Positions 1-64,000 of a stretch of 64,000 nt of DNA are shown here, piece by piece. Position 1 is the stretch's first letter; each line of letters opens with the position of its first letter. Source of the DNA: Candidatus Kerfeldbacteria bacterium (GTDB lineage: Bacteria > Patescibacteriota > Patescibacteriia > SBBC01 > CAIJZX01). The position numbers were made by a program, and so were the translations under genes. Where the stretch lies: positions 535,478-599,477 of the forward strand of contig JACPSJ010000001.1 of NCBI GenBank assembly GCA_016193315.1, given 5' to 3'. Under the pieces are notes generated by a model. The model was not told where the DNA came from. It ran no database searches and saw only the letters and a program-made list of their open reading frames with translations.

Positions 1-1340
1 ACATTCGTGCGTTGTACCCTGGCGATGGCCGTCATCATATCCCGCCGGAGTGCATCCACCCCCCAGGCAGTCTGGTAGTCAGAAAGCCACTGGCGGACCC
101 AGCGCAAAGCTTCGGCCGTGCGGCGGTGGCTGCTATCCTGCGGAACAAGTGTGACCACAGAAAAACGTTTTAGATCTTCGTCCCAGCCAGCTGAGAAATA
201 GACGTTCATCAGTTCATCGACGTCGGTCAGCCTTCGAAACCGATCTTTGGCTAAACCTAGGGCACGTAGTTCCCACCCGCGAGGCCGAGCAGACCCCGGC
301 CGGCGCCAGAATGGTTGGACGGCTTGCCATAATTCATCGTCTGACAGATGACGCAGATACCATCCGTTGAACCAATCCAATTTTCGCTGATCAAAAATAG
401 CGGCGGCTGGGTTAACGTCTTCGAGGTGAAATTGTTTGACCATCTCTTCAGTCGACAGAACTTCTTCATCCCCTTTTGGATGCCATCCCATGAGCACCAG
501 AAAATTGCGCATCGCCTCTGGTCGATACCCTTGATCGCGCCAAGCCAAGGCTGGCATCGCGCCGTGCCGTTTCGAAAGCTTCTTGCGATCTGAACCCAGG
601 ATCAGTGGCACATGCGCGAACTTGGGCGGCGTCCAGCGAAGCGCTTGATACAACCAGAGGTGTTTCGGCACCGATGGCAGCCATTCTTCGGCCCGAATGA
701 CATGGCTGATGGCCATCAAATGATCATCCACCACCACGGCCAGATGATACGTCGGGAAACCGTCGCTCTTCAGAATAACGCTGTCGTCGAGTTGATCGAA
801 CCTAAAGGCGACCCGTTGTCGGATAAGATCGTGGTGAACAATCGATCCGTGAGTCGGCAAGTTAATGCGGACCACGGCCGACTCTCCCCTGCTTCGTCGT
901 CGGGCGACCGCTTCTGATGTAAGTGTCGTACAATGTTTATCATAGCGAGGTGGCAACTTCGCGGCTTGCTGCTGTTGTCGCAGTGTTTCCAAGCGAGCTG
1001 GGGTGCAAAAACAGTAGTAGGCTTTCTGACGGTCGAGTAATTCGGCCGCGTAACGTTGGTAAAGATCAAGACGCTGACTTTGCACGTACGGCCCGTACGG
1101 TCCTCCCTGGCGAGGTCCTTCATCGGGGGTTAAACCGTACCAGTCCAAAGCTTCTTCAATGCGCTGTGGGCTCCCCAGCACTAGTCGCTTCCGGTCGGTA
1201 TCTTCGATACGTAAGACGAACGTCCCACTGTGCTGGCGAGCGAAGAGCCAGTTAAACAGCCCGACCCAAATAGTCCCGATGTGGACCTCGCCGGTTGGTG
1301 AGGGGGCCAGACGAACGCGAACCAGGCTAGCGGTATTCAT
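1..1340 (-). CDS. gltX: Glutamate--tRNA ligase (GluRS), C-terminal part cut by window edge
   Basis: Hand translation of the reverse strand from ATG at 1340 gives MNTASLVRVRLAPSPTGEVHIGTIWVGLFNW... with a class I HIGH-type motif (PSPTGEVHIG), a KLSKR (KMSKS-type) motif and NFLVLMGWHP..FDQRKLDWFNGWY, typical of GluRS. The frame is open to position 1, so it is absent from the ORF track because it runs off the edge. Confidence 0.8.
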   Translation of the reverse strand, partial: MNTASLVRVRLAPSPTGEVHIGTIWVGLFNWLFARQHSGTFVLRIEDTDRKRLVLGSPQRIEEALDWYGLTPDEGPRQGGPYGPYVQSQRLDLYQRYAAELLDRQKAYYCFCTPARLETLRQQQQAAKLPPRYDKHCTTLTSEAVARRRSRGESAVVRINLPTHGSIVHHDLIRQRVAFRFDQLDDSVILKSDGFPTYHLAVVVDDHLMAISHVIRAEEWLPSVPKHLWLYQALRWTPPKFAHVPLILGSDRKKLSKRHGAMPALAWRDQGYRPEAMRNFLVLMGWHPKGDEEVLSTEEMVKQFHLEDVNPAAAIFDQRKLDWFNGWYLRHLSDDELWQAVQPFWRRPGSARPRGWELRALGLAKDRFRRLTDVDELMNVYFSAGWDEDLKRFSVVTLVPQDSSHRRTAEALRWVRQWLSDYQTAWGVDALRRDMMTAIARVQRTN

Positions 1341-2100
1341 GGTGGCGTTTCCAAACCTCAATCACGAAGTGCCAAGTCGCGTTCCGTACTCGTTGTCGCC
1401 GCAACCGCCCATGGTAAAATTTATTGGCGGCCAGGAAAGTATACAACCATTCCAACCCAGACCGGCTGATAATGCGCGGCGGCCGCTTGACGAGGCCGGC
1501 CCAATAGTCCAATGTTCGCCCGACCCCAATGGCGAGACGAACGTCATGGAGGCTCCGGCGATGTCGGTCAATCCACAGCTCTTGCTTTGGCGCCCCCAGG
1601 GCCACGAGCACAATATCCGGGCGAACACGGTGGATCCTCTCCACCACTCGTTGGTCGTGGAGCTTCTGCCACGGCCCACGGTAGCCGGACTCGACCCCGA
1701 CGATCCGGAGGCCTGGCCAACGATGCCGTAACTGTTCGGCTGACCGTTCGGCTGCGCCGGGCAAGCCGCCAAAGAGAAAAACGCTTTTGTCCTCTTTGAC
1801 CGCCACACGCATCAGGTCCTCAGCAAAATCGATGCCGGTAATACGCTGTCGCAACCGCTGACCGGTCAAACGCGCCGCCAGGTGAAGCCCGACACCGTCA
1901 GGTATGGATAAATCGGCTCGGTTGAGGATAGCTTGAAACCTTGGGTGGGCCGTCGCTTCGAGCAGAAATTCTGGGCCCGGTGTAACCAGGTGGTGAAACC
2001 GAGGCTGCCGGAGAAATTCTCGTGCCCGGGACACGGCTTCTCGCCGGCTAAGGTTATCAATTCGGACGTCTAAAACCCGGAGTGATTTCTGCCAAGTCAT
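1327..2100 (-). CDS. WecB/TagA/CpsF family (GT26) glycosyltransferase
   Basis: 257-aa ORF; the signature of N-acetylmannosaminyltransferase-like TagA/WecB proteins (VRIDNLS..A......L......HLVTP, GLP and DxxG-like regions); overlaps the gltX start by 14 nt. Confidence 0.65.
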   Translation of the reverse strand: MTWQKSLRVLDVRIDNLSRREAVSRAREFLRQPRFHHLVTPGPEFLLEATAHPRFQAILNRADLSIPDGVGLHLAARLTGQRLRQRITGIDFAEDLMRVAVKEDKSVFLFGGLPGAAERSAEQLRHRWPGLRIVGVESGYRGPWQKLHDQRVVERIHRVRPDIVLVALGAPKQELWIDRHRRSLHDVRLAIGVGRTLDYWAGLVKRPPRIISRSGLEWLYTFLAANKFYHGRLRRQRVRNATWHFVIEVWKRHHEYR

Positions 2101-2139
2101 AGTTGAAGTCTACCGCCAAATGTGGTATACTACAAGACT

Positions 2140-3585
2140 ATGAGATTTTTTCTGGTGGCGGTGACGGCTACGTTGCTGATCATGTTGTGGTCCGCGTTGC
2201 CGGTTGAAGCGTCACCGACAAGTTTCAACAAAAACCTCATCGTCTACGACGATGAGTTCGAAGATTGGCAGACGCTATCCGCGGCCTGGATCCAGGCCTT
2301 CCTTAACAGCCAGCCCGGCATTCTCAAGTCGTACTCGGTCAGTGGGAAACCGGCTTCGCAAATCATTTACGAGGCGGCCCAAACATACCGCCTCAGCCCA
2401 AAAGTCATCCTGGCCAACATCCAGAAAGAGTCGAGCATGGTTACCCGGACCACCTTCCCCAGCGGTCGACAGTTCTATTTGGACTGGATCATGTTCTACG
2501 GCTGGTGCGATTCTTGCTCGACTGGTTCGCAGAAGGGATTCGTCAACCAAATTATCGCCGCCAGTAATGCTTTCCGTCGGTACCTCAACAATATCGCTGC
2601 CACTGGCCATACCGGATATGGGCCAGGCCCGTGGGGTCCAGGTATCCCCTCGGCCATCAGATGTATTGACAGTGACTACAACAGCGGACGCCAATTGTGT
2701 ACCCCCGGCACCACCACCACCATCACCCCCGTCAATCGCGCCACGGCCGCCCTCTATACCTACACACCCCATCCCGGCGGCAACTACGCTTTCTGGAAAA
2801 TTTGGCGCCAATTCCGCTTTGATCTTCTGCGTAAGTACCCGGATGGAACACTGATTCGGGCCGAACGGAGTCCAAACGTCTGGCTCATCCAGGCCGGTCA
2901 GAAGCGACGTTTCACCAATAGTGCGGCTTTTTTATCACGCTATACTTTCTCGCAGGTGATCGCCGTCCCACCGGATCACCTCTGGCTTTACCGCACCGGG
3001 ACCGAAATCTCGTACGCTAACTACTCGTTGCTTTCCTCCCCGGAAGGGGGCGTCTACCTACTCGTTGGTGATCGGAAACGTCCAATTGTTTCGCGCGCCG
3101 CCTTCCAAAATGCTGGCTTCCGTTGGGAGGAAGTGGTTCGGGTGTCGTGGCGCGAACTAAATAAATTTCCCGACGGCGATGACATCACCACCGACAATGT
3201 CTACCCCTCTGGTCGCCTGCTGCAAAATAATCGCAGTGGGGTTGTTTACTTCGTCCAAGATGGGGTTCGTCACCCCATTGCCTGTCGCGAAATGTTCCGC
3301 TCGCAATTCGGACTGCGCCGCCCGCAGCCGGTGGCGCCGGCCGAGCTGGAGCGTTATCAGTGGGGCTCGCCCGTCGGCTTCAAGGACGGCGACCTCGTTA
3401 CCGCTGGTCGCACCGCCTACGTGATCTCCAAGGGCAAAAAGCTGCCCATCGCTGATCCAGCGACCTACAACGCCTATGGCTTTAGCTGGGGCAATCTTCA
3501 GCTCGTCCCAGCACCCTGTGTTGACATTCATCCGACCGGGCGGACACTCGACGCGACCGATCCAGTCCGAATTGCCGGTCACTAG
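2140..3585 (+). CDS. Secreted protein with SLT/lysozyme-like motif and four tandem ~60-aa C-terminal repeats
   Basis: ATG at 2140 gives the signal peptide MRFFLVAVTATLLIMLWSALPVEASP. The track start at 2122 is GTG, and an extended -10 TGgTATACT lies at 2121-2131. The motif LSPKVILANIQKESS resembles the SLT catalytic Glu-Ser region. Four C-terminal repeats share the pattern xVYLLxxGxKRPIxxxAFxNAGFxW (WLIQAGQKRRF, YLLVGDRKRPI, VYFVQDGVRHPI, AYVISKGKKLPI). Confidence 0.55.
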   Translation: MRFFLVAVTATLLIMLWSALPVEASPTSFNKNLIVYDDEFEDWQTLSAAWIQAFLNSQPGILKSYSVSGKPASQIIYEAAQTYRLSPKVILANIQKESSMVTRTTFPSGRQFYLDWIMFYGWCDSCSTGSQKGFVNQIIAASNAFRRYLNNIAATGHTGYGPGPWGPGIPSAIRCIDSDYNSGRQLCTPGTTTTITPVNRATAALYTYTPHPGGNYAFWKIWRQFRFDLLRKYPDGTLIRAERSPNVWLIQAGQKRRFTNSAAFLSRYTFSQVIAVPPDHLWLYRTGTEISYANYSLLSSPEGGVYLLVGDRKRPIVSRAAFQNAGFRWEEVVRVSWRELNKFPDGDDITTDNVYPSGRLLQNNRSGVVYFVQDGVRHPIACREMFRSQFGLRRPQPVAPAELERYQWGSPVGFKDGDLVTAGRTAYVISKGKKLPIADPATYNAYGFSWGNLQLVPAPCVDIHPTGRTLDATDPVRIAGH

Positions 3586-3588
3586 CCC

Positions 3589-4365
3589 ATGCCGCTCGTC
3601 TTTGCGGCCGTTGTCCCCCACGCCCCACTCCTCGTGCCGGCCGTGGCAAAAGAACATCAACGCCTGACCGCGGCCACCCGTCAGCAGCTGGCTCGTCTGG
3701 CGGAAGAGCTCCACGCCAGCCAGCCGGACGGACTCATTCTATTTACCCCCCACGGGCCAGTTATCAATGACGTCCTAGTGGCGAACGTCGCCGACGAATA
3801 CCTCGGAGAGTTGGTTGAGTTTGGTGATCTGAAAACAAGGCTCCGCGTTCGCGGCGCGCCGTGGCTGGGGCATCGGTTCAAAGAACTAGCTGAAAGTCTT
3901 CACCTGCCGCTTCAGCTGCAAACGCTTCCTCGTCTCGATTATGGAACAACGGTGCCCTTGAAATTTCTCCTGGCCGGCCAGCCGGGACTACCCATTCTAC
4001 CACTCACTGTCGCCCATCAACCAGAATCACTCCTGGTCCGTTTCGGACGAGTCGTCTCATCTGTCGTGCAGAGTGATCGTCGTCGGTACGCGCTCGTGGC
4101 TTCGGGCGACTTGACGCGTCGGTCGGAAACTACCGCTAACTTTCAACGGCCGACGGCCGAGGAGCGGGCGATGGCCGAGGCCATCAGCCGCCTCAGTATT
4201 GATCCGTTGACGGATGTTACGATCCAACCTTCAACCTGCGGTTACCGCCCGATGTATCTCCTCCTAGCAAGTCTCCAGGGCCGGCCCGGTCGAGGAGTCA
4301 TTCGTTCGTTCGAAGCGCCACTCAAGGTCGGACTACTGACCGCTGGGTTTGAACTCAATCCATGA
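3589..4365 (+). CDS. LigB-type (class III extradiol dioxygenase / MEMO-like) family protein
   Basis: 258 aa; N-terminal AAVVPHAPLLVP and LFTPHGPV His-Pro motifs typical of the LigB/DODA catalytic fold; the ATGA stop overlaps the next gene. Confidence 0.4.
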   Translation: MPLVFAAVVPHAPLLVPAVAKEHQRLTAATRQQLARLAEELHASQPDGLILFTPHGPVINDVLVANVADEYLGELVEFGDLKTRLRVRGAPWLGHRFKELAESLHLPLQLQTLPRLDYGTTVPLKFLLAGQPGLPILPLTVAHQPESLLVRFGRVVSSVVQSDRRRYALVASGDLTRRSETTANFQRPTAEERAMAEAISRLSIDPLTDVTIQPSTCGYRPMYLLLASLQGRPGRGVIRSFEAPLKVGLLTAGFELNP

Positions 4366-6152
4366 TGACTGCCCACGTTGTCCCGATCCGGGGGTTGCCG
4401 CCAGAGCACCGGTGGTTTGAGTACTCCGTACCGACCGGCTTGACGGTGGCCCCCGGCTCACTGGTCGAGATCCCGCTCCGGCGGCAACTCATCCAGGGTA
4501 TCGTCTGGGCAGTCTCAAAGAACAAAGCTCGAGCCCTCCGACCAATCAGTCGATTGTTGGCTCCGGAAGTAGTCCTGACTCCGTGGCAACGACAGCTATG
4601 TGAAACCATCAGTGATTTGGCCGCGGTCTCCTTAGCCACGGTCGTCTCGATGTGTGCCTCGACCTTCCCCAGTCGCCGGCCCGTCACCCGAGCGACTTTC
4701 ACCTCACCGATTCCAGGCGCGCCGCAACCTCCACCCCTCCCAACCGAATCGCCGCCCACCACGAACACCTGGTGGTACGGTGACCGACGGCAGGCCATCG
4801 GCTGGCTGACCGGTTGGTTGGCCGCGGGTCCGAACCGCGTGGTGATCGTCCCAACCATTGAGGATGGATGGCGGCTTTGGCACGAGGCCCGTCGGCACGT
4901 CGCCGACCTGAGATTCATTTCCAGCCAGCTGACGCCTCGAGACCATCACTGGTTAGCTGATCAAGTTCGCCATGGTCGAGTGCAGCATCTGATTGGAACG
5001 CTTCGGGCGCTCTTCCTGCCCTACCAACGTCGCCCGGAGTTTATTATTGATCAAGAAGAACATCCGGCCCACAAGCTTCGTCAGCGACTCCCCCGACTCG
5101 ACGCGCGGCCGATCATCAGCCGGCTGACGACCACAGTAATTGCCACCTCCCCGGCGCCGACGCTCCACTGGTACTGGCGTTACCATCCGTCCCCGCCACC
5201 GCCGCGCGGCCGTCGGATGCTGGTCGCCCTCGACCGTCCGAACGCCATCCCCTGGGTCAGTCAGGAGTTGCAAAGTCTGATTGATGACCTAAAGACGGAG
5301 CAGCACCTGTTGCTCATCGTACCGCGCCGAGGTCTGGCTCGGGCTATTATCTGTCAAGACTGCGGTTGGGCCATGGCTTGTCCTTTTTGCCAGCAACGCC
5401 TGAGCCTGAACCGACAGTCGCCGCAGCTGTCGATCTGTCAGAACTGTGGACGCGAGAGCCAATGGCCAGCCATCTGCCCTCGATGCCGTGGGGTCCATTG
5501 GCAGTACGCCGGATTGGCTCTCGACCGCTTTGCCCTACAGCTGCGACGCCAGTGGCCGCAGCTCGAACTCAGTACGTCCTGGCCGCCGCTGTCCTCAGCT
5601 CGACTGTGGTTGGGTACATACCAGGTGTATAGATATTTGCTTGGCTCCCCTGCCCCGCAGGCCATCGTTCTGGTCAGCGGCGACGCCTTGCTCAACTGGC
5701 CTGATTATTCTGCCGCCGAGCGGGGGTGGCAATACTTGGCTCGCTTGGCTGCCGCCGCCCCGCGGGTCCCGCTCTGGGTTCAGACCTTCGCCCCACAAGA
5801 ACCGTTTTGGCAGCGTTGGCGGCAATCTGACCATCGGGCCTGGTATGAAGATGAAATCCATCAGCGCCGGAAGCTGCAGCTCCCGCCGTGGTCCGACCAG
5901 TGGATAGCTTTCTACCGTGGCCCTGATGCGAGGACTCAGCTGGGCCGTTTGCAACAAAGACTTCGTCGCCATTCGGCAGTTAGCTGCCATCCGCTGCCGT
6001 TGATCCCCGGCCGCAGTGGACACGACCCGACCGCTCGACTTCTGGTCAGCGGCCCACGAGACCCGGGACTGTCGGCCCTGCTGCCCCGGTCTCAATTCTT
6101 TCCCTACCCGTGGCAACTCGACACCATGGTCGACAGTTGGTTGCCAAGCTGA
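4362..6152 (+). CDS. priA: Primosomal protein N' (PriA)-like, helicase motifs not recognisable
   Basis: The N-terminal 3'-DNA-binding-domain pattern (VVPIRGLP....FEYSVP.GL..GSLVEIPLRRQLIQGIVW) and the two Cys4 zinc-ribbon clusters (CQDCGWAMACPFCQ...CQNCG...CPRCRG) are PriA hallmarks. No GxGKT Walker A or DExH is seen. The gene sits in the classic priA-def-fmt context. Confidence 0.6.
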   Translation: MMTAHVVPIRGLPPEHRWFEYSVPTGLTVAPGSLVEIPLRRQLIQGIVWAVSKNKARALRPISRLLAPEVVLTPWQRQLCETISDLAAVSLATVVSMCASTFPSRRPVTRATFTSPIPGAPQPPPLPTESPPTTNTWWYGDRRQAIGWLTGWLAAGPNRVVIVPTIEDGWRLWHEARRHVADLRFISSQLTPRDHHWLADQVRHGRVQHLIGTLRALFLPYQRRPEFIIDQEEHPAHKLRQRLPRLDARPIISRLTTTVIATSPAPTLHWYWRYHPSPPPPRGRRMLVALDRPNAIPWVSQELQSLIDDLKTEQHLLLIVPRRGLARAIICQDCGWAMACPFCQQRLSLNRQSPQLSICQNCGRESQWPAICPRCRGVHWQYAGLALDRFALQLRRQWPQLELSTSWPPLSSARLWLGTYQVYRYLLGSPAPQAIVLVSGDALLNWPDYSAAERGWQYLARLAAAAPRVPLWVQTFAPQEPFWQRWRQSDHRAWYEDEIHQRRKLQLPPWSDQWIAFYRGPDARTQLGRLQQRLRRHSAVSCHPLPLIPGRSGHDPTARLLVSGPRDPGLSALLPRSQFFPYPWQLDTMVDSWLPS

Positions 6153-6192
6153 ACTTCTCCGATCTGAACAGCGATGGTACACTACGTTGGTT

Positions 6193-6699
6193 ATGGTGGC
6201 TAACATCTTACCACTCTGGTTCCTTCGCCAGCCCGATCAAGCCCGTCTCCTCCGACTGGTGGCTGGACCGGTCGTGGTGTCGACAATTCACCAGCGCTCC
6301 TTTCAGCAATTGATCGATGACATGGCTCAGACCATGGTCCATGCTCGCGGCATCGGCTTGGCCGCTCCGCAAATCGGCCAATCCATGCGCCTGGCGGTCA
6401 TCGATGGTGGGGTGGCGCAGCAGACCGAACCACTGGTGCTCATCAACCCCGTCGTCAAGCAGTCCACGCCCAATCAGGAAGCGATGGAAGAGGGTTGTCT
6501 TTCGATCCCTGGCGTCTTCGGCCTCGTCCCGCGCCCGACCGGCTTGTCCATGACCGCCCTGGATCGACGGGGGGCAACAATTTCCCTGAACGCAGTTGGT
6601 CTGTTGGCTCGCGTCATTCAGCACGAGATCGATCATCTCAACGGTCGCCTGTTCATCGACCGGGTGACGCGAATCACAGCTGGAAAGATTCCGTCATGA
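6193..6699 (+). CDS. def: Peptide deformylase
   Basis: Motifs GIGLAAPQIG, EGCLSIPG and QHEIDHLNG. The start is taken at the internal ATG at 6193 (MVANILPLW), downstream of the priA stop; the track ORF begins earlier at 6016 inside priA. Confidence 0.85.
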   Translation: MVANILPLWFLRQPDQARLLRLVAGPVVVSTIHQRSFQQLIDDMAQTMVHARGIGLAAPQIGQSMRLAVIDGGVAQQTEPLVLINPVVKQSTPNQEAMEEGCLSIPGVFGLVPRPTGLSMTALDRRGATISLNAVGLLARVIQHEIDHLNGRLFIDRVTRITAGKIPS

Positions 6700-7634
6700 G
6701 CTACCAATTGCTGGCTTTTGGGTCAGGCGAGTTTGGGTTACCAGTCTTTCGCGCCTTGGCCACCGACCTACGCTTTTCCTTCCGCGGCGTGGTTACCCAG
6801 CCGCCCAAACCGCGTCAGCGTGGGCAGCAGATCCAGCCCACGCCAGTTGGTCGCTGGGCCCAAGAACAGGATCTGGAAACTATCTCCCCGGCCTCGCTGC
6901 GTGGTTCCGATGTCGCCCAACAGATATCGTCTTTTCAGGCCGATCTGTTTCTGGTCATTTCGTACGGCCTCATCCTGCCGCCGAAGATACTCCAGCTTCC
7001 ACTACACGGCTCAGTCAACGTCCATGCTTCCTTACTACCGAAGTATCGCGGCCCGGCTCCGATTCCGGCCACTATTTTGGCTGGCGATACAACCACTGGG
7101 GTGACCCTCATGGTTGTCGATAAGGGCATAGACACTGGACAAATTCTCGGACAGTATCGGCTATCGGTTGCGCCTGATGATACTAGTCTGACACTAGCCG
7201 ACAAGCTCTCGTCCGTCGCCGCCCAGATCGTACCTGACACCGTCCGCGATTGGCTGGCCGGTCGACGACGTTCGTCCCCGCAACCAACCACCGGCATCAG
7301 CTACGCCCCTAAAATAAATCGCGATGACGGCCACGCGACTTGGGACTCGGCTCGGGGATGGCAACGGAAAATTAGGGCCTTCCAGCCGTGGCCGGGGGTG
7401 TGGGCGATGTGGCGTGGGCAGCGCGTAAAGCTTCTCGCGGCTGACGTCATTGTTCGTCAGCCGGACGTCCAGCCCGGAACGGTTGCGCCGCTGGCCGACG
7501 GTCGGTCGTGGGCCATTGCCTGTGATGACGGATGGCTGCAACCCCGCCGCCTCCAGTTCAGCGGCCACCGCCCACAATCAGCCGATACAATTCCTGGCAG
7601 CTATCCCGGTTGGCTAGGCTCGAAACTTGAGTGA
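6696..7634 (+). CDS. fmt: Methionyl-tRNA formyltransferase
   Basis: Start MSYQLLAFGSGEFGLPVF at ATG 6696, overlapping the def stop; the formyltransferase core (HASLLPKYRGPAPI) and the C-terminal domain are present; 312 aa. Confidence 0.85.
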   Translation: MSYQLLAFGSGEFGLPVFRALATDLRFSFRGVVTQPPKPRQRGQQIQPTPVGRWAQEQDLETISPASLRGSDVAQQISSFQADLFLVISYGLILPPKILQLPLHGSVNVHASLLPKYRGPAPIPATILAGDTTTGVTLMVVDKGIDTGQILGQYRLSVAPDDTSLTLADKLSSVAAQIVPDTVRDWLAGRRRSSPQPTTGISYAPKINRDDGHATWDSARGWQRKIRAFQPWPGVWAMWRGQRVKLLAADVIVRQPDVQPGTVAPLADGRSWAIACDDGWLQPRRLQFSGHRPQSADTIPGSYPGWLGSKLE

Positions 7635-9187
7635 GGCGATCCGAGCGGACGACGGGTTTTCTCGGTGATGACAAAACCCAAGTATTTACCAAACAACATC
7701 CGGCTTTGAGCGTCGAGGGCTGGTACCGACCCAAAAATGATCATCGTCAACGGTAGGAATAGCCACTGACCAATCATCATCACCCACCGGAACCAGCGCA
7801 CGTGCTGCGGCCGAACCGGTAGGATAATAGTGCTCAGAATGGCGGACACAATCAAGCCGACCATAGCCATCGTCATCAGACTTCGCAGCATGGCCGGAGC
7901 ATTTTGGACGATGGCCGAGGTCTGGCCGCTCGCCTCGGCGCCGACGAACGGCAGCCAGCCGAGGAGAAAAATGAGAATCGGCGCCGTCGCCCACGAGTAG
8001 ATCCCCTCCCACTGAATCCAAGTATATTTCACCTTCTGGCGCCAGGGGATAGCCCGGCTCCTGACAAAATTCCAAACGGAGAAAGGAAAATTCTCCACCC
8101 CGCCGTAGGCCCAACGCTGAATCTGTCTGTATTGATTACGGATGCTCAGCCACCAACTGCCACCCTGAACCGTATCCATGGAAATCGGAAGATAGAGCGG
8201 CGTGACCGAGTACTGACCATCGTAATGTAGGAAACATTGAATGAAAATTCGCGAGTCTTCACTCACCAAGTCCGTCTGCCAAAATCCCACGTCAACCAGC
8301 GCCTGGAACGGCATACTGTGTGAAGAAAAGGTAAACAGCCGATCAGGTCTCACGGTTTCGCTGAGTAGCCAGAAAGTGGTGCTGTTCGCTACCACCCGCA
8401 TGAGGAAGAGCGCGTCCCAGATGTTATTGTGAAACACTGGAATCGGCTGATAGCTCGTCCGCCAGCGCTGGGGGTGCTTCAGAAATGTATGGGTCAGATA
8501 ACTGAAGTATTGCGGATGGGCTACGGAATCAGCGTCAAACGTTGAGACCAGAACCTGCGAGTACGGTATCCGGAGACGATCAATTTCGTCCTGCGCCCGC
8601 CGCCCGGCCCAGGCGATATTCGCCCCTTTCGCTGCCAACTCTCCGGGAATATCGGCCGGGTGTTCGACCACCATAAAACGGAAAAACTCGCGTTCATAGC
8701 GGGCTAGCAGCGCGGCGGCGTTCGGTCTGGTGCTGGTGGCGTGGCGGGCTTCGGTGGCCACGACGACCATCAGCCGGTCATGCGGATAATCAACCCGGGC
8801 CAAGGAATCAAAGGTGTTGGTCAGAACGGCCAACGGCTCAACAGACACCGGGACGATCACCAAGTGATAGACCTGACGCCATCCGGGCAGTGGCCGGAGT
8901 CGATCAAACCAGTGGACCTGACTAGCCTGGCGAAACCGGCGGAAAGCCAAAAGGACGTAGACCATGACATAGAGGACACGGACCAACCAATAGACGTCGA
9001 ACACCAGGATGAAAATGATGGCCCACAGCGGAGCGACGAGGGAGACCAGAATGGCAGCTAAGAACGTTAGCCACACTGCCAGGCCAGGCATCATCTCCAA
9101 CATCCGATATTTCGTCCGCGGACTAAGATTCCGCCACCAGATGTTCGCTCTCCAGCGTGGCCGGACCATGGAATTCAAACCTACCAC
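7601..9187 (-). CDS. Membrane GT2 processive beta-glycosyltransferase (cellulose-synthase-like)
   Basis: 528 aa with N- and C-terminal TM helices, D,D,D and Q(R)xRW (RQIQRWAYG) motifs of the CesA/BcsA-like GT2 family. Confidence 0.65.
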   Translation of the reverse strand: MVGLNSMVRPRWRANIWWRNLSPRTKYRMLEMMPGLAVWLTFLAAILVSLVAPLWAIIFILVFDVYWLVRVLYVMVYVLLAFRRFRQASQVHWFDRLRPLPGWRQVYHLVIVPVSVEPLAVLTNTFDSLARVDYPHDRLMVVVATEARHATSTRPNAAALLARYEREFFRFMVVEHPADIPGELAAKGANIAWAGRRAQDEIDRLRIPYSQVLVSTFDADSVAHPQYFSYLTHTFLKHPQRWRTSYQPIPVFHNNIWDALFLMRVVANSTTFWLLSETVRPDRLFTFSSHSMPFQALVDVGFWQTDLVSEDSRIFIQCFLHYDGQYSVTPLYLPISMDTVQGGSWWLSIRNQYRQIQRWAYGGVENFPFSVWNFVRSRAIPWRQKVKYTWIQWEGIYSWATAPILIFLLGWLPFVGAEASGQTSAIVQNAPAMLRSLMTMAMVGLIVSAILSTIILPVRPQHVRWFRWVMMIGQWLFLPLTMIIFGSVPALDAQSRMLFGKYLGFVITEKTRRPLGSPHSSFEPSQPG

Positions 9188-9206
9188 GGGCGCCGGGCCC
9201 AGTCAA

Positions 9207-10706
9207 TCACCGAATGTGCACCAGGGGGTGAGTTCCGAGGGCAATTCGGGCCAGCGTAATTCGTTCTCGACTATAGCTATAGAGCGTATAGAGTTTGTCG
9301 CCGCGGCGAACACGCTGCCCAAGTTTACGGTGTAAGTAAATGCCGGCCAGCTTACGCTCGGGGGCGCCCAGAGTTCGTGCCACCTCGTCCATCGAACGAT
9401 TGTTGACTCCAGTGATCACCCCCGATCTCGTCGCCCATACTCGCCAGGTCTGAGCCCCGAGAGCCACATCATTCGCGTCAATATCGGGGCTACCTCCTTG
9501 GGCTCGAATAATGGACTGCATTGATCGCCAGGCCTGCCCCGAACGCAGGATCTGATCGCATCGTTGCCGGGCCTGACGATAGGAAGCTAAGCCCGTCAAA
9601 GCGACTAGTTCGGCCGACAAGTCAATCGCCTTGAGTTCCAAGTCTTTCGGTCGAATAGTTTTCTGTTGTAACACCCGTAACACATCCCGCGCCTCGAGGG
9701 CCGGTCCAATCCCATGACCAACCGGCTGTCGAGCGATGTCAAACCGGACCTTGACTCGCATTCGAAAGGCGCGGCCGACGGCTAAGAATTTTCGCTTGAT
9801 CATCTCCGCCATCCGCCGATCGGGGATCTTAGTCTCCGGTCCATACGGCAGGTCGATAACTAAGTACCGAATGCCCATCGCTACCTTCTTGGCCATAATG
9901 CTGACAATCATCTTGTCGTAGGGCTCGAGAGACATGGGGCGGGAGACGCGGATGATGATGTCATCAACCGGAGCGATGCTCAATCCCCCACCCCAGATCA
10001 GGCAGCCGTTGGTGGCGGTGACAATTCGCCGTACCGCCTGGCCGGAAAAACTGACTGGCGCCAAAACCTCCATCGTATCAGCCGTCCCGGCCGGGGAGGT
10101 GATCGCGCGGGATGAAGTCTTGGGGATAGTTAATCCCCAGGCGGCGATGATCGGCACGGTCACCAGGGTGGTCCGGTTACCCGCCAAACCACCAACTGAG
10201 TGTTTGTCGACCACCCACCGACCGGGCCAGGAAAACGTTTCGCCTGACTCGGCCATGGCTTCGACCATCCAAATGAGTTCGCGGAGCGAATACGGCCGAA
10301 CGTAGCCGGAAGCCACAAAGTATGTCGTTTCGACGGAACCGATATTGTGGCTAGCAATATCGTTCATAATCGAGCGGATTTCCGTCCGTGAAATCGGTTG
10401 GCCCAACAGTTTCTTCTTGATCGCGGCCACTGACGTCGGGCGCGAGACCAGTTCAATAGTCAGGGGCTGACCGTTGCGGGCGCGGAGCAGGTGCCAGACT
10501 TCATCAAATAACCCGATCTCGCCGTGACGAATCGACTGGTGGGTGATGTCCGCGACCACATTGAGGGACACCCGGCCGAATCTAATCCGTAGGCGATCAC
10601 CAGGATTGATGCCAAAAGCGGACGCGTCATGGCCACGTAGCACAACGATGCGGGTATCATTGCCTGTCCGAATATCCATCCGCCGGATTTTGAGGACAAA
10701 AGCCAT
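9207..10706 (-). CDS. AMP phosphorylase (archaeal-type thymidine phosphorylase family)
   Basis: 499 aa, the ~500-aa size typical of AMPpases; N-terminal extension MAFVLKIRRMDIRTG...; pyrimidine-nucleoside phosphorylase core (HSVGG, SPAGTADTMEVL, glycine-rich phosphate loop). Confidence 0.65.
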   Translation of the reverse strand: MAFVLKIRRMDIRTGNDTRIVVLRGHDASAFGINPGDRLRIRFGRVSLNVVADITHQSIRHGEIGLFDEVWHLLRARNGQPLTIELVSRPTSVAAIKKKLLGQPISRTEIRSIMNDIASHNIGSVETTYFVASGYVRPYSLRELIWMVEAMAESGETFSWPGRWVVDKHSVGGLAGNRTTLVTVPIIAAWGLTIPKTSSRAITSPAGTADTMEVLAPVSFSGQAVRRIVTATNGCLIWGGGLSIAPVDDIIIRVSRPMSLEPYDKMIVSIMAKKVAMGIRYLVIDLPYGPETKIPDRRMAEMIKRKFLAVGRAFRMRVKVRFDIARQPVGHGIGPALEARDVLRVLQQKTIRPKDLELKAIDLSAELVALTGLASYRQARQRCDQILRSGQAWRSMQSIIRAQGGSPDIDANDVALGAQTWRVWATRSGVITGVNNRSMDEVARTLGAPERKLAGIYLHRKLGQRVRRGDKLYTLYSYSRERITLARIALGTHPLVHIR

Positions 10707-10711
10707 GCCCC

Positions 10712-11692
10712 TTAGAGCCGACTGACGGAGGCCGGATGACGAAGATGAAGACGGCGGAGTAATCCGGCTTTGGCACCGATGTGTTGGATGACTGACTCGG
10801 CATTGGCGTTGGCGAATTGGAGCGCGCGCGGGATATGACCACCAGAGCGAATGAACATGGCCGTAAAACCACAGCCAAAGGCATCCCCCGCGCCAGTGGC
10901 GTCGACCACTTTGATCGGGTGAGTACCGCCGCGCCAGCCGTGGTGCGCATCGCCGGCCAGCGAACCCTCGGTACCAGAGGTGATGACGACCACACCGCCG
11001 GCGTCTAATCGCAGTCTTTCGAAAGCCACTCGTTCTTGGAGTGGGTGAAGGCCAAACAGGGCCGTGGCTTCTTCATGGTTCAGGTGCAGGATATCAGTGC
11101 GCTGAAAGAATGGTCGCAGGCGGCGGTAGCCAAAACGCAGCTCGCTCGAGCCCGGATTCCACACCACGCGGATGCCTCGCCGGCGAGCGGCCGACCATAT
11201 CGCGCGGTGGAGCCCAAAATGCCCCCCTAGCGATGTGACATACAACCACTGGGCGTTCCAGCCGGCCCAGCGAATGTCGGCCGGCCGGAGATGCTCTGAG
11301 GCGCCGCGGTAAATCAGGACCGTCCGCTCACCACGTGGCGTTAGCAAAATAGCCGAGTAGGCGGTCATGCGGCGACGATCAAGAACCACTCTGGCTACAT
11401 CTACTCCGGCTTGCCGCAAGTCACGAAGCACCGCCTGACCGCGACTGTCACCAGCACCAATCCGCCCGATGAAACGGGTACGAAAACCTAGTCGGGAAAA
11501 ACCGACGGCCGTGTTTGTCGCCCCGCCACCGGTATCAAACACTATCTTGTCAACTTCGATTTTTGACCCTAAAGCGAAGCACTCGGCCTCGCCAGTACTA
11601 AAGTGGTCGTCGCGGACGATGCGCATGGCTCCGCTCCGGAGGAAGACGTCGCGCGTGGCCGAACCGATGGTGACGACATCGAAGCTGTTCAT
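10712..11692 (-). CDS. PfkB-family carbohydrate/nucleoside kinase
   Basis: 326 aa; N-terminal GxG sugar-binding region and the C-terminal DATGAGDAF anion-hole motif of the ribokinase/PfkB family. Confidence 0.7.
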   Translation of the reverse strand: MNSFDVVTIGSATRDVFLRSGAMRIVRDDHFSTGEAECFALGSKIEVDKIVFDTGGGATNTAVGFSRLGFRTRFIGRIGAGDSRGQAVLRDLRQAGVDVARVVLDRRRMTAYSAILLTPRGERTVLIYRGASEHLRPADIRWAGWNAQWLYVTSLGGHFGLHRAIWSAARRRGIRVVWNPGSSELRFGYRRLRPFFQRTDILHLNHEEATALFGLHPLQERVAFERLRLDAGGVVVITSGTEGSLAGDAHHGWRGGTHPIKVVDATGAGDAFGCGFTAMFIRSGGHIPRALQFANANAESVIQHIGAKAGLLRRLHLRHPASVSRL

Positions 11693-12534
11693 TTCGCCTG
11701 TCGATGACTTCCAAACATAACTATTTTTTGTTTCACCACCCCCATCATCGCCTGTCGGCCCGGACCGAGATAGTCACGGGGATCATACGGGTGGTCCTGG
11801 CGAAGGGCGTGACGAACGGAACGGCTAAAAGCGACGCGGAGTTCGGTATCGATGTTAATTTTGCAAATTCCTAGTCTGATCGCCCGCCGGATGACCGCGG
11901 CAGGCATACCGGAAGCACCGTGGAGGACCAACGGCACGGTGACGCGTTGGCGAATGGCCCCGAGACGTCGAAAATCGAGGTGTTCAAAGCGGCTGGAGAG
12001 AACATGCAGATTGCCGATGGCCACGGCCAAGGCGACGACGCCAGTCTGACGAACAAAGTCCTGCGCTTGTTGTGGATTGGTCAAAACGAGATCTGGCGAG
12101 CGCTGGAATTCGTCTGGATATTTAACTTGCCCCAGTTCGCCTTCGACCCCTACGCCATACCGACGAGCCAGCCGCACGACCTGCTGGGTCCGGGCAATAT
12201 TTTGACCGTACCTGCCTCGACTGGCGTCAAACATCAAACCAGTGTAACCGACACGTAAACACCGCTCTGCTAAGCGGCGGTGACGTCCATGATCAAGATC
12301 GAGCACCACCGGCACCGGGTACTTCTTTGCCATCGTCTTAACGACGACGGCCAATTCCTCCAAACCAGCATAGGCAATAGCTTTTTCCGAAGTATTGACA
12401 ATCACCGGCGCCCGGAGCGCGGCCGCCGCCTGAATCACCGCCTGCACCTGCTCGAGGTCGGAGACATTAAAGGCCCCCACCGCATAACCACGTTTCTGGG
12501 CCCGCCGCAGGACCGACTGAAGTGTCACCAGCAT
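11689..12534 (-). CDS. fba: Class II fructose/tagatose-bisphosphate aldolase
   Basis: 281 aa; GAFNV, DLDHG, LHGASG and KINIDTE signatures of class II (metal-dependent) FBA. Confidence 0.8.
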   Translation of the reverse strand: MLVTLQSVLRRAQKRGYAVGAFNVSDLEQVQAVIQAAAALRAPVIVNTSEKAIAYAGLEELAVVVKTMAKKYPVPVVLDLDHGRHRRLAERCLRVGYTGLMFDASRGRYGQNIARTQQVVRLARRYGVGVEGELGQVKYPDEFQRSPDLVLTNPQQAQDFVRQTGVVALAVAIGNLHVLSSRFEHLDFRRLGAIRQRVTVPLVLHGASGMPAAVIRRAIRLGICKINIDTELRVAFSRSVRHALRQDHPYDPRDYLGPGRQAMMGVVKQKIVMFGSHRQAK

Positions 12535-12552
12535 GACTCTATTGTACCATAC

Positions 12553-13200
12553 TCATCGGCGTACGCCGCTGGCCGCTCGTTGGGCATCCCGGTAGGCCTG
12601 GTGTGGGTCCGCAGCAGCCAAGAGATGGGAGCCGATGATCAGACGTCGAGCCCCGGCGGCCACCACCCGGGGGATTGTGAGTGGGTTCAATCCCCCATCG
12701 CAGGCGACTGTGGTCTGCGGGTACCGACGCCGGAGCTGACGAAGTCGAGGCAAAACGTGGGGTTGGAAGGGGTTGTGTTGTCGGCCAGGTTCAATCGCCA
12801 TCACCACCACGCTCTCGATCTGCCGAATCCACGGTTGCAGTCGAACCAGCGACGTGGTCATTTTGAGGGCCAAACTGACGGCGATCCGCCGGGACCGAAA
12901 CAGAGCCACCAGTGGCGGGAGTCGAGTGCCTAGTTCGAGGTGGAGGATAACCCGCTTGGTGGGCCAACTAGCGATTACTCCTAGCCAAGCCTCCGGGTGA
13001 TAGGTCATGAAATGCCACTCCACCGATCGGGGCGGGGTAAGCCGTCGCAGCTGAGGTTCGGACAGCGATCGAGAGTGGACGAACCGTCCGTCCATCAAGT
13101 CGATGTGCACCAGGCGGTGTAGTTGCTCCGCCACCGCCAACTGTCGGCGAAAAGCGTTGGCTCGCGAGGCCAGGACGGCCGGAATAATCTCAGCGCCCAT
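12553..13200 (-). CDS. rpe: Ribulose-phosphate 3-epimerase
   Basis: HIDLMDGRFV, VMAIEPG and DGG motifs. The start is taken at the internal ATG at 13200 (MGAEIIPAVLA), giving ~216 aa; the track ORF extends upstream into rpiB. Confidence 0.75.
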   Translation of the reverse strand: MGAEIIPAVLASRANAFRRQLAVAEQLHRLVHIDLMDGRFVHSRSLSEPQLRRLTPPRSVEWHFMTYHPEAWLGVIASWPTKRVILHLELGTRLPPLVALFRSRRIAVSLALKMTTSLVRLQPWIRQIESVVVMAIEPGRQHNPFQPHVLPRLRQLRRRYPQTTVACDGGLNPLTIPRVVAAGARRLIIGSHLLAAADPHQAYRDAQRAASGVRR

Positions 13201-13636
13201 GCTCAATCCGTCGCACCTGTCGCAACCGCCGACGATATCGGCGAAGTGGCCGGAAGCGGGCTTGCAACCAGGCCCAGGCCATAGCCTGCAGCTGTCTACT
13301 CGTGTGGTAGTCGGCCGCCAACGACAGGACGTTGATATTATCGTCATGGCGCGCCCGAGCGGCCATGCGTGGGGTAAAAGCTTGAGCCGCCCGGACACCC
13401 ACGAACTTATTGGCCGTCATCGCCATGCCCACTCCAGACCGACACAGCAGGAGGCCACGACTAGTAGGGTGGCGTTGAATCAAACGGGCCAATCGAGCCG
13501 CCCAGAGGGGGTAATCATCATCTCGGTCAACATGGTTCGGACCGAGATCGCGGACGTCCACACCACGCCGTCGTAACCAGCCAACGAGTTTCTGTTTCTG
13601 GAACCAGCCGCCATGGTCCGAGGTTACAAAGACCAT
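13190..13636 (-). CDS. rpiB: Ribose-5-phosphate isomerase B (RpiB/LacAB family)
   Basis: 148 aa, the typical RpiB size; LLCRSGVGMAMTANK active-site region. Confidence 0.75.
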   Translation of the reverse strand: MVFVTSDHGGWFQKQKLVGWLRRRGVDVRDLGPNHVDRDDDYPLWAARLARLIQRHPTSRGLLLCRSGVGMAMTANKFVGVRAAQAFTPRMAARARHDDNINVLSLAADYHTSRQLQAMAWAWLQARFRPLRRYRRRLRQVRRIEHGR

Positions 13637-13667
13637 CGCTCTGTATTCCTGCCACGTATCGCCTGGG

Positions 13668-14129
13668 TCACGGTTGGACTACCACTGTTCCTTGGAAACG
13701 ACTATCGGTCGGCCGCAGGTGGTCGTGAAAACCCCAACTCCCGGCTTGACGAAAGGTGAATGAGTAGTCTCCGCCGGCCGCGACCAGTTGATCAAAACCG
13801 GGTAGATCCGTATGCGTTGGGTGTGGGTCGGAAGAGATCTGGTGCGTCGAGGAATCTTGATTGCGGAAGGTGACCCTGGCCCCAGCCTTGACGGTAACCG
13901 TAGTCGGACTGAGTCCGGCCGCGGTAATGGTGACGGTGGCAGTCAGGCTGGTCGAATTCGTCGACTGTTCGCCAGTCGTGAACGAACGCGCCGGTTCACT
14001 ATTCGTATTGGTGACATTGCCAGTATTCGTCGTCCCGGGGGCCACCGCTGGCTGACCTCTCATCACCAACCAGGTCACTACTCCGGCGATGATGATGGCG
14101 ATGACAATCCATAGTCCTTTCGTACTCAT
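13668..14129 (-). CDS. Membrane-anchored exported protein with Ser/Thr-rich linker and beta-sandwich (cupredoxin-like?) C-terminal domain
   Basis: N-terminal TM (LWIVIAIIIAGVVTWLV); Thr/Asn-rich linker; C-terminal VTVKAGARVTFRNQDSSTHQISSDP...GFHDHL resembles cupredoxin-like domains but has no Cys ligand. Confidence 0.4.
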   Translation of the reverse strand: MSTKGLWIVIAIIIAGVVTWLVMRGQPAVAPGTTNTGNVTNTNSEPARSFTTGEQSTNSTSLTATVTITAAGLSPTTVTVKAGARVTFRNQDSSTHQISSDPHPTHTDLPGFDQLVAAGGDYSFTFRQAGSWGFHDHLRPTDSRFQGTVVVQP

Positions 14130-14168
14130 AGGTGCTACTCCTTCAGCCTATTAGTTAATGTGTCTCGC

Positions 14169-14477
14169 TCACGAGCGCAGCATCGACAGCTGCTGTCGAG
14201 CGGCCGTGGACATCCGCTCCGGATGCCAGGGTGGATCGAAGGTAAGCATAATGTCGACGTGCTCAATGCCGCTCGCCCGCTGCACGGCCGCCATGAGTTG
14301 ATGGCGAAAATACGGTACCAACGGACAGCCCGGCGTCGTCAGTGTCATGATGACGATGATCTTCTGCGGCGTGATCTCCAGGCCATAGATCAGGCCGAGA
14401 CTGACCACGTCGATACCGAGTTCTGGATCGCGACATGTCTTGAGCGCCTGGTAGATTTTTTGTTCGAGGCCGGTCAT
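14169..14477 (-). CDS. DUF59/MIP18-family Fe-S cluster assembly protein (SufT/PaaD-like)
   Basis: 102 aa; the DPELGIDVVSLGLIYG...TTPGCP motif of the metal-sulfur cluster biosynthesis family. Confidence 0.7.
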   Translation of the reverse strand: MTGLEQKIYQALKTCRDPELGIDVVSLGLIYGLEITPQKIIVIMTLTTPGCPLVPYFRHQLMAAVQRASGIEHVDIMLTFDPPWHPERMSTAARQQLSMLRS

Positions 14478-14492
14478 GGTTTACGGTCTACT

Positions 14493-15416
14493 CTATTCGC
14501 GGCCGGCGCTCAGGTAACGCTCGGCTTCAATCGCCGCCATACACCCCCAGCCAGCCGCCGTGACTGCCTGGCGGTAACGGAAATCTGCCACATCACCGGC
14601 GATGAAAACCCCTGGCTGGGAGGAAAAAACTTGATTTGTGATAGTCAGATACCCACGGTCATCGAGCTGGAGCTGCCCACGGAATAGTGAAGTATTGGGC
14701 TGATGGCCGATGGCCAGGAACATGCCGTGGGCCGCCATATCAGTCGTGGCCCCGGTGAGTGTATCTTTCACCCGGACTCCGGTTACCAACTCCTGACCGA
14801 GTACATCAACCACCTCGGTATTGAAGCGCCAAGAAATCTTGGTGTTGGCTTCCGCGCGATGGGCCATAATCTTGCTGGCTCGGAGTTTGTCGGCCCGAAC
14901 CAGGACCGTCACCTGGTTAGCAAACTTGGTCAGGAACAAGGCCTCCTCCATGGCCGAGTCGCCCCCACCGATCACCACCACGTCCTGACCGCGGAAGAAG
15001 AACCCGTCACACGTGGCGCAGGCGGAAACACCTTTCCCACGGAGTCGCTGTTCGTTGGGGAAGTTGAGCCATTTAGCCGAGGCCCCGGTGGCAACCACCA
15101 GGCACTCGGCCTGATACTCCTCGTGGTCGGTCCAAACCCGCCAGGGATGGTGGTGAACGTCGACCCGCGTGGCCGACTGCGGGACAACCGAGGCACCAAA
15201 TCTTTCCGCTTGCTCCTTCATCGCGGTCATCAAGTCAGGACCGAGGATACCGCGCGGGAAACCAGGGTAATTCTCGACCTCGGTCGTCCACATCAACTGT
15301 CCGCCCGGTTCCGGGCCAGACAGAACAATCGGGGCCAAATCAGCCCGGGCGGCGTAGATGGCCGCAGTGTAACCGGCAGGGCCAGAGCCGAGGATAAGCA
15401 AGCGAGTCGTAACCAT
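14493..15416 (-). CDS. trxB: Thioredoxin-disulfide reductase
   Basis: 307 aa; FAD GxGxxG (GSGPAGYTAAIYAARA), the redox CATCDG motif and NADPH GGGDSA motifs. Confidence 0.85.
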   Translation of the reverse strand: MVTTRLLILGSGPAGYTAAIYAARADLAPIVLSGPEPGGQLMWTTEVENYPGFPRGILGPDLMTAMKEQAERFGASVVPQSATRVDVHHHPWRVWTDHEEYQAECLVVATGASAKWLNFPNEQRLRGKGVSACATCDGFFFRGQDVVVIGGGDSAMEEALFLTKFANQVTVLVRADKLRASKIMAHRAEANTKISWRFNTEVVDVLGQELVTGVRVKDTLTGATTDMAAHGMFLAIGHQPNTSLFRGQLQLDDRGYLTITNQVFSSQPGVFIAGDVADFRYRQAVTAAGWGCMAAIEAERYLSAGRE

Positions 15417-15609
15417 GATCCAGGCGCGTGGATGGGGGCAGACGCTCGAAACAATACCATACCTCGACTTGACTGACCACCGTCGACACCGCCGGCGACA
15501 ATTAGTCCGACAGCGGGGAAGAGAGTCTACATTGGCCCAATCTTAGCCACTTTCTTTGATTCACGTCTTTCTCATCTGCCCTGCCGTCATAGACCGCGGG
15601 CAATACTAG

Positions 15610-15638
15610 TAGCCCAAAAATGTTGGTTTTGCTATACT
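15610..15638 (+). promoter_or_regulatory. Candidate sigma70 promoter for hup (extended -10 TGcTATACT)
   Basis: TATACT at 15633-15638 preceded by TG at 15630-15631, about 50 nt upstream of the hup start, in the divergent trxB/hup intergenic region. Confidence 0.4.
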
Positions 15639-15688
15639 GTCGGGGCGTTTATTATTAAAGATCAGCAGTGCGTATGGCGGAGAAACCA

Positions 15689-15967
<279 letters not shown>

Positions 15968-15983
15968 GTATTTGCTGGCGGAT

Positions 15984-16012
15984 CACCCCCGAGTGCATCG
16001 GGGGTGTTTTGT
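15984..16012 (+). terminator. Rho-independent terminator of hup
   Basis: CACCCCCGA-gtgc-ATCGGGGGTG hairpin followed by TTTTGT. Confidence 0.7.
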
Positions 16013-16026
16013 ACTGTCCCGCCGCG

Positions 16027-17442
16027 TCAGGCGATGGTAGTTTCTGTACCCAGAGAGGGAACCGTAATCTGCCATTCAGGGTGATGATGCTGCCAAGTCG
16101 TTAGCAGTTCATTGGCCCGATCTAGCTCACCATGAACAAAGAACACTCGTCGGATGCCGGCGACATGCTCGGCGTAATCAAGTAGCCCCCGCGCGTCAGC
16201 ATGGGCACTGAGATCGTTGATGGCGAGGATCTGCGCCCGAACGGGAACCGCTTGGCCGAAAATCTCGATCGTCTGCGCTCCCTTGATAAGACGCCGACCG
16301 GGCGTATGTTCCGCCTGGAAACCAGTGAAGAGAATAATGGTAGTTGGATCGGGCAGGTGGTGCTTCAGGTGGTGCATGACCCGACCGCCGCTGGCCATCC
16401 CTGAGGCGCTGATAATCAGGCATGGACCGGGGCGCGCATTGAGCGCTTTCGATTCCGCCGCGGAATGGACATAGGTCAGGTTGCGAAAGGTCAGTGGATC
16501 CTCGCCGCGCCGACGGAAATCTTGTCCCGACTCCAGGTCGTAGTCGCGCTGGTGACGACGAAAGACGTCAGTAATGCGGCTGGCCAATGGGCTATCGACG
16601 AAAATAGGGAGGCGCGGGATGGCTCCGCGATCCGTTAACTGATGGAGTTCATAGACTAATTCCTGGGTCCGGCCAAGAGAAAAGGCCGGCACAATGATAT
16701 GCCCACTGGTTCTCACCGCCTGGGCCACGATGTCAACCAGAGCCCGCTCCGCTTCGACGAATGGACGATGAAGCCGGCCGCCATAGGTGCTCTCGATGAT
16801 CAGAGTTTCGGCCGGCTCCGCGACGTATTGTGGGTCACGGAGCAACGGGCGGTATGGCCGGCCAAGATCACCGGTGTAGACCATCCGCCGCCGCGAGCCC
16901 GCTTCACGGCCCTGAAGAACGACCACCGCCGAACCGAGAATATGCCCGGCGTCGTAGAGCTTAGCCTCAACCGTGGCCGTAATTGCCTGCCAGCGGGAGT
17001 TATCGTGGACGTATGGCAGGGTGGTGACGCGGTCCATCACCTCCGGAATATCATCCGGCGTATAGAGTGGCTCAACCAGATCTGCTTCTGCCAGGCGATG
17101 ATGACGAGCATAGATCGTATCCTGGACCTGCAGCTGCGCGGCATCGAGTAGTATCAGTTCGGTTAAGTCTCTCGTGGCGGCGGTCGCATAGATGGTGCCA
17201 CGGAAACCATTTTTGACGAGCACTGGCAGGAGCCCGACGTGGTCAAAATGTGCATGCGAAATCACCACCGCCTCAATCGACCGTGGGTCAAATGGCAGGT
17301 GAATATTCTTGGCCCGGCTTTCACGACGGCGGCCTTGGAAGGCGCCGCAGTCAAGGAGTACCTGGCTGCCGGCGAGCGTAATACGATGCTTCGATCCGGT
17401 GACTTCCCCGGCGGCGCCAAAGAAAGCTAGTCTCATTGCCAC
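16027..17442 (-). CDS. MBL-fold beta-CASP ribonuclease (RNase J / CPSF-like RNA-specificity domain)
   Basis: 471 aa; metallo-beta-lactamase HxHxDH (ISHAHFDHVG) and downstream beta-CASP motifs. Confidence 0.7.
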   Translation of the reverse strand: MAMRLAFFGAAGEVTGSKHRITLAGSQVLLDCGAFQGRRRESRAKNIHLPFDPRSIEAVVISHAHFDHVGLLPVLVKNGFRGTIYATAATRDLTELILLDAAQLQVQDTIYARHHRLAEADLVEPLYTPDDIPEVMDRVTTLPYVHDNSRWQAITATVEAKLYDAGHILGSAVVVLQGREAGSRRRMVYTGDLGRPYRPLLRDPQYVAEPAETLIIESTYGGRLHRPFVEAERALVDIVAQAVRTSGHIIVPAFSLGRTQELVYELHQLTDRGAIPRLPIFVDSPLASRITDVFRRHQRDYDLESGQDFRRRGEDPLTFRNLTYVHSAAESKALNARPGPCLIISASGMASGGRVMHHLKHHLPDPTTIILFTGFQAEHTPGRRLIKGAQTIEIFGQAVPVRAQILAINDLSAHADARGLLDYAEHVAGIRRVFFVHGELDRANELLTTWQHHHPEWQITVPSLGTETTIA

Positions 17443-19127
17443 TCGCGTCTCAGGCGCCGATACAGCGCTTGATCGCGCTGACGTAGGGCGCGGAGACGAC
17501 GGTCACGCCCGGCGGGTACCGAGAGCAGGTGGCCTAGCCACTGACCGGTCCCGAGGGTCGGAACGAATACATAATCAGCGCCCGCTCGGTAGAGTTGCTG
17601 CGCCTCATCAATCGTCTCGGCCCGCACCACCAGCCGCGGTCGTGCTCGGCTAGGCCGGGCGCGAACCACCGTATTCAGCCAGGTCAGATTGCTGTCGAGG
17701 TCAGGGCTAGTGGAAATTACCAGCGCCGCCGACCGCAGGCTAACGAAATCCTCCAGATCAGGATCAGCTAAGTCACCGTAGACGGCGGCGTAACCCTGTT
17801 GCCGCAGCCGCTTGACGATGGCCGGATCAAAATCGATAATCGCCACCTCCCGCCTTGACAGATGTGCCAGAATGTTTTGCCCGGTGCGATGAGCCCCAAT
17901 CAACACCACCGGGCGACTGAGTCGGCCGCCGTCGACGCGCTCTCGATGGGACCCCGCCGACTCGAACCACCCCAGTCGCTGTCGAACCCAACCATACAGC
18001 CGGTCGGCGTGCACCATGAAGTATGACGAGATGGCAATAGTCGACACACCAACGGCCGTGATGAGCGTCACTTCCGTGCTCGACAGATGGCCAAGCCTGA
18101 ATCCCACGGCGGCCAGTACAAAACTGAATTCGGAGACCTGGGCCAGGCTGAGGCCAGTTAAGAAACTCGTTCGCCGGTGAAAACCTAGGGTGCCCATCAC
18201 CACCATCACGATCACGGGGGTGCCGAAGAGCACAAATAGGGACATCAGCACTATCGGCCACAGCAACTCGCGCAGTGATGACACGGCCAATGACGACCCG
18301 AGCACCACAAAAAATAGCAGTAGAAAAAAATCGCGCAATGGTTTAACCCGCGAACTGATCTGCCAGTGTTCGGCCGAGTTGGCCAAGGCTAGGCCAGCTA
18401 AGAAACCGCCCATCTCCATCGACCAACCAAGTTTCCGGACCGTACTAGCGACCAGGAACACCCACGCCAAGCTGGCTACAAAGAGGAGCTCCGGCGAGCG
18501 GCCAATGCGATCGAGAATCCGGGGCATGATCGACCGGCCAAGCCACAACATCAGCCCAAACAGAATGAGCCCCACCAGCACTGGGTTGGCGATGCTCGCC
18601 AAGCTCAGCGGGTGTCCGGCCCGCCAACCAGCCAGCACCAACAGTATCACGATCGCGACCACATCCTGCAATAGCAAGATACTAATGGTTATCTTGCCGT
18701 AGAGCGACTGTAAATCCTGTTTTTCTGACAGCAACTTAACCACGATGACCGTGCTGGACAGGGTTAACGCCACCGCCAGGTAGGCGGCCGACAGCGGCCC
18801 GAAGCCCAGTAGCAGGGTCAGTAAAAACCCGAGGGCGAAGGTCAAGCCGATTTGCCCCAGGCCAATCACCGCCGCCACCGCGCCGACATGTCGTAAAGCG
18901 GACAGGTTGATCTCCAGACCAACCAGAAACAACAGGAACATGACCCCCAATTCAGCGAACGTGCGGTACAATTCATTGTCCGTAATCGGCGTAAAATAGA
19001 ACAGCCCGATCATCACACCCGTCGTCAGGTAGGCCAAAATGAGCGGCTGGCGGAGAATTCTCGCCAGCAACCCGATGCCAGCAGCCAGGGTGAATAGGAC
19101 GGCCAGTTCTTGAACCGTCATACTCAT
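17433..19127 (-). CDS. CPA2 monovalent cation:proton antiporter with C-terminal RCK/TrkA-N domain (KefB/C-like)
   Basis: 564 aa; about 12 TM N-terminal transporter domain and a C-terminal Rossmann domain (VVLIGAHRTGQNILAHL...IDFD). Confidence 0.75.
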   Translation of the reverse strand: MSMTVQELAVLFTLAAGIGLLARILRQPLILAYLTTGVMIGLFYFTPITDNELYRTFAELGVMFLLFLVGLEINLSALRHVGAVAAVIGLGQIGLTFALGFLLTLLLGFGPLSAAYLAVALTLSSTVIVVKLLSEKQDLQSLYGKITISILLLQDVVAIVILLVLAGWRAGHPLSLASIANPVLVGLILFGLMLWLGRSIMPRILDRIGRSPELLFVASLAWVFLVASTVRKLGWSMEMGGFLAGLALANSAEHWQISSRVKPLRDFFLLLFFVVLGSSLAVSSLRELLWPIVLMSLFVLFGTPVIVMVVMGTLGFHRRTSFLTGLSLAQVSEFSFVLAAVGFRLGHLSSTEVTLITAVGVSTIAISSYFMVHADRLYGWVRQRLGWFESAGSHRERVDGGRLSRPVVLIGAHRTGQNILAHLSRREVAIIDFDPAIVKRLRQQGYAAVYGDLADPDLEDFVSLRSAALVISTSPDLDSNLTWLNTVVRARPSRARPRLVVRAETIDEAQQLYRAGADYVFVPTLGTGQWLGHLLSVPAGRDRRLRALRQRDQALYRRLRREWQ

Positions 19128-20290
19128 GGGCGACTGTTGTCAACTTGAAATGTCAGGCGGTAGATCACCCCCGCCTTGTCGTCGGAAACATAGAGGGCCG
19201 GGCCATGAAATACTAAGTCCACCGGGCGTCCCAATGCTCCGTCCGGCGTCAACCAGCCAGTGGCAAAATCAGCAATTTGTTGCTGGTCGACGTCATACCG
19301 GACTAGCTTGTAGCCAGTGGGGGCGGTTCGGTTCCACGAACCGTGGTAGGCGATCAGCAAATCGCCAACCCAATCGGTGTGCCCAAACCCTGGTGGTACA
19401 AAAGCCAAACCGAGCGGCGCAGAATGGGCCGGGATGTCAACCCGTGACGGCCCGGCCGAGACACACCTGGCGGCCGCGGCGGCCGAGCCGTCAAACCGCC
19501 GATCGTGCACGTTCTGACCGTAACAGAAGGGCCAACCGTAAAACTTCCCAGCCTCGATGATATTGATTTCGTCGGGCGGCAGATCGTCGCCGAGGAAGTC
19601 GCGTCCCATGTCCGTGCCCCAGAGCTGGCCTTCGTGCCAGGTAAAAAAGACAGTGTTCCGCAGGCCGGAAGCAAAGAGCCTAAAGTCCGATCCATCGCGC
19701 TCCATGGTCCAAATTGCGGCTCGGTGGGGGTCGCTTTCTAAGCAGACGTTACAGGTAGACCCAATGGCGACGTACAGACGATGATCTGGGCCAAATCCGA
19801 TAGTCCGGCTAGTGTGGTTTCCGCCAACCGGCAAGTCGATGAGTTTTCGGGGTGGTACATTGCTGCCTATTTCGTATTTCCAAATCGCATTCTCCGCCGC
19901 CACATAGAGATCGTGCGGACGATCCCGATGAAAGGCTAAGCCGTGAGGTTTTGACAATCCTTGGATGACCGCCTGTCGGGCTGACTCGCGCCCATCCTGG
20001 AGCGTCAGTCTCGTGACCTGACCGAGCTTCGGCTGGCTTACCCACAACTGTCCGCCGGCGTCAAAGCGCAGGACCCGCGCGCCATCGAGGCCCTTGGCCA
20101 CGATATCAATCCGAAACCCAGCTGGCAGGGTGAGCGGCATGCCAGTGGTGTTAATGACTTTCGTAATGTCTTGCGGCGGCAGCTTGATCGATGGACCGAC
20201 TCCGCGAAAGTATCGCCAGTAGTAATAACCGCCGACGCCGGCCAAGATGAGAGTAACAACAACTGTAACGATGACTATCTTTTTTTTCAT
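19124..20290 (-). CDS. PQQ-dependent sugar dehydrogenase (soluble glucose/sorbosone dehydrogenase family), membrane-anchored
   Basis: 388 aa; N-terminal TM; beta-propeller SGL-family signatures (HGLAF..DG.LYV, WGTDMGRD, IEAGKFYGWP). Confidence 0.7.
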   Translation of the reverse strand: MKKKIVIVTVVVTLILAGVGGYYYWRYFRGVGPSIKLPPQDITKVINTTGMPLTLPAGFRIDIVAKGLDGARVLRFDAGGQLWVSQPKLGQVTRLTLQDGRESARQAVIQGLSKPHGLAFHRDRPHDLYVAAENAIWKYEIGSNVPPRKLIDLPVGGNHTSRTIGFGPDHRLYVAIGSTCNVCLESDPHRAAIWTMERDGSDFRLFASGLRNTVFFTWHEGQLWGTDMGRDFLGDDLPPDEINIIEAGKFYGWPFCYGQNVHDRRFDGSAAAAARCVSAGPSRVDIPAHSAPLGLAFVPPGFGHTDWVGDLLIAYHGSWNRTAPTGYKLVRYDVDQQQIADFATGWLTPDGALGRPVDLVFHGPALYVSDDKAGVIYRLTFQVDNSRP

Positions 20291-20421
20291 TTCTCTCAGT
20301 ATAGCACACTCCCCTGTTCTACCACCCCAGGAACAAGTAGTTTACAGCCGTTGAAAAAAATCGTGCCGCATGTTACAGTCAGCTCGATCTTCACTCTGCC
20401 CGGTGTTAGTAACGCAGTTGA

Positions 20422-20495
20422 GTGGGAAGTCGTCTAATGGTAGGACACCACCCTTTGGAGGTGGTTATGATGGTTCGAATCCATCCTTCCCAGCC
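20422..20495 (+). tRNA. tRNA-Gln (anticodon TTG), CCA encoded
   Basis: Hand-folded cloverleaf: acceptor TGGGAAG/CTTCCCA, anticodon loop CTTTGGA, T-arm GATGG-TTCGAAT-CCATC, 3' GCCA. Confidence 0.8.
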
Positions 20496-20574
20496 AATTG
20501 CGATACCGCTACGAACCCTACGGTCAGCCCGCTTCACGACCAGCAGTTAAAGTCGACTCGACCACCAAAGGAAT

Positions 20575-21147
20575 TCAAGGACCAGCTTTGGAAGGAAGCG
20601 GCGTGTTAGCCGATATTTTCCGACGGACAAGCAGCAGGAGAAAGAACCCCCCATTGAGTAATATTAAAGAAACAGGCACAAACCATGTCACGAACGAGAA
20701 AGTTTCTAAGGCGATCAGCCCGAATGCCCACTTGAGGGCCGCTAAGGCATACTGACTGGCAGTTTCTTCAAGGGGCTGGTAATAACCTTTCCGATACGTC
20801 GGTACGAACCCCAAAGCATCGGTAATAGTGATGAGGAGAACGGAGGCCGTTGGGTTATTTGATATCCTCCAAAGCGCCATCGCCACCAGCGCCGAGATCA
20901 ACGAAATCCAATCAATCCATACAAACTGACGATTTCCTTTAATCAACGCCAAGACAAAAATGAAAAAGCAAATTACGGTCGTGAGACCGGTTACCCATGA
21001 ACCCGCTCCGGCGCCGCCAACAAGCTGGATAACGAAGGCCATCCCAATGAGTAGCCCCCACACCAGCCACGAGAAAGCGTGAGGTTTGGTGGTACCTCGA
21101 ATTGTATTCCAAACATAAGGAGCATAGCTAACCAGGGTGATAAACAC
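20575..21147 (-). CDS. Polytopic membrane protein of unknown function (GTG start)
   Basis: 190 aa with about 6 hydrophobic helices; no recognisable family. Confidence 0.5.
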   Translation of the reverse strand: MFITLVSYAPYVWNTIRGTTKPHAFSWLVWGLLIGMAFVIQLVGGAGAGSWVTGLTTVICFFIFVLALIKGNRQFVWIDWISLISALVAMALWRISNNPTASVLLITITDALGFVPTYRKGYYQPLEETASQYALAALKWAFGLIALETFSFVTWFVPVSLILLNGGFFLLLLVRRKISANTPLPSKAGP

Positions 21148-21218
21148 ACCGATATAGCCTCATAGAATACGATAATCGTGCCTGAGCCCGCTATGCTGGA
21201 GATGCTAGCCTGGTCTCC

Positions 21219-22136
21219 TTACACCCGCAAATACCGCCCAATCGCAAACAGCGACGACAAGACCGATAGACCGCAGCCGACGACCACTTCCAGGCCGAGG
21301 ATCTGCCACAGGTGTTGCTGGACATAACCAAGGATGTTGACGTCGTAACCGGCGAAAAACTGACTGAAGAATGGGTTGGTGATAGTCAGAATGGGCACAA
21401 AAATAATCGTCGTGAAGAGGCTCGCCAGCAGCCCATAGAGGAGGCTGGTGACGACAAACGGACCGCGGACAAAGGCGTCTGATGCGCCGACCAGCTTCAT
21501 GATGCCGATTTCCTCGCGGTGGGCGTAAATCGTTACCCGGATGGCGTTAAAAACCATCAAGACCGCGATCAGGCCGAATAACAGCGTCAGCCACAACGAG
21601 GCGCCTTGGATGCGGCCGACAATCAGCGTCAACCGGTTAATAACCGTTTGATTCGTTTCAAATTCGCGACCAGTATCTTCAATGATCGTTTCGTACCGGT
21701 CGCTCTGGAGGAAGCGGGCGATGGCGTTGTAACCATCAAGTGTTTTGGCGGTGACGATCAGGCCAGCACCGAGCGGGTTTTCGCCGAGCGCTTCGATGGC
21801 AGCATTAATAAGGTTCGATTGTCCTTGCGACCGGCGGAGCAGTTCGAGTCGTTCGGCCCGACTGATCAGGTCTACCGATTCTACTTCCGGCCGGGCCAGT
21901 AGTTCCTGACGGACGGTCTCGACCCGGTCCTCCGAGGTGGTGGCCGTGAAGTAGACCGACAAATTCACTCGTTCCTTGACGGCCGTTAACGTCTGTTGCC
22001 CGACCACGTTCAGGCCGAGAACGACGCTCATCAGAAAGAGATTCAGGGTGACGATCAAGACAGTCACCAGCGATAACCAAATGTTCCGCCAGAAAGTCTG
22101 AACCCCGAAGACGATCATTCGACCGAGGGTGACCAT
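21219..22136 (-). CDS. ftsX: Cell-division ABC transporter permease FtsX
   Basis: 305 aa; N-terminal TM, large extracytoplasmic domain and 3 C-terminal TM; lies downstream of ftsE. Confidence 0.8.
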   Translation of the reverse strand: MVTLGRMIVFGVQTFWRNIWLSLVTVLIVTLNLFLMSVVLGLNVVGQQTLTAVKERVNLSVYFTATTSEDRVETVRQELLARPEVESVDLISRAERLELLRRSQGQSNLINAAIEALGENPLGAGLIVTAKTLDGYNAIARFLQSDRYETIIEDTGREFETNQTVINRLTLIVGRIQGASLWLTLLFGLIAVLMVFNAIRVTIYAHREEIGIMKLVGASDAFVRGPFVVTSLLYGLLASLFTTIIFVPILTITNPFFSQFFAGYDVNILGYVQQHLWQILGLEVVVGCGLSVLSSLFAIGRYLRV

Positions 22137-22216
22137 GCGGCTAGAGGACTAGTGAATTGACGCCCCGGAGCTGATGAGTCATGTGGCAGAGGTAACGGCG
22201 ACGAACAGACAACTGA

Positions 22217-22897
22217 TTAAAGGAGGTATTTGCCCGATCGCTGATCAGCAATGACGTGGCCGTGATCGAGGGTAATAACTCGCTTTCGCAGCATATTGAC
22301 GATTTCGCGGTTGTGGGTGACCAGGACCACGGTGGTGCCGAACTCGTTGATTTTTTTCAGCAGCGAGATGATTTCCTGGGCATTAATCGTGTCGAGGTTG
22401 CCGGTTGGTTCATCAGCCACCAATAATTTCGGTCGGTGAGCTAAGGCGCGGGCGATGACGACCCGCTGCTGCTCGCCGCCAGACACCTGATCCGGATAAC
22501 GATCTATCTTCTGCTCCAAACCAACGATCTTGAGCAGTTGCGGAACGACGGTCCGGATACTCCGCGTCGATTGACCAGCCACCTCGAGCGCAAAAGCGAC
22601 GTTCTCGAATAGGGATTTCTTCGGCAACAACTTGAAATCTTGAAAGACCACGCCGATTTGGCGCCGGAGGGTCGGCACTTCGTGGTGTTTGATATGCGTA
22701 ATGTCCCAGCCGCCGATGATGATCCGGCCTTTATCGACGCGCTCTTCGGCGATGATCAGTTTGGCCAGCGTCGTTTTGCCCGATCCGGACTGCCCGACGA
22801 CGGAAACAAACTCACCCGGTTCAATATGGATCGAGACGTCCTCCAGGCCGACGTTCTTCTTTTGATAGATTTTTGTAACGTGTTGAAAGGTGACCAC
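22217..22897 (-). CDS. ftsE: Cell-division ATP-binding protein FtsE
   Basis: Walker A GQSGSGKTT, ABC signature VSGGEQQRV and Walker B LLVADEPTGNLD. The start is taken at GTG at 22897 (VVTFQHVTKIY). An in-frame ATG at 22960 is the alternative. The track ORF extends to 23119, overlapping the upstream gene. Confidence 0.75.
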   Translation of the reverse strand: MVTFQHVTKIYQKKNVGLEDVSIHIEPGEFVSVVGQSGSGKTTLAKLIIAEERVDKGRIIIGGWDITHIKHHEVPTLRRQIGVVFQDFKLLPKKSLFENVAFALEVAGQSTRSIRTVVPQLLKIVGLEQKIDRYPDQVSGGEQQRVVIARALAHRPKLLVADEPTGNLDTINAQEIISLLKKINEFGTTVVLVTHNREIVNMLRKRVITLDHGHVIADQRSGKYLL

Positions 22898-22907
22898 GGT
22901 GGACTCG

Positions 22908-24518
22908 TCACGATTCCCAACGGTGGTTGCGAAAGGCCCAGTTGATAACGGCCGCCGCATCGACAAAGCGCTGACGGGAAGAAGCTGAACCCATGATCGC
23001 GACCACCACCTGGCTGCCAGTTGTTCGGTCGGCCGTCCGGATGACATAGGTGTACTTGGCCTCGTCGAGGTAACCGGTCTTGCCGCCGGTAAAAATGAGC
23101 TGACGGTCGACCAGCCCACGGCCGAGCAACCAGTCGGTAGTCGGAATGGTGTGACTAAGGCCGGTGTTCAAAGTTCGGAAGTGATACACTCGGCGGGTGG
23201 TGACATAGCGAATGGGCTCATATTCGTGAAAAACCTGGGCCGCCAAGCGGGCTACTTCCTCGGCGGTTGAGACATTCCCCGGATCAAGGCCAGTGACATC
23301 CACGAACCGGGTTAAGCTTAGACCCCAGGCTTGAGCCTTGTTATTCATCCGCTCGATGAACTGCTCGCGGCTGAGACCAGTGCTGCGCGCCAAAGCGGTG
23401 GCCGCGTTGTTGGCCGAACCAACGAGCATGGCGTAGAACAGATCGCGCAGCTGCATCGTTTCACCGGCGGAAACGCGCAGGTAGCCAAAGGGCGTATCGT
23501 CGGTCGCCTGATACGTAAACGTGGTCCGGAGAGATGGCTTGAGGTCAAGAAACACCGCCGCGGTCATCAGCTTGGTAATACTGGCGATTGGGACTTGATC
23601 GGCGGTCCGATGCCCAGCCAGGAGTTGGCCAGAGATCTGGTCAAAAACTGCGAACGGTCGCGCGGCGATGCTTGGAAATGGCAAGCCGTTATTACCCACG
23701 ACCTTCAGTGGCGGCATGACATCTGCTTTCGACCGGACCGAACTCGTCACCGCGCCGAGGACCTGGGCCGCTCGTGGCGGCCCCACATTCACTCGCGTCA
23801 CCCCCACGTTACTGGTGCCGAGTGCGGCGTAGGCGGACCATGAGAGATCGATAATCCGACCGACCGGTTGACCCCAGCGGGACACGACAGTCACGTCAGC
23901 GGTCCGTCCAGTTTCCAGGCTGCGGACCCGAACCACCGTCCCCAGCGGCCAATCGTTTGAGGCCGCGTGGAATCGCGGGTAACGGCTTGAACAAGCCAGT
24001 CGGCAGTACCAACTGGCCAGACCCTCCTGTTGCTGTCGATCTTCAAGGATGACGTAGAGACCACGAAGTACACGTGTCGTCGCTTGACCAAAGCGGTGGT
24101 CGCGATCGAGGCTGGTGGGGAGCGCGAACCACTGCTGCTGGTCAAGATCGTACACCCAGACTTGACGGATCCAGTAGCTGCTCCCAAACGGTATAGCCAC
24201 GGCCAGTGGTCGCGGCTGGTCGGCTGTGAAGTGCTCGACGCCGTGAATCGACAAAGAATAAACGGCTCCGAGCTGGGCTCGATGATCGGGCAACGACGGC
24301 AGTGGCCCTCTAAAGCGCGCCCAGGTGACATCGGCTGGCCGCGGCAACGTATTGGGGAAGATCCCGGCCCGCGCCCCGTTAGGCAAGGCCAACGTCTTAC
24401 CCCAGCGGATGAGCGACGGATCGAAATGTAGGGTTGTTGACTCGGCGGCCTCGACAACGCCACCAAAGCCGAGCAGCCAAACGCTTGTCAGGGTCAGGCC
24501 GATAAGGTATAGTGGCAA
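22908..24518 (-). CDS. Bitopic cell-wall protein: RlpA-like DPBB domain plus D-alanyl-D-alanine carboxypeptidase (peptidase S11) domain
   Basis: DPBB region ASWYCRL..FHAASNDWPLGTVVRVRSLETGRTADVTVVSRWGQPVGRIIDLSWSAYAALG; PBP motifs SITK (SxxK), SAN (SxN) and KTGY (KTG). Start proposed at TTG at 24518, with AGGAAA 5 nt upstream, giving the TM segment LPLYLIGLTLTSVWLLGFGGVV. The track ORF runs to 25088 only because it reads through tRNA-Gly and the repeats on the opposite strand. Confidence 0.65.
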   Translation of the reverse strand: MPLYLIGLTLTSVWLLGFGGVVEAAESTTLHFDPSLIRWGKTLALPNGARAGIFPNTLPRPADVTWARFRGPLPSLPDHRAQLGAVYSLSIHGVEHFTADQPRPLAVAIPFGSSYWIRQVWVYDLDQQQWFALPTSLDRDHRFGQATTRVLRGLYVILEDRQQQEGLASWYCRLACSSRYPRFHAASNDWPLGTVVRVRSLETGRTADVTVVSRWGQPVGRIIDLSWSAYAALGTSNVGVTRVNVGPPRAAQVLGAVTSSVRSKADVMPPLKVVGNNGLPFPSIAARPFAVFDQISGQLLAGHRTADQVPIASITKLMTAAVFLDLKPSLRTTFTYQATDDTPFGYLRVSAGETMQLRDLFYAMLVGSANNAATALARSTGLSREQFIERMNNKAQAWGLSLTRFVDVTGLDPGNVSTAEEVARLAAQVFHEYEPIRYVTTRRVYHFRTLNTGLSHTIPTTDWLLGRGLVDRQLIFTGGKTGYLDEAKYTYVIRTADRTTGSQVVVAIMGSASSRQRFVDAAAVINWAFRNHRWES

Positions 24519-24536
24519 GCGTTTCCTGATCAGCGG

Positions 24537-24610
24537 GCGGGTATGGTTTAGTGGTAAAACGTGACCTTCCCAAGGTCGAGTCGGGGGTTCGATTCCCCCT
24601 ACCCGCTCCA
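24537..24610 (+). tRNA. tRNA-Gly (anticodon CCC), CCA encoded
   Basis: Acceptor GCGGGTA/TACCCGC, anticodon loop TTCCCAA, T-arm GGGGG-TTCGATT-CCCCC, 3' TCCA. Confidence 0.8.
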
Positions 24611-24644
24611 AATCATTCCCTTCGCCCAGATGAAAAATTGTGGC

Positions 24645-25090
24645 CAACGTTTGTATACTCTGCTTTAAGAATCGAAGGGCAGGAGCGATCCCGCCGAATG
24701 GCGGGAGAGCGTCCGCCGAGCCGCCAGTGGCGGGTCGGCGCTGCCCAGGGACGATTCCCCCTACCCGCTCTGACAAAAACGCGCGAGTCTGATCGTCTGA
24801 AGCCGACGGTGTTTGTATTCGCTGCATAAGGAATCGAACGGGCCGAGCACTTCTGCCAGCGGCCGGAGAGCGCCGACCCAGGCCCGAGTCCCGCCTCGAG
24901 CGGGACGAGTGGTCGATTCCCCCTACCAGCTCCAAAGAGTTTTCACCGGCACGATGAAATGTCAAAACCATTTTTTGAATACCCGACGTTAGGAATCGAA
25001 CCGGGTGAACCCAAAGTGCCTGCCCAAGTGGTAGAGAATGCCGGCTGGTATTCGTCAGTAGTGGCTTGAACTTTGTTTTCGCGCTCATGG
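24645..25090 (+). repeat. Three tandem ~160-nt units, each starting TAAG(G)AATCGAAnGGG and (units 1-2) ending CGATTCCCCCTACCnGCTC (tRNA-Gly 3'-end-like)
   Basis: Direct comparison of 24645-24780, 24822-24934 and 24971-25090. Unit 2 ends TACCAGCTCCA. Unit 3 carries GGAATCGAACCGGG..GAACCCAAAGTGCCTGCC, which resembles the tmRNA 5' region. No protein-coding potential. Confidence 0.5.
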
Positions 25091-25111
25091 GCGTGTTTCA
25101 AGATACCACGC

Positions 25112-25939
25112 TCAGCGGTCCTTGACAAGGAGCGGCCCCACGAACTGGTCGATGCGTCGCCCGAGTTCGGCTCGGAGTCCGGGGTCGCGAACCGGACGGT
25201 GAGTACTGGCCGACAAGACCACCAGCTGGTGTGGCGAGTTAGTCATCCGCTCAGACAGCACGGTCGCGCTCTGGGTAGCTACGTACGGGTCACCTTTGGT
25301 GCTCACGATCAAGGTTGGCACACGAAGCCGTGGTAGGGCCGGCCAGACAAAGGTGGCGATGAACCACTCTGTTTCCAGCAGTCCACCAATTGGCCAGCGG
25401 TCGAGCGACCCAATCTCCCGCATCCGGCGCCGATCCTCTGTGGTCAGGTTTGGTTTGTGATAGTACGGGGTAAACAGCCGGAGCCACCGTAAGCCAAGCC
25501 GTCGGAACCAAACCGCGCCGCGATAGCGGACTGGCGTATTCACCGTCACCACAGCCAACAGCTGTGCTGGAGCGTGGATGGCGTAGTCAATCGCGAGTGA
25601 GCCGCCAAACGAGAAACCCAGCAGCACAATCTGACGGCAACGCTGTTTCAGTAGTCGGGCCGCGGCAAAGACCGAGGCCCGCCAATCGGCGCTGTCGGTA
25701 CCGGCCAAGGTAGTGGGACCGCGTCCATGCCCAGCCACGGTCAAGCCGAGTATACTGTACCCTCGAGCTCGAAGATCGTGGGCCAGTTCACGGTAATCGC
25801 CGATGCTACCGCCGTAGCCGTGGATAATGAGAATCCCGACCGGTCCGGCCGGGAGCCAGAACGGTCGCGCCCCAGCAGACAGCCCGGTTGACTGACGGGC
25901 GATCCATGCGCTAATCTTGTCGCTGGCAGCCGTGTTCAT
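25112..25939 (-). CDS. Alpha/beta hydrolase fold protein
   Basis: 275 aa; HGYGGS oxyanion region and the GFSFGG (GxSxG) nucleophile elbow. Confidence 0.7.
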   Translation of the reverse strand: MNTAASDKISAWIARQSTGLSAGARPFWLPAGPVGILIIHGYGGSIGDYRELAHDLRARGYSILGLTVAGHGRGPTTLAGTDSADWRASVFAAARLLKQRCRQIVLLGFSFGGSLAIDYAIHAPAQLLAVVTVNTPVRYRGAVWFRRLGLRWLRLFTPYYHKPNLTTEDRRRMREIGSLDRWPIGGLLETEWFIATFVWPALPRLRVPTLIVSTKGDPYVATQSATVLSERMTNSPHQLVVLSASTHRPVRDPGLRAELGRRIDQFVGPLLVKDR

Positions 25940-26086
25940 CGCCGTTGAAGCTTCCAGCCAACCTCAGTTGTCAGCTCCACAAGGTCCTCACCATGCTAGT
26001 CCACCGCCGTCAGCCAAACGCATTGCACGTTCGTCGACTGGCCACCCACCTTTAACCAAAACAAATACATTGGTAGACCCGCCCGC

Positions 26087-26273
26087 CCTGGCCTGAGCCC
26101 GCGTAGCTCAGTTGGTAGACCTGCCCGCCAAAGACCGAGCCCATGTAGCTCAACTGGTAGAGCAATCCCTTCGTAAGGGAAAGGTTGTCGGTTCGATTCC
26201 GACCATGGGCTTTTGGCGAGGGCAGGCGGGGCAATGCTTTCGTAAAGCAGAGGTCGTCGGTTCGATCCCGACC
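26087..26273 (+). other. Split tRNA-Thr(CGT)-like gene: 5' half (26087-26110) and 3' half (26221-26273) flank an inserted intact tRNA-Thr
   Basis: 5' half GCCCGCG-TAGCTCAGTTGGTAGAC. 3' half ATGCT-TTCGTAA-AGCAG / GTCGG-TTCGATC-CCGAC / CGCGGGC-T-CCA, whose acceptor strand is exactly complementary to the 5' half. The intervening 110 nt contain inverted repeats (CCTGCCCGCCAAA / TTTGGCGAGGGCAGG) around a complete tRNA-Thr. Confidence 0.45.
26129..26201 (+). tRNA. tRNA-Thr (anticodon CGT), no encoded CCA
   Basis: Acceptor GCCCATG/CATGGGC, D-arm GCTC-AACTGGTA-GAGC, anticodon loop TTCGTAA with CGT at 26162-26164, T-arm GTCGG-TTCGATT-CCGAC. Confidence 0.75.
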
Positions 26274-26327
26274 GCGGGCTCCAGACGAGAGCAGGCAGGA
26301 AGCAAGCCCAGCGGGTCATCAGTCGTT

Positions 26328-27299
26328 TCAAGAGTTCGTCACTCGTCCCGCCCCCCGGTCCCATTGTAAACCCCGCACCCAGACGAACACTCGACGCTCC
26401 TGGAGATAACGTGTAATTGCGGCATCGACTGACGGGGCGGCAATAAAAATCTGCGCCACCCGGACTTCTCGTTCGCCTTCGACTTGACGTTCTCCCAAAA
26501 CGCTGATGATATGCCAGCCAAATTTCGTATGGATCAGATCGCTGGTCTGGCCGACCGGCAAACTCCAGGCCGCATCGTCGATGGCTTCATCCTGCTCGCC
26601 ACGTTTGATAAAGCCGAGGTCACCCCCATTCGGCGCATAGGCGTCCTCGCTATAGGTTTTGGCCAGCTCGGAGAATGACTGCTGACCGGCTTGGACCAGG
26701 GCGAACACGCGTTCCGCTTGGCGGCGTGCGGTCTGATTGAGGCGGTCGTCGAATGACAGTTGCTGACGCAGCTTGTCGCGGGCCACGGCCAGCCGAACGA
26801 CGTGGGCTTTGTACTGGGCCAGCGTCCATCCGTATAGCTTGGCGATAGTCCGGGTGGTGAGTGCCCGATCGCCGGCTTGCAGGATTTGGGCGGTGAAAGC
26901 TTGGTCAACGTCAGAGGTCGAAACTGTTACCCCCCAGCGCTCGAGCAGGGCCAAGGTAGCGGCCTGACGGACGAGCTTATCCAGTGCCGCCTGATCGACG
27001 CGAGCCGCGCCGACACCCGCGGCGCCGTCGGTCGAGCTGGTCGGCACAGCTTGTCGGTAGTGCTCAATCGCCTGACGTTCTTCGAGGAAGGTGTGGATCG
27101 GGATAACCCGCCAGCCGACGGTGGCCGCTGGGAGGGGGGTGTACCGTGTCACGCCAATGGCCAGCTGATCATGCCAGTCAAGACCGTAGACACCCGTGGC
27201 CACCCCGGCCACCCCCAGCAGAATCACCACCACCAGACTGACCAGCACTCGACGCCAACGGTGGATCATGGCGGCTCTCATTTGATCGAGGAAGGTCAT
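26328..27299 (-). CDS. Membrane-anchored PpiC-type (parvulin) peptidyl-prolyl isomerase, PrsA/SurA-like
   Basis: 323 aa; N-terminal TM; C-terminal parvulin motifs (NGGDLGFIKRGE..., FGWHII). Confidence 0.65.
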   Translation of the reverse strand: MTFLDQMRAAMIHRWRRVLVSLVVVILLGVAGVATGVYGLDWHDQLAIGVTRYTPLPAATVGWRVIPIHTFLEERQAIEHYRQAVPTSSTDGAAGVGAARVDQAALDKLVRQAATLALLERWGVTVSTSDVDQAFTAQILQAGDRALTTRTIAKLYGWTLAQYKAHVVRLAVARDKLRQQLSFDDRLNQTARRQAERVFALVQAGQQSFSELAKTYSEDAYAPNGGDLGFIKRGEQDEAIDDAAWSLPVGQTSDLIHTKFGWHIISVLGERQVEGEREVRVAQIFIAAPSVDAAITRYLQERRVFVWVRGLQWDRGAGRVTNS

Positions 27300-27308
27300 G
27301 GATGTATT

Positions 27309-27752
27309 TTACGTTGAAGATGAAGAATTGGGAACGCTTGGCGACCGACCGAAGAAATACTGCCACCACAGCCTGGCGGTCGACACCGGCGAGCGGCTGC
27401 CCCTGGGGGTCGTCGGCAAGCCATTGGTCTTCTCAGCATCCACGTTAACCGTCCCCGGCGGAACGACAATCACCCGCTCACCAGACTTTCGTAAACCGAG
27501 CTTCAGCCGAGCCTCCCGCTCTTGGTACGTTTGGCTCCGAAGATAGGTGATCAGTTCCGCCAGCTGTTCTTGCCGACGCTCTTCGTCGGTCACTTGCTGG
27601 CGCAAGCGTTGGACTTGCTGTCGGACCTGATCAGAACGCGCCGATTCGCGAATGATCGCCACCGTGAAGAGCACCACCAGGCTGCCGCTGACCACGACCA
27701 TCCACCAACTGAGCGTCGGTCGGTCCGGAGGTTGCCACCGCGAGCGACGCAT
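27309..27752 (-). CDS. FtsB/DivIC-like septum formation initiator (TM plus coiled coil)
   Basis: 147 aa; single TM (WWMVVVSGSLVVLFTVAII) followed by a coiled coil (QVRQQVQRLRQQVTDEERRQEQLAELI). Confidence 0.5.
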   Translation of the reverse strand: MRRSRWQPPDRPTLSWWMVVVSGSLVVLFTVAIIRESARSDQVRQQVQRLRQQVTDEERRQEQLAELITYLRSQTYQEREARLKLGLRKSGERVIVVPPGTVNVDAEKTNGLPTTPRGSRSPVSTARLWWQYFFGRSPSVPNSSSST

Positions 27753-28384
27753 TAGGGGCGACTCCTCTGACGGCCAGTCATGGGTCTAGTCGGTGCGGCG
27801 CGGCCGCTGCTGTCTGGGCTGGTTTGTTGCCACTCGATGATCGTCTTAACGAGTTCAGCGGCCGATGGCTGACCGCTTGATCGTTCGGCCGCCGCGCGGC
27901 GCTGGAGATCAGTGATCAACTGCTGGATAGTAACTGGATCCTTCACCCCGGACAGCTCGAGGTTGGTGGTCGTGCCGGCAGTCTGGACCACAATCGAGCC
28001 GAATCGGAAGAGCGTCTGCCACAAGCCGCGGCTAGCGTACCGAACGTCCTGAATTTTGTCATACGCGGCTTCAGCCACGGTCCGTTGAAAAAAACCTTGC
28101 TGGTCGATATCGATGATCCGTTGATTGGTGATGAGCAACACATTCCGCGACCACACATAGAGTGCGCGCAGACCGGACCAGACAGCGATGGCGAGGACGA
28201 CCCCAAAACCGAGCGCCCCCCAACCCCGCCATTGGAACCACCAGGCGAGCAGAAAGAAATCGGCCACCATCAACAAGCCACTGCCGACCAATGGCGGGAC
28301 GAGTGTCAGGGCGTAGGGACGGACGAGTTGGACTAGCTCTTCCCCCTCTTTCAGTTGTTTGCTAAGATAATTATGCCAGGGCAT
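27752..28384 (-). CDS. Membrane-flanked bacterial PH domain protein (bPH_2, YdbS/YdbT-like)
   Basis: 210 aa; two TM helices followed by a PH-like region (VLLITNQRIIDI...). Confidence 0.5.
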   Translation of the reverse strand: MPWHNYLSKQLKEGEELVQLVRPYALTLVPPLVGSGLLMVADFFLLAWWFQWRGWGALGFGVVLAIAVWSGLRALYVWSRNVLLITNQRIIDIDQQGFFQRTVAEAAYDKIQDVRYASRGLWQTLFRFGSIVVQTAGTTTNLELSGVKDPVTIQQLITDLQRRAAAERSSGQPSAAELVKTIIEWQQTSPDSSGRAAPTRPMTGRQRSRP

Positions 28385-28388
28385 ACCT

Positions 28389-28493
28389 ATGAAGCGACGT
28401 CATCTGGAGCGACTGTGGATCGTGCTGTCGATTATCATGATCGCCGGGATGATTATGTTTACCATTGGTCCAGCTCTCGGCTTCCTGATCTAG
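28389..28493 (+). CDS. Candidate 34-aa small membrane peptide
   Basis: ATG at 28389 gives MKRRHLERLWIVLSIIMIAGMIMFTIGPALGFLI, a basic N-terminus plus one TM helix, in the 105-nt gap between two minus-strand genes. The RBS is weak. It is not in the ORF track because it falls below the length cut-off. Confidence 0.25.
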   Translation: MKRRHLERLWIVLSIIMIAGMIMFTIGPALGFLI

Positions 28494-30298
28494 TGTTTGA
28501 GCACCGCCAAGTACGCTGACGGCGGCAGGTCAACTTTCCCGAACGCCCGCAACCGCTGCTTACCGCGTTTTTGTTTGGCCAACAGTTTCCGTTTTCGTGT
28601 CACGTCACCGCCATACAGTTTGGCGGTCACGTCCTTGCGGCGAGCCGGGACGGTGGCCGCGGCCACAATGGTGCCGCCCACCACGGCTTGGATTTTAACC
28701 TCGAACAGCTGCCGCGGCAAGAGGCTTTTGAGCGTCTCCACTGCCTTCCGCCCGGTGGGGTACTGTTGATCCTGATAGACCATGGTTGACAAAGCCTCAA
28801 ACCGCTGCCCGGCGATGAGGATATCGAGTCGTACGAGTTCGGCCGCCCGGTAACCGGACAAGGCATAACTCACCGTCGCGTATCCGGCGCTGACGCTCTT
28901 GATGTGGTCGTAAAAATCCACCAGGATCGATGCCAGCGGGACGGAGAAATGGAGGACCGCCCGGTCGGGAGTCAAGTAACCCAGGCTGAGAAACTGTCCA
29001 CGATAGGGCCGGACGGTTTCGAGCACTGGGCCAATGAACTGACTAGGAGTGAGGACATCGAGCTTGACCACTGGTTCCTCAATCTGCTCGATGGTGGCCG
29101 CATCAGGCAGCTCGAGTGGGCCGCGGATAATGAGGGGGTGCTGGGCCCCGCGGGTCCAGACGTGGTAGGCGACCGAGGGTGTGGTGATCGTGATGGGTAC
29201 CTGATACTCGCGGGCCAGGCGTTCACGGACTATGTCTAGATGGAGCAGGCCCAAGAACCCGCCACGGAATCCAGCCCCGAGCGCGGGTGAGTGTTCCGGT
29301 TCAAAGGTAATGGCCGCATCATTGAGTCTCAATTTCTCCAGCCCTTGGCGCAGACGGGGTAGGTCGTGGCCATCGGCCGGGAAGAGCCCAGCGAAGACCA
29401 TGGGTGTCACTGGCTGGTAGCCAGTCAAGGGATCGAGCCGGATCCCAGCCGGGGCGATGGTGTCGCCGACCCGCGCCTCGACGACCGTTTTTAAGCCGGT
29501 CACGACGTAACCAATTTCCCCAGCCGTTAACGTTGATGTTGGTACCAGTTGCGGATGAAACTGGCCGACCGCCTGGACGGTGGAAGTGGCTTGGCGACCG
29601 AGGAATTGAATGTTCATCGACGGTGCGATCCGCCCATCAACAACCCGCACGTAGGCCACTACCCCCTGGTACGGATCGAAGGTCGAATCAAAAATCCGAG
29701 CCCGCAGCGGTTGCTCTGGTCGGCCGGCTGGCGGCGGAACATCAGTGATGATGCGCTCCAGGATCGCCTCGATGCCGTGGCCCTGCTTGGCCGAAGCGGC
29801 AATAATCGATCGTTGATCGATTTGTAATAACTGGGCCAACTCTGTTTTGACCCGGGGCAGATCGGCGTTTGGCAGGTCGATCTTATTGACCACCGGGATA
29901 ATGGCCAGTCCGGCCCGACGAGCGGCCTCAAGATTGGCCAGCGTTTGCGCCTGGAGACCCTGACTTGCATCGACGACCAAAACCGCTCCCTCAACCGAAG
30001 CCAAGGAGCGCGACACTTCATAAGCGAAATCGACGTGGCCGGGAGTATCAATCAGATTCAGCTGGTATCCGCGCCAGTCCATCCGGACCGGGGCCAACTT
30101 GACCGTAATCCCCCGCTCCCGCTCAATATCCATTTGGTCGAGGTACTGATCGCGCATGGCCCGACGGGGCACAGTGTCAGTACGCTCGAGAAATCGGTCG
30201 GCCAAAGTCGATTTGCCGTGATCGATGTGAGCGATGATACAAAAATTTCTGATTTTCCCCAGGCTGGTCATGACGAACGGGTCAAACCGTTCCGCCAC
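28490..30298 (-). CDS. lepA: Elongation factor 4 (LepA)
   Basis: 602 aa; G1 AHIDHGKST, G3 DTPGH, and the LepA-specific C-terminal domain. Confidence 0.9.
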   Translation of the reverse strand: MAERFDPFVMTSLGKIRNFCIIAHIDHGKSTLADRFLERTDTVPRRAMRDQYLDQMDIERERGITVKLAPVRMDWRGYQLNLIDTPGHVDFAYEVSRSLASVEGAVLVVDASQGLQAQTLANLEAARRAGLAIIPVVNKIDLPNADLPRVKTELAQLLQIDQRSIIAASAKQGHGIEAILERIITDVPPPAGRPEQPLRARIFDSTFDPYQGVVAYVRVVDGRIAPSMNIQFLGRQATSTVQAVGQFHPQLVPTSTLTAGEIGYVVTGLKTVVEARVGDTIAPAGIRLDPLTGYQPVTPMVFAGLFPADGHDLPRLRQGLEKLRLNDAAITFEPEHSPALGAGFRGGFLGLLHLDIVRERLAREYQVPITITTPSVAYHVWTRGAQHPLIIRGPLELPDAATIEQIEEPVVKLDVLTPSQFIGPVLETVRPYRGQFLSLGYLTPDRAVLHFSVPLASILVDFYDHIKSVSAGYATVSYALSGYRAAELVRLDILIAGQRFEALSTMVYQDQQYPTGRKAVETLKSLLPRQLFEVKIQAVVGGTIVAAATVPARRKDVTAKLYGGDVTRKRKLLAKQKRGKQRLRAFGKVDLPPSAYLAVLKH

Positions 30299-31872
30299 AC
30301 CCGGTCACGGAGTTGCTGCCAGACGGAGGTCAGGAGCGAAGCCTCAGACAGTCGGAAGAGGCTGGCAAAAATAGCATAGGAAATTAACCCGACGGCCCCG
30401 GCCACCACCGCCTGCGCTAGCACGCCGACCGCACGCGTCAGGTCGAGCCCGAAACTGACCAAGAAATACTTAGTCGCTTGAACCGTCAGAGCCATCAGGA
30501 TGGTGACGCCGAGGATCTTGATGACCGACTGGATAATCCGATCGTCATCGAGATGACCAATCCGCCGGTGGAGTGTCAGCGCCAACAGTCCGGCGTTCAG
30601 CACGCTCGAGACCGAGTATGCCAGGGCCAGTCCCTGAACACCCATGATCGGGCTGAGGACGACCGATCCGAGAATGGCAATACTAACCGCGGCGATAGTG
30701 TACCGCATCGGCGTTTTGGTATCCTGCATGGCATAGAACGAGCGGGCCAGCACGGGTATCAAAGATTGAGCAAAGAAGGAGAGGGCAAAAAAGCCGAGTG
30801 TCTGGGCGGTGGCGATCGTTTCCGGCCAGCTGACCTGGCCCGCTCCGATGATGACCCGAACGAACTGGGCCCGCAACTGCAAAAATAACACAGTCACGGG
30901 GATAATGACAAACAGGATGTTTCGGACAATGGTTGAGAACTGCTGCACGAATTCTTCGCGGCGCCCCTGACTGAGCAGTTCGACGAAGCGTGGGAATGCC
31001 ACGGTGGCCATCGACAAACCCATGATCGTGACTGGGAAGTCTTGGATGTCGTTGGCCCAACGGAAAATCGATAGGTTCGCCGGCCCGAGGCGAGTGGCGA
31101 TGGGAATAGTCGCCAACTGATTGAGCTGGGTGACGGATTGACCGACTGTTCGCGGCACCAGGAGCTGTCCGATCTGTCGGACGCCGGGGTGTCGCCAACC
31201 AGCCCCTCGACCCGGACGCCAGCCAACCCGCCAGGCCGCCGCGGCGTGGATGGTGGTGTGGAGGAATGCCCCCCCGACCGCCCCCCAGGCCACCCCAGCC
31301 GGACCGAGCACCGGCACGAACCACAGGAGGCCGGCGATGATCCCGAGGTTATTGAAGATCGGCGCCAGCGACACGGCGACGAAATGGCGGAACGAGTGTA
31401 GAACGCCAGCAAAAACATTGCTAATCGAAAAGAGGAGCATGTTCATTGACATGATCCGGGTCAGGACGATCGCCGTGTGTTGGGCCGCCAAGCCGAACTT
31501 GTGACCGACCAGGAGTTTGACGAGCGGCTCAGCGGCCACGAGCAGAATTAAGCCTAAAGAAAAAAAGACGATCATTAGGATGTTGAGGATCGAGCGGGAG
31601 ATGCGCCAGGCCTCAGCCTGGTCGCGCTGCCGGTAGGCGATGAACACCGGCATGAACGACGTCAGCAGCGAGCCGAGGATCAGCGTTCCGTAGATGAAAT
31701 CGGGGATAGCAAAGGCCGCGTAGATCGGGTCCGCCCCCTCGGCGCCGAAGGTCGAGGCGATCAGGCGCTGCCGGATCAGACCAAAGAGTTTACTTAAGAT
31801 CCCGGTGACTCCCACCAGGACCGCGCCGCCCAGAATTGTGGTCTGGATTGTCTCCAGCAATTTCCGCCACAT
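30268..31872 (-). CDS. murJ: Lipid II flippase MurJ (MviN family)
   Basis: 534 aa, about 14 TM; MOP-superfamily MurJ pattern. Confidence 0.8.
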   Translation of the reverse strand: MWRKLLETIQTTILGGAVLVGVTGILSKLFGLIRQRLIASTFGAEGADPIYAAFAIPDFIYGTLILGSLLTSFMPVFIAYRQRDQAEAWRISRSILNILMIVFFSLGLILLVAAEPLVKLLVGHKFGLAAQHTAIVLTRIMSMNMLLFSISNVFAGVLHSFRHFVAVSLAPIFNNLGIIAGLLWFVPVLGPAGVAWGAVGGAFLHTTIHAAAAWRVGWRPGRGAGWRHPGVRQIGQLLVPRTVGQSVTQLNQLATIPIATRLGPANLSIFRWANDIQDFPVTIMGLSMATVAFPRFVELLSQGRREEFVQQFSTIVRNILFVIIPVTVLFLQLRAQFVRVIIGAGQVSWPETIATAQTLGFFALSFFAQSLIPVLARSFYAMQDTKTPMRYTIAAVSIAILGSVVLSPIMGVQGLALAYSVSSVLNAGLLALTLHRRIGHLDDDRIIQSVIKILGVTILMALTVQATKYFLVSFGLDLTRAVGVLAQAVVAGAVGLISYAIFASLFRLSEASLLTSVWQQLRDRVWRNGLTRSS

Positions 31873-32325
31873 ACAACAACCGCACGCAGTTTACCACTTT
31901 TTGGTCCGCCTGACAAGCCGCAAATACAAAAACGACCCACGGTTTGGGTTACCCCGCCAGCCGATAGGCACTTCTGGCTGAACCAGGAGCGGTCAACGCT
32001 CTGCGGTATCCAACGGAGGAGAACACCTTGCGGTGTGACATTGGGTCCTACAGCGCGCGGACATCACTGATTCAGCCGGAACTGCAACTGAACTCTTCCT
32101 ACAGTAGTCGCATGAGTTCCGTCGCTCGTCAAGACCCTCCAACCTCCCTGGCCGCCACCACCTGGCCCTGGCGACGCCGTGGAGGGACGGCGCACCGGGA
32201 CCGGGCGTGATGACGACCAGGAAAGTTCCGTTGCTTGATCGGGCAGCACAACGGTTCGGTCTCGCTGAAAGGAGCGACTAGCTACTCCACCAAAATACAC
32301 TTCATCAGAACTGTGCTTTGGTGGG

Positions 32326-32351
32326 GGCTCCGACTCAATAGAGTCGGAGCC
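32326..32351 (-). terminator. Perfect 11-bp hairpin GGCTCCGACTC-aata-GAGTCGGAGCC downstream of the collagen-like gene
   Basis: Seen directly; lies 26 nt after the stop at 32377; no U-tract, so it may be a stabiliser or bidirectional terminator. Confidence 0.45.
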
Positions 32352-32376
32352 TGAAATGCGAGGGGAGGAACGAGAC

Positions 32377-32988
32377 CTAGACGGTGGTGACCGGCGGGGC
32401 GGCAGCGCCAGGGGCACCCGGCGTGGTCTCGGCCGCCGGAGCCGGAACACGATCCCGGATGATGACCACGCGCCCTGGCACCTGGCCTTCTTCCCGGACC
32501 ACGGCGCGGGCCGTGTCCCGCACCGCGGCGGTGAATGTGGCGCTCGCGAATAGATCGGTGCCGGCCGTGGCCGGGCCGACTCCGGCTATCGCGACCGACG
32601 CATGGTGATGGGCCATCGCGACGTGGAACGCATTCCGGGCTTCGGTCCGCGCGGCGCCGAGCTGCCAGAAGATGATCGGCATCCCGACCACCACCAGCAG
32701 GGTCACGATCGCCACCCAGACCAGAGACATATTGCCCCGGTCGTAGGCGATGACCAACTGACTCGACTGCTCCGGCGAGAACGTCCCGACCGGCCCCTGG
32801 ACGCCCTGTTGACCCTGCGGTCCTCTCGGCCCCCGCTCGCCGCGCGGACCCTGCGGCCCGACCACCACGGCGGTCGCGGGCTGGCCCTGATCCTCGACCA
32901 GGGCCGCCGACGCACTCGACTCCGGCCCCTGGGCCAGAACCGGAACGGCCAAGGCCATGAGCAGGAAAACGACGGTGATGAGCTTCAA
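32377..32988 (-). CDS. Secreted collagen-like (Gly-X-Y) repeat protein with C-terminal TM anchor
   Basis: TTG start with AAGGAGGG 4 nt upstream; signal peptide MKLITVVFLLMALAVPVLA; 13 consecutive G-X-Y triplets (GPQGPRGERGPRGPQGQQGVQGPVGT); TM LVWVAIVTLLVVVGMPIIFWQL; Ala/Pro-rich tail. Confidence 0.6.
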   Translation of the reverse strand: MKLITVVFLLMALAVPVLAQGPESSASAALVEDQGQPATAVVVGPQGPRGERGPRGPQGQQGVQGPVGTFSPEQSSQLVIAYDRGNMSLVWVAIVTLLVVVGMPIIFWQLGAARTEARNAFHVAMAHHHASVAIAGVGPATAGTDLFASATFTAAVRDTARAVVREEGQVPGRVVIIRDRVPAPAAETTPGAPGAAAPPVTTV

Positions 32989-33502
32989 GTCTCCCTCCTT
33001 GATTGCGCCGCTCCACCATGAAGCGGCGATCCGACCCCGTATGAAATCACGGGGCTAAATTGCTGCTTCATGGTAAAGCCTCTTCTGAACACCACCGAAC
33101 AGGAGGTGAGCGTATGGCGTTGCCTTCCGCGAAGCCACGTTTTACGTGGTGAAGCGGGGTCGTCGCCATTGATGCGCCAAGACCATGGGGCCGAAGAGTA
33201 GCAACCCTCAAGCCTATGGATCCGGCACGGCCGGACAGCGTCCATGCTGGCTGTCCGCTAGTCCGGTGCTCTCCCCTCCTTGTCGGTGGTGTCTCGCTGT
33301 TGTAAAAGTACGTTCTGACTTGAACGATCGATCGTTGATCAATCATTCAAGTCAGAGGGGGAGTGCGGTACAGAACCACGCTCCCCTCTCTATGCTTCAC
33401 AATCCCTAGCGGGATTGGACCGCAACCTTAGTTGCGGGATTTTGTCCAAAGGGCGTTTCAGGAAGACATATCACCCCTTACTCACGCCTGGCTTCGCCAG
33501 GG

Positions 33503-34003
33503 TTAGGCTACGCGCTGGTGACCGTGGCCTCTCCTCCGGCCGGATCCCGGCTTGTCGATCCGCTCGCCAGGACGGTCGAAGGCGGAGCGCAGACGGTAGT
33601 CGGCCACACTGCGGCCGACTTGCTTCGGATTCTTGCGGTGGTCGTGGACCGCCGCTTTGCCATTGCCGTTCAAGGCAGCAATGGTAGCAGTGTAGGCCTC
33701 GGCCGCTTCCGTCCGGAGCTGCTCCTGCCTCTGTTGGCGAGCCAGCATACCCTCAGCCTCGAAAAGCTGGCGGAAGGCGCGGTCCCGAGCCTCTCTCCAC
33801 CAGCCGATCTGGAGAGCCATTCCCTTCAGATGCTGTCCGAGCTGCTGCAGCTGGTTCTGTTCGGCTGGCGTCTCGCCCGGGCAGGATTCGATGTCCTGCT
33901 GGGCGCGATCGGCTGCCTCGGCCAGGAGCCGAAGATTGCGCTCCGCCTCCTCCATCCTGGCCTTGAGGGAAACGATCCGCTCCGACAGCGACACAGAACT
34001 CAT
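33503..34003 (-). CDS. Coiled-coil protein of unknown function
   Basis: 166 aa; ATG preceded by AGGAGG 7 nt upstream; heptad-rich sequence (LKARMEEAERNLRLLAEAADRAQQDIE...). Confidence 0.55.
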   Translation of the reverse strand: MSSVSLSERIVSLKARMEEAERNLRLLAEAADRAQQDIESCPGETPAEQNQLQQLGQHLKGMALQIGWWREARDRAFRQLFEAEGMLARQQRQEQLRTEAAEAYTATIAALNGNGKAAVHDHRKNPKQVGRSVADYRLRSAFDRPGERIDKPGSGRRRGHGHQRVA

Positions 34004-34149
34004 GAGATTCCTCCTGCCCGACTTGGGCGGAATGGGGTAATGGTTTGTACGGTACGACCGGATCTTCCGGCCGGTGGTCTCAACGCATCGTTAAGCTCAC
34101 CGGGGGAGGGCGGTGCGGGTCCGAGTTGAACTCGGGCACCGCCCAGGAA

Positions 34150-34338
34150 CTACTTCTCCACCCTTGGCTCGTCCGCCTTCTCCTTCGGCTGTCGGCACTT
34201 GCAGTCCGCGCCCCGGCACCGACAGAACTCGGAGATCCGGTAGCCAGCGGCCTGGGCCGTGGTGAGCGCCTGCGCGTCGACGACCCCGCCGCGTTCGGCC
34301 GACTTGGCCAAGGCAATCAACGCTTCGCGAGGACCCAT
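34150..34338 (-). CDS. 62-aa protein with C-terminal Cys cluster (CRCRGADCKCRQPKEK)
   Basis: ATG preceded by GGAGGG 5 nt upstream; CxC-x5-CxC motif suggests a small metal-binding knuckle. Confidence 0.5.
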   Translation of the reverse strand: MGPREALIALAKSAERGGVVDAQALTTAQAAGYRISEFCRCRGADCKCRQPKEKADEPRVEK

Positions 34339-34393
34339 AGTTCCCTCCAGTTCCGGTCTGCCCGACCGGCGGGGTGGCCGTAGCCACGGTGGC

Positions 34394-34756
34394 TCAGTCG
34401 GCTTCTCGTTCGGCCGCCAGCTCCCTCTCCGGACGGGGGTGGATGTCTCGCGTTCTGGTCCGACCCCGCGAAGGGATGAACACCAGGATGAGCATCATGA
34501 TCCCGCTGACGAAGAGCACGCCGGAGATGATCAGGAAGCTTGGCGCTCCGAAGTCGCGGACGGCGTTTACCACGACAACGGCGGTGTTGTGCAGCCACTC
34601 GAGGAGAGCGGCTGTGGCCTGCTGCAGGCCGTTGGCCAGGAGCGCCGTCTGCTGCCGGAAGTAGTCCGGCCGACAGAGGAAGCTGATCCCGGCCGAGACG
34701 AAGCCCCCAGCGACGAAGACCACAGCGGTGACCAACAGTTTCAACCGTTTCGGCAT
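34394..34756 (-). CDS. Small two-TM membrane protein
   Basis: 120 aa; ATG preceded by AAAGGAGC; TM1 LLVTAVVFVAGGFVSAGISFL and TM2 FLIISGVLFVSGIMMLILVFI; Arg-rich tail. Confidence 0.55.
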   Translation of the reverse strand: MPKRLKLLVTAVVFVAGGFVSAGISFLCRPDYFRQQTALLANGLQQATAALLEWLHNTAVVVVNAVRDFGAPSFLIISGVLFVSGIMMLILVFIPSRGRTRTRDIHPRPERELAAEREAD

Positions 34757-34773
34757 GTTTAGCTCCTTTGCAG

Positions 34774-34953
34774 TTAGTCGGTCGCAGTCGACCCAGACGC
34801 CTCGTCTGTATCTTCGAGAGTCTGGTTGCGACTCCAGATGACGTCACGGATCTCCTGGCCGATCGTACGGCAGGCCGTGACGAGGGTATCCAGATCGAAC
34901 TGCTGACCGGCAATGAAGCGGTTGACGAAGTCCTCGGCTTCGGCCTTGGTCAT
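34774..34953 (-). CDS. 59-aa acidic protein (MTKAEAEDFVNRFIAGQQFDL...); a longer upstream-extended form is possible
   Basis: ATG at 34953 is preceded by AGGAGAAG 5 nt upstream. The frame stays open up to the TTG at 35133 (track ORF), with an alternative ATG at 35082. Confidence 0.45.
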   Translation of the reverse strand: MTKAEAEDFVNRFIAGQQFDLDTLVTACRTIGQEIRDVIWSRNQTLEDTDEASGSTATD

Positions 34954-35151
34954 CGTCACTTCTCCTGGGACAGCAGACGAACTGTCTTGATCCGGCCTGG
35001 CCACAGTTTCTGGTTCGATCATGCCAAACCTAGAAAGCTGGGTTGTGATCGTCCGGCGTAGACGACTGAATAGTACCTGCATTGCTGTCACTCCGTTCTG
35101 ACGGCAGGGGTGGTGGTAGGTGGATGGTGACAAAGATCGAAGGTGCTTCTC

Positions 35152-35358
35152 TCACTTGGGCGCCCCATGCTTGATGGAAGCGCCCGAGTGAGGGGAGGAG
35201 TTGTGGAGGGGAAACTCCTCCCGCGTGGCTGGAACGAGGTCGTAGAGGCTGATCCCTGGCTGGTAGCGCAGGTGATACAAGCTGTTTTCGACCTCATACT
35301 CCAGTTCGACCGGTTGGCCGGTCAGATCGTTGATGTACCGCCGCGAGATGATGCTCAT
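35152..35358 (-). CDS. 68-aa protein of unknown function
   Basis: ATG at 35358 is preceded by GGAGG 7 nt upstream (MSIISRRYINDLTGQPVELEYEVENSLYHL...); the C-terminal low-complexity tail overlaps hairpin H1. Confidence 0.45.
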   Translation of the reverse strand: MSIISRRYINDLTGQPVELEYEVENSLYHLRYQPGISLYDLVPATREEFPLHNSSPHSGASIKHGAPK

Positions 35359-35505
35359 GGCTGTACCTCCTTGATAGGTGCGGCCGACTCCTCGCTCGAA
35401 CATTCCATACTTCCGTACCGAATGCTCGAGTGAGAGTAGGAAGATGTTGCCATCCTCCTCTCACCGTGTGTGACACCGGGTGAGCGGTGGTGCAATGCCT
35501 AGCGG

Positions 35506-35892
35506 CTAGCCGGCCTGTTCGGGAGACCGAACGTCCATGGCGCAGAGACTCAGACAAAAGAGCCAAAAGGCCGTGCCGATGAGGTAGAACTGCCACGGCA
35601 TGAGGTCCATGCGAACCTGCTCGCCGCCGACGGCGATGATGGCCGACGCCACATAGGCCAGGATCGTGCCGAGGAGTTTGATCGGTCGGCTCGACTGCAT
35701 CAGCGGGTAAGTCAGACCGCCGAAGACCAGACCGACGAGGCCGAAGAAGGCGGCCGCCGCCATGTTGAGGTCCTTGGCCGAGGCTAGATGCGCCGGGGCG
35801 AACGCCCCTTGAAGCGCGGTGTACCACAGGTAGAAGCAGCCGGAAACGGTGGCCACAATGACGGCCAGGCCAGTCCAACGAATCGGACGCAT
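35506..35892 (-). CDS. Four-TM membrane protein of unknown function
   Basis: 128 aa with four hydrophobic helices; GGAG-type RBS 12 nt upstream. Confidence 0.55.
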   Translation of the reverse strand: MRPIRWTGLAVIVATVSGCFYLWYTALQGAFAPAHLASAKDLNMAAAAFFGLVGLVFGGLTYPLMQSSRPIKLLGTILAYVASAIIAVGGEQVRMDLMPWQFYLIGTAFWLFCLSLCAMDVRSPEQAG

Positions 35893-36844
35893 TCGATCTC
35901 TTTCTCCGCCTAGAGCGGATGGAATGTACGATCCAGTTCCTTGTTCTTTACCTCACTTGAGCACTCAGATTCCCTCCAAGATTAGAAAGGGGGATGTTTG
36001 TGGGGGCTGAGTGCTCGAGCGAGGGTAAGATCTGGATCTCGATGCTCCCTTGAGCGCCCCGTGTGGAGGGACACGAGACGCTCGAGGGAGGGGGCGTCGC
36101 AGCACGAATACTGGACGCCCCAGGTGCGAGGAAGTGCCCGTTCACTTCCTCCGCTATTCAGCTCGGTCGAAAGGGCGTTACATAAATCCGGTCACGGCGT
36201 TCACCTCCTTGTTCAGGGATGGTGCCTCGAGGGAACGAATCAGGAGGCGAGCTGGAGGCGGCTTATGTCGACCGAAGTCAACGAACCGCCCAAATGTCCT
36301 TTGGCGTGGCTTTGGGAGTTTGCACCCCCTTGGCTACGATGTTAGGACGGCTGGATCCTGAGCCGCTTCAAGCGTGATCAGAACGCCAGTGCTCTCCCCT
36401 CCTTATTCCTCCCCTCTCTCGAAGGGACAGGTTTCTGCGACCAATGACACACGGCCACTGGCCGCAGAGCCTGTCCCGTCGAAATGGATACTCGGCTGGG
36501 GGAATCAACCCCTTTCTGTCGTCCCGATGCGCTTTGCCATCGGGCCTTCCTCCCTGCCCCTTGAGTTAAGGGGAAGGACATCAACAAAAAGGGTGGGGCG
36601 CGTTGAGGACCGATGAGCACCTGAATCTAGTTCAGGGTTAGTCGCCAACGCACCCCACCCTTCGGTGGCAATGGTTAGTAAATGTCGCTCCTCAACGACG
36701 CTGATGCTTGGTTGTAAGGCGCTGCCGGATCTCCTCTTCCTTCAGCCCAATTCAAGCGTAACAGGCCACTATAGAGCAGCCCTTGAATTTTGTCAAGGGG
36801 TACCTGGCCTAAAACGCCGTTTATCCGCTAACCTTAGCCTTTTT
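35893..36844. other. ~0.95-kb protein-free, highly structured segment (candidate large ncRNA / regulatory region)
   Basis: No ORF with an RBS on either strand. Perfect 11-bp hairpin at 36126-36154. Nested hairpins at 36420-36575 (GGACAGG...CCTGTCC, CCCGATG..CATCGGG, CCCCTTgagttAAGGGG). 15-bp inverted repeat GGGTGGGGCGCGTTG...CAACGCACCCCACCC at 36591-36660. 29-nt polypyrimidine tract at 36391-36419. Confidence 0.4.
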
Positions 36845-39001
36845 CTATTTCAGGACAACCTGGAATTGGCGGGAACGCTCGGATGTTGTCACCCAAACAG
36901 CCTGGCGCCCATCTCGCTGGCTTGAAGCGAGGGGCGCGAATTCTCGAACCTTGCGCGACCCCGGATCGAACGATAAAGTCCATCGGCGTTCGACCGTTCC
37001 TGGTTGTTTTTGCCAGATCATATTCCATAACCCGTGATCAGTGATCTGATCGAAGGGCACGGTATAGGTAAAGGTGATCGTTTGTTGCTGGCCGGGCGGC
37101 AGCAAGCTCCAGGCGCCGAAAACGCGCTTGCCGTTTTCGGCACTGAAACGGAAATGGTTGGTCGAATCGACCAGGACTTGACCTTCAGCCCGCTGAAGTT
37201 TCGACGATGGGGTGGTGCCAGGAGACGCGGTTTGGAAAAAACCCGCTGGCGGCGTCGAGGCGCCAGTGATCGACCCCAGCTGGGCTGAGGCCGGAACATA
37301 GATTCGCAGGAAGTCGTGGTTTGGTTGGAACCCGAGCGGATCGTCGGCTTGGCCGCCATGGACACGGGTCACCTTAACCGTGTGGCGAAGCAGACCGCTA
37401 TCGAGGGTGACGGCAATATCAACGTTTTCGGTCACTACACGATCTGTCTTCCCGCCGCCCAGATTACTATCAACCACGGACAGATAATCACCGTCGGTCT
37501 GGATAACGGCACCATTCCACCCTAGTTCGGCCACCGTCTGTCCGAAGTCAGGATCCTCGCTGGCCAGCATGATATTGGCCTGAGCGGCGTGAGACAAGAT
37601 CGTCACCACGGCCTCCAGTGCCTCGGCCGTGGGCAGTGAGCCAACGGACTGCAGCAGGACGGGAATAAGATCGAGAATGAACTGCTTCGGGTTATTGAGC
37701 GCTCGATCGAATTTTAATTCGACTTGCTGTTCCGTCGCGCGGACGAAGTTGTCGGCGGTCACGGCCACGTCATACCCCGGTGGGCGGAGCGGTCCGGTCA
37801 GGCGTAGTAAATCCTCGACCACGGCCGGGCTGAGCGCGATTACACCGTCCGGTCGAAAACCGCGGGCCTGCTCGTAGAAATCAAGCATGAACGAGGCTGA
37901 TGTCGGCCAGTCAAGAAACCAGTTGGCGTCATGGAATGCCCAGTACGGCGCCACCGCCAGCAGCGGTTCTGGTGGCCGCGTGGTATGCGGCGTCGTCGCC
38001 GTCAAGTCAAACGGGCCGGTCGCTGGCGCATCGACAATCCTCATCCGGCCACGGTCAAACTTGACGAGCACAAAAGTACCGGCAAACCCTCCGCTGGGCC
38101 GCAACTCATCATCATTCTGAAACACGACCAAATACTCTTGGGCTTGGTGCTGGGCAAACAAGCCGGTCAATAATCGACCAACCTGCTCGACCGCTCGGCC
38201 GTCAGGGAAGAATGACTGCTCGACCAGCTGCCACCAGCGCACCATTCTGGCGTAGTCGGCTGGCAGGACATCTGGATCGACCGATCGAAGAGCCCGTTCG
38301 GCCACGGCCAGATCGTTCACCACCGCAGTTAATGTGGCCGGCGCGCTGAAAATGGGCGTCAAAAACCCTAAGGATCCCTCCCATCCCTGAATCACGTCAC
38401 GCGGGGCGTTGGAGTGCGGGCGGGGGGCCGATGCCAGGGCTGTAGTCGCTCGTTGCCCGGCCTGGGCTAACGACTGGCCAGCCTGCGCTAGGGAACGAGC
38501 CGTCCGATATCGATTCCCGAGGCCGGGTAGGAACTCGACCATTGACGGTGGCAACCCCAACGGTCCTTGGAGGTCCGGCTCGATTCGCCCAAACAAGCGT
38601 TCGGCCTCGGCAAAATGCTGCCGCGCCGTAGCGACTTGATACTCGCGCCACGCCATCAGGCCAGCCTGAAGTTCTGACGCCGCCTGCTGTCCCCGGGTGG
38701 CCACCTGTCCGGCGGCCTGAGCGAACCGCGCGACGCCGACAATCGCTACGGCCGGGATGATAACCACCAACCCAACCACCAGAAAAAAGAAACTCTGCCG
38801 ACGGATTGACCCCCAGTCGCGGGCGGCGGCTGGCATATGCCAGGCGGCCGCCGGCCGCCGACGGAAGTGGCGACCTAAGTCCGGACGCGGAAGACGGCGC
38901 CGGTTTTCGGCCGCTTCCACCTGACGTTCCGCCACGATCTGGCGTAGATCGAGAACGTTGTGATCAGGAACGGGCGGGTGAACGTTTGGCGAGCTGCTCA
39001 T
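36845..39001 (-). CDS. Large membrane-anchored extracytoplasmic protein, possibly DUF4012 family (polysaccharide-locus associated)
   Basis: 718 aa; N-terminal TM (FFFLVVGLVVIIPAVAIVGV); coiled-coil-like Ala/Gln-rich region, then a long extracellular domain; sits at the head of the GT4-Wzz-GT4-PGT operon. Confidence 0.5.
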   Translation of the reverse strand: MSSSPNVHPPVPDHNVLDLRQIVAERQVEAAENRRRLPRPDLGRHFRRRPAAAWHMPAAARDWGSIRRQSFFFLVVGLVVIIPAVAIVGVARFAQAAGQVATRGQQAASELQAGLMAWREYQVATARQHFAEAERLFGRIEPDLQGPLGLPPSMVEFLPGLGNRYRTARSLAQAGQSLAQAGQRATTALASAPRPHSNAPRDVIQGWEGSLGFLTPIFSAPATLTAVVNDLAVAERALRSVDPDVLPADYARMVRWWQLVEQSFFPDGRAVEQVGRLLTGLFAQHQAQEYLVVFQNDDELRPSGGFAGTFVLVKFDRGRMRIVDAPATGPFDLTATTPHTTRPPEPLLAVAPYWAFHDANWFLDWPTSASFMLDFYEQARGFRPDGVIALSPAVVEDLLRLTGPLRPPGYDVAVTADNFVRATEQQVELKFDRALNNPKQFILDLIPVLLQSVGSLPTAEALEAVVTILSHAAQANIMLASEDPDFGQTVAELGWNGAVIQTDGDYLSVVDSNLGGGKTDRVVTENVDIAVTLDSGLLRHTVKVTRVHGGQADDPLGFQPNHDFLRIYVPASAQLGSITGASTPPAGFFQTASPGTTPSSKLQRAEGQVLVDSTNHFRFSAENGKRVFGAWSLLPPGQQQTITFTYTVPFDQITDHGLWNMIWQKQPGTVERRWTLSFDPGSRKVREFAPLASSQRDGRQAVWVTTSERSRQFQVVLK

Positions 39002-40094
39002 AGACAGTCAGCGTCTGACGAGCCAGGGTGGACCAGGAGAAATACCGTAACCGTTCATGGCCGGACTTGATCAAACGCTGCTGCTCTAGCTTATCACGAA
39101 AGGCCCGGCGGATCGAGTCGGCAATGTCCGCCACCTGCAGCGGATCGAAATACGCCGCCGCCGGGCCAAAGACCTCTGGCAGACAGGAGGCGTTGGCCGC
39201 ATAGACTGGGATGCCGGCGGCCATAGCCTCCAACCCAGGTAAACCGAAACCCTCGGACAACGAGGGGAAGATATAGGCCTGGGCGTACCGGTAGAGCGCG
39301 CTCAGTTCGGCATCGGAAGCGAATCCGAACCAGCAGACACGGTTGATCCCCTGCTGCTCAGCCCAGTCTCGTAGGCGGCGGGAGAAGTAATCCTCCTTCC
39401 CTACGAGCACGAGTTGGCCCTCGATCTCGCTGCTGACCTGTTGCCAGGCCGCCAATAGTCGTTCGAGATTCTTGTGCGGGTAAGAGTTCCCGACATGGAG
39501 AAGGAACGGGCGTTTTACCCCGCGGCGCGCCAAATCGGTGACCAGCACTGGCGACGGCAGTTGGTCAACTCCTTCGTAGGTCACTACTATCCGGTCCGCC
39601 GGCAAAGCAAAACGACGTCTCAGCTCCTGCCGACTGTGTTCGGAAACAGTAATAATTTTCCGCGCTTTCCGGACGGCTTGGCGCAAGACGAGCCGGTAGG
39701 CCGCGAACTTGGCGCGAAAAACAATCGGTTCAAGCGTGGTCGCACGTTCGGTGCGAAACTGATCGAGGATCAGATCGTGGATGGTGACGACAAAGGGTCG
39801 GCGATACAGAATCGGGACATTGAAGTGGGGGACGTGAAGAAGATCAAGACCGGCCCGGTAGTAGAGGGACGGTAAGAACAGTTGTTCCTTGAACGTATAC
39901 CATCGATAGTCAGCCAGAACTTTCCGCCAGTTCGGTTGTTGTGGCCGCCAGCGGTCCCAAGCCTCGGCCCGGAGAAAAACGATGTACTCGTTCCGGTGGT
40001 CAATGGCCTCGAGGTGGTGAATCAGTCGCTCTACATAGCGTCCGATCCCCGTCTCGAGCGGCCCAAAGAACCGAGCATCGATCCCAATGCGCAT
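38964..40094 (-). CDS. GT4 (group 1) glycosyltransferase
   Basis: The real start is most likely the ATG at 40094 (MRIGIDARFF, the typical GT4 N-terminus), which shares one nt with the Wzz TGA stop (TGATG); the C-terminal EX7E-type motif region is present. Confidence 0.7.
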   Translation of the reverse strand: MRIGIDARFFGPLETGIGRYVERLIHHLEAIDHRNEYIVFLRAEAWDRWRPQQPNWRKVLADYRWYTFKEQLFLPSLYYRAGLDLLHVPHFNVPILYRRPFVVTIHDLILDQFRTERATTLEPIVFRAKFAAYRLVLRQAVRKARKIITVSEHSRQELRRRFALPADRIVVTYEGVDQLPSPVLVTDLARRGVKRPFLLHVGNSYPHKNLERLLAAWQQVSSEIEGQLVLVGKEDYFSRRLRDWAEQQGINRVCWFGFASDAELSALYRYAQAYIFPSLSEGFGLPGLEAMAAGIPVYAANASCLPEVFGPAAAYFDPLQVADIADSIRRAFRDKLEQQRLIKSGHERLRYFSWSTLARQTLTVYEQLAKRSPARS

Positions 40095-40711
40095 CAGGAC
40101 GCTGGGAAACGAAGGTAGTGTTGTCCGGTGACCAGCAGTAAACCGAGAACCAAGCTGGTGATCAAGGCCAGCGCGGCCACCAACCACAGGTTTACCCGGT
40201 CGGGAGCGATGACCGGGTCACTATCTACAATCTCAAACAGCGGCTGCCCCTTCGGATCCTGGTTTAACTGATGCGTGCGCTCTTGTAACAGCGGCGGCAT
40301 GGCCGCGGCTACCTGTTCCGCTCGGCGCCTGGTCCGCTCGGAGAAGCGGACGACGATATTCTGGGCCGAATAACGCTTGACGCGGAAACGGGAAGGCAAC
40401 GTGGCTAACGATTGAATTTCGGGATTCACCTTCGCCCGGGCATATATTTCGTTCAACATGGACGGCGTCAAGAACCAACTGACCACGGTCTGCGAAAAGA
40501 GGTCAGCCGCCTGCAAGGCGTAGTAGCCATCATACTGGTAATCCGGCGTTGGTTCCGGCCTGACCCGGTTGACGGCGAACGACTGTGAGACGGCAAAGCG
40601 TGTCGGTCGACCTGCGGCGACCGCGAAGGCCGTCACCGTGGCCACGCCCACGATGGTTATGATCAGCCAGCGCTGACGCCAATAGAGCTGAAGATATTCA
40701 CGCAGTTCCAT
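40094..40711 (-). CDS. Wzz/Cps-type polysaccharide chain-length determinant (PCP) protein
   Basis: 205 aa; N-terminal TM following the Wzz-like motif (LREYLQLYWRQRWLIITIVGVATV); extracytoplasmic region; C-terminal TM. Confidence 0.6.
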   Translation of the reverse strand: MELREYLQLYWRQRWLIITIVGVATVTAFAVAAGRPTRFAVSQSFAVNRVRPEPTPDYQYDGYYALQAADLFSQTVVSWFLTPSMLNEIYARAKVNPEIQSLATLPSRFRVKRYSAQNIVVRFSERTRRRAEQVAAAMPPLLQERTHQLNQDPKGQPLFEIVDSDPVIAPDRVNLWLVAALALITSLVLGLLLVTGQHYLRFPAS

Positions 40712-40720
40712 GACTGTCGC

Positions 40721-41827
40721 TTATGGTAGCTGAGCTTGGTGAGTTTGCCAAGTCTGATCAACGAACCGTCGCAGCTCCTGGCGAAAACGGTCGACGCCGA
40801 AACCGAGCGCCCACCGGCGAATCTGATGCGGGTCAAACCGTTGACGCTGAAACCGGATGACCGTATCGGCCAAGGCTTCCCACTCTTGTTCCTGAAAGAA
40901 GACGCCGGTTTGGCCGGCTTTGACCGACTCAAGAGCCCCCCCGGCGGCGTAAGCGATAACCGGGCGTCCAGTGGCCATGGCCTCGACGGCGGTAATCCCG
41001 AAGTCTTCTTCCTGGGGATACAGAAAAGCGGCGGCCCGGCCATAGAGCTCATTGAGATCCTGGTCAGGAACCCGGCCCAGAAAATCGATGTTCTTCTTGG
41101 CCATGGTCTGCAACTGGGTCATGGCCGGACCGACGCCGAAGATTTTCAGCGGTAACCCCAGCTTGTTGAACGCCTGGATGGCCAAGTCAAAGCGCTTGTA
41201 CGGCACCAGCCGGCCGCCAGTTAAATAGTAGTCCCCTCCCCCCTGGTGGAGAGTGAAGCGTTGAAGATCAACCGGCGGATAGATGACCGCGCTATCACGA
41301 CGGTAGTATTTCTTAATCCGCTGCTGGACCGCACGGCTATTAGCCACGAAGTGGTCGACACGGTCGGCGGCCAAACGATCCCACATCCGCAGCCGGGTCA
41401 GCGACAACGGAATGAGGGCGCGAATCCAGCGGGGGTACGGCAATTCGTCGACGTATTGGTGGGTATCGCTCCACAAATAGCGGGTGGGGCTGTGGAGGTA
41501 ACAGAGATGGAGCGCGCGCGGATCGGTAATGACCCCTTTGGCGAAGGCCGAGGCGCTGGAAATCACCAGATCAAAACCGCGCAGGTCATAGCGCTCCACC
41601 GCGTTCGGCATCAAAGTCACAAACCACTGGTAGTAGCGCACGCCGCCAGGCAGACGTTGAATGAAGGAGGTCCGAATGTCGCGATCACGGAAGGCGGGAT
41701 TCGCCCGCCGCGGGTTGTAGACCAATGTAAACAGTGGCGCCTGCGGGAACATATCCATCAGGACTTGGGCCACGCGCTCGGCGCCCCCATCTTGGGCCAA
41801 ATGCTCATGCACGAGGGCGACGTTCAT
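40721..41827 (-). CDS. GT4 (group 1) glycosyltransferase
   Basis: 368 aa; GT-B fold with the C-terminal nucleotide-sugar-binding E..E motif region. Confidence 0.7.
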   Translation of the reverse strand: MNVALVHEHLAQDGGAERVAQVLMDMFPQAPLFTLVYNPRRANPAFRDRDIRTSFIQRLPGGVRYYQWFVTLMPNAVERYDLRGFDLVISSASAFAKGVITDPRALHLCYLHSPTRYLWSDTHQYVDELPYPRWIRALIPLSLTRLRMWDRLAADRVDHFVANSRAVQQRIKKYYRRDSAVIYPPVDLQRFTLHQGGGDYYLTGGRLVPYKRFDLAIQAFNKLGLPLKIFGVGPAMTQLQTMAKKNIDFLGRVPDQDLNELYGRAAAFLYPQEEDFGITAVEAMATGRPVIAYAAGGALESVKAGQTGVFFQEQEWEALADTVIRFQRQRFDPHQIRRWALGFGVDRFRQELRRFVDQTWQTHQAQLP

Positions 41828-43212
41828 CAGGCGGCAGACTTAGTGCTGAGGACGGCCGCCGGAGTCCGCAGCAGGATCTGGGCATCGAGACCGAACGACC
41901 AGTGTTCTATATAATAGGTATCGAGGTGGGCTTCGTCATCGAAACTCAGATTCGAACGCCCAGATATCTGAGCCATCCCGGTAATCCCCGGTTTGATGGT
42001 CAAGAGCTTCTTGTGGTGTTTTTCGTAACGGGCCACTTCGGCCGGCTCATGGGGACGCGGACCAACCAAGCTCATCTGGCCGCGGACAACGTTGATCAGT
42101 TGTGGTAGCTCGTCGATGCTGGTCCGACGAAGGAATTTCCCTAGGCGGGTAATCCGCGGGTCATCTTTAATCTTAAACAAGGGGCCGTCGGCCCGCTCAT
42201 TACGATCCATCAACTGAGGTTTCAGCGCTTCGGCGTCACGAATCATCGAGCGAAACTTCCACAGCCGAAAACGCTTCTGACCTTCCCCCACCCGTTCCAG
42301 ACGGACAAACACCGGACCGGCTGAGTCGAGTTTGATCAGCCCGGCCACGATGGCGCCGGGTACGGCGCAGACGATCAGGCCCAGGGTGGATCCGACGAGA
42401 TCGAAGGTCCGTTTCAAAATCCGACCCCACCCATCGAGTGGCGTTCGCTTCAATTCCATGATCGGCACGCCGGCGACGTAATCCATGTCCACCCGGGCCA
42501 CCTGGGTATCCAGCACGTCGGCCGCGTAGCGGAAACTGACATTAGATTCCAGACAGTGGTCAAGCAACTCCAGCGCTTGGGCCCGACTCAGACCGGCTTC
42601 CGCCTGGATGACTTCATCGACCGTCTGCTGTTGGATGAGCGTTCCCAGTTCGGCCAGCGCGGATGGATCAACCTGGGGGTAGTGCCGGAGAACCCGCACG
42701 CCTAGTTCTGGTCGGCTGTGAAAGGTCGACAGGAGGTGGTTCGTGGTGGCGTCGTTACCGACAATCACTGCTTGCCGAACGCCGACGCCGCGAGTGAGCA
42801 TTAGCCGTTGCACCCCCCGCACCAGCAGGTGGCTGGCCCACAGAAAAAGAATCGACAACACCCAGCCGGCCAGAATAATGAAGCGCGAGGTAAAAAACTC
42901 CCGTCGGAAAAAAATGAAGACGATAATCATCAGCACCCCGGTCGAGGCACCCAAGAAAATGCGGCCCAGCTCACCCGTGACACGACGTTGACGAGTGGCG
43001 TAGACGCCGGCAGCAGCCAAGACCACAATCCAGCCGAGCGCGACGACGAGCACGGTCCGAATATAGCCAGCGAATGGTAGCGGGGTCGCGACCGGCAGGA
43101 GTTGCGCAACCTGGTCGAACCGCAAGGCATACGCCGCCCAGCCGGCCAAGACCAGGACCAGATAATCGAGCGGCACCAACAAAGCCGCCAAGAAGAGATC
43201 AGTGCGTTTCAT
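41827..43212 (-). CDS. Polyprenyl-phosphate hexose-1-phosphate transferase (WbaP/CpsE-type priming sugar transferase)
   Basis: 461 aa; 4-5 N-terminal TM plus the conserved bacterial sugar transferase domain (FRLWKFRSM...[21 protein letters not shown]). Confidence 0.8.
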
Positions 43213-43261
43213 GACCGTCTACGTACCTCTCGACCAGACCACCGGTAAGCCGAATTCTGTT

Positions 43262-43331
43262 CCCGCACCTTTCTGAGCTCAACACCTGATGGTGATGGTT
43301 GACGTGTGGCCGTTGCTCAGAAAGGTGCGGG
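43262..43331. repeat. Perfect 17-bp inverted repeat CCCGCACCTTTCTGAGC ... GCTCAGAAAGGTGCGGG with 36-nt structured loop
   Basis: Seen directly, between the PGT gene start and the 3' end of rnpB; may act as the rnpB terminator or a protein-binding site. Confidence 0.5.
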
Positions 43332-43369
43332 AGATGATCATCTCTCTTGGAGTGCCATTGCTGACACCC

Positions 43370-43900
43370 TCTAGCGATCTACCCGTCCCGCTGTCAGGCG
43401 GAACCTATACGATCTTGCACCAGAGAGGGTTTGCCCGCCGTCCGGCTCACGCCGGACCGCCGTGCGCTCTGACCGTCACCGCCTTTCGGCGGGATCCCGC
43501 GGTATGCGGGACACGATTTCACCCTTACTCTTTCCACGCCGGCGAAGCCGCGCTGCGATCCCCCGGTTCATTTATGAACCAGAAGACTGGCCAGTGTCGA
43601 CTCGCGAGAAGTGCCTGAATGAATCAAGCGATGGCATGGAAGGAGCGGTATGTTTCTGTTGCACTCTTCGTCCCGCTATATAGCGGGATCCCTGGGCTTG
43701 GCCCCGACGCCCCGCTCACCGGGGGTCGGGATTACTCCCGGTCGCTGTTAGCGACTCTCTGCTTATCCCGACGCGCTTGCGCGGTCGGCATGGTGTTCGG
43801 ACTTTCCTCCCCGATCGCGCTGACGCGCACCGGAGCGATCATCTAGTGGTCTGGAAAGAGGCTCAAACAGCGTACTATAATCGAGGCCCGCTGTCAACCT
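43370..43900 (-). ncRNA. rnpB: RNase P RNA (bacterial type A), ends approximate
   Basis: Minus-strand sequence contains the P4 motif GGGGAGGAAAGTCCG, then GAGTGCAACAGAAACATACCGC, AAGGGTGAAATCGTG and GGTCAGAGCGCACGG, in the order of E. coli M1 RNA; the 5'/3' ends carry a complementary GCGATC. The overlapping plus-strand ORFs are spurious. Confidence 0.7.
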
Positions 43901-44064
43901 ACACCATTTCTTGGGTCGTGAAGATTGCCCCTTCTTTTCAATCTCCACGTCACATCAAATACAGCGGCGTTCGTCGGCTAATAATCAAACCAACACCAAC
44001 GCTGGCTGGCTTGACCTCCGCGCCTTACCAAGTCTACTTTGACGCCGAGACGGGCGACCAAACA

Positions 44065-44556
44065 CTACGGTCGGCGATCAAGATGTGCGGTTCGTCGAAA
44101 GGTGGTGATGTCTATTACGTGCTCGCGCTTATGGCCATAGTTAGCGTAGACGATAAAGTCGTCGAGCGAATACTCCGGGCCGTACCAAGGAATGGTCCCG
44201 ACTTGTCGCAGTCGCTCCGATCCTAATTCCTCAACTAGCCCCGCGACGCGCTGGTGAGCCTGTCCATATTCCGTCAGAATCTCGGCCGCCGAAAGGGCCT
44301 GGCGGTTAGCCACTTGTTGATTGTCAAAACCAACTCGATCACTAATCATGGCCTCGAGTGTTGGTCGCGGCTCGCGTCCCAAAACAAACTTCAAAGCATC
44401 CTCGAGGAACAGTTCGTACGAGGCCAAGTGAGCGGCCATATCTTTGAGTGACCAGCGGCCGGTCACTCCCGCCCGCTGCCAATCTTCCATGGTCAGGCCG
44501 TCAAGCGCCTGATAGACATCGCGGTGGCCATGGGCCAAAATATCCTTGGCGTTCAT
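44065..44556 (-). CDS. ClbS/DfsB (DUF1706) or DinB-like four-helix-bundle protein
   Basis: 163 aa; W..KD..AHL.SYE and HKREH motifs. Confidence 0.4.
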   Translation of the reverse strand: MNAKDILAHGHRDVYQALDGLTMEDWQRAGVTGRWSLKDMAAHLASYELFLEDALKFVLGREPRPTLEAMISDRVGFDNQQVANRQALSAAEILTEYGQAHQRVAGLVEELGSERLRQVGTIPWYGPEYSLDDFIVYANYGHKREHVIDITTFRRTAHLDRRP

Positions 44557-44575
44557 GGCCGCCGGGAATCCGGGG

Positions 44576-44716
44576 TTAGAGTGTTCGACTCGGGCGTCGG
44601 CCGCGCCGGACGTGTTCGGTCACCGTCGTGCTGGCGTGCTTCTCGACATAGCGCCGGCTGACGAAACGTCCATCCTTGGCGCTACGGAAAACCTTTTTTG
44701 TTCGGCCTCTAGCCAT
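44576..44716 (-). CDS. Possible 46-aa basic protein (MARGRTKKVFRSAKDGRFVSRRYVEKH...)
   Basis: Internal ATG of the track ORF 44576..44854, downstream of the GGDEF stop; no recognised family. Confidence 0.2.
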   Translation of the reverse strand: MARGRTKKVFRSAKDGRFVSRRYVEKHASTTVTEHVRRGRRPSRTL

Positions 44717-44777
44717 AAGAAGTAATGGTTGGGCAGGCGAATCAACCTGGTCAATAACTCTACCTCTTTTTGGGCTA

Positions 44778-45515
44778 CTAGTAAACCGCTGGCGTGGGTG
44801 AGGTGAGGCAAATACGGTCCCGGCCGGCTGCCTTGGCCCGGTTGAGCTCGGCATCGGCCGCGGCCAAGAGCTGCTGCCAGGTCATGATCGAGCCAGGCGA
44901 GACTGACGTCAACCCACCACTGACTGTGACTAATCGGCCGCTGGGTCGTACTTTCGGCAGTTGCCGAATCCGTTGGCGGATTCTTTCGGCCGCCACGCTG
45001 GCCGCCGCCACATCTGTCCGCGCGAAGATGACCACAAACTCCTCCCCACCCCAACGAACAACCGCCTCATCAGCAACTACTTCCCACAGATCATCGCTGA
45101 GACGAATCGCCTGCCTGATCGTAGCCGCGACTTGACGCAATACCTCGTCGGCCCCGAGGTGACCGAGTTCGTCATTAATCTTTTTGAAATGGTCGATGTC
45201 GAAGACGGCCAGCGAGATGGGGTGGCCGTGAGTCCTGGCCTCGGCGAGTTCGAACTCGAGGGCATACCGCAGCAGGTCGGAACGCTGAACGCCGGTCTTG
45301 GGGTCACGGGCCAGGTCTTTCAGGAGTTGATAGGCTTCGGCCACTGACACCGCGCCGGATGCCACCTTGCGCTGGAGCATTTCATCTCGGTGATCTGCCA
45401 GGTAGTGCTTAATGACCTGCTCGGCCCGACGACTCAGCCACCGTTGACGATCTTGGTCGACGGCGCGGCTCTGCCGCTGGCCCCGCTCGTCGTCAGATGC
45501 CCGAGGCGGCATCAA
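44778..45515 (-). CDS. GGDEF-domain diguanylate cyclase without sensor domain
   Basis: 245 aa; GGEEF active site (RWGGEEFVVIF) and DxxxD.. motifs; only a short ~70-aa helical N-terminus. Confidence 0.7.
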   Translation of the reverse strand: MMPPRASDDERGQRQSRAVDQDRQRWLSRRAEQVIKHYLADHRDEMLQRKVASGAVSVAEAYQLLKDLARDPKTGVQRSDLLRYALEFELAEARTHGHPISLAVFDIDHFKKINDELGHLGADEVLRQVAATIRQAIRLSDDLWEVVADEAVVRWGGEEFVVIFARTDVAAASVAAERIRQRIRQLPKVRPSGRLVTVSGGLTSVSPGSIMTWQQLLAAADAELNRAKAAGRDRICLTSPTPAVY

Positions 45516-45906
45516 GCGCGCGATTGACTAAAGCATCGGCCCCGCGATTGGCCTCGCGCGGCACCGCGGAATACGTCACCCGGCCGATCTGGTTTGCCAG
45601 CGAGTGGATCCTGACTACCCACGGCCCCAGATCGCGATGTTTCACCTTGTATTTTCCACGTAGTTGGTGAACAACTAATTCGCTGTCACAATAAACATCG
45701 ACCTGGTCGGCCCCGACGCCCCGGGCATACTCGAGGCCAGCCGCGACCGCTTGGTACTCGGCTTGGTTGTTGGTCGTCACTCCGATGGTCCGGCTGATGG
45801 TGGCAATGATTTGGCCCCCAGCCTTAATCACTACCCCAATGGCCGCCGGCCCCGGGTTGCCCCGGGCCCCACCGTCGGTGTGAAGGATAAGGTGATGAGC
45901 CGTCAT
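45493..45906 (-). CDS. rnhA: Ribonuclease HI
   Basis: 137 aa; HTDGGARGNPGPAAIG and DSELVVHQLRG motifs of the RNase H fold. Confidence 0.8.
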   Translation of the reverse strand: MTAHHLILHTDGGARGNPGPAAIGVVIKAGGQIIATISRTIGVTTNNQAEYQAVAAGLEYARGVGADQVDVYCDSELVVHQLRGKYKVKHRDLGPWVVRIHSLANQIGRVTYSAVPREANRGADALVNRALDAASGI

Positions 45907-47621
45907 TGGCCAGGTCGAAAATCAATAATTGTCAGCTGCGGCACACGCCGTCCCTGCCAGTCATCCCAGCGCGGTTCGACGACTAGGTCAACTGATTGGT
46001 TCGGATGAATCTCTCCCTTCCGCGGGCCAAGGCGAAAGCCGATAAACTGTCCGAGCTGGCCCGCTTGGCGACCGGTCAGGCGAAGGTGGTGGTCGTCGTT
46101 CCCGACTGTCCGGACCTCAACCGGCCGAATGCCGGATAGCTGAATCTTCGGACGTTCATGCCCCACCCCAAAGGGGGCCAGACGCTCAATACCGTCAAAG
46201 ACATCTGGGGTTAGATCAACCAGGGTGGCTTCCGTGTCGATGAAAAGCGGACGCTGCGGTTTGGGACGGGCTTCATCATCGCTTCGTAATGACTCGCGAA
46301 ACCAGTGGCTGAAGACCGACCGCTGATCCTTCGAAACAAGGGTAAAGCCGCACGCCCCGGCGTGCCCCCCGAAGCGCTGAAAATGGTGTTCGCCACTCCG
46401 GAGGTGAGCCGTCAAGTCAAAGCCCGGGACCGACCGGCCGGAACCGACCACCTGCTCACCACTGTCGGTCATCACCACCACCGGCCGCCAGACCCGTTCC
46501 ACCAGCCGTCCGGCAATGAGCCCGAGAATCCCCGGCGACCAGTGCGGGGCGTAGGCCACATAGCCGAGCTGGGATCCCTGCCGGGTAACCTGATCCATAG
46601 CTTCGAGCACGGCCAGTTCGGTCAAGCGTTGCCGCTCGAGGTTGATACGTTGTAACTCTTCGGCCAGGGACCGCGCTTCATCTGTCTGCCTAGCCAACAG
46701 CAGCCGGAGAGCCGTCCCGGCGTGTTGCAGGCGCCCGGCGGCATTGAGCCGCGGCGCGACTTGGTAGCCAATCGTGGTTTCGCGTACCTGTTGTAGATCG
46801 CTACCCATGACCGTAAACAGTGCCCGTAGCCCCGGTCGGCGAGTCTGACGGAAGGCCTGCAAGCCGTAGTGCACGAGAATGCGGTTCTCTCCCACCAGCG
46901 GCATCAGGTCGGCGACGGTTGCAATCGCCACTAGATCGAGTAATGACTTCCCCCAACCCGGCGGCACCGAATGGCGCGGCGGTCGTTCGTCAGCCGCCGC
47001 CTGCAACAGACCGCGGGCCAAGGTGAAGGCCACCCCGCCCGAGGCATGGTCTCGGAACGGGTAGGTTTGATCTGGGCGGTGGGGATTGATCAGCGCCAGC
47101 GGGGCCGGCTGATGCGGGGGTACCAGGTGATGATCGAGGACCATGACGTCCAGGCCGCGTTGGCGCGCCTGTTCAATTTCTTCAACATTCGTGGTCCCAC
47201 AATCAACGGCCACCAGGACCGTCGTGCCGGCCGCCGCCAGTGTGTCGATGGCTGCGGTATTGAGGCCATACCCCTCCGCCCGGCGCTCCGGTAGGTACCA
47301 GTTGACTCGGCCGCCCAGGGCCGTCAGCGTCTCCACCAGGATAGCGGTGGCGCAGATGCCGTCGGCGTCATAGTCGCCGTAAATCGTTACCTGCTCGTGG
47401 TCGGTCAACGCCTGCATCAACCGGCCGACGGCCACGTCAAGATCGCGGTACAGGAACGGATCGTCTAACTGTTCATAGTTGGGGTGGAGGAACTCCCGAA
47501 TCGACTGCTGATGGCGAAAGCCACGGGTCCAAAGAATCCGCCCGACTAACGGGGGCAAAGCCGTGGACAGACGTTCGACCGCCGGTGGCTGAGCTCGCAG
47601 CTGCCAATCCCAGCGACTCAT
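45903..47621 (-). CDS. recJ: Single-stranded-DNA-specific exonuclease RecJ
   Basis: 572 aa; DHH motifs (DYDADGI, LDHH) and the DHHA1 region. Confidence 0.8.
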   Translation of the reverse strand: MSRWDWQLRAQPPAVERLSTALPPLVGRILWTRGFRHQQSIREFLHPNYEQLDDPFLYRDLDVAVGRLMQALTDHEQVTIYGDYDADGICATAILVETLTALGGRVNWYLPERRAEGYGLNTAAIDTLAAAGTTVLVAVDCGTTNVEEIEQARQRGLDVMVLDHHLVPPHQPAPLALINPHRPDQTYPFRDHASGGVAFTLARGLLQAAADERPPRHSVPPGWGKSLLDLVAIATVADLMPLVGENRILVHYGLQAFRQTRRPGLRALFTVMGSDLQQVRETTIGYQVAPRLNAAGRLQHAGTALRLLLARQTDEARSLAEELQRINLERQRLTELAVLEAMDQVTRQGSQLGYVAYAPHWSPGILGLIAGRLVERVWRPVVVMTDSGEQVVGSGRSVPGFDLTAHLRSGEHHFQRFGGHAGACGFTLVSKDQRSVFSHWFRESLRSDDEARPKPQRPLFIDTEATLVDLTPDVFDGIERLAPFGVGHERPKIQLSGIRPVEVRTVGNDDHHLRLTGRQAGQLGQFIGFRLGPRKGEIHPNQSVDLVVEPRWDDWQGRRVPQLTIIDFRPGQ

Positions 47622-48481
47622 GACAGTCCCTCGTAGAGCCGGCTCAAATCAACCGTCAACGGCTGGTCAACCAGCGGACCCGGCCTGAGGACGGGCAGCC
47701 GGTCCTGGAGCGTCGGCCGCTCCGCGCGGTAGAACAGTCCAATTGGCAGGTCGTCGTTGGCCGACACTGCGCGCTGCCAGGCTGATGGACGATCGCTCGG
47801 GTCGTGACCAAGCTCATCGAGCTTCCGAATGCGCTCGTAGAACCAAGCGAAAGTATTGAGGCGATTGAACGTCACGCAGGGCTGAAAAACGTCGATGAAA
47901 GCGAACCCCCGATGGGCCAGTGCCCCCTGGATGAGGCCCTCGAGGTGCGGCAAATCACCGGCGAATCCACGAGCCACGTAACTGCAGTCCGCGCTAATCG
48001 CCAGGGCGATCGGGTTGAGCGGCTCGTCAGTCACTCCGGTCGGCGTGGAGACGGTTTTGAAACCCTCGGCCGACGTTGGCGAGGCTTGCCCCTTCGTCAA
48101 GGCATAGAGCTGGTTGTTCTCAACAATATAGGTCAGATCAGGATTCGACCGAATAGCGTGCAGGAAGTGCCCGAGACCTTCCCCGTAGGCCGCGCCATCG
48201 CCGCTAATGACAATCGTCTTCAGCCGATGGTTGGCCAAGGCGATGCCGGTGGCCAGGGGCACGGCCCGGCCGTGAAGCCCGTGAAAACAGTAGGCCTTCA
48301 CCCAATTGGCGCCATTGCCGGAACAACCGATATCAAAAACCACGGCCGCCTGGTGGGGGGCGATATTCGTGACGGCCAGGACATGGTTGAGAGCACTCCA
48401 CAGGGCAAAGTTGCCGCAACCCGGGCACCAGGTGGGAACGTTCGAGGTTTCAGCGCGGTGGGTCGACGGGTCGATGGTCAT
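47618..48481 (-). CDS. korB: 2-oxoacid:ferredoxin oxidoreductase beta subunit (TPP-binding)
   Basis: 287 aa; CPGCGNF...GCSGN and GDG..Y..GLGH TPP motifs. Confidence 0.8.
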   Translation of the reverse strand: MTIDPSTHRAETSNVPTWCPGCGNFALWSALNHVLAVTNIAPHQAAVVFDIGCSGNGANWVKAYCFHGLHGRAVPLATGIALANHRLKTIVISGDGAAYGEGLGHFLHAIRSNPDLTYIVENNQLYALTKGQASPTSAEGFKTVSTPTGVTDEPLNPIALAISADCSYVARGFAGDLPHLEGLIQGALAHRGFAFIDVFQPCVTFNRLNTFAWFYERIRKLDELGHDPSDRPSAWQRAVSANDDLPIGLFYRAERPTLQDRLPVLRPGPLVDQPLTVDLSRLYEGLS

Positions 48482-50238
48482 CGGATCAGGGCCTGGAGCT
48501 GGCCGGCCAGTTTTTCGGGTTCAAACGGTCGACCGTCGTATTGCCGGAGATGATGGTCGAACTGACGACCGGTGTGTTGCCGAATCCAGCCGGCCATTTG
48601 ACCGGATTGATTGCCTTCCACCATGACCGTGGTCCGAGCCCGGCTGAGGAGCGTGTCAACGGCCGTCGCCGGGAACGGATTGACCAACCACAAATGGAGG
48701 TGGTTCGTTTGCAGATGATAGCGTTGGGTCAGGATGGCTCGCGCTTCGCTGACTACCCCTTTCGTTGACCCCCAACTGACAATCGTCAGATCGGCCTTGG
48801 CTGGACCGACCAATGTCGGATGAGGCAGCCCCCGGAGCACCATGGCTTCTTTCCTGGCGCGGCGGTTCATTTGCGCCAGGCGGTTGGCCACGCCTTCCTC
48901 GGAAAAACCGTACCGGTCGTGTTCGTCGGAATTGGCCACGAACAGGCCGCCGGGGGTGCCGGGCAGCGTTCGCGGCGCCACGCCATCGGCGGCCGGATCG
49001 TAGCGTCGGAAGCGATCACCGGGCGGCAGTTCTTCAGACCGGCGCACCAGCCCGCGGTCGACTGGTAAAACTGTTCGAAAACGCGGCACGCCGACGTGGC
49101 TCTCGGCTAAGTATTTGTCGGTCATGATGATGATCGGCGTCTGATACCGTTCGGCCAGATCAAATGCCAACTGGGTTAGTTCAAAACACTCCTCCACATC
49201 ACCAGGCGCGAGAACAATTTTCAGAAAATCGCCTTGCGAGGCATGGAGCACCTGACGCAGATCGGCCTGCTCGGTCCAGGTCGGCAAGCCGGTTGACGGC
49301 CCGCCGCGCTGGGCTTCGATGATAACGACCCCCACCTCGGTCATGCCGGCCAGACCAACGGCCTCGGTCATGAGGGAGAATCCGCCACCAGCCGTGCCAC
49401 ACATCGCCCGGACGCCGGCGTAGGCCGCACCAATCGTTTCGTTGATCACGCCGATTTCGTCTTCGGCATGGCGGACAACCATTCCGTACGTCGGTCCATG
49501 CTCGGCCAGGAAGTGAAGAATGGTTGAGGAGGGCGTCATCGGATAAGCGGCGTAGAACTTACAGCCCGCTTGGAGAGCACCGAGGGCAATGGCCTCGTTT
49601 CCGGCCAAGTACAGCGGTGGCTCCGGTGACGGCAGCGGGTCGAGATCCCACGGGAAATGGCGAGCCGCCTCTGAATCAATGGCCTGGTAACCGGCTCGAA
49701 GCAACGCCAGGTTAAGATCGACCACGGCCTGGCCTTTAGCCATAAACAGATCTTTGACCACCGCGGCCGGAAAAGAAAAATTAACACTCAACAAGGCAAA
49801 GGTGGCGCCCAAGGCGACCGTATTCCGCATATACAACTCCCCGCCGTGGTCAACCGAGATTTGCCCGAGTGACACTGGGTGCCAACGAATATCATCACGG
49901 CCAAGCGCGGCGGGACGGAAGTCACGAAAGGAATATTCGCCCGGATCAAAGACCACGGCGCCGCCGGGACTCACTTCTGCCAAGTGTTGATCAACGGTTT
50001 CGCGATTGAGCGCCACCAGGATATTGACGGCTGCCCGCCACGCCCGGACTGGTTGTGGCGCCACGTAGACTTGATAGGTATTGTGTCCGCCTCGAATGAG
50101 CGACGGATACTCAGAGTAATCAAAAATTTGCAATCCGGCCCGCAAGCAGGTTTTGGCAAAGATGGTGCCGCTGGCCATAATGCCAAAACCGGCTTCACCG
50201 CCGATTTTCCAGCTGAACGTATTTTTCTGGCGCTCCAT
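48478..50238 (-). CDS. korA: 2-oxoacid:ferredoxin oxidoreductase alpha subunit
   Basis: 586 aa; PFOR domains III plus I pattern; translationally coupled to korB. Confidence 0.8.
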   Translation of the reverse strand: MERQKNTFSWKIGGEAGFGIMASGTIFAKTCLRAGLQIFDYSEYPSLIRGGHNTYQVYVAPQPVRAWRAAVNILVALNRETVDQHLAEVSPGGAVVFDPGEYSFRDFRPAALGRDDIRWHPVSLGQISVDHGGELYMRNTVALGATFALLSVNFSFPAAVVKDLFMAKGQAVVDLNLALLRAGYQAIDSEAARHFPWDLDPLPSPEPPLYLAGNEAIALGALQAGCKFYAAYPMTPSSTILHFLAEHGPTYGMVVRHAEDEIGVINETIGAAYAGVRAMCGTAGGGFSLMTEAVGLAGMTEVGVVIIEAQRGGPSTGLPTWTEQADLRQVLHASQGDFLKIVLAPGDVEECFELTQLAFDLAERYQTPIIIMTDKYLAESHVGVPRFRTVLPVDRGLVRRSEELPPGDRFRRYDPAADGVAPRTLPGTPGGLFVANSDEHDRYGFSEEGVANRLAQMNRRARKEAMVLRGLPHPTLVGPAKADLTIVSWGSTKGVVSEARAILTQRYHLQTNHLHLWLVNPFPATAVDTLLSRARTTVMVEGNQSGQMAGWIRQHTGRQFDHHLRQYDGRPFEPEKLAGQLQALIR

Positions 50239-50246
50239 GACGGGCT

Positions 50247-51401
50247 TCAGTCTATCACTCGCTCCACGGTTTCGGCAATCGCCGCTTCTTCATCGGCCCT
50301 GATAGTCACCACCGGCCAACCACGGGCAATCGGCACCGCCTTAATGACCTGCCGTTGAATCCACGTATTCTGGCCGACCGGGCCGGTAAACACCATGATC
50401 TTCGGCGCTGGCAGAAGCCCCAGGTAACTCGCCAGGTAGCGCTCAATATCATAGAGGTACATCGCCAGCGCCAGGCGAGCGTGCTGGCGCTGCGACCGCG
50501 ACCATCGACGGCGGGGCCAGGCCGGTATTGGATGCCCGGCGGCCGCCAGTACATCACGCACGTCGCGCAAACCCGTCAAGCCAAATAAACCAGATCGTTC
50601 CTCCAGCAAGCGGGTGACTTGCCGCGGCGACATATGGGCGCGGGTCTGAAGATAGAGCGGGATGCTCGGGTCGAGGTCGCCGGAACGAGTGCTCATCGTC
50701 AATCCTTCGAGCGGGGTGAACCCCATGCTGGTGTCGATCGGCCGGCCAGCCCGCCAGGCAGTCAAACTGTCGCCGGATCCGAGATGGAGCGTCACGGCGT
50801 TTGTCCGGCTGGGCGCCCGATGCAAACGCTGGCCAGCGCGGGTAAACGCATCGCCGTGAGAAATGCCATGGAAACCGTACTTCCGTATGTGAAAACGCTT
50901 AGCCAGGTTGAGGGGTAGGGCGTAGAGCCGGACTGCGGGCGCCAGGTGGTGGTAGAGGCCGGTATCGAATACCGCCCACTGCCGGATGCCTGGCCAGTGT
51001 TTGGTCACCGCGGCCACCCCCGCCAGGTTAGCTGGCAAGTGGAGCGGCGCCAAGGGGACAAGCCGTTGTAAACGTCGAACAATACTGGCTGATAATTTCG
51101 TGGGCAGGTACAACAACTCGCCGCCATGAACTACTCGGTGGGCGGCGATAGTCGGTCGCAGACGTCGCTGTTCGAGCAGCCGAACAATGCGATCGATGGC
51201 GGTGGGCACGGACCGAGCGACAACGGTGCTGACGACAGTCTGCCCGCGCTCGGTCAGGTGCAGTCTGGGGCGGCTATCGACGCCTTCGATCTCACCGCGG
51301 ATGATATTCTGACTGTCCTGTCGGACCAGAAACTTGACTGACGACGACCCGGCATTAAGAACCAACAGCGTTCGCTGACGATCAACGGACGACCGTGCCA
51401 T
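50247..51401 (-). CDS. ackA: Acetate (propionate) kinase
   Basis: 384 aa; N-terminal LVLNAGSSSVKF and the HLGSGDS-like motifs of the ASKHA acetate kinase family. Confidence 0.75.
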   Translation of the reverse strand: MARSSVDRQRTLLVLNAGSSSVKFLVRQDSQNIIRGEIEGVDSRPRLHLTERGQTVVSTVVARSVPTAIDRIVRLLEQRRLRPTIAAHRVVHGGELLYLPTKLSASIVRRLQRLVPLAPLHLPANLAGVAAVTKHWPGIRQWAVFDTGLYHHLAPAVRLYALPLNLAKRFHIRKYGFHGISHGDAFTRAGQRLHRAPSRTNAVTLHLGSGDSLTAWRAGRPIDTSMGFTPLEGLTMSTRSGDLDPSIPLYLQTRAHMSPRQVTRLLEERSGLFGLTGLRDVRDVLAAAGHPIPAWPRRRWSRSQRQHARLALAMYLYDIERYLASYLGLLPAPKIMVFTGPVGQNTWIQRQVIKAVPIARGWPVVTIRADEEAAIAETVERVID

Positions 51402-51945
51402 ACGTGCCTTGAGTTATTCCAAACGCATTGGCTTCATCGGTATCAACATGCATCCGCCAGACCGATTCCTCAGCCACTCTGACGATGACGTGATCGAAAA
51501 CACCGCCGCGTGGGTCGTCAACGCGGACCGTTACCTCCTGACCGTCACGCCATCCTGCCTCAGCGGCCTGCTTGGTAGGCATATGAAGATGCCGTTGTTG
51601 GTGAATCGCCGCCGCCACGCTGATCGATCCGGCCGGGCCAATGATGGTGATCTTAGCCGCCGCGTCGAGTTGCCCGGACGATGACAGTGGTGGCGTCAAG
51701 CCAAGCTGGCGGGCGTCCGATGACGCCAGTTCGACCTGGGTATATGGTCGGAACGGTCCGACTACGCCAACCCGCTCGAGCCGACCAGCCGGCCCCACGA
51801 GCGTCACCCGCTGGCGGGCCAGGAATTGGGGCGTCTGAGAGAGTTGGTGATCGACGGTCGGCGTGTCCGACCCGAACAGTCGCGCCCAATCAGACTGGCT
51901 GAGGTGAGCGTGTCGGGCCGAGACTTCGATCGGGACAGTTGTCAT
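51382..51945 (-). CDS. pduL: PduL-type phosphate acyltransferase (phosphotransacetylase)
   Basis: 187 aa; duplicated PduL motifs (IPIEVSARHAHLSQSD and the second half-domain HQQRHLHMPTKQAAEAG). Confidence 0.7.
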   Translation of the reverse strand: MTTVPIEVSARHAHLSQSDWARLFGSDTPTVDHQLSQTPQFLARQRVTLVGPAGRLERVGVVGPFRPYTQVELASSDARQLGLTPPLSSSGQLDAAAKITIIGPAGSISVAAAIHQQRHLHMPTKQAAEAGWRDGQEVTVRVDDPRGGVFDHVIVRVAEESVWRMHVDTDEANAFGITQGTYGTVVR

Positions 51946-53534
51946 GCGAAAGCAAAGAGGTTATGTCCGGACATCTCGGGCGGGGTTGGCAGGCCGACTA
52001 AACTGAGTAGCGTTGGCCCGACGTCGGCCAAGACGCCGACTGGGGTCAAACTGGACAAATCGCGCATCGGCGACCGGAATCGTTGCCGGACGGCGGCGGG
52101 GAGATCATTGGCCACGACGATGAACGGTACTGGGTTGGCTGAATGTTCTTTACTCACCGCGCCCGTTTGACTATCGATCTTCGCCTCGGCGTTACCGTGG
52201 TCGGCAGTGATGATAACCAGCCCGTTAATCGATAAGGCGGCCTGGACGATCTCGCCCGCACACCAGTCGAGCGTCTCAATGGCCCGGATAGTGGCGGGGA
52301 TATTGCCAGTATGCCCGATCATGTCCGAATTGGCAAAGTTAGCAACGATCAAGGCGTACTTACCGGTATTCAGTTCCTGGACCAGTCGCTCGGTGATGCT
52401 GCGGGCGCTCATATCCGGTTTTTGATCGTAGGCAGCCACCGATGGTGAGGGAATGAGCACGCGGTCTTCATTCGGGAACGGTTGCTCAAGCCCGCCGTTG
52501 AAGAAGAAGGTGACGTGGGCGTATTTCTCCGTCTCGGCGATGTGCAGTTGATGGAGTCCGGCGTCGCTATAAACCTTGGCCAGGGGGGTGGTCACCGATT
52601 CCGGCGGGAAGGCGATGGTGACCGGCAAATCCCGTTCATATTCGGTCATGGTCACGAAGGTCACGTCCTTGAGGTACTCCGGCCGCGAGAATTTTTCAAA
52701 ACCCGGGAGGACAAACGCTTTCGTCAGCTGACGGGCGCGATCCGAGCGAAAATTGAAAAAAATCACCGCGTCGTGGTCGCTGACGGTGGCCACTGGTTTG
52801 CCGCCCGCGGTGATGACGGTCGGTACCATCTGCTCGTCGTACACGCCGCGACGGTAGGAATCCAGCACCGCTTGGAGCGGATCGGACGCCTGTGGCCCGC
52901 GGCCAGCGGTCATCGCCTGATATGCCGCCGCCGTCCGATCCCAGCGGTTGTCGCGATCCATGGCATAATACCGCCCCATGACCGTGGCGATCCGCCCCAG
53001 GCCAAGAGTCGCAATTTTATTCTGTACTTTGGCAATAAACTCTTGACCACTATTGTACGGGCTGTCGCGGCCATCAAGAATGACGTGGAGAAAAACGTTG
53101 GACAGTTTCTGGCGCTGGCAGAGTTCGAGCAGCGCGTAAGCATGTTCGTCAAAGCTGTGCACCCCCGCGGTGCTGAACATGCCGAGCAGGTGGAGGCGGC
53201 TACGGTGCGCTTTGACGGTCGTCATGGTGTCAAGAAAGGCCGGCTGGGTGAAAAAACTGCCGTCGACGATCGAGCGGGTAATGCGCGGCAAATCTTGGTA
53301 GATGGCCTTGCCCGCACCAATCGTCAGGTGGCCGACCTCCGAGTTCCCCATTTCCCCCCACGGTAGCCCCACCGCCTCACCAGACGCCTGGAGTGTCATC
53401 GTCGGGTAGGATTCTATCAGGCGGTCGAGGTTTGGCGTCTTGGCTAAGGCAATGGCGTTCCCGCGGGATGGCGGCGCGACCCCGAAGCCGTCGAGAATGA
53501 CCAAAACAGCTGGCTGGCGCTGAGGAGTAATCAT
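51942..53534 (-). CDS. gpmI: 2,3-bisphosphoglycerate-independent phosphoglycerate mutase, copy 1
   Basis: 530 aa; iPGM signatures (VILDGFG, SEVGHLTIGAGK, DGRDSP, ITADHGNAE). Confidence 0.85.
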   Translation of the reverse strand: MITPQRQPAVLVILDGFGVAPPSRGNAIALAKTPNLDRLIESYPTMTLQASGEAVGLPWGEMGNSEVGHLTIGAGKAIYQDLPRITRSIVDGSFFTQPAFLDTMTTVKAHRSRLHLLGMFSTAGVHSFDEHAYALLELCQRQKLSNVFLHVILDGRDSPYNSGQEFIAKVQNKIATLGLGRIATVMGRYYAMDRDNRWDRTAAAYQAMTAGRGPQASDPLQAVLDSYRRGVYDEQMVPTVITAGGKPVATVSDHDAVIFFNFRSDRARQLTKAFVLPGFEKFSRPEYLKDVTFVTMTEYERDLPVTIAFPPESVTTPLAKVYSDAGLHQLHIAETEKYAHVTFFFNGGLEQPFPNEDRVLIPSPSVAAYDQKPDMSARSITERLVQELNTGKYALIVANFANSDMIGHTGNIPATIRAIETLDWCAGEIVQAALSINGLVIITADHGNAEAKIDSQTGAVSKEHSANPVPFIVVANDLPAAVRQRFRSPMRDLSSLTPVGVLADVGPTLLSLVGLPTPPEMSGHNLFAFA

Positions 53535-55075
53535 GGGCGGAGCAGGCTTTGCCCAGTCATGGCGGTTGGGATAGGACGGCTCATGATCTGGAGAAGAGTT
53601 GGTCCGATGTCGCCGAGGGCTCCGTCAGGTCGGAGGCGAAGGGAACGTAGTTGCTCAGACACTAGATAAAGCGGCACCGGGTTGGTTGAGTGTTCTGTAT
53701 CGATTTCCTTCGTCTTCGGGTTCAGCATTTCCTCGAGGTTCCCATGGTCACCAGTGACAACGAGCAGGCCGTTGGCTGCCAAAACTGTCGTGGCCACCCG
53801 CCCCAGACAGCGATCAGCGGTTTCCATGGCGGTGACCCCGGCTTGGAGATTCCCGGTGTGCGCGACCATGTCGGTGTTAGCAAAGTTGGCCACCACTACG
53901 TCGCGCTGGCGACGGGCCACCGCTTGACAGATGACCTCAGTCACTCCGGGTGTGCTCATCGCCGGCCGCCGGTCGAAGTACCGCTCGGAAGCGGAGCGAA
54001 TCATCAGTCGCTCCTCACCGGCCACCGGATCAGCGTAGCCACCATTAAAGAAATACGTGACGTGAGCGTACTTCTCCCCTTCGGCCACGTAGAGCTGGCG
54101 CCGGTCACCCCAGACCATCGGCAGCGTATCGGTCAGTGGGACGGCCGGATAGGCGGTTAGGATGTCGCCCAAGTCAGGACCGAAATCGGTCATGGCCACA
54201 AAAAACACCGCCGGCCGTTTGGCCCGCTGAAAAGGGCCGGTCGGAGCGTTTTTATCTTCAAAATCTGGTTGGACGAACGTTTTCGCCAACTGGCGGGCCC
54301 GATCGGAACGGAGGTTGAAAAAGATGACCGCGTCGCCATCGGACATGCCCTGGTAGTTACCAATGATCGTCGGAGCTACGAACTCGTCACTCTCACCGCG
54401 ATTGTATGATTGGGTGATTGCTTCCAGGGGGTCGCTGACGTGATGGTCTGCCTGGCCATCGGTCAATGCCTGATAAGCCAATTTCGTCCGGTCCCAATTC
54501 TTGTTTCGGTCCATCGCATAGAACCGCCCCATGATGGTCGCCACCCGCGCGTCACCGAAGTGGGGCAAGAATTTCATCAGCATCTCCCGGGCATAGTAAC
54601 GTGGCGAGTCTCGGCCGTCGGTGAACAGGTGCAGAGCCACCCGGCGCAACCGGTGATTGTGAACCAGCAGCAGGAGGGCCAATAAGTGGTCTGGATCGGC
54701 GTGAGCACTCTGGTTAGTCCCCAGCATGCCCATCAGATGCAAGGTCGAGCGGTGCTGTCGGACGTGCTGAATGGCCGCTAGGAACGCGGGGTTACGGAAA
54801 AACGTTCCATCGTTAAGGCTGGCTGAGATGCGAACGTTATCCTGCATCACTCGCCGGCCAGCGCCGATGTTCATATGGCCAGCTTCGGAGTTACCATCTT
54901 GGGCCAGGCTGAGGCCGACGGCCAGGCCGCTAGCCATCAAGGTGGTCTGTGGATACCGGCCCTGCCAGCTACCAATGGTGGGTGTGTTGGCCAGCCGAAC
55001 GGCGTTGCCAGCGCCAACCGGTGCCACGCCCCAGCCATCGAGGATGACTAAGACGAGTGGTCCCGAGAAGTTCAT
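53531..55075 (-). CDS. gpmI: 2,3-bisphosphoglycerate-independent phosphoglycerate mutase, copy 2 (divergent tandem paralogue)
   Basis: 514 aa; same motif set (VILDGWG, SEAGHMNIGAGR, DGRDSP, VTGDHGNLE) with roughly 45% identity to copy 1 by eye. Confidence 0.8.
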   Translation of the reverse strand: MNFSGPLVLVILDGWGVAPVGAGNAVRLANTPTIGSWQGRYPQTTLMASGLAVGLSLAQDGNSEAGHMNIGAGRRVMQDNVRISASLNDGTFFRNPAFLAAIQHVRQHRSTLHLMGMLGTNQSAHADPDHLLALLLLVHNHRLRRVALHLFTDGRDSPRYYAREMLMKFLPHFGDARVATIMGRFYAMDRNKNWDRTKLAYQALTDGQADHHVSDPLEAITQSYNRGESDEFVAPTIIGNYQGMSDGDAVIFFNLRSDRARQLAKTFVQPDFEDKNAPTGPFQRAKRPAVFFVAMTDFGPDLGDILTAYPAVPLTDTLPMVWGDRRQLYVAEGEKYAHVTYFFNGGYADPVAGEERLMIRSASERYFDRRPAMSTPGVTEVICQAVARRQRDVVVANFANTDMVAHTGNLQAGVTAMETADRCLGRVATTVLAANGLLVVTGDHGNLEEMLNPKTKEIDTEHSTNPVPLYLVSEQLRSLRLRPDGALGDIGPTLLQIMSRPIPTAMTGQSLLRP

Positions 55076-56331
55076 TGGCCCAGTTCATCAGCAATGGCCA
55101 GCAGGCGGTTGTATTTAGCCACCCGTTCACCGCGAGCCGGAGCTCCCGCTTTGAGGTATTCCGCCCCCAGCGCGACGGCCAGGTCAACAATGAAAGGGTC
55201 GTTGGTCTCGCCGGACCGGTTACCCACCACCAGAGCGTAGCGAGCCGCCCGCGCCTTGACCGCCGTGTCGACCGCTTCCGTTAGGGTGCCAGCCTGGTTC
55301 GGCTTGATGACCACGGCGTTGGCCACATGGCTGTCGAGGCCGCGCTCGAGACGATCGGGGTTAGTGGTAAAGAGGTCGTCACCGACCAGCGTCAGCCGCG
55401 AACCGAGCTTGGCGGTTATCAGCTGCCAACCAACCCAGTCGTCTTCAGCTAAGGGGTCCTCGATTAACGTCAGGGGGTACTGCCTGAGCCACTCCTCGAG
55501 CAAACCAGCCACCCCCTCAGATGACAAGCCGGCCGGGTTTGGCGCCAGGTCGTAGCGTTCAGTCGAAGCGTTGTACCATTCGCTGGCCGCTATATCAAGT
55601 CCAAATTCTATATCGTCTGGGGTCTGGTAGCCAGCGGCGGTGATGGCTTTGATCACAAAATCAAAGGCCACGGTCGGTTCGGTCAAGGCCGGCGCGAAAC
55701 CACCTTCGTCGCCAACGGTCGTGCGGAGATGTTTGGCGGTCAGCAGCTCGGCCAACGCACGGTACACCAACGCCCCGCGTTCAATCTGTCCAGCGGCGGT
55801 CTGGCCGGTGGGCATGATTAAGAACTCCTGAATCTTTAACTCCGTATCAGCATGCCGCCCGCCATTCAAGACGTTCATCATTGGTCGAGGCAGGGCGTTG
55901 GCTGTCACCGCCGGCAGCTCATAGACCTGTTGAATCCAGCGGTAGAGCGGCTGCCGCTGGAGTGCGGCGGCAGCCCGGCTGACCGCCAGGGAAACACTCA
56001 ACAGCGCGTTCGCCCCGAGCTTTGATTTATTGACCGTCCCATCGAGCTCCACGAGTAAGCTGTCCAGACCCCGCTGCTGTCGGACGTCGAATCCTTTGGT
56101 CGCTTTGGCGATTGGCCCGGTCACATGGTCGATGGCCTTGTGCACGCCCAAGCCACCATAGTGCTTCGGTGACTGATCGCGTAACTCAAACGCTTCGTGA
56201 CTACCGGTCGAGGCGCCGGAGGGTACGGCGGCCGTGCCGCTGACACCAGTATCAAGCGTGACTGTCGTCTCAAGCGTCGGCCGGCCGCGCGAATCAAGGA
56301 TTTGTCGACTGGTGATATGCTCAATGGTCAT
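55072..56331 (-). CDS. eno: Enolase
   Basis: 419 aa; LNVLNGGRHAD, IKPNQAGTLTE and NRSGETND motifs. Confidence 0.9.
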   Translation of the reverse strand: MTIEHITSRQILDSRGRPTLETTVTLDTGVSGTAAVPSGASTGSHEAFELRDQSPKHYGGLGVHKAIDHVTGPIAKATKGFDVRQQRGLDSLLVELDGTVNKSKLGANALLSVSLAVSRAAAALQRQPLYRWIQQVYELPAVTANALPRPMMNVLNGGRHADTELKIQEFLIMPTGQTAAGQIERGALVYRALAELLTAKHLRTTVGDEGGFAPALTEPTVAFDFVIKAITAAGYQTPDDIEFGLDIAASEWYNASTERYDLAPNPAGLSSEGVAGLLEEWLRQYPLTLIEDPLAEDDWVGWQLITAKLGSRLTLVGDDLFTTNPDRLERGLDSHVANAVVIKPNQAGTLTEAVDTAVKARAARYALVVGNRSGETNDPFIVDLAVALGAEYLKAGAPARGERVAKYNRLLAIADELGQ

Positions 56332-56343
56332 GAAATAAATCGA

Positions 56344-57522
56344 TTACCGAACTAACGCCCGCAGCCCCGCCAACATTTTACCCTCAAGAAATTCCACCAT
56401 CGCCCCGCCGCCGGTGGAGACGAAGGTGAAATGGCGAGCGAGTCCCTGGTCACGGATGGCATCAACAGTCTCTCCACCTCCGGCGACGCTCCGACACCCG
56501 GCGCGGGCGATGGCTCTGGCGATGGATCTCGTGCCCGTATCAAAGGGCGGGTTTTCATAGACGCCCATCGGGCCGTTCCAAACCAGAGTCGAGGCTTTGG
56601 CAATAATGCGTGAGAACAGCGAGACCGAATCCGGACCAATGTCCGCGATGACCTCATCGGGTGCAATCTTCCCGACCGGACGAACCCACGACCGAGCCCG
56701 CGGCCGAGGCTGCCCGCGCACTACCACCACGTCAATCGGAATGTGGAGGTGTTTATTCTTGACACTTAAACCGCGAGCCTTGGCCAGCATGGCCGGCTCG
56801 CTGAGACTGGCGCCAATGGCTAGTCCTTCAGCCCGTAAGATGGTGTTCGCCAACGCCCCACCAAGCAGAACATGATCAGCTTGCTGGATCAGCCGCTTGA
56901 CCAGCCCGAGCTTAGTGGAAATCTTGGCTCCCCCCAGGATAGCCACGTAGGGACGACGTGGCCGCCGCATGACTTTCTGCAGTTGATCAACCTCCTCCAT
57001 CAGATGCAATCCGGCGTAGGCCGGCCGGAGGAGCGGCAGGCGGACGAGTGAGGCGCTGGCTCGATGGGAAACCGCAAACGCTTCATTGACGAACAGATCG
57101 CCGAGCGCCGCTAAGCGTCGGGCAAAGGCCGGATTATTGTCAGCTTCGCCGGAGTAAAATCGTAGATTTTCCAGGAGGGTCACTGAGCCGGGTCGGAGTC
57201 GTTCGATCGCCAGCCGAAGAGCTGACGAACCAACACGGTCATCGAGGAATTCAACCGGCTGACGAAGTAACCGTGCCAGTGGCCTGGCCACCATCCGGAG
57301 CGAATATTCGCGATGCCAGCTCTTGGGTCGACCACGATGACTGAGCAGGATGACGGACGCCTGGTGGCGTCGCAGCCAGTCAATGGTTGGCCGACTAGCC
57401 GCCAGTCGAGTATCATCCCGAAGTCGTCCGCGACCATCGGCCGCGATGTTGTAGTCAACCCTTACGAGAACACGCTGATTCTTGACCGCCGCCGTCCGGA
57501 GATCCCGTAACCGCATAGTCAA
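56344..57522 (-). CDS. pgk: Phosphoglycerate kinase
   Basis: 392 aa; RVDYN N-terminus and GGGA..T/FLEGK C-terminal motifs. Confidence 0.85.
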   Translation of the reverse strand: MTMRLRDLRTAAVKNQRVLVRVDYNIAADGRGRLRDDTRLAASRPTIDWLRRHQASVILLSHRGRPKSWHREYSLRMVARPLARLLRQPVEFLDDRVGSSALRLAIERLRPGSVTLLENLRFYSGEADNNPAFARRLAALGDLFVNEAFAVSHRASASLVRLPLLRPAYAGLHLMEEVDQLQKVMRRPRRPYVAILGGAKISTKLGLVKRLIQQADHVLLGGALANTILRAEGLAIGASLSEPAMLAKARGLSVKNKHLHIPIDVVVVRGQPRPRARSWVRPVGKIAPDEVIADIGPDSVSLFSRIIAKASTLVWNGPMGVYENPPFDTGTRSIARAIARAGCRSVAGGGETVDAIRDQGLARHFTFVSTGGGAMVEFLEGKMLAGLRALVR

Positions 57523-57554
57523 TAGTTTAGCAAAAAACTGCGACGTTGGCCACG

Positions 57555-58838
57555 TCAGTCATTCTTCAAGTAGACGCGCCCGCCGCGCCAGAAAACTGCT
57601 AGCGCTTGAGTCCACGGTAAGACGCTCAGGAAATACTGGAGGTCAACGATCTTCCTGGCCAACCAACCAAACCACCCGGTCAACGGCAGCCCCCACATGG
57701 TGCTGATCGCCCACCGGCCGCCAACCGGAAACACAAAACCGACACGCTCCGGACGATACGGTTCAAGCGGTTCCCGCCGCCAAGTGTGAACCAAGTTGCG
57801 TGCGGCCAAGCGACCTTGCGCCACCGCCAGCGGTGCGACCTGCGGGATCGGTCGATTGGTGGCCGGATCGAGGTAATACACGGCATCTCCAATGGCGAAG
57901 GTTTGTTCATGCCCCGGCAGGAGCAATTCGCTCGTCACACAGACCTGCCGCTTGCCCGCACAGTCAACGCCGAGCTGGCTCATTAGCGGGTGGGCCTTAA
58001 TCCCGCCGCTCCACACGAATACATTGTACGGCAGCTCGGAACCATCTTTCAGCCGCAGGTGGCGATCATCGACGCCGGTAATGATCTGACCGGTCCGAAT
58101 CGTCACGCCGAGAGAGGTGAGGCGCTTGGCCGCGGCGGTCTGCACCCAACCTGGGAAGCCAGGCAGAACGGTCGGCGCCGCCTCCAGAATAATCACCTGG
58201 ACCAGTTCTGGTTTGAGTCTGCGCTGGCGACTCCGTGTCAGGACGTAGTTCCTCAATTCTCCGGCGGTCTCCACCCCGGACACCCCCGCGCCGCCAATGA
58301 CGATAGCCACCGGTCGTTGCTCGCGTTCGCAGTCGACGAGCAGGGTCTGCAGTTGCTGATGAATGCGCAGGGCATCTGGCAACTCCTTCAGCGCCACACT
58401 ATGTTCGGCCAGGCCGGGTATCCCAAAGTCGTTGCTCACGCTACCGAGTGCCAGAATCAAGGCGTCATAGTCAACCGCCGGCTGGCCGGCCAACGTGAGA
58501 CTATGGTTGGCCAGATCAACCCCGGTTACGGCGGCCGGCAGAAAATTGATGCGCCGGTGGGCCAAGATGTTTTCGAAGGCCTTGAAGCGGATCGTCAGGC
58601 CGCGCTCGATCGCGGCCAGATCAGCGTCGCTGAACGTGGCGGCAGCGGTGGCCACCTCGTACAGCAGTGCGTGGTAACAATGGTAGGCGTTTTTGTCGAT
58701 CAGCGTGATGTTGTATTCATCGGTCCGGCGGATCCGGTCAAGTTCCAAGGCCGTGGCCAAGCCGGCAAAGCCCGCGCCCACGATGACGACATGCCGACGA
58801 GTATGGCGCCGCACTGGCATAAAATAAGTATACCACAC
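57555..58838 (-). CDS. FAD/NAD(P)-dependent oxidoreductase, type II NADH dehydrogenase (NDH-2)-like
   Basis: 427 aa; two Rossmann GxGxxG motifs (HVVIVGAGFAGL, VAIVIGGAGVSGVE). Confidence 0.65.
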   Translation of the reverse strand: MWYTYFMPVRRHTRRHVVIVGAGFAGLATALELDRIRRTDEYNITLIDKNAYHCYHALLYEVATAAATFSDADLAAIERGLTIRFKAFENILAHRRINFLPAAVTGVDLANHSLTLAGQPAVDYDALILALGSVSNDFGIPGLAEHSVALKELPDALRIHQQLQTLLVDCEREQRPVAIVIGGAGVSGVETAGELRNYVLTRSRQRRLKPELVQVIILEAAPTVLPGFPGWVQTAAAKRLTSLGVTIRTGQIITGVDDRHLRLKDGSELPYNVFVWSGGIKAHPLMSQLGVDCAGKRQVCVTSELLLPGHEQTFAIGDAVYYLDPATNRPIPQVAPLAVAQGRLAARNLVHTWRREPLEPYRPERVGFVFPVGGRWAISTMWGLPLTGWFGWLARKIVDLQYFLSVLPWTQALAVFWRGGRVYLKND

Positions 58839-58892
58839 TCCCCGGCCGGAGACGTGACATTTTCGATCGCCTCTGCTAGGGTGTGATCAGTT

Positions 58893-59501
58893 ATGTATTC
58901 TCCACGATTCCGCTACTATTCCGCGTTGCTCCTAGCCATACTTTTGGCCTCCGCCAGCTCGGCCTTGGCGGCCGTACCAGTGAAGATCAATCCCCCGCAA
59001 GAACCGGTCCAAGTATCTGCCGCAGATCTAGAGCTGGAACTTAGTTCTCCGTCATTGTCCGTTGATATTGGCTCAACGATGACGGTAACCATGTCAGTCA
59101 AGAACCTCGGCGAACATGATGCGCTCAACGTTCGGCTGGACGACAACCTGCCGGCTGGCTGGTCGTACGTCGATCCCAAGGTCCCGGCGGCTCTTAACCT
59201 TGGGGCGATCAAGACTGGCCGCTCGAAAAAAATCGCCGTGCCCATCACGATCGGAGAAAAAAGTCCTGCCGGCGCCATCGCCTACGAAGTTGTGGCCCGC
59301 GCCGACAACGCCGATCCAGTCGAGAATTTTGTGACCATCACCGTTCGGCCGGGGCAGGTGCTCGGCGCGACGGATGAACAGTTGGCCGAGACGGGAACGA
59401 GCGCAGCCAGCCTTTACTGGCTCCTATTTGGACTGGGACTCATCGTCGCTGGAACCAAGGTTCTGCATCGGTCCTCGAAGTACACGAGCCTGCGCAGATA
59501 G
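58893..59501 (+). CDS. DUF11-like surface protein with LAETG sortase motif, TM and basic tail
   Basis: Signal peptide (LLLAILLASASSALA); DUF11-like beta-sandwich (VTMSVKNLGEHDALNVRLDDNLPAGWSYV); C-terminal LAETG plus hydrophobic segment plus HRSSKYTSLRR. Confidence 0.6.
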   Translation: MYSPRFRYYSALLLAILLASASSALAAVPVKINPPQEPVQVSAADLELELSSPSLSVDIGSTMTVTMSVKNLGEHDALNVRLDDNLPAGWSYVDPKVPAALNLGAIKTGRSKKIAVPITIGEKSPAGAIAYEVVARADNADPVENFVTITVRPGQVLGATDEQLAETGTSAASLYWLLFGLGLIVAGTKVLHRSSKYTSLRR

Positions 59502-59543
59502 CAAAACAATGGGCGCCGGTAGAGTGACAAATACTATTTTTCT

Positions 59544-59984
59544 TTACCCCATCCGCACCAGCTTCCCGTCGCCAGGCTGATGGAGAATCCGCTCGACGTG
59601 ACTTTTCAGTTCGTGCGGATCGATGTTCGCTTTGACCAGGTATTCATCCGCACCGAGATTCTTGGCCGTTCGGACGTGCTCATCGGAATCGAGATTGGAC
59701 AGGACAATGACACGAATGTCACGTAAGCCGGGTGTGTTTTTGATCAGGCGAAGAACTTGATAGCCGACCGGTTCATGGAGGCTCTCGCCAATAATGTTTT
59801 CGCCGGGCCGGCGAGGAATCAACAAATCGAGCAGCACTACGTGCGGGCGAATGACAATCACTTTCTCCTCGCCACTCTCGGCGGTGGGTGCGGTCAGGAC
59901 TTCGTACCCACCCTGACTCAAAACAGCGGCGTAGAGAGACACTAGCAGTGGCTCGTCTTCGATCAGCAGAACGCGGGTGGCCAT
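59544..59984 (-). CDS. Stand-alone response regulator receiver (CheY-like)
   Basis: 146 aa; DD..D...K pattern (LLIEDEP, LLDLLIP, VLSNL..K); no output domain. Confidence 0.7.
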   Translation of the reverse strand: MATRVLLIEDEPLLVSLYAAVLSQGGYEVLTAPTAESGEEKVIVIRPHVVLLDLLIPRRPGENIIGESLHEPVGYQVLRLIKNTPGLRDIRVIVLSNLDSDEHVRTAKNLGADEYLVKANIDPHELKSHVERILHQPGDGKLVRMG

Positions 59985-60189
59985 ATATTGAAAAGTATAA
60001 TACCAACCATTAGAATTGCCTAGCGTGGGGGTACGAACTTGAATTGGTAACTCTGCCGGTCCCCTTCAACACGGCTAGTGGCCAACTGGAGACGGCGGGT
60101 CGATGTGGGCAACTGCCTAATAGGAATGCCGTCAATCTGACGTTTTGCAAAAAAACCCGCTCGCCAGAGCGAACGGAGAAGAGCAGGAA

Positions 60190-60390
60190 TCAGAAGGCAT
60201 CGGTCTCGAGGGTCGGAACTTCAACCCTTTCGCCATGCGCCATCATGACCAGTTGGGCCTCCTTCTTGTTGCCCTGCCGGACCAAGTCGCAGACGACTCG
60301 ATACTGCTCCGTTGGGAGCGAGAAGAAAATGTCCTCGTGGTCTTCATTCCCTGTCCAGCAACGTAACCTGACGATTTGACCGTTATCCAT
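60190..60390 (-). CDS. 66-aa hypothetical protein
   Basis: ORF MDNGQIVRLRCWTGNEDHEDIFF... with a G-rich RBS; unknown family. Confidence 0.3.
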   Translation of the reverse strand: MDNGQIVRLRCWTGNEDHEDIFFSLPTEQYRVVCDLVRQGNKKEAQLVMMAHGERVEVPTLETDAF

Positions 60391-60450
60391 ATCCCCCTCG
60401 AGAAGAAAGAACGGGCAGGTCGTTTCGACACGAGCCTGCCCGTCATGCTC

Positions 60451-60523
60451 GGGGTACGACGGGGCTCGAACCCGTAACCTCCGGAACCACAGTCCAGCGC
60501 TCTGCCAGTTGAGCTACGTACCC
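60451..60523 (-). tRNA. tRNA-His (anticodon GTG), no encoded CCA
   Basis: Minus-strand cloverleaf: acceptor GGGTACG/CGTACCC, D-arm GCTC-AACTGGCA-GAGC, anticodon loop CTGTGGT, T-arm ACGGG-TTCGAGC-CCCGT. Confidence 0.75.
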
Positions 60524-60539
60524 TTCCGAAGGAAAGACC

Positions 60540-61958
60540 TCATGTATCCGACGTCTGGAGTATTGACGCTACCGTCCGCACCAGATCGGCGCGGGGCACG
60601 GTGGTCTGCCGACGTCGAGCCATGTCCTTGATCGTGACGCTCCCGTCATGACGCTCGTTGGAGCCGGAGATTACCACCACCGGGATCTCCTGGCGGGTGG
60701 CATAGGCCAGCTGGGCCTTGAAGCCGGTTTCCATCCCCAGCCAGACCATGGTTCGGACGCCGGCCCGGCGCAGCTCGCCGGTCATCGACAGGTAGTCCGC
60801 CATCGCACTCCGGTCCATCACCGTCACCAGCGCCTGAGTCAGCGTCGGTTTGGTGGTGATGCGGCCGAGTTGCTTGAGGGCGGCGAACAACCGATCGATA
60901 CCAACTGACACCCCGGTCGCCGGGAACGATCCAGCCATAAACCGACTGACTAGATCATCGTACCGGCCGCCGCCAAAGACTGACCCGATTTCCGGAAGGT
61001 CCTCGAGAAACGCTTCGAAAACCGGACCGGTGTAATAAGCCAAGCCGCGCGCGATCGAGAGATCGAACCGCCAGAGCTCTTCCGGGACGCCCATCGACCG
61101 AAGGGCAATCACGATTTCCCGGAGCTCCCCGAGACCTTCCTCGGCGATACGAACGCCTTGGAACAGGTCGCTGGCCTGACCTAGGAGCTGGTCCGTTGAT
61201 CCGTCCAAATCGAGGAAAGCGCCAACCTTTTCAACGGCGGTGGCTGATAGACCCGGCCCGAAAGCAGCTTCGACCTGATCTGCGCCCTCCTCGCTGTCAG
61301 GCGTGCCTGATTGGGCCCGCGGAGGTTTGGCCAGTTCGCGGAGGACCGCGGCCCGACCAACCTTCGGCTGCTTGTCGATGATCCGCAGGACGTCCGCCTG
61401 GAGCGACGAATCGTACCCAGCGTATTCCGGCAGGCCGTTCAGCAACTTGCGGTTGTTGAAGCGGACCGAGAAGCGGATTCCGACGAGCTCCCGTAAGGTC
61501 TCCACCATCACGGCGATAATCTCGGCGTCAGCAATCGCCTGATCCGAACCGACGATGTCGACGTCAAACTGCATAAACTCGCGAAAACGTCCGGCTTGCG
61601 GCTTCTCTCCACGGAGCACATCGCCGCGTTGGTAGCGCTTGAACGGTCTGGGCAAATCAGGGTGGGCGGCCACAAATCGGGCCAGGGGCACCGTCAGGTC
61701 GAAACGGAGGGCCATGGCCTGCTCCGGATCGTCAACGATCCTCGAACCAGCAATGCGCGTGTCGAAGAGGTGCATCCGGAAATTCGGATCGTTCCCGGTC
61801 AGAACCGCCCGACGTTCGACGAGGGGCGTTTCGAGCGGATCGTACCCGAACCGCTCGAACACGGACTGGATAGTCGCGATCATGGCCTGCCGTTGGATCA
61901 TGTCCTCCGGACCATAATCGCGGAATCCGCCGGCGAGGGTGGGTTTGACTCTGGGCAT
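60540..61958 (-). CDS. hisS: Histidine--tRNA ligase
   Basis: Class II motifs (FRREFMQFDVDIVG, GGGRYD) and the HisRS anticodon-binding domain; the start is taken at ATG 61958 (MPRVKPTL) with AAAGGAGCG 8 nt upstream. The track ORF extends to 62171. Confidence 0.85.
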   Translation of the reverse strand: MPRVKPTLAGGFRDYGPEDMIQRQAMIATIQSVFERFGYDPLETPLVERRAVLTGNDPNFRMHLFDTRIAGSRIVDDPEQAMALRFDLTVPLARFVAAHPDLPRPFKRYQRGDVLRGEKPQAGRFREFMQFDVDIVGSDQAIADAEIIAVMVETLRELVGIRFSVRFNNRKLLNGLPEYAGYDSSLQADVLRIIDKQPKVGRAAVLRELAKPPRAQSGTPDSEEGADQVEAAFGPGLSATAVEKVGAFLDLDGSTDQLLGQASDLFQGVRIAEEGLGELREIVIALRSMGVPEELWRFDLSIARGLAYYTGPVFEAFLEDLPEIGSVFGGGRYDDLVSRFMAGSFPATGVSVGIDRLFAALKQLGRITTKPTLTQALVTVMDRSAMADYLSMTGELRRAGVRTMVWLGMETGFKAQLAYATRQEIPVVVISGSNERHDGSVTIKDMARRRQTTVPRADLVRTVASILQTSDT

Positions 61959-62130
61959 GAGAAACGCTCCTTTCGTGTGTATCGAGGTCGAGGCCCTGTG
62001 CGGGCCGCTAGTATACCATGGTTGCCCCTTCACGTCTGTGTTGGAAAGGGCGATGCCGCGACATTGCCACAGGGGATAAGTTTTGTCAAGCGCCACGGGA
62101 AGCGCGCTAGAAAAAATTGGCACTCTGAGT

Positions 62131-62151
62131 CCCCCACGCCGAGCGTGGGGG
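62131..62151 (-). terminator. Hairpin CCCCCACGC-cgag-GCGTGGGGG downstream of the dapE-like gene
   Basis: Perfect 9-bp GC-rich stem, 60 nt after the stop at 62213, followed within 14 nt by a T-tract (AATTTTTTCT) on the minus strand. Confidence 0.5.
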
Positions 62152-62212
62152 CTTGCCGTCCCGGCTGTCAAGCCAAAAAAAGCGACTGCCTGACGCAGCC
62201 GCGCAAAAGGGT

Positions 62213-63385
62213 CTAAACCTGGAAGAATCGCTCGAGGATCCGATGGTACAGCTGCACCAACCGACCCAGATCTTCGATCAACGCCCGTTCATTAACCTGG
62301 TGCGAAGTGGCGTGGACTGGACCGAGTTCGACCACTGGACAGATCTCGACCAAGACCCGCGCGTCCGAAGCCCCGCCCTGGGTGATTAAATCTGGAATCA
62401 GGCCAAGGACTTCGGACGTCACTTTCTGGAGCATGCCAGTGAACTGATTCGGCTCGGTGACGTACGGCCGATTGAATCCTGCCCGTCGGATGGTGAACGG
62501 TTGCCCGGTCGCGCCGAGAAGCTCCTCTACCCACCGCTGCAGACTCTCTTCGCTGTGGGCATCGGAGTAACGGACATTGACGACCGCCTCGACCCGCTCC
62601 GGTACACTATTGTACTGCCGGTTTCCGACATCGACCGTCACCACATTGACGTTGGTCGGTTCGAACAGGTCGCCCTCATCATCGAAACTAGCGGCCGCGA
62701 TTTCCTGCAGTACCGGCAGGAGCTGGTGGACGGGGTTCACCGTCTCAGCCGGATAGGCCGTATGACCTGGCTGGTCACTCAAACTTATGAAGAAGTCAAC
62801 GCAACCGCGGCTCCCGATCTTGATCGTCGCTCCCAGGACACCGCGACTGGCAGGCTCTGGGATGATACACCCGTCCGGTCGTGTTCCCCGCTTCTTCAGC
62901 CAGTCGACCACCAGCGGCATGCCGGCGTCGCCATCCCCCTCTTCGTCACCGGTCAGCAGAAAGCTGGTTGTCCCCGGGGTCACTGGTCGGGCGGCTACAA
63001 AGAGCGCCGTCGCGCTGATCGCCGCCGCTAGCCCGCCTTTCATGTCTTCCGCTCCCCGGCCATTGAGGTAACCTTCACGGACGGTCGGCTCGAACGGCGG
63101 AATAACCCAGCGCTGTTGGGCGCTGTGATCGCCCACCGACACCACGTCCGTGTGACCAGCGAAGGCGAAGTGTGGCGAGCCAGCTCCTCGGCACGCCACG
63201 AGGTTCGGCACGGCCCGACCTTTGGCATTGGTGAAAGGCAGGAACGTGCAGGTGAACCCCAACTGGCCGAGGAGTCCCGCTAGGTATCCTTGGATTTCGT
63301 GACTGTCGAGATCTTCACTTCGAAACCGGATCAGCTCCATCGCCAGTGCAACCACATCGATCGGGAACTTGACTCCCATATGCAT
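62213..63385 (-). CDS. M20-family metallopeptidase (DapE/ArgE-like succinyl-diaminopimelate desuccinylase)
   Basis: 390 aa; metal-ligand motifs HTDVV, GRGAEDMKGG, TGDEEG and the dimerisation-domain pattern. Confidence 0.7.
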   Translation of the reverse strand: MHMGVKFPIDVVALAMELIRFRSEDLDSHEIQGYLAGLLGQLGFTCTFLPFTNAKGRAVPNLVACRGAGSPHFAFAGHTDVVSVGDHSAQQRWVIPPFEPTVREGYLNGRGAEDMKGGLAAAISATALFVAARPVTPGTTSFLLTGDEEGDGDAGMPLVVDWLKKRGTRPDGCIIPEPASRGVLGATIKIGSRGCVDFFISLSDQPGHTAYPAETVNPVHQLLPVLQEIAAASFDDEGDLFEPTNVNVVTVDVGNRQYNSVPERVEAVVNVRYSDAHSEESLQRWVEELLGATGQPFTIRRAGFNRPYVTEPNQFTGMLQKVTSEVLGLIPDLITQGGASDARVLVEICPVVELGPVHATSHQVNERALIEDLGRLVQLYHRILERFFQV

Positions 63386-63448
63386 CGAATCCTCCCAAGA
63401 AAAAGGGCTCGATGTTTCACACCGGCCCTGAGGACGACATTGCCCGTT

Positions 63449-64000
63449 TCAGCCTTGGCGCAACCGCTCCGGCCGCAGCCGGGCGTCCATCGACATGGTC
63501 AGGAACACGCGCGCACTGCTGGCGGTCTTGAATCCATCTTTGTAGAGAACGAGGCCGTCGACCACCTGAGCCCCAAGACGCTCATACAGGCGGCGGGAAT
63601 TACTCCCGTCCTGGGCGGTGCGCATGATGACGTGGGTGAAGTGGCGTGTCCGGCCGTTCCGAGCTTCTTCGATCCGCCGGATAACCAATTCCCGACCCAG
63701 CCCCTGCCGTCGGAATTCCGTCTCGACCCCTAGTTCGGCCATGTAAAGGTATCGATGTAGCGGGGTCTCGAGTAAACTCTGGCGGGCCGCCAGAAAGACG
63801 GCATCTTCACACTCATCAGCGGGTTCGCTACCGCCGAACCCGATCACCGGCCCAGTCCGAGGGTCATCGGCGGTTAGGAACAGCACCAGGATACCCCGAT
63901 CGGCAAACCTTCGAAATGAGGGCTTGACGTAGGATTCCTCTTGACCGGCGTAGTCTTCGAAGTACGGCGGGCCAGCGAAGACGCGCTTATAACACGACAC
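63449..64000 (-). CDS. GNAT-family N-acetyltransferase, N-terminus probably cut by window edge
   Basis: Acetyl-CoA binding motif RRQGLGRELV; the first codon at the window end is GTG, so the true start may lie beyond 64000. Confidence 0.6.
   Translation of the reverse strand: MSCYKRVFAGPPYFEDYAGQEESYVKPSFRRFADRGILVLFLTADDPRTGPVIGFGGSEPADECEDAVFLAARQSLLETPLHRYLYMAELGVETEFRRQGLGRELVIRRIEEARNGRTRHFTHVIMRTAQDGSNSRRLYERLGAQVVDGLVLYKDGFKTASSARVFLTMSMDARLRPERLRQG

Follow-up and report, generated by a model that had tools for sequence, protein, structure and literature searches.

What are the repeated segments that lie directly behind a tRNA-Gly gene of Candidatus Kerfeldbacteria? The window, meaning the whole stretch of DNA that was analysed, comprises 64,000 nt of contig JACPSJ010000001.1 (GCA_016193315.1). 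The original prediction, made from the letters alone, offered three readings: scars of serial integration and excision at an attB site, a tandem family of tRNA-derived small RNAs or, with less weight, part of a permuted ssrA. Only the RNA family is supported by the analysis; the scars and the permuted ssrA are not. With a probability of roughly 0.7 for the explanation as a whole, we propose that two of the segments, units B and C, belong to a family of structured RNAs, here named tRNA-trailer RNAs.

A tandem array in exact register behind tRNA-Gly

Both ARAGORN and Rfam call the tRNA-Gly(CCC) that had been predicted, and repeat units follow it in exact register. The features of the locus are given below, where R1 and R2 are models built on two subtypes of the family, the S-type and the K-type respectively.

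22908..24518, - strand: peptidase S11/DPBB gene, probable true extent (Pfam domains; tRNA overlap of the longer ORF)
24485..24513, + strand: candidate sigma-70-like promoter TTGTCA-17-TATAGT 5' of tRNA-Gly (consensus scan, 10/12 matches)
24537..24610, + strand: tRNA-Gly(CCC), CCA encoded (ARAGORN; Rfam tRNA 68.8 bits)
24611..24663, + strand: spacer 5' of unit B, in exact register with copies at 24773 and 24935
24630-24659, + strand: promoter-like ATGAAA-18-TATACT in the spacer 5' of unit B (consensus scan)
24664..24772, + strand: unit B, putative 'B-type' trailer RNA (fold z = -3.5/-3.65; R1 15.3 bits, E 0.17)
24773..24825, + strand: spacer 5' of unit C, in 162-nt register with the other spacers
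24826..24934, + strand: unit C (winC), putative 'K-type' trailer RNA (R1 28.8 bits, E 5.5e-5; three-way junction core)
24935..24988, + strand: spacer 5' of unit D, the copy closest to the first spacer (61% identity to 24611-24668)
24989..~25111, + strand: unit D, apparently a decayed or truncated third unit (5' motif GGAATCGAAC kept at 24992-25001)

The sequence that recurs in the units is the final 19-22 nt of the tRNA-Gly (from 24587/24590). The tRNA 3'-end block GNNCGATTCCCCCTACCNGCTC is found at 24587, within the tRNA, and again at 24749 and 24911, while a second block, TTTGNATNC..TAAGGAATCGAAC, is found at 24650, 24812 and 24974. Since both sets are spaced start-to-start by exactly 162 + 162 nt, the period is 162 nt and not the ~160 nt first proposed. 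With up to 3 mismatches allowed the window holds 3 occurrences of CGATTCCCCCTACCCGCTC, where chance alone would give 0.02. Each unit is laid out as an AT-richer spacer of 58 nt followed by a GC-rich RNA of ~105 nt, the 3' end of which is a copy of the final 19-22 nt of the tRNA and the 5' end of which, GGAAUCGA, pairs with the T-loop/T-stem portion of that same 3' end. The spacer copies are up to 61% identical in register. The array is not an artefact of assembly, since an independent Logan assembly (L001, SRR12113419), which covers it from within the T-arm of the tRNA (~24583) onward, is identical over the covered part.

Much of the predicted description therefore holds at the level of the letters. 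The units do start with the reverse complement of a T-loop, the motif that pairs with the T-loop/T-stem part of the 3' end; units B and C do end in the tRNA-Gly 3' end, through the blocks at 24749 and 24911; and the terminus quoted for unit C, TACCAGCTCCA, is present. Of the three tandem units claimed, the tandem arrangement stands and a third complete unit does not, there being no tRNA-end block at 25073.

The array also distorts the annotation of its neighbour. An ORF of 726 aa (22908..25088, - strand), whose extension had been suspected to be spurious, overlaps the tRNA-Gly on the opposite strand and has its Pfam domains at aa 354-701, with none before aa 354. Because the ORF crosses the tRNA and the array, and because the domains begin only at aa 354, its first ~190 aa are spurious and represent read-through of the tRNA and array. 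The peptidase gene probably starts at a TTG at ~24518. Gene callers lengthen this ORF by ~190 codons through the array both here and in public relatives. The candidate promoter TTGTCA-17-TATAGT falls within the 5' end of this divergent gene and may serve the tRNA-Gly. In the first spacer the -10 box of ATGAAA-18-TATACT ends 10 nt ahead of the 5' helix strand of unit B, which would suit a promoter for that unit, and a weak terminator-like hairpin lies at 24792-24810, within the spacer of unit C.

Two structured units and a remnant

In unit B the closing helix is formed by GAAUCG (24669-24674) with CGAUUC (24752-24757), and a helix GGGCAG/CUGCCC encloses two hairpins. Its 3' block (24752-24770) is the tRNA-Gly 3' end except that CUG replaces the CCA. 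The match to the S-type model R1, which was trained on other genomes, is weak (15.3 bits, E 0.17). Orthologues of unit B with compensatory changes are seen in L019 and, behind a tRNA-Arg, in L010, with R2 scores of 30.7 and 18 bits respectively. In unit C the closing helix pairs GGAAUCGA (24830-24837) with UCGAUUCC (24913-24920), and the 3' block at 24914-24934, CGATTCCCCCTACCAGCTCCA, has 1 mismatch to the tRNA and keeps the CCA. Unit C scores 28.8 bits (E 5.5e-5) with R1, a model built without it, and R2 gives 102-122 bits for its close relatives in L006, L010, L018 and L020. Judged by these orthologues, B and C represent separate subtypes that are conserved independently of one another in other genomes.

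Neither the K-type nor the B-type units offer a 5' partner for the acceptor 3' strand. The possibility that the spacer supplies one, pairing with the 3' tail as in an acceptor stem, was considered and rejected on reading the sequence, as unit C has only a 4-bp GCUG/CAGC and unit B nothing. The missing partner makes recognition of the end by tRNA-processing enzymes hard to explain.

Unit D has no closing helix and no fourth tRNA-end block, including at the expected position 25073, though a possible degenerate end, GTTTCAAGATACCACGCTCA, lies at ~25094-25113. Its fold z is -0.9 to +0.5. We rejected unit D both as a member of the family and as the start of a tmRNA coding piece, as there is no fold signal and R2 gives 0.9 bits with filters off. 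From its sequence, it is a decayed remnant that retains the spacer and 5' motif only.

A family of structured RNAs in Patescibacteria

The family was detected only in Patescibacteria, namely in Kerfeld-, Yanofsky- and Saccharibacteria and other members of the phylum; all of the genome matches (5/5) are of this origin and a further 4 matches come from metagenomes. The consensus fold is a three-way junction with many compensatory base changes. In the S-type alignment 89% of cells are paired, compared with 43-48% when the partners are slid, and double changes occur in 19 of the 44 pairs against 1-8 in the slid controls. For the K-type alignment 87% are paired (30-49% in slid controls), with double changes in 9/32 pairs. 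Detection is also reciprocal: R1 finds unit C (E 5.5e-5) and other K-type units, while R2 finds L018 and L020, on which it was not trained, at 102 bits and the S-type units at 24-37 bits. It is this combination of conserved structure, covarying helices and reciprocal detection by the models that supports the suggestion of a tandem tRNA-derived small RNA family.

The evidence for the closing helix, P1, needs to be read with the search in mind. In 9 loci the search pattern itself dictated P1 and the 14 nt that open the tRNA-end block, so that their invariance in those loci is not evidence; loci fetched through synteny are free of this DNA-pattern bias. Support for P1 from covariation comes chiefly from one tRNA-Arg example and one G.U pair. 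The latter arises in L018, which carries GGGAUCGA, and works on the + strand only. Reverse-strand scores with R1 are also ~28-30 bits, and counts of G.U versus A.C give no clear discrimination between the strands.

The units are nearly always just 3' of a tRNA-Gly gene and on the same strand. An upstream tRNA-Gly is visible in 10 loci (two of them contig starts, with the 3' end only), always in the orientation of the unit; L008, L013 and L019 either have no tRNA ahead of the unit or have it off the contig. The synteny of the tRNA-Gly gene studied here is shared with relatives L003, L004, L005, L016, L018 and L020, and in loci fetched through synteny the number of units at this position is 0, 1, 2 or more, or 3. 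The unit is missing from the site in 3/8 syntenic genomes, so it is dispensable there or located elsewhere. Our reading of the sequences places GC-rich hairpins between A- and T-runs after the units in L007, L008, L011 and L013. In L007, L011 and L014 a terminator-like hairpin stands between the tRNA and the unit, making co-transcription doubtful in these cases. A simple scanner found no consistent promoter across the genomes and few terminators around the units, in part because the T-runs are absorbed into the stems of the A/T-flanked hairpins.

Searches of Rfam with the region at E<=10, with the entire window and with five related loci returned tRNAs and RNase P RNA only, and a search of the literature for a described tRNA-like or trailer RNA of the candidate phyla radiation (CPR), to which this bacterium belongs, gave nothing relevant. 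If this is a real family of RNA genes it is absent from Rfam 15, and would thus represent an uncatalogued structured non-coding RNA conserved across several lineages of Patescibacteria. The genomes of Patescibacteria are small and, to our knowledge, few non-coding RNAs are known in them.

Unit ends follow the neighbouring tRNA

Units B and C both have a closing helix and a tail that copies the acceptor strand of the adjacent tRNA. In L010, also from Kerfeldbacteria, a B-type unit behind tRNA-Arg(TCG) ends in the tRNA-Arg 3' end and begins with the complementary GAGGGACGAG, while its interior resembles unit B, with compensatory changes in P2 and the hairpin. As this unit bears both the 3' end of tRNA-Arg and the matching 5' strand, the ends of the units track the adjacent tRNA. 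L019 has a variant tail, CCCCTTACCC; its own tRNA-Gly is off the end of the contig and the variant is visible only in the tRNA of the related L016.

Given that the tail matches a specific adjacent tRNA (Gly or Arg), a role as a tRNA-specific mimic or decoy is possible. One could go further and imagine a modular class of 'tRNA-end-matched' RNAs, in which a portable structured core carries a 3' tail identical to the acceptor strand and CCA of a single tRNA, along with a 5' strand that co-evolves with its T-arm, and acts specifically on that cognate tRNA or in its stead, though we regard this extension as speculative and rather unlikely. Such an RNA might divert, as a decoy, an enzyme, toxin or phage factor that recognises the tRNA 3' end; it might regulate maturation or charging of the cognate tRNA; or it might be a hairpin precursor of a tRF-3-like fragment. 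Were it true, the RtT repeats of E. coli, discussed below, would show the same principle in enterobacteria, reached by convergent evolution.

Alternative explanations

The best surviving alternative, though quite unlikely in our view, is that the tRNA-Gly and its flank were copied by slippage or unequal crossing-over and that the copies are dying, non-functional pseudogenes. The exact 162-nt period and the homologous spacers would fit such an origin, as would the degenerate unit D and the loss of CCA from unit B, and a partial match to the TAAGGAATCG block can be read, in register, ahead of the true tRNA. Decay does not account for the orthologues of B and C elsewhere, which keep their structure through compensatory substitutions, nor for the conservation of S-type relatives in several lineages of Patescibacteria, and there is no residual tRNA cloverleaf in the interiors of the units.

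It is very unlikely that the units are mobile DNA, that is MITE-like or ssDNA-hairpin elements that insert beside tRNA genes through terminal inverted repeats derived from the T-arm, with the structure being needed at the DNA level. The perfect 15-bp inverted repeat of L007 (GGGTAGGGGGAATCG...CGATTCCCCCTACCC), the patchy distribution and the R1 scores of ~28-30 bits on the reverse strand are all compatible with this. Against it, the units lie only directly 3' of tRNA genes, where these are visible, and always in the orientation of the tRNA; no dispersed copies are found in the 64-kb window or the other loci; the encoded CCA and downstream hairpins suit an RNA gene; and only the + strand accommodates the G.U pair that L018 has in P1.

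In an att-site ladder the tRNA-Gly 3'-end repeats would be attL/attR scars and the ~140 nt between them the remnants of element arms. The direct repeats do run from within the T-loop as far as the 3' end of the tRNA, a span seen at many tRNA att sites, and a single syntenic site may have or lack units, which also build up in tandem. Between the repeats, however, lies a conserved structure of RNA type that shows compensatory changes in several lineages of Patescibacteria, which largely refutes this reading, and the 5' end of the unit co-varies with the tRNA end. In addition the length of the units is held at ~104 nt, the final unit is without the attR that the model demands, no integrase was found among the 9 large ORFs scanned at 19124-28384, and the motif pair gave 0 matches in 2.9 million viral contigs. 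The serial scars that had been suggested are accordingly highly improbable.

The chance of a permuted or two-piece tmRNA, in which the tRNA-like 3' ends would be acceptor pieces and unit D would begin the coding piece, is close to negligible: ARAGORN finds none at default or -ps95, the permuted tmRNA that it reports at -ps80 (24517-24920, tag ...VFVFAA*) is gone at -ps90 and is noise among 46 such calls per 64 kb, the sole match to the Rfam tmRNA families is to the T-loop, at 13 bits (E 7), an intact T-arm and a correctly ordered 5' acceptor strand are both lacking, the supposed coding piece would overlap a conserved hydrolase gene, nothing is found at this site in relatives L003, L004 and L016, and single units elsewhere precede unrelated sequence. 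What had pointed to tmRNA was the start of unit D, where GGAAUCGAAC and then GAACCCAAAGUGCCUGCC resemble the 5' segment of E. coli tmRNA, and the complementarity of GCUGGUA (25043-25049) to UACCAGC of unit C, which is probably due to chance. Unit D does contain the predicted GGAATCGAACCGGGTGAACCCAAAGTGCCTGCC, yet its 'tmRNA-like' character gains no support from ARAGORN or Rfam.

A model for the trailer RNAs

Returning to the RNA family, we envisage a ~105-nt RNA in which the P1 5' strand, GGAAUCGA, complements the 3' half of the T-loop and the 3' strand of the T-stem. P1 closes a GC-rich core, a three-way junction bearing two hairpin arms, and leaves 11-14 nt single-stranded at the 3' end. This tail corresponds to the acceptor 3' strand of the adjacent tRNA together with its discriminator and CCA. 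The units may be transcribed in the direction of the tRNA, from weak promoters of their own or by read-through from the tRNA promoter, and the copied tRNA end would supply a tRNA-type 3' terminus that could then be matured. By analogy with E. coli RttR, P1 and the junction may yield a stable RNA. The 19-22-nt tRNA-end repeats could also be substrates for unequal homologous recombination, which would explain why the period is exactly 162 nt, why the array ends in a partial unit and why related genomes have gained or lost units. Transcription, 3' maturation, recombination and function are all deduced here from sequence.

Comparison with known systems

Two types of array were examined and rejected. 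An integron attC array is expected to combine an IntI integrase with conserved boxes, GTTRRRY for R' and RYYYAAC for R''; the 3' blocks of the units read GGTCGAT, GGACGAT or GGGCGAT, with no conserved GTT, and the neighbours include no integrase. A TIGR-Tas (PMC12045711) or CRISPR guide array would have short repeat-spacer units beside a Tas (Nop-domain) or Cas protein; here the units are of 162 nt with a structured core of 105 nt, and there is no Tas or Cas in the 9 large flanking ORFs scanned.

The array resembles tRNA att sites, and CIME-like accretion at them, in its direct tRNA 3' repeats starting from the T-loop and in being tandem and variable among strains. It differs in that the 'element' is of ~140 nt and encodes only a covarying RNA structure, with no nearby integrase and no viral copies. 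The likeness to the tRNA-like domain of tmRNA lies in the tRNA-like acceptor strand and CCA at the end of the unit, in a GGAUUCGAC-like motif near the 5' end, and in the 5' strand of L008, which pairs with the acceptor strand. The units are nevertheless of ~105 nt, without an intact T-arm, an mRNA-like region or pseudoknots, and their acceptor is of the Gly type rather than G3.U70. Small RNAs of the 3'ETS-leuZ type are released from the trailers of tRNA operons, and the small RNAs proposed here would likewise belong to a tRNA transcription unit, being encoded in its trailer; we know of no copied tRNA 3' end or tandem array in such trailers.

The closest counterparts are the RtT repeats of E. 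coli. These belong to the tyrT-tyrV operon and include the RttR sRNA (RF00391) (Bosl & Kersten 1991, cited in PMC3318445); PMC3318445 also cites the E. coli experiment on their release as a stable RNA from the tRNA operon transcript. In E. coli, which we used as a control, three 178-nt repeats follow tyrV, each closing with the final 19 nt of tRNA-Tyr and having the terminus AATCCTTCCCCCACCACCA, and the annotated RttR ends exactly at the CCA of the first repeat. Its fold has a closing helix of GGGGAAGGAU with AUCCUUCCCC, the same as in the CPR units. Both systems are directly 3' of a tRNA gene, on the same strand and in tandem, with ~3 units each (178 nt in E. coli and 162 nt here); in both the units close with the final ~19 nt of the tRNA, from T-loop to CCA (unit B being without CCA), and a helix closed by the T-loop/T-stem complement surrounds GC-rich hairpins, leaving the acceptor strand and CCA as a tail. 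The CPR K-type model weakly matches 4/4 RtT copies, at 5-10 bits, with ends <=3 nt from the 3' end of the repeat. On the other hand, the tRNA is tRNA-Gly or tRNA-Arg here instead of tRNA-Tyr, and the phylum is another one; several lineages of Patescibacteria have the CPR core in common, as a conserved three-way junction; where the E. coli repeats are 95% identical, this array consists of old subtypes that have diverged; and there is no tpr-like ORF. The RtT covariance model (gathering score 45 bits) finds nothing in 24300-26500 at E<=10 or in L006-L010 at E<=1, and detects its own repeats in E. coli four times, at 133-137 bits. As the architecture matches and the Rfam RtT model does not, the CPR units are an analogue of RtT and not a member of it.

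The RtT architecture, a copied tRNA 3' end on a helix-closed RNA in tandem, is thus reproduced in a distant phylum with other tRNAs. What RtT does has, as far as we know, been unclear since it was first described. A further instance of the design, both independent and more diverse, gives comparative leverage on which of its parts are constrained, and suggests a general route by which tRNA genes may spawn new RNAs.

The tandem array behind tRNA-Gly(CCC)

A unit of the array consists of an AT-richer spacer and a GC-rich predicted RNA of ~105 nt closed by a helix, P1, the 5′ strand of which pairs with the T-loop/T-stem part of a copied tRNA end.

24537-24610 (+), tRNA-Gly(CCC), called by ARAGORN and matched by the Rfam tRNA model at 68.8 bits
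24664-24772, unit B
24826-24934, unit C
24989-~25111, unit D

The tRNA 3′-end block GNNCGATTCCCCCTACCNGCTC was located three times by the repeat finder, at 24587 (within the tRNA), 24749 and 24911, as was the block TTTGNATNC...TAAGGAATCGAAC, at 24650, 24812 and 24974; the start-to-start spacing of both blocks is exactly 162 and 162 nt. The 19-mer CGATTCCCCCTACCCGCTC occurs three times in the window with up to three mismatches, against an expectation of 0.02. When the 162-nt units were compared without gaps, the tRNA-end block was near-identical, identity was ~75% over the ~35 nt up to GGAATCGAAC and 40–61% in the spacer, and in the GC-rich interior of ~68 nt units B and C were no more alike than expected by chance. 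No fourth tRNA-end block was found in the array in this comparison. An independent Logan assembly from another run (SRR12113419) is identical to the window array over the part it covers, from inside the tRNA T-arm onward, which rules out an artefact of assembly.

As the original prediction had held, the upstream gene is spuriously inflated: a 726-aa minus-strand ORF (22908..25088) crosses the tRNA and the array, with the Pfam domains DPBB_1 and Peptidase_S11 beginning only at residue 354. Public peptidase gene calls in four of the comparison loci (L003, L004, L016 and L018) also extend over tRNA-Gly. The neighbouring FtsE ORF, 22217-23119 (-), encodes 300 aa, compared with 226 aa for FtsE in relatives; the additional N-terminal stretch overlaps the peptidase gene at its 3′ end, and the actual start of FtsE probably lies further downstream.

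Conserved structure of the units

The pattern GGAATCGAAC-N55-85-CGATTCCCCCTACC, run in one scan over 185,579 species genomes, returned five loci, all from Patescibacteria (two Kerfeldbacteria, one Yanofskybacteria, one Saccharibacteria and one unclassified). Metagenomes gave four further loci and the scan of viral contigs none. In the nine loci retrieved in this way the pattern preset P1 and a stretch of the tail but left the interiors free, yet the interiors are alike in sequence and structure. In an alignment of the five S-type sequences (L007, L008, L011, L013 and L014), RNAalifold predicted a three-way junction closed by P1 and bearing two arms; of its 44 pairs, 19 show compensatory double changes (1–8 in slid controls). 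Here 89% of cells were paired, compared with 43–48% for slid partners, and the observed covariation was reached by none of 500 shuffles. The K-type alignment, of unit C (a typical K-type unit), L006, L009, L010 and unit B, has the same topology, with 32 pairs, double changes in nine, and 87% of cells paired against 30–49% with slid partners.

R1, a covariance model made from the S-type sequences alone, detected unit C (28.8 bits, E 5.5e-5) and every other K-type unit, while its match to unit B was weak (15.3 bits, E 0.17). R2, made from the K-type alignment, detected L018 and L020, both outside its training set, at 102 bits, the S-type units at 24–37 bits and a partial unit in L019 at 30.7 bits. 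No Rfam family matched any unit in the window region or in five related loci. The orientation of the unit is that of the adjacent tRNA in every case, and GC-rich hairpins flanked by A- and T-runs, read from the sequence, follow the units in L007, L008, L011 and L013, only some of them flagged by a simple scanner. The units share a conserved, covarying RNA-type structure, which speaks against integration scars.

Unit gain and loss at a conserved site

The alpha/beta hydrolase flanking the array is 100% identical to a Candidatus Kerfeldbacteria MAG protein, and the gene order PpiC - tRNA-Thr(CGT) - hydrolase - tRNA-Gly(CCC) - peptidase S11 - FtsE - FtsX - tRNA-Gln is kept in relatives. These were retrieved through homologues of the hydrolase protein, and the unit counts are thus free of DNA-pattern bias.

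Units counted in the hydrolase/tRNA-Gly interval
L003, L004 and L016/L017: 0 units
L005 (genome shared with L009), L018 and L020: 1 unit
L019: at least 2 units
Window: 2 intact units and 1 remnant

The tRNA-Gly is ancestral at the hydrolase/peptidase site, and units have been gained and lost there.

The second unit of L019 (3290-3560, -), behind its B-type unit, is much longer (~185 nt), with GAATCGAAG at its start, GGATTCCC in its middle and GGCCCTTACCCACTCCA at its end; this could be one more subtype, or a copy in decay. In L011 (1-240) and L014 (5677-5770), tRNA-Gly and the unit are separated by long A/T-flanked hairpins. L011 has another after its unit; its two hairpins are alike and the sequence past the second resembles a unit start, which gives the layout of one unit plus a partial unit again.

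Unit ends follow the neighbouring tRNA

The interior of unit B is distinct, with a helix GGGCAG/CUGCCC around two hairpins (fold z = -3.65). Its orthologues are the first unit of L019, where the hairpin UUGCC-AGU-GGCAA stands in place of CCGCC-AGU-GGCGG in the window, and the following unit:

L010 1015-1132 (+), in another Kerfeldbacteria genome: B-type unit behind tRNA-Arg(TCG), at a distance of 36 nt

The 3′ end of this L010 unit, CTCGAGTCCCTCCGGGCGCACCA, matches the tRNA-Arg 3′ end at 16 of 16 positions, and its 5′ end, GAGGGACGAG, pairs with the copied tRNA-Arg end. Where the neighbouring tRNA is a different one, the closing helix and the 3′ tail thus switch with it. The interior retains the layout of the B type, and its helices carry compensatory changes (GGGUUGC/GCAACCC, CGACG/CGUCG and UUGCC/GGCAA). 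This L010 genome also carries a K-type unit, at 7746-7854, behind tRNA-Gly(TCC). The covariation of P1 rests on this single tRNA-Arg example and on one G.U pair, produced on the unit (+) strand by the 5′ strand GGGAUCGA of L018.

In L003 (4600-4680, -) a near copy of the tRNA-Gln(TTG) 3′ end (ATCTATGTCCCGGAGC, two mismatches) lies 55 nt downstream of tRNA-Gln, with a short complementary stretch, CAUAG, upstream of the copy. The arrangement could be the trailer-unit design in miniature; no comparable copy was found behind the window's own tRNA-Gln.

Alternative explanations

Units B and C are not explained by pseudogene decay alone, as each has orthologues with the structure preserved. Decay does account for unit D, a remnant that retains the spacer and GGAATCGAAC only, without a closing helix; its fold is non-significant (z = -0.9), and R2, run with filters off, gives it 0.9 bits. 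A mobile element acting at the DNA level is unlikely, as copies were seen behind tRNAs only and in a single orientation. Serial integration and excision at a tRNA-Gly attB, as originally proposed, fails against the covarying interiors, the lack of an integrase among the nine large flanking ORFs scanned, the lack of copies in viral contigs and the missing terminal repeat. The suggestion of a permuted ssrA also falls, since every tmRNA detector was negative in the window and the relaxed ARAGORN call was one of 46 there.

Other features of the window

An intact tRNA-Thr(CGT), 26138-26212, is nested in a second tRNA-Thr(CGT) that is split in two (26069-26296), with the 5′ piece GCCCGCGTAGCTCAGTTGGTAGA at 26097-26119 and the 3′ piece at ~26232-26283, ending CGCGGGCTCCA. 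The acceptor strands of the pieces are complementary and ARAGORN calls a tRNA-Thr once they are joined. The tRNA-Thr of most relatives matches the split copy at 69/76 positions and the intact copy at 59/77, while that of L019 resembles the intact copy. TRF periods at the cluster are 42 and 69 nt, their sum, 111, being the insert length. The arrangement may have arisen by nested insertion or by duplication-deletion. A 122-aa ORF crossing the cluster, 25996-26364 (-), is likely spurious. The bacterial class A RNase P RNA at 43230-43854 (-) scores 140.5 bits and spans 625 nt against 367 model positions, so it holds at least one large insertion.

Proposed mechanism

The units would be transcribed from the + strand. 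A candidate promoter, ATGAAA-18-TATACT, lies ahead of unit B, spaced for a start at the closing helix; a simple scanner found no consistent promoter at the units in other genomes. Alternatively, transcription may read through from the strong tRNA promoter, TTGTCA-17-TATAGT. The RNA would end at the tRNA-type terminus and be stabilised by P1 and the junction. Units may be created and lost by unequal recombination between the 19–22-nt repeats, which would account both for a period of exactly 162 nt and for the partial unit that ends the array. The tail is identical to the end of the neighbouring tRNA, and simple 3′-end processing does not explain this match to a particular tRNA; the tail may evolve in concert with the adjacent gene, or the RNA may act as a mimic or decoy specific to that tRNA.

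Comparison with E. coli RtT/RttR

The E. coli tyrT locus contains about three repeats of 178 bp, each with the tRNA-Tyr 3′ end. In NC_000913.3 three 178-nt repeats lie behind tyrV, each ending AATCCTTCCCCCACCACCA, the last 19 nt of tRNA-Tyr. The annotated 171-nt sRNA RttR begins 7 nt past tyrV, has its 3′ end exactly at the CCA of the repeat, and folds into GC-rich hairpins enclosed by a closing helix, GGGGAAGGAU/AUCCUUCCCC, with an 8-nt tail, the same design as that of the patescibacterial units. Rfam RF00391 gave four matches at the E. coli locus (133–137 bits) and none in the window or in five patescibacterial loci. R2 gave weak full-length matches, on the right strand, to each of the four RtT copies (5–10 bits, E 0.04–0.7 in a 2.4-kb search), stopping 3 nt short of the CCA end of each repeat. 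We read the relationship of the patescibacterial units to RtT as one not of membership, but of analogous architecture.

Follow-up and report, generated by a model that had tools for sequence, protein, structure and literature searches.

Organization of the tRNA-Thr(CGT) locus

The window analyzed here is a 64,000-nucleotide (64-kb) stretch of the genome of an ultrasmall CPR bacterium, a Candidatus Kerfeldbacteria member. A tRNA-Thr(CGT) gene on its forward strand is interrupted between positions 23 and 24, within the 3' strand of its D stem, and its halves lie at 26097-26119 and 26231-26283. The insert between these outer halves (26120-26230) is 111 nt long, rather than the 110 nt given in a first-pass annotation made from the letters alone, and consists of a 19-nt leader, a complete second tRNA-Thr(CGT), and a 19-nt trailer. 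All parts of the nested layout described in that annotation were present in the sequence, although its coordinates were approximately 10 nt too low. The features of the locus are as follows.

26070..26077, + strand: layer-3 remnant TTGGTAGA, a D-loop piece that ends at position 23; 5' part of an outermost, older tRNA
26078..26096, + strand: leader of the outer unit (L-o), CCCGCCCGCCCTGGCCTGA, with a degenerate LE motif; identical to the inner leader at 13 of 19 positions
26097..26119, + strand: 5' part of the outer tRNA-Thr(CGT), positions 1-23, GCCCGCG-TAGCTCAGTTGGTAGA; matched by Logan contigs L003 and L004
26120..26138, + strand: cassette leader (L-i), CCTGCCCGCCAAAGACCGA, composed of the LE motif CCTGCCCGCC (26120-26129) and AAAGACCGA
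26139..26211, + strand: inner complete tRNA-Thr(CGT); called by Rfam (RF00005, 68.7 bits) and ARAGORN
26212..26230, + strand: cassette trailer (T-i), TTTGGCGAGGGCAGGCGGG, composed of TTTGGCGAG and the RE motif GGCAGGCGGG (26221-26230); matched by Logan contigs L001 and L002
26231..26283, + strand: 3' part of the outer tRNA-Thr(CGT), positions 24-73 plus encoded CCA, GCAATGCT...CGCGGGC-T-CCA; truncated tRNA match in Rfam, 23.9 bits
26284..26301, + strand: trailer of the outer unit (T-o), GACGAGAGCAGGCAGGAA, with a degenerate RE motif; aligns with the inner trailer in a 69-nt tandem repeat
26302..26327, + strand: tentative vestige of the layer-3 3' part, GCAAGCCCAGCGGG..., with a GCAA start, reaching up to the PPIase stop codon

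The outer 5' part holds the acceptor strand GCCCGCG, the 5' strand of the D stem, the D loop, G22, and A23, and the outer 3' part holds the GC of the D stem, the anticodon arm ATGCT/TTCGTAA/AGCAG, the T arm, and the acceptor strand CGCGGGC. Joined, the halves form a canonical 76-nt tRNA-Thr(CGT) whose acceptor strands pair at 7 of 7 positions, as had been claimed. The inner tRNA has the acceptor stem GCCCATG/CATGGGC, discriminator T, and no encoded CCA, and is presumed to be the working gene. The inverted repeats reported to flank it were found as well (CCTGCCCGCCAAA / TTTGGCG-AG-GGCAGG). At their ends, CCTGCCCGCC and CCCGCCTGCC, the reverse complement of GGCAGGCGGG, are identical at 8 of 10 positions, and the pair is conserved across loci. 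Within the 64-kb window, the exact LE/RE motif was seen nowhere else. The expansions of RNase P RNA were separately searched for the motif, and none was seen. A scan of 25900-26400 for promoters and terminators found none.

The partial D-loop copy that had been placed at 26060-26077 is present at 26070-26077 and is best read as what is left of a third, older layer. It abuts an LE-type motif directly, as at junction 26119/26120, and is the first unit of a 42-nt tandem repeat. The CCCGCCCGCC variant found in the L-o leader is also present in L031, and no leader of this kind precedes the uninterrupted orthologs L005 and L008. The possible counterpart on the 3' side carries GCAA, as in positions 24-27, directly after an RE-like motif; this similarity is weak and comes without a statistical test.

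No target-site duplication was found: here and in other intact nests, position 24 of the outer tRNA follows position 23 with nothing duplicated or lost. A DDE-type MITE with target duplication was rejected; the terminal inverted repeats are there, the target-site duplication is not, and insertion without target duplication is atypical of DDE transposons. An integrase-mediated island was rejected as well, given that the insert holds a tRNA only, the neighbors are housekeeping genes, and no sequence is common to the two junctions. A repeat search returned a 42-nt tandem repeat (2 copies, 79% identical) and a 69-nt tandem repeat (2 copies, 78% identical). Their exact meeting point is position 23/24, and their leaders and trailers are homologous. 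This pattern would be expected if a single gene had undergone two tandem partial duplications, of 42 nt on the left and 69 nt on the right, or one template-switch repair, in either case with no mobile or foreign DNA. However, one exact boundary common to two independent duplications is unlikely.

Independent assemblies

The Logan assemblies of SRR12113419, SRR12113385, and SRR12113390 match the locus with 100% identity, on the left as far as 26172 and on the right from 26151/26156 onward. We consider it extremely improbable that the locus is an assembly or binning artefact in which reads from two tRNA-Thr genes were joined into a chimera, the error that the first-pass annotation had named as fatal to its reading. 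Contigs of all three samples do end within the inner tRNA (26151-26172), which makes the middle a branch point of the de Bruijn graph. However, both novel junctions lie inside independent, fully identical contigs, the left and right contigs overlap consistently, and the same architecture is present in dozens of MAGs that were produced by different projects with different assemblers, one of them a complete Saccharibacteria chromosome (OZ246402.1, L016). Nested loci interrupt short-read assemblies, as the Logan contigs that stop inside this one illustrate, and standard tRNA finders call the inner gene alone, so the nests are invisible in annotations.

Orthology of the outer copy

Synteny was determined by homolog search and look-up of the encoding contigs. 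Relatives share the gene order MurJ-LepA-bPH-DivIC-PPIase-tRNA-Thr-hydrolase-tRNA-Gly-DacC-FtsEX, and at the syntenic site their tRNA-Thr(CGT) is a single uninterrupted gene that is of the outer type and lacks LE/RE motifs; the comparison with related genomes that had been proposed as a check finds a single gene where this genome has two. The resident gene has the PPIase gene on one side and the alpha/beta-hydrolase gene on the other, the same neighbors that it has in relatives, and it sits in a bacterial gene context (DivIC, LepA, SurA-like PPIase, bacterial RNase P RNA). The joined outer sequence could be aligned gap-free with the orthologs from relatives and was identical to L008 over positions 8-53; its anticodon arm, variable loop, and T stem were identical to those of orthologs L008, L005, and L006. 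Identity of the outer copy to orthologs was 0.89-0.92, compared to 0.82 to the inner copy, and the best match of the inner copy was a cassette tRNA in a Falkowbacteria MAG (0.86).

Neither an empty-site allele of the same species (GCCCGCG...GGTAGAGCAATGC contiguous next to the PPIase gene) nor a donor copy was found. A protein-anchored synteny search with the adjacent PPIase in GTDB species genomes found no relative, and in a metagenome scan with the outer 5' 23-mer, all of the at least 120 matches listed were uninterrupted tRNAs of other identities.

These data bear on the two origins that the first-pass annotation had left side by side. The outer copy is the resident ortholog, and the ends of the insert family are conserved across CPR genomes (below), which agrees with a tRNA gene interrupted by a tRNA-encoding insertion element. 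Nested partial duplication in situ is disfavored: the disrupted outer copy matches the orthologs and the presumably functional inner copy is the divergent one that lacks an encoded CCA, the opposite of expectation. Moreover, the uninterrupted orthologs lack a source of LE/RE for the flanks. An ordinary tandem-duplication tRNA pseudogene was rejected on the same grounds: the disruption falls in the copy that resembles the orthologs, and phylum-level lineages have the conserved ends in common.

Predicted fold

The RNA of the locus is predicted to fold into a double cloverleaf (-82.1 kcal/mol, z = -3.4) in which the leader helix begins right at the 5' junction and the outer halves are brought together. 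Leader-trailer covariation outside the conserved 10-mers was marginal (-6.4 kcal/mol for cognate and -5.1 kcal/mol for non-cognate pairs, p = 0.057).

The juxtaposed halves invite a second explanation, that the insert is an intron-like RNA element. The cassette would be cut at the base of the leader-trailer helix, or the inner tRNA would be freed by RNase P and RNase Z, and the outer halves would be ligated (e.g., by an RtcB-type ligase) or would pair as a two-piece tRNA, such that one locus yields two working tRNA-Thr(CGT) species. As this explanation would have it, the outer copy at this locus shows no flaw and encodes its CCA. However, the archaeal bulge-helix-bulge (BHB) motif consists of two 3-nt bulges on opposite strands, 4 bp apart, at the exon-intron boundaries, and it is absent from the predicted fold, where an unpaired GA on the 5' side and CGG(G) on the 3' side oppose each other in one internal loop; an archaeal-type BHB intron was rejected for this reason. 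Group I introns have a P3-P9 core and are typically >200 nt. The 111-nt insert gave no catalytic core match, and Rfam at E<=1 over 25000-27500 returned only tRNA matches and one spurious match, with no group I or group II core; a group I intron was likewise rejected. We know of no splicing endonuclease in a bacterial context and of no demonstration that a two-piece tRNA functions in vivo. The outer copy would also be redundant with the inner.

Nested tRNA cassettes in other genomes

A scan of 185,579 species genomes yielded at least 117 loci. Approximately 30-40 of these are nests flanked by inverted repeats, mostly in CPR/Patescibacteria MAGs and with an identical junction (...GGTAGA/CCTGCCCGCC). 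Plain partial tRNA duplications without the motif were common in non-CPR genomes. In the recurrent nests, the inner tRNA is cognate to the outer one, the insertion is clean and lies at 23/24, 35/36, or 37/38, the ends are common (CCYGCCYGCC/GGCRGGCRGG), and there are often 2-3 layers. We defined the family as a 5' fragment, a CCYGCCYGCC leader, a complete same-anticodon tRNA, a GGCRGGCRGG trailer, and a 3' fragment that resumes at the next position; this locus has all of these parts, as do L013, L033, L041, L072, L095, L119, and others. The LE 10-mer, which pairs with the trailer in the predicted fold, stands directly 3' of ...GGTAGA in >20 CPR loci, and the RE 10-mer stands immediately 5' of the resumed outer tRNA in >15. 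LE/RE-flanked tRNAs (278 tRNAs scanned) were nested in every case and never free-standing, and cargo-bearing units were found only inside cognate tRNA genes. When loci with the strict motif were spliced virtually, 11 of 21 gave the same anticodon as the inner tRNA.

Duplication in situ draws some support from this survey: the inner and outer copies of L020 are nearly identical, the layer-3 3' part and trailer of L057 are nearly equal to those of the inner unit, and the motif-free duplications of non-CPR genomes are of this kind. However, nests from different CPR classes share their 10-nt ends and insertion sites, and together with the orthology of the outer copy this leaves such an origin very unlikely.

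Multi-layer nests with decayed or truncated older layers were seen in L072, L057, L041, and L019, and those of L072 and L057 have three layers with the same junctions as here. The immediate outer copy was perfectly intact in 10 of about 21 loci, this one included, with 7/7 acceptor pairing and differing acceptor sequences, and was truncated elsewhere in 5 of 21; in four loci, the outer anticodon was swapped for a 23-nt module. In some outer copies, the anticodon stem, anticodon loop, or T loop holds a cleanly inserted cargo-less hairpin of the same family. Inside tRNAs such hairpins were seen only in already disrupted layers; others lie elsewhere in some CPR loci, and some viral contigs carry several copies. 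Nesting can be reciprocal, with type A inside type B in L012 and the reverse in L019, and the labels "resident" and "cassette" are therefore not absolute. Divergence between hosts was similar for inner-inner (0.74-0.86) and outer-outer (0.73-0.86) comparisons, and flank identity was equal or higher, up to 0.97; dating the insertions from these values was rejected as not decisive.

The genes adjoining 38 nests included no recurrent transposase, integrase, or endonuclease; only the synteny of FtsE, FtsX, DacC-like, DivIC, and PPIase genes recurred. The inner tRNA 33-mer had no match in viral sequences (phage-vector scan), and a viral scan for CCTGCCCGCC-N70-100-GGCAGGCGGG gave chance matches in GC-rich contigs and cargo-less hairpins but no cassette. 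Among at least 120 viral matches listed for the junction 16-mer, none was in a tRNA context, and by a rough estimate their number was about that expected by chance. In literature searches on nested, interrupted, and split tRNA genes and on CPR tRNA introns, we found no description of such cassettes, and the nested cognate-tRNA design with a shared flanking motif is apparently undescribed so far.

Proposed origin and fate of the two tRNA genes

Taken together, these data make it probable that a tRNA cassette flanked by inverted repeats disrupted the resident tRNA-Thr(CGT) and took over its function, leaving the outer halves as a recent relic. The 111-bp cassette, a different complete tRNA-Thr(CGT) in an imperfect inverted repeat, would have entered between positions 23 and 24 as a member of a family widespread in CPR/Patescibacteria and apparently always within a tRNA gene of the same anticodon. 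Its insertions (23/24, 35/36, 37/38) would be clean, without target duplication or deletion, and repeated events could build Russian-doll nests. The locus may be transcribed as a single RNA that folds into the double cloverleaf, in which the leader-trailer helix would expose the inner tRNA to excision, carried out by RNase P and by RNase Z and followed by CCA addition. Decoding would then be done by the inner tRNA, and the outer halves, recently inactivated, would decay as the third layer here has. That the cargo is always cognate to its target would follow from survival: where tRNA genes are single-copy, only cassettes that replace the disrupted gene would be tolerated. Spread by homologous exchange via the flanking tRNA "exons" could give the same cognate result.

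The truncated older layers and the 5 of 21 truncated outer copies suggest that outer copies are dispensable. The compensatory pairs of both anticodon arms, which had been taken to mean that both tRNAs were functional, argue for function before the insertion but say nothing of both functioning now. Several findings weigh against a cassette that left a relic: the many intact outer copies, including this one, the clean insertion that is atypical of DDE transposons, the lack of an integrase-type shared core, reciprocal nesting, the missing empty-site allele and donor copy, and the marginal covariation. The similar inner and outer divergence and the conserved flanks would also fit a nest of old, vertical descent in which both copies are under selection.

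Some of these findings favor the intron-like explanation, in particular the intact outer copies with their paired but differing acceptor sequences, flanks conserved as strongly as the tRNAs, nucleotide-exact insertions at typical tRNA-intron sites (37/38, 35/36, D arm), and small cargo-less hairpins that resemble mini-introns. We nevertheless regard reuse of the outer halves as unlikely, because older layers decay, outer copies are truncated or carry the 23-nt anticodon replacement, which indicates dispensability, and the hairpins inside tRNAs were seen only in already disrupted layers. A combined proposal, in which CPR bacteria remove the insert at the RNA level, religate the halves or use them as a two-piece tRNA, and host the cassettes as self-complementing mobile elements that home into cognate tRNA genes, we hold to be distinctly doubtful. 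If true, it would mean protein-dependent, archaeal-style tRNA splicing or fragmentation in Bacteria, with an "intron" that is itself a tRNA. Reuse of the outer halves in any form would constitute a new bacterial RNA-processing pathway. If, as the preferred reading allows, the cassettes are mobile, they would be a minimal selfish element whose survival rests on supplying a replacement for the essential gene that it destroys, and a horizontal turnover route for tRNA genes in genomes with single-copy tRNAs.

Comparison with known systems

tRNA genes that are split, permuted, or have introns at odd positions are regarded as an archaeal and eukaryotic speciality, and to our knowledge Bacteria have only group I or II introns, in the anticodon loop. 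In Archaea, Thermoproteales have multiple tRNA introns at non-canonical positions, and Nanoarchaeum and Caldivirga have split tRNA genes. The present nests share with these archaeal disrupted genes the clean break in the D arm or anticodon loop (23/24, 35/36, 37/38), a GC-rich junction helix that brings two halves together, and the possibility of several interruptions per gene. They differ in that they have a bacterial host, no BHB, and an insert that contains a complete cognate tRNA, their halves are adjacent rather than at separate loci, and the outer copies often decay.

Genomic islands and prophages integrate in tRNA genes and carry a replacement of the displaced segment (integrase attP/attB logic). 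Here, too, the target is a tRNA gene, the incoming DNA restores the disrupted function, and displaced fragments stay as relics and may pile up. However, there is no integrase, island, or shared core, a whole tRNA rather than a 3' segment is supplied, and the fragments are nested symmetrically instead of on one side. Rickettsia palindromic elements, REP/BIME, MITEs, and yeast mitochondrial GC clusters are small palindromic mobile repeats that can lie inside genes. They are likewise short, GC-rich, imperfect inverted repeats, non-autonomous, with cargo-less "solo" copies that include some inside RNA genes. They carry no gene, whereas the hairpin here encloses a tRNA within a cognate tRNA gene, with no target-site duplication. 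The intervening sequences of bacterial 23S rRNA are removed by RNase III without religation; they resemble the cassettes as helix-forming inserts in the gene of a structural RNA whose excision from the transcript may leave paired fragments, but the rRNA insert replaces a hairpin tip and the insert here splits the D stem.

Interrupted tRNA genes of the same phylum, missed by standard tRNA finders, have been described (PMC13011429, 2026) and have site 35/36 in common with the nests. The insert here differs from that system in its length (111 nt), in having no ribozyme core or Rfam Intron_gpI match (E<=1), and in its inverted-repeat ends, tRNA cargo, and D-stem site. What the locus adds is a bacterial D stem split by an element that carries solely another copy of the same tRNA, an arrangement found across many CPR lineages in up to three concentric layers.

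Structure of the locus

Rereading of positions 25700-26700 bore out the layout described in the first-pass annotation, although all of its coordinates were about 10 nt too low. The locus is a nest: a cassette (leader, complete inner tRNA and trailer) lies within a second, outer tRNA gene. Conserved 10-mers mark leader starts (LE motif, CCYGCCYGCC) and trailer ends (RE motif, GGCRGGCRGG).

Elements of the nested tRNA-Thr locus, by sequence reading except where noted
26070-26077, + strand, D fragment, TTGGTAGA
26078-26096, + strand, LE-type leader of outer tRNA, CCCGCCCGCCCTGGCCTGA
26097-26119, + strand, outer tRNA 5' part, GCCCGCG-TAGCTCAGTTGGTAGA
26120-26138, + strand, cassette leader, CCTGCCCGCCAAAGACCGA
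26139-26211, + strand, inner tRNA-Thr(CGT), complete (ARAGORN; Rfam, 68.7 bits)
26212-26230, + strand, cassette trailer, TTTGGCGAGGGCAGGCGGG
26231-26283, + strand, outer tRNA 3' part, GCAATGCTTTCGTAAAGCAGAGGTCGTCGGTTCGATCCCGACCGCGGGC-T-CCA (Rfam partial tRNA match)
26284-26301, + strand, RE-type trailer of outer tRNA, GACGAGAGCAGGCAGGAA

The inner tRNA was the only one called at the nest by ARAGORN and Rfam; the outer 3' part gave a truncated Rfam match of 23.9 bits. The outer halves do pair as one acceptor stem, as had been proposed. Joined (26097-26119 plus 26231-26283), they form a canonical 76-nt tRNA-Thr(CGT) with 7/7 acceptor pairs, a GCTC/GAGC D stem and an encoded CCA, which places the break between G22-A23 and G24-C25, in the 3' strand of the D stem. 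A repeat search found a left tandem duplication (42-nt unit twice, 26070-26153, 79% identical) and a right one (69-nt unit twice, 26162-26299, 78% identical) that meet exactly at tRNA position 23/24. Inner and outer tRNA alike read codon ACG. The inner tRNA, whose CCA is not encoded, has ATCCC/GGGAA as its anticodon stem and AGGTT as its variable loop. Across the window, CCA is encoded by tRNA-Gln, tRNA-Gly and the outer tRNA-Thr, and not by tRNA-His or the inner tRNA-Thr.

Independent assemblies

Proteins adjoining the nest occur as exactly identical sequences on Logan contigs of other sequencing runs. Two hydrolase-bearing contigs (L003, L004) were 100% identical from the D fragment through the outer 5' part and cassette leader as far as 26172 in the inner tRNA. 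Two PPIase-bearing contigs (L001, L002) begin at 26151/26156 and were 100% identical across the remainder of the inner tRNA, the trailer and the outer 3' part. Both novel junctions were thus assembled independently, and an assembly error, which the first-pass annotation had named as grounds for rejecting the nest, is excluded for practical purposes. Drawn from three or four independent read sets, these contigs without exception end within the inner tRNA (26151-26172), which makes this segment a branch point of the assembly graphs. The shared ends suggest that the stretch of about 30 nt has a second sequence context in the same communities, either another genome with a related cassette or an allele.

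Origin of the two copies

The genes of the window point to a bacterial context, among them those for a SurA-like PPIase, DivIC, LepA, a D-Ala-D-Ala carboxypeptidase and a class A RNase P RNA. In the closest relatives found (PPIase 46-54% identical), the order MurJ-LepA-bPH-DivIC-PPIase-tRNA-Thr(CGT)-hydrolase-tRNA-Gly(CCC)-DacC-FtsE-FtsX is kept. The comparison with related genomes that had been proposed was informative: L008 and L005 carry a single uninterrupted tRNA-Thr(CGT) of the outer type at the same place, as does L006 up to its contig end. These orthologs and the outer copy have the anticodon arm ATGCT/AGCAG in common, along with the same T stem, the variable loop AGGTC and an encoded CCA; CCTGCCCGCC/GGCAGGCGGG were absent from the orthologs' flanks. 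The joined outer tRNA aligned to them without gaps, with positions 8-53 identical to L008; its identity was 0.89-0.92 to the orthologs and 0.82 to the inner tRNA. With the outer copy ortholog-like and the inner one divergent, sequence comparison assigns the outer halves to the resident gene and marks the inner unit as a newcomer. Duplication in situ, including the nested partial duplications suggested earlier, would predict an ortholog-like working copy and a drifting broken copy; the locus shows the reverse, and the conserved cassette ends also count against this origin, which is disfavored. Within this gene order, the window's DacC-like ORF (22908-25088, - strand, 726 aa) is a mechanical call that overlaps tRNA-Gly(CCC) (24537-24610, +); since the orthologs have 540-583 aa with the tRNA upstream, the tRNA probably lies upstream of the true start here as well.

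The partial D-loop copy reported upstream of the nest is present: TTGGTAGA (26070-26077) abuts an LE-type leader, CCCGCCCGCC..., in the same arrangement as at 26119/26120. On the 3' side of the outer tRNA, an RE-type trailer ending ...AGCAGGCAGG is followed by GCAAGCCC..., and the uninterrupted orthologs have no LE/RE-type flanks around tRNA-Thr. Read most simply, these flanks make the present outer tRNA itself a former cassette, inserted at 23/24 of an older gene; of that gene, only 8 nt of the 5' part remain, together with what is tentatively a short 3' vestige. An oldest layer nearly gone beside a pristine outer copy fits long service of the outer copy and its recent interruption, and argues that disrupted layers are not maintained.

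Recurrence across CPR genomes

GTDB species genomes were scanned for two D-arm 5' parts, TAGCTCARYTGGTAGA-N18-47-TAGCTCARYTGGTAGAGC, at a spacing too short for tandem genes. At least 117 loci were found, many of them simple partial duplications from different phyla. In a large subset the window's junction, ...GGTAGA|CCTGCCCGCC, was present and a complete tRNA followed 9-12 nt on. These were overwhelmingly MAGs labeled as CPR/Patescibacteria (Moraniibacteriota, Parcubacteria, Doudnabacteria, Kerfeldbacteria, Falkowbacteria, Taylorbacteria, Kuenenbacteria and Saccharibacteria), and the few labeled otherwise showed the same CPR-type synteny. In parsed nests GGCAGGCGGG closes the trailer, and the outer tRNA picks up at the next position, with no duplication or loss. 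Inner and outer tRNA always shared an anticodon (Thr CGT/TGT/GGT, Val TAC/CAC, Ala CGC or Lys CTT). The 3' fragment complemented the 5' acceptor strand 7/7 in many nests, the acceptor sequence varying by locus. When 21 strict-motif loci were spliced virtually, 11 yielded a canonical tRNA whose anticodon matched that of the inner one. Insertion was at 23/24 in most loci, otherwise at 37/38 or 35/36; the ends were CCTGCCCGCC...GGCAGGCGGG at the first two sites and the exact inverse pair CCCGCCTGCC...GGCGGGCAGG at 35/36 (6/6 cases). Nests of two or three layers were common (L072, L057, L019, L041), with the older layers degraded. Among approximately 21 immediate outer copies, about 10 were intact, 5 were truncated and 6 held additional small hairpins from the same family. 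Every motif-flanked tRNA among the 278 ARAGORN tRNAs of all loci was nested, none being a free-standing unit. The window nest is a real instance of a recurrent CPR architecture.

The scan also returned more than 15 loci from Clostridia/Bacteroidales gut MAGs (including L014, L015, L034, L038-L040, L050, L052, L055 and L066) in which a 5' copy of tRNA-Phe(GAA), reaching to about position 40, lies 15-20 nt upstream of the complete gene at a constant 40-nt spacing, without the CPR motif. This recurrent partial duplication is distinct from the CPR nests and may be an integration scar.

Inverted-repeat families and hairpins

Other inverted-repeat families flanking nests
AACCCCCACACCAAAT.../...ATTTGGTGTTGGGGGGT: L012, L019
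GTCCCG.../...CGGGAT: L016 (a complete Saccharibacteria chromosome), L022, L078
CCCCGCACC/GGTGCGGGG: L086
TCCAGCACCATTCC/GGAATGGTGCTGGA: L041

The occurrence of several unrelated families suggests that hairpin structure, not specific sequence, is what matters. Flanks were up to 0.97 identical compared to 0.75 for cargos, and the main motif was near-invariant across classes, indicating strong constraint or recent exchange. Nesting was reciprocal in two Doudnabacteria MAGs: L012 has a tRNA-Thr(CGT) of GCGGT type within one of ATGCT type, and L019 has ATGCT within GCGGT, itself within a third tRNA, all at site 37/38 with the AACCCC... family throughout.

Hairpins of the same sequence also occurred without cargo: within the T loop of an outer copy in L072 (CTTGCCTGCC|GGCAGGCAAG), in intergenic DNA, and in multiple copies on a few viral contigs (L252/L260, e.g., L252 1610-1728; L258, five sites). 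One viral example, CCTGCCCGCCAGTGCC-AGGCGATGGCAGGCGGG, equals a type-2 leader plus trailer minus the tRNA. The viral hairpins could be terminators or a REP-like mobile family. In the window, a hairpin at 60405-60445 (GACGGGCAGG-15 nt-CCTGCCCGTC, then a T-rich run), directly 3' of tRNA-His (60451-60523, - strand), is probably a terminator; its 10-mers are nearly those of the cassette ends in reversed order. The window's class A RNase P RNA (43230-43854, - strand) is 625 nt against a 367-position model. Inserts of about 36, 42, 98, 47 and 56 nt form long expansions of its helices, and no LE/RE motif was found in them.

Proposed mode of action

Folded as one RNA, 26097-26283 is predicted to form a double cloverleaf (-82.1 kcal/mol, z = -3.4) in which the outer tRNA forms its acceptor stem, anticodon arm and T arm. 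A leader-trailer helix (CCUGCC-CGCCAA / UUGGCG-AG-GGCAGG) stands at the split of the D stem and carries the inner cloverleaf on its tip. RNase P would cut at 26139, and the CCA-less inner tRNA, finished by RNase Z and the CCA-adding enzyme, would decode ACG; the outer pieces would be by-products.

A less likely reading is that the insert is intron-like, or that the outer halves make a two-piece tRNA. In its favor are exact insertion at classical intron sites, flawless outer copies in many loci, and similar inner-inner and outer-outer divergence. However, the predicted fold has no BHB motif, Rfam detected no ribozyme core, older layers decay, some outer copies are truncated, and in four loci the outer anticodon is swapped for a recurrent 23-nt module, TCCGCCNNNGGCGGATAAACTCC. 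This module replaces outer tRNA-Thr anticodon nucleotides in L017, L057, L062 and L072, four MAGs of different CPR lineages, and its recurrence is too frequent for random decay.

The cassette's always cognate cargo is explained by survival, tRNA genes being single-copy in these genomes. Spread via homologous exchange across tRNA "exons" would also account for it, a nested donor and a recipient working copy yielding one more layer each time. As for other routes, DDE transposition is disfavored by the clean insertion, which leaves no target duplication, and the absence of any shared core argues against a tyrosine or serine integrase. No transposase, integrase or endonuclease gene was found recurring next to nests.

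Comparison with known systems

Full-text literature searches returned no description of nested tRNA genes or of the cassette motif. The closest literature concerns group I introns in Patescibacteria tRNA genes, with 35/36 among their sites (PMC13011429); the sections and search terms covered in that article gave no mention of nested tRNA structures. Conceptually nearest are the disrupted tRNA genes of archaea, islands integrating at tRNA genes that they restore, palindromic mini-elements lying within genes, and the intervening sequences of rRNA; the window locus differs from each in a defining feature. The nest therefore belongs with disrupted or invaded tRNA genes as a new form, and the CPR architecture that it represents is apparently undescribed.

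Follow-up and report, generated by a model that had tools for sequence, protein, structure and literature searches.

The segment at positions 31873-36844 of the window (the whole 64,000-nucleotide stretch of DNA analysed here) fills exactly the space between the start of murJ (31872) and the stop of a DUF4012 gene (36845), and is probably a locus, inherited vertically, in which RNAs control the expression of fast-evolving envelope proteins; it is characteristic of Candidatus Kerfeldbacteria, to which this organism belongs. As judged from sequence comparison, the conserved part of this locus is its RNAs, between which small membrane or surface protein genes are replaced from genome to genome; the conserved, selected portion of the segment is evidently non-coding RNA rather than the seven ORFs it contains. 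The locus appears to be undescribed, as an earlier note on this DNA had supposed: none of its conserved RNAs, including the U-element described below, matched Rfam, and nothing relevant was found in the literature.

Twelve relatives span both flanking genes (L004-L006, L008, L118, L119 and L121-L126; MurJ identity 49-78%), and in all 12 of these Candidatus Kerfeldbacteria (CPR) loci the interval from DUF4012 to murJ is a gap of 3.1-6.6 kb occupied by small co-oriented ORFs without Pfam domains. In more distant CPR genomes (L012, L009) the two genes adjoin. Among the called gap proteins of relatives, 33 of 65 have at least one TM segment. ORF content turns over completely even between genomes whose MurJ proteins are 74-78% identical, and a few small protein families recur at differing positions in differing genomes. 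Comparison of the gaps by blastn recovered conserved non-coding blocks, and tblastx scores, which were alike for both strands and across several reading frames, suggest that this conservation lies at the nucleotide, not the protein, level. The earlier note had described the non-coding DNA as structured; it is, and more than that, it is composed of discrete conserved RNA elements (Table 1).

Table 1. Features of the segment between DUF4012 and murJ, in gene-strand order.
Feature	Positions	Strand	Remarks
Locus promoter TTGACA-17-TATAGT	36768..36796	-	49 nt past DUF4012 stop; sigma-70; 11/12 consensus matches
Leader RNA, ~175 nt	36585..36762	-	SL1, SL2, T1; conserved in 11 loci
SL1	36710-36762	-	GAGGAG loop, then CCUUACAAC; seen in 9/11 single-sequence folds
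SL2	36684-36700	-	GAGG loop within CGUUGAGGAGCG; seen in 8/11 single-sequence folds
T1, intrinsic terminator	36585-36663	-	~20-bp hairpin + U5; predicted in 11/11 single-sequence folds
Extra ~110 nt between T1 and block 4	36472..36584	-	present here; missing in most relatives (alignment gap)
Block 4	36430..36471	-	18-bp hairpin GGYUCUGCGG...CGCAGRAACC; RNAalifold, 11 loci
K copy a, ~185-nt RNA	36229..36416	-	covariance model 154.7 bits; opposite strand 32.7
Putative mini-ORF, 5 codons	36178..36210	-	GTG ACC GGA TTT ATG TAA after AAGGAGG RBS; directly after K copy a; read from sequence
H-hairpin 1	35951..36025	-	conserved outer stem CUCGCUCGAG...CUCAAGUGAG; ~59 nt before ORF-A start; orthologous hairpin in L008
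ORF-A	35506..35892	-	128 aa; 4 predicted TM segments; GC3 0.81
H-hairpin 2	35388..35436	-	~32 nt before ORF-B start; stem nearly identical to L008 hairpin
ORF-B	35152..35358	-	68 aa, soluble; RBS AAGGAGG at 7 nt; GC3 0.80
ORF-C	34774..34953	-	59 aa; NCBI version 82 aa, HYY50_03060
ORF-D	34394..34756	-	120 aa; 2 predicted TM segments; GC3 0.83; RBS AAGGAG
ORF-E	34150..34338	-	62 aa; CxC-x4-CxC (FCRCRGADCKC); GC3 0.86
ORF-F	33503..34003	-	166 aa; coiled coil; NCBI HYY50_03045
H-hairpin 3	33299..33357	-	variant stem, then UUUUACAAC; immediately before K copy b
K copy b	33088..33293	-	125.9 bits; longer arm replaces short UUCG hairpin
Imperfect hairpin, 31-nt arms	33010..33079	-	between K copy b and ORF-G RBS
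ORF-G	32377..32988	-	203 aa; TTG start; GC3 0.84
U-element, 108-nt rod-like RNA	31973..32080	-	114.6 bits; invariant unpaired CUCCUCC, invariant ACCGCUCC
T2, short intrinsic terminator	31927..31949	-	ACCCA...UGGGU + U5; after U; U-runs/hairpins in same place in relatives
murJ promoter TTGTCA-17-(TG)nTAAACT	31888..31916	-	leaves ~10-15 nt leader before ATG at 31872

Transcription is predicted to start at about 36761, from a promoter whose TTGAC and -10 elements are invariant in 12 related loci. In L121 and L008 no other strong promoter on the gene strand stands near the beginning of the gap. The leader downstream of this promoter carries a single-stranded CCUACAAY motif, and its terminator, T1, comprises 22 pairs, several with compensatory changes. 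SL1 was not recovered by RNAalifold from the MAFFT alignment, and both SL1 and SL2 are taken from single-sequence folds. Of the 18 pairs of the block-4 hairpin, 9 show compensatory changes (RNAalifold, 11 loci).

The K-element has a long closing stem with an invariant GGGAGG/CCUCCC helix, a four-way junction and arms capped by UUCG or GNRA loops. In an alignment of 15 copies, 93.1% of cells are paired, compared with about 40% in slid controls; covariation is seen at 45 of 60 pairs, and the observed values were reached by none of 500 shuffles. All copies found (15 full and 3 reduced) are confined to the gap and to the gene strand, one or two per locus and always in its promoter-proximal part, and none was detected in 75 non-Kerfeldbacteria murJ loci (1.13 Mb). 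The two copies of this segment are 50% identical and share the same structure; since copies within a genome are only 50-62% identical, they are old, maintained paralogues. Each of 12 loci has one copy of the U-element, in every case shortly before murJ, and U is missing from L123 and L125-L127. Its proposed pairing holds in 93.5% of cells (25-40% in slid controls), with covariation at 27 of 37 pairs. A promoter-like site before U in L121, matching at 10 of 12 positions, raises the possibility that U is transcribed separately in some genomes. The murJ promoter itself is conserved as TTGC/TGnTAnnnT in 13 loci.

A family of hairpin repeats had also been proposed, and this was borne out. The H-hairpins, 23 of which occur inside gaps, combine a conserved outer stem with a variable interior, and many lie 40-60 nt upstream of ORFs. 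They are specific to this locus: a regular-expression scan detected none elsewhere in the window, none within the ±10 kb that flank the gaps of relatives and none in 1.3 Mb of other loci. The order hairpin, YUUACAAC, K recurs in L008, L006, L122, L123, L121 and L005.

The seven minus-strand ORFs listed by the earlier note were returned as the same set by an independent gene caller (identical Logan contigs). Their GC3 values (0.75-0.86, whereas most ORFs that overlap them or lie in alternative frames have about 0.37-0.70), together with ribosome-binding sites and a strong three-base periodicity, support the view that they are coding. An AGGAGG-type RBS, claimed for all, stands 5-7 nt before the start in six of the seven, the exception being ORF-A, with GGAG only, 11 nt upstream. 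The 952 nt at 35893-36844 contain only spurious ORFs with low GC3, in agreement with the stretch of about 0.95 kb described as lacking coding capacity. The putative five-codon mini-ORF read there may be a remnant, or may encode a leader peptide. The predicted two- and four-TM proteins proved to be ORF-D and ORF-A, and the paired CxC motif of ORF-E is present with a spacing of x4 in place of the claimed x5. ORF-G has the features ascribed to it as a collagen-like protein with a TM anchor: its N-terminus resembles a signal peptide, its G-X-Y triplets form an uninterrupted run of 8, and it has a TM helix. It also carries a 95-aa tail. The protein scores 22 bits against Pfam Collagen, under the 27.2 cut-off, and its AF2 model, of low confidence (pLDDT 56.8), contains N-terminal and central helices.

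The description of these ORFs as novel orphans also held. Searches of Pfam, PHROGs, NCBIfam and PADLOC gave no significant family match, apart from collagen-repeat and coiled-coil noise; to the latter belong the family matches of ORF-F. ORF-A matched only itself among 1.84 billion representatives (full HMMER), as did ORF-C and ORF-F in a set of 5.8 billion proteins. By tblastn, blastp and phmmer against the gaps of relatives, six of the seven, ORF-B, ORF-D and ORF-E among them, had no homologue; the sole ORF with relatives in sister gaps is ORF-C, whose weak matches lie in L004 and L119 (identity about 35-37%; E-values of 3e-5 to 7e-5 against a database of 166 proteins).

We propose that the island is a single gene-strand transcription unit. 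Transcription would start at the sigma-70 promoter, and, given the strong intrinsic terminator within it, the leader could either end at T1 as a small RNA or serve, by conditional read-through, as an attenuator, T1 thereby gating entry into the gene array. A read-through transcript would carry the block-4 hairpin, then one or two K copies, then small and rapidly replaced genes, mostly for membrane, secreted or coiled-coil proteins and many with their own H-hairpin; the array would close with U and a terminator, with murJ expressed from its own promoter. H-hairpins may be processing or stability signals, or protein-binding sites, for individual small mRNAs. K may act in cis on the following gene. 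Its invariant helix pairs an SD-like GGGAGG with an anti-SD-like CCUCCC, so that its folding or unfolding could mask or free a sequence capable of blocking a strong RBS 30-60 nt downstream, which is the usual distance from the end of K. Against such action in cis, K copy a lies 336 nt from ORF-A, and the genes that follow K are mutually non-homologous. The CUCCUC of U, an exact complement of the GAGGAG loops of the leader, could pair with these loops or with ribosome-binding sites; as GGGAGG/CCUCCC, GAGGAG and CUCCUC never vary, the proposed pairings lie beyond a covariation test. The protein cargo would represent lineage-specific surface or envelope components, as would suit an episymbiont.

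Alternatively, these RNAs could act in trans, the leader being a small RNA of about 175 nt whose GAGGAG loops titrate a CsrA/Rsm-like protein or the 16S anti-Shine-Dalgarno, and K and U being ribonucleoprotein RNAs, possibly working with adjacent small membrane proteins, with the ORFs only loosely connected. We regard this as unlikely, yet it accounts for several features: the leader's own strong promoter and canonical U-run terminator, conserved in 11 loci; a GGA-containing motif on two of its loops; the size and elaborate structure of K and U, with their many invariant unpaired bases; the unrelated genes after K; and the maintenance of two K paralogues. However, no strong promoter occurs from T1 to K, so that K must come from read-through; no CsrA or Hfq homologue was found in the 64 kb or the flanks of relatives; and the usual 30-60 nt spacing between K and an RBS suggests action in cis. 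It is very improbable that K (or the leader) is instead a processive antitermination RNA, modifying RNA polymerase so that it passes the many hairpins and terminator-like sites encountered in making a long transcript of envelope genes. Its setting within a polysaccharide and peptidoglycan gene cluster, its consistently promoter-proximal position and the hairpins followed by U-rich tracts downstream would suit that role, but the strongest terminator, T1, comes before K, H-hairpins precede several K copies, a second copy would have no role, and no match to EAR or any other Rfam family was obtained.

The complete turnover of short, co-oriented ORFs behind one strong promoter, even at 74-78% MurJ identity, the recurrence of some families at differing positions, and the confinement of the hairpin repeats to this locus also recall an integron-like cassette array lacking its integrase (CALIN-like), in which conserved-stem hairpins would be recombination sites swapping small promoterless cassettes. 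We consider this improbable, since a tyrosine recombinase is absent from the window and from every Kerfeldbacteria locus examined, the post-hairpin UUACAAC / GTTGTAA does not fit the attC cores (RYYYAAC / GTTRRRY) and lacks a complementary partner on the other side of the hairpin, ahead of it, and three hairpins for seven ORFs leave most junctions without one. Moreover, K was not found in viral contigs, and island DNA matched no phage or plasmid record. The earlier note had offered a choice between a cell-surface or host-interaction module and a degenerate mobile or phage-derived island. The former is plausible, as many ORFs are envelope-targeted; the latter, like dismissal of the small ORFs as spurious, against which their periodicity and ribosome-binding sites speak, is scarcely credible. 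Orphan proteins, ORF GC3 above that of housekeeping genes, and a weak resemblance of the collagen-like repeat of ORF-G to phage tail-fibre repeats would favour foreign origin, and the GC content, said to be visibly higher, does deviate in that direction, but marginally (0.614 versus 0.595 for the window; 91st percentile, with a standard deviation of 0.014 among 5-kb windows). This excess comes from the ORFs alone (GC 0.59-0.71), the non-coding parts being below average (0.565-0.583), and with codon usage close to that of host genes (RSCU, r = 0.89) a foreign island is unsupported. As the note had stated, no integrase or transposase was found; nor were a flanking tRNA or direct repeats found at the island, and PHROG matches of ORF-G are confined to its G-X-Y repeat. 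Above all, every Kerfeldbacteria relative examined, including those with MurJ identity as low as 49-52%, has the gap, promoter and RNA elements at this position. Synteny thus largely refutes a mobile or phage island, and the promoter, leader, K and U that the gaps of relatives have in common make it very unlikely that these are independent insertions.

Comparisons with known systems differ according to the reading. Were K and U to act in trans with adjacent small membrane proteins, OLE RNA and its partner OapA would provide the model, and an antiterminating K would be functionally akin to the EAR RNA of Bacillus or to phage put RNAs. Within the RNA-controlled envelope locus that we favour, the mutually non-homologous genes downstream of K are unusual for a riboswitch-type element.

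The 5-kb segment at positions 31873-36844, which belongs to a metagenome-assembled genome of Candidatus Kerfeldbacteria (Patescibacteria/CPR), is bounded exactly by the start of murJ and the stop of the DUF4012 gene. It represents an undescribed, lineage-wide locus in which the conserved parts are several new structured RNAs while the protein genes are disposable; a search of the literature found nothing on it. Fifteen related Kerfeldbacteria loci were retrieved by means of MurJ (L004-L008 and L118-L127; MurJ identity 78% to 43%), and 12 of these carry both flanking genes on the contig. In all 12, the two genes are separated by a gap of 3.1-6.6 kb packed with small, co-oriented ORFs lacking Pfam matches, occasionally including a receiver domain or a KTI12-like kinase, and the same promoter and related RNA elements are present at the same site. 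Direct adjacency of murJ and the DUF4012 gene, which the earlier note had proposed looking for in related genomes, was seen in two more distant CPR genomes (L012 and L009). A tblastn search with IntI1 detected no tyrosine recombinase, either in the window or among the Kerfeldbacteria loci, Pfam and PHROG scans gave no mobility-gene match among the seven ORFs of the gap, neither a tRNA nor direct repeats were found at its borders, and blastn in distant mode found no match to the whole-island DNA in collections of 50,697 phage and 72,556 plasmid records. The same-site gap in relatives, together with the lack of a recombinase, of border tRNA or repeats and of phage or plasmid matches, argues that the segment is a vertically inherited feature of the lineage. 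Overall, the earlier note was largely accurate as an observation, including its statement that integrase and transposase genes are absent, which the IntI1 and Pfam/PHROG scans corroborate; its emphasis, and its interpretation of the segment as a possible degenerate mobile or phage-derived island, are not borne out by the synteny and the negative searches.

The impression of a compositionally different segment with visibly higher GC proved weak. The value of 61.4%, against 59.5% for the window, falls at the 91st percentile of 5-kb windows, and synonymous codon usage in the ORFs correlates with that of long host genes (RSCU r = 0.89). The excess derives from the ORFs only, which show a GC3 of 0.75-0.86 versus a mean of 0.67 in long host ORFs; the three non-coding stretches lie below the window average. 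Independent gene calls on Logan contigs, identical in three assemblies, predicted the same seven minus-strand ORFs that had been noticed by eye (ORF-A, nearest the DUF4012 gene, to ORF-G, nearest murJ, in transcript order). Canonical AGGAGG-type ribosome-binding sites, formerly ascribed to all of them, occur 5-7 nt before the start in six; in front of ORF-A there is no more than GGAG, 11 nt away. Overlapping ORFs of the region, and those in alternative frames, mostly show a GC3 of about 0.37-0.70, and all seven ORFs are taken as real genes on the basis of their ribosome-binding sites and their third-position GC relative to these alternatives. The coiled-coil, four-TM and two-TM proteins previously described are present as such, as are the sequence features that had marked ORF-G as a collagen-like protein with a signal peptide and TM anchor, and the cysteine cluster assigned to ORF-E exists with a central spacing of four residues rather than the five first reported. 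That none resembles a known family agrees with searches of Pfam, PHROG, NCBIfam and PADLOC, in which nothing significant emerged beyond collagen-repeat and coiled-coil noise. ORF-G scored 22.0 bits against Pfam Collagen, below the gathering cut-off of 27.2, and its AlphaFold2 model, made without an alignment, reached a pLDDT of 56.8. Small TM ORFs also invite comparison with type I toxin-antitoxin systems; a crude consensus scan of 31700-37000 found no plus-strand promoter.

These proteins turn over rapidly between genomes. Searches of the relatives' gaps by tblastn, blastp and phmmer yielded no homologues for six of the ORFs, the sole exception being ORF-C, with relatives 35-37% identical in two loci (L004 and L119). 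Deep searches of protein collections, which covered ORF-A, ORF-C and ORF-F, returned only self-matches for ORF-F and ORF-C among 5.8 billion proteins and only the self-match for ORF-A among 1.84 billion representatives (full HMMER read). The relatives' gaps have families of their own in common (a zinc-ribbon-like protein of ~65 aa, a ~40-aa peptide, an "RCxxNxWAVP" protein and a ~150-aa family occupying the last gene position) and also contain a lipoprotein-like ORF; about half of the 65 gap proteins called in them have at least one TM segment. Comparison of gaps by blastn revealed blocks of 70-85% identity located outside the ORFs, and tblastx over these blocks gave similar scores in several frames and on both strands, which indicates that their conservation is at the nucleotide level. 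Protein genes are thus replaced even among close relatives while the RNAs stay in order. Individual cargo genes also merit mention. An ORF in L006 (7910-8314; gap coordinates 2150-2554) has a type-IV-pilin-like N-terminus (GFTLIELMIVVVVIGILAAIAIP) and a GC3 of 0.95, and its predicted character would fit a surface or attachment theme. Two gaps (L122 7042-7428 and L124 4451-4807) include a stand-alone response-regulator receiver gene (Pfam Response_reg; 49% identity between the two), the product of which might interact with the conserved elements of RNA or DNA.

Features of the locus and its flanking genes, in transcript order (window coordinates)
Feature	Position	Strand	Description
DUF4012 gene	36845-39001	-	Pfam 98 bits
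Locus promoter	36796-36768	-	TTGACA-17-TATAGT; 11/12 consensus matches; essentially invariant in 12 loci
Leader	36762-36585	-	SL1, single-stranded CCUACAAY, SL2, T1
18-bp hairpin (block 4)	36471-36430	-	conserved in 11 loci, 9 compensatory pairs
K-element, copy a	36416-36229	-	located by covariance model
H-hairpin 1	36025-35951	-	
ORF-A		-	128 aa; four predicted TM segments
H-hairpin 2	35436-35388	-	
ORF-B		-	68 aa
ORF-C		-	59 aa
ORF-D		-	120 aa; two predicted TM segments
ORF-E		-	62 aa; cysteine cluster CxC-x4-CxC
ORF-F		-	166 aa; coiled coil
H-hairpin 3	33357-33299	-	
K-element, copy b	33293-33088	-	located by covariance model
ORF-G		-	203 aa; signal-peptide-like N-terminus, eight G-X-Y triplets, TM helix
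U-element	32080-31973	-	108-nt rod, optional GCAA-capped extension
T2	31949-31927	-	short terminator after U
murJ promoter	31916-31888	-	extended -10; same arrangement in 13 loci
murJ	30268-31872	-	Pfam MurJ 235 bits

The promoter at the head of the locus is the only strong one on the gene strand near the start of the gap, here as in L121 and L008. It is followed by a leader comprising two stem-loops (SL1 and SL2) and a predicted intrinsic terminator, T1, a hairpin of ~20 bp with five or six U residues after it. The inner stem of SL1 varies in sequence by genome, its loop always displaying (U)GAGGAG, and SL2 displays GAGG inside an invariant CGUUGAGGAGCG. Single-sequence fold predictions over 11 genomes recovered T1 in all 11, SL1 in nine and SL2 in eight; RNAalifold on MAFFT alignments failed to recover a stem of SL1 and found one of just 4 bp in SL2, so that these two, resting on single-sequence folds, are the least secure of the elements. 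A leader antiterminator formed by CGUUGAGGA with the 3' strand of T1 fits the window and does not fit L005, and was not adopted. In this genome ~110 extra nt intervene between T1 and the 18-bp hairpin (block 4).

Another of the conserved parts is the K-element, a four-way-junction RNA of ~185 nt. A covariance model built from seven copies identified 15 full copies, distributed over the window and 11 other loci, and three variants from the most distant loci (L125-L127) that are shorter and lack one arm; without exception the copies lie inside the gap and on the gene strand. In the 15-copy alignment, which was fitted to the model and to that extent favours the structure, 93.1% of cells form standard pairs, versus ~40% in controls with partners slid by 1-3 columns, and compensatory changes occur in 45 of 60 pairs, values reached by none of 500 shuffles; an independent MAFFT/RNAalifold treatment of the first seven copies gave compensatory pairs at 34 of 54. 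The long closing stem holds an invariant GGGAGG/CCUCCC helix, the sole K helix in which neither strand ever varies, and an AGC/GCU helix. From the junction extend a hairpin whose AAGCAUGG loop is conserved, an arm in three parts that ends in UUCG or GCAA, and another in two parts that ends in UUCG. Identity between copies of the same genome is 50-62%, against up to 83% between orthologues, which argues that the duplication is old and that both copies have been maintained. Of the traits expected in a riboswitch, K shows a complex conserved fold backed by covariation, but the proteins encoded behind it form no functionally coherent set, being mutually unrelated (TM, signal-peptide, coiled-coil and ORF-C-like). 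In most copies the interval between the end of K and the next ribosome-binding site and start codon is 30-60 nt (for copy a of the window it is 336 nt), and no conserved terminator was found downstream. None of 75 murJ loci from other phyla contained K. A metagenome scan with a K-derived pattern returned 34 stretches, none a true K by the covariance model, and in viral contigs the full pattern had no match, while two 15-mer seeds retrieved 43 stretches that the model rejected in every case. Directly after copy a, at 36178-36210 (minus strand), lie a strong ribosome-binding site (AAGGAGG) and a five-codon ORF (M-T-G-F-M-stop), which may encode a leader peptide or else be what is left of a lost gene.

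At the other end of the locus, the rod-like U-element occurs as a single copy per locus in 12 loci, always immediately upstream of murJ. Paired cells amount to 93.5%, compared with 25-40% for the slid controls, and covariation is seen at 27 of 37 pairs; two stretches never change, the unpaired CUCCUCC and ACCGCUCC. A K-turn or box C/D reading of its GUGAUG was dropped on the misfit of bulge and G·A positions. In L121 (9686-9799), a 16-bp terminator-like hairpin and a promoter-like site with 10/12 matches (TTGACA-18-AAAAAT) stand directly upstream of U, which may accordingly be transcribed alone in some genomes. The murJ promoter lies only about 10-15 nt upstream of the ATG, making murJ nearly leaderless, and the arrangement of U-element and terminator predicts that murJ is insulated from the upstream array.

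The hairpin repeat family recognized in the earlier note corresponds to the H-hairpins, of which 23 instances occur in 10 loci, three of them in the window. Their outer stem is conserved (CUCRCUCGAG...CUCAAGYGAG) and their interior variable yet paired; as a rule, either a ribosome-binding site with its start codon follows at a distance of 40-60 nt, or YUUACAAC and then K come next. By regex scan they are restricted to the gaps, with none in the rest of the 64-kb window, the relatives' flanks or 1.3 Mb of other loci. A separate conserved hairpin, CCGCUYUAGGCGG, overlaps the weak GGAG site of ORF-A, the first ORF after H-hairpin 1 (35905-35930, minus strand), and recurs in L121 (about 4170-4200) and in the gaps of L119 and L123; it may be a translational control element.

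Searches of Rfam 15 gave no match in the island at gathering score, and relaxation to E values up to 5 brought in only chance eukaryotic and archaeal matches; seven relatives and the gap of L008 likewise yielded nothing, the overall range of E values tried extending to 5-10. K and U were also considered as 6S, SRP or tmRNA and not accepted as such, given their architecture and the fact that neither Rfam nor ARAGORN gave a match.

All elements lie on one strand in the order promoter, leader with terminator, hairpin, K, hairpin-preceded small genes, K, U and terminator. We consider it most likely that the locus forms one transcription unit, entry to which would be gated at T1; since the stretch from T1 to K has no strong promoter, K would be reached by read-through. 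The H-hairpins would probably mark individual small mRNAs for processing or stabilization, or offer sites on them for protein binding. One helix of K would pair a Shine-Dalgarno-like GGGAGG with an anti-Shine-Dalgarno-like CCUCCC, and the state of K could set whether CCUCCC is free to block the downstream ribosome-binding site. The GAGGAG loops of the leader are the exact complement of the CUCCUC exposed by U, and the transcript ends, or RNAs in trans, could pair through them; these motifs could equally act via the ribosomal anti-Shine-Dalgarno or a GGA-binding protein. Because the motifs are invariant, covariation cannot probe such pairings, and in its specifics we regard this mechanistic layer as doubtful. 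The membrane, secreted and coiled-coil proteins of the cargo, and the position of the locus between polysaccharide genes and murJ, point to the cell envelope, which is where fast evolution is to be expected in an episymbiont. A bolder reading, to our minds a long shot, is an RNA-organised system of variable genes, of a new kind and in episymbiotic CPR bacteria, in which K, as a ligand- or protein-sensing RNA (perhaps a new riboswitch or ribozyme class), would switch translation of any small surface-protein gene behind it via paired mimics of the Shine-Dalgarno and anti-Shine-Dalgarno sequences, the leader and U loops would link the transcript ends, and the H-hairpins would mark borders of gene exchange without an integron integrase. 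Were it true, a regulated and rapidly diversifying surface repertoire would lie next to cell-wall genes.

Several other interpretations bear on the same features. A foreign island, or a collection of spurious ORFs, is refuted by the synteny and the coding statistics described. The RNAs might instead act in trans as free-standing molecules, with the leader serving as a sponge of the Csr/Rsm type, and with K and U belonging to OLE-like ribonucleoproteins. This fits in part, in that the leader is a promoter-to-terminator unit that shares with CsrB, RsmY and RsmZ its own sigma-70 promoter, GGA-containing loop motifs and a rho-independent terminator, and in that the genes after K are unrelated. However, the leader has only two such loops and their motif is a full Shine-Dalgarno GAGGAG, K has no promoter of its own, and tblastn detected neither CsrA nor Hfq in the 64-kb window or the relatives' flanks; the continuation of conserved RNA right after the terminator makes the leader a better fit to an attenuator than to a sponge. 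For K, processive antitermination of the EAR kind agrees with the genomic context, since EAR of the Bacillus eps operon and put of HK022, like K, combine a structured RNA in a cell-envelope polysaccharide cluster with hairpins downstream. The comparison is one of context only: Rfam EAR has no match here, and K occupies the wrong position relative to the main terminator, T1.

An integron-like cassette array lacking its integrase is suggestive on architecture. Here, as in the cassettes of integrons and CALINs, short, fast-turnover ORFs, seven in the window, are co-oriented behind one strong promoter (at the gap start, as also in L121 and L008) and interspersed with hairpin repeats. Nevertheless, IntI was not found in the window or the related loci, the three hairpins do not suffice to give each of seven ORFs its own, and the locus contains large structured RNAs, of which integrons have none. 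By inspection, the UUACAAC that follows the H-hairpins has no upstream complement and misfits the RYYYAAC / GTTRRRY cores of attC. On this core-site mismatch and the absence of IntI the integron reading was rejected.

The surrounding genes have peculiarities of their own. The RNase P RNA at 43230-43854 (minus strand; RF00010, 140.5 bits) is 625 nt long versus a 367-nt model, with several large insertions of about 36, 42, 100, 47 and 56 nt, and the copy in the closest relative (L118 1-541) is also long. On the far side of murJ, a lepA ORF with a GTG start (28490-30298, minus strand) overlaps the murJ 3' end by 31 nt; independent gene calls favour a shorter lepA (593 aa) overlapping by about 4 nt, and the two genes are tightly coupled in all relatives. 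Every Kerfeldbacteria locus also encodes, between two glycosyltransferase genes, a conserved protein of ~205 aa with no Pfam match (L001 2964-3581, about window 40090-40710), an edge copy of which (L121 1-117) has a weak match to Wzz, a chain-length determinant.

CPR/Patescibacteria account for a large fraction of bacterial diversity, and our literature search found nothing on structured regulatory RNAs in this group. At this locus no fewer than three RNA families are strongly supported by covariation and missing from Rfam, namely K (about 185 nt), U (108 nt) and the 18-bp hairpin, with the leader and the H-hairpin family conserved alongside on weaker covariation support. All of them lie within a single lineage's cluster of cell-envelope genes. 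Conserved RNA among disposable proteins is the reverse of the usual pattern. If these RNAs control or organise variable surface proteins, they would offer a handle on how tiny episymbionts vary the molecules with which they contact their hosts, and K and its companions provide sizeable new structured RNA for mechanistic and structural work. From the perspective of metagenome-assembled genomes, islands of hypothetical small ORFs deserve a look for conserved RNA before being labelled as mobile DNA.

Likenesses to known systems extend to the cargo as well as to the RNAs. ORF-G, like Scl1/Scl2, Lcl and BclA, combines a signal peptide with an uninterrupted G-X-Y tract and predicted surface exposure, but it has only eight triplets, a TM anchor rather than LPXTG, and no detectable globular head. 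The succession of K copy a and the four-TM ORF-A recalls OLE and OapA, where a structured RNA adjoins the gene for a small multi-pass membrane protein; no similarity of sequence or structure was detected, K is ~185 nt long whereas OLE has about 600 nt, and OapA is conserved while the small proteins here are not, so that the comparison concerns a possible mode of working and not membership. The broadest likeness is to orphan structured non-coding RNA motifs known from comparative genomics, such as raiA, HEARO, OLE and ROOL (Rfam; surveys by Breaker and Weinberg). As in those motifs, the RNAs are intergenic, strand-specific, 100-200 nt long and multi-helical, with many compensatory changes, conserved junction nucleotides, tetraloop swaps (in K, UUCG for GCAA) and no known function at discovery. 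They differ in that several distinct RNAs occur here in fixed order at one locus, framing hypervariable ORFs, and in that K, U, the leader and the hairpins have no counterpart in Rfam 15 and, among the loci examined, are found in Kerfeldbacteria only. The locus is built from known kinds of parts (operon leaders, intercistronic RNA elements and orphan structured RNAs) with putative functions, and it is their arrangement that is unusual.
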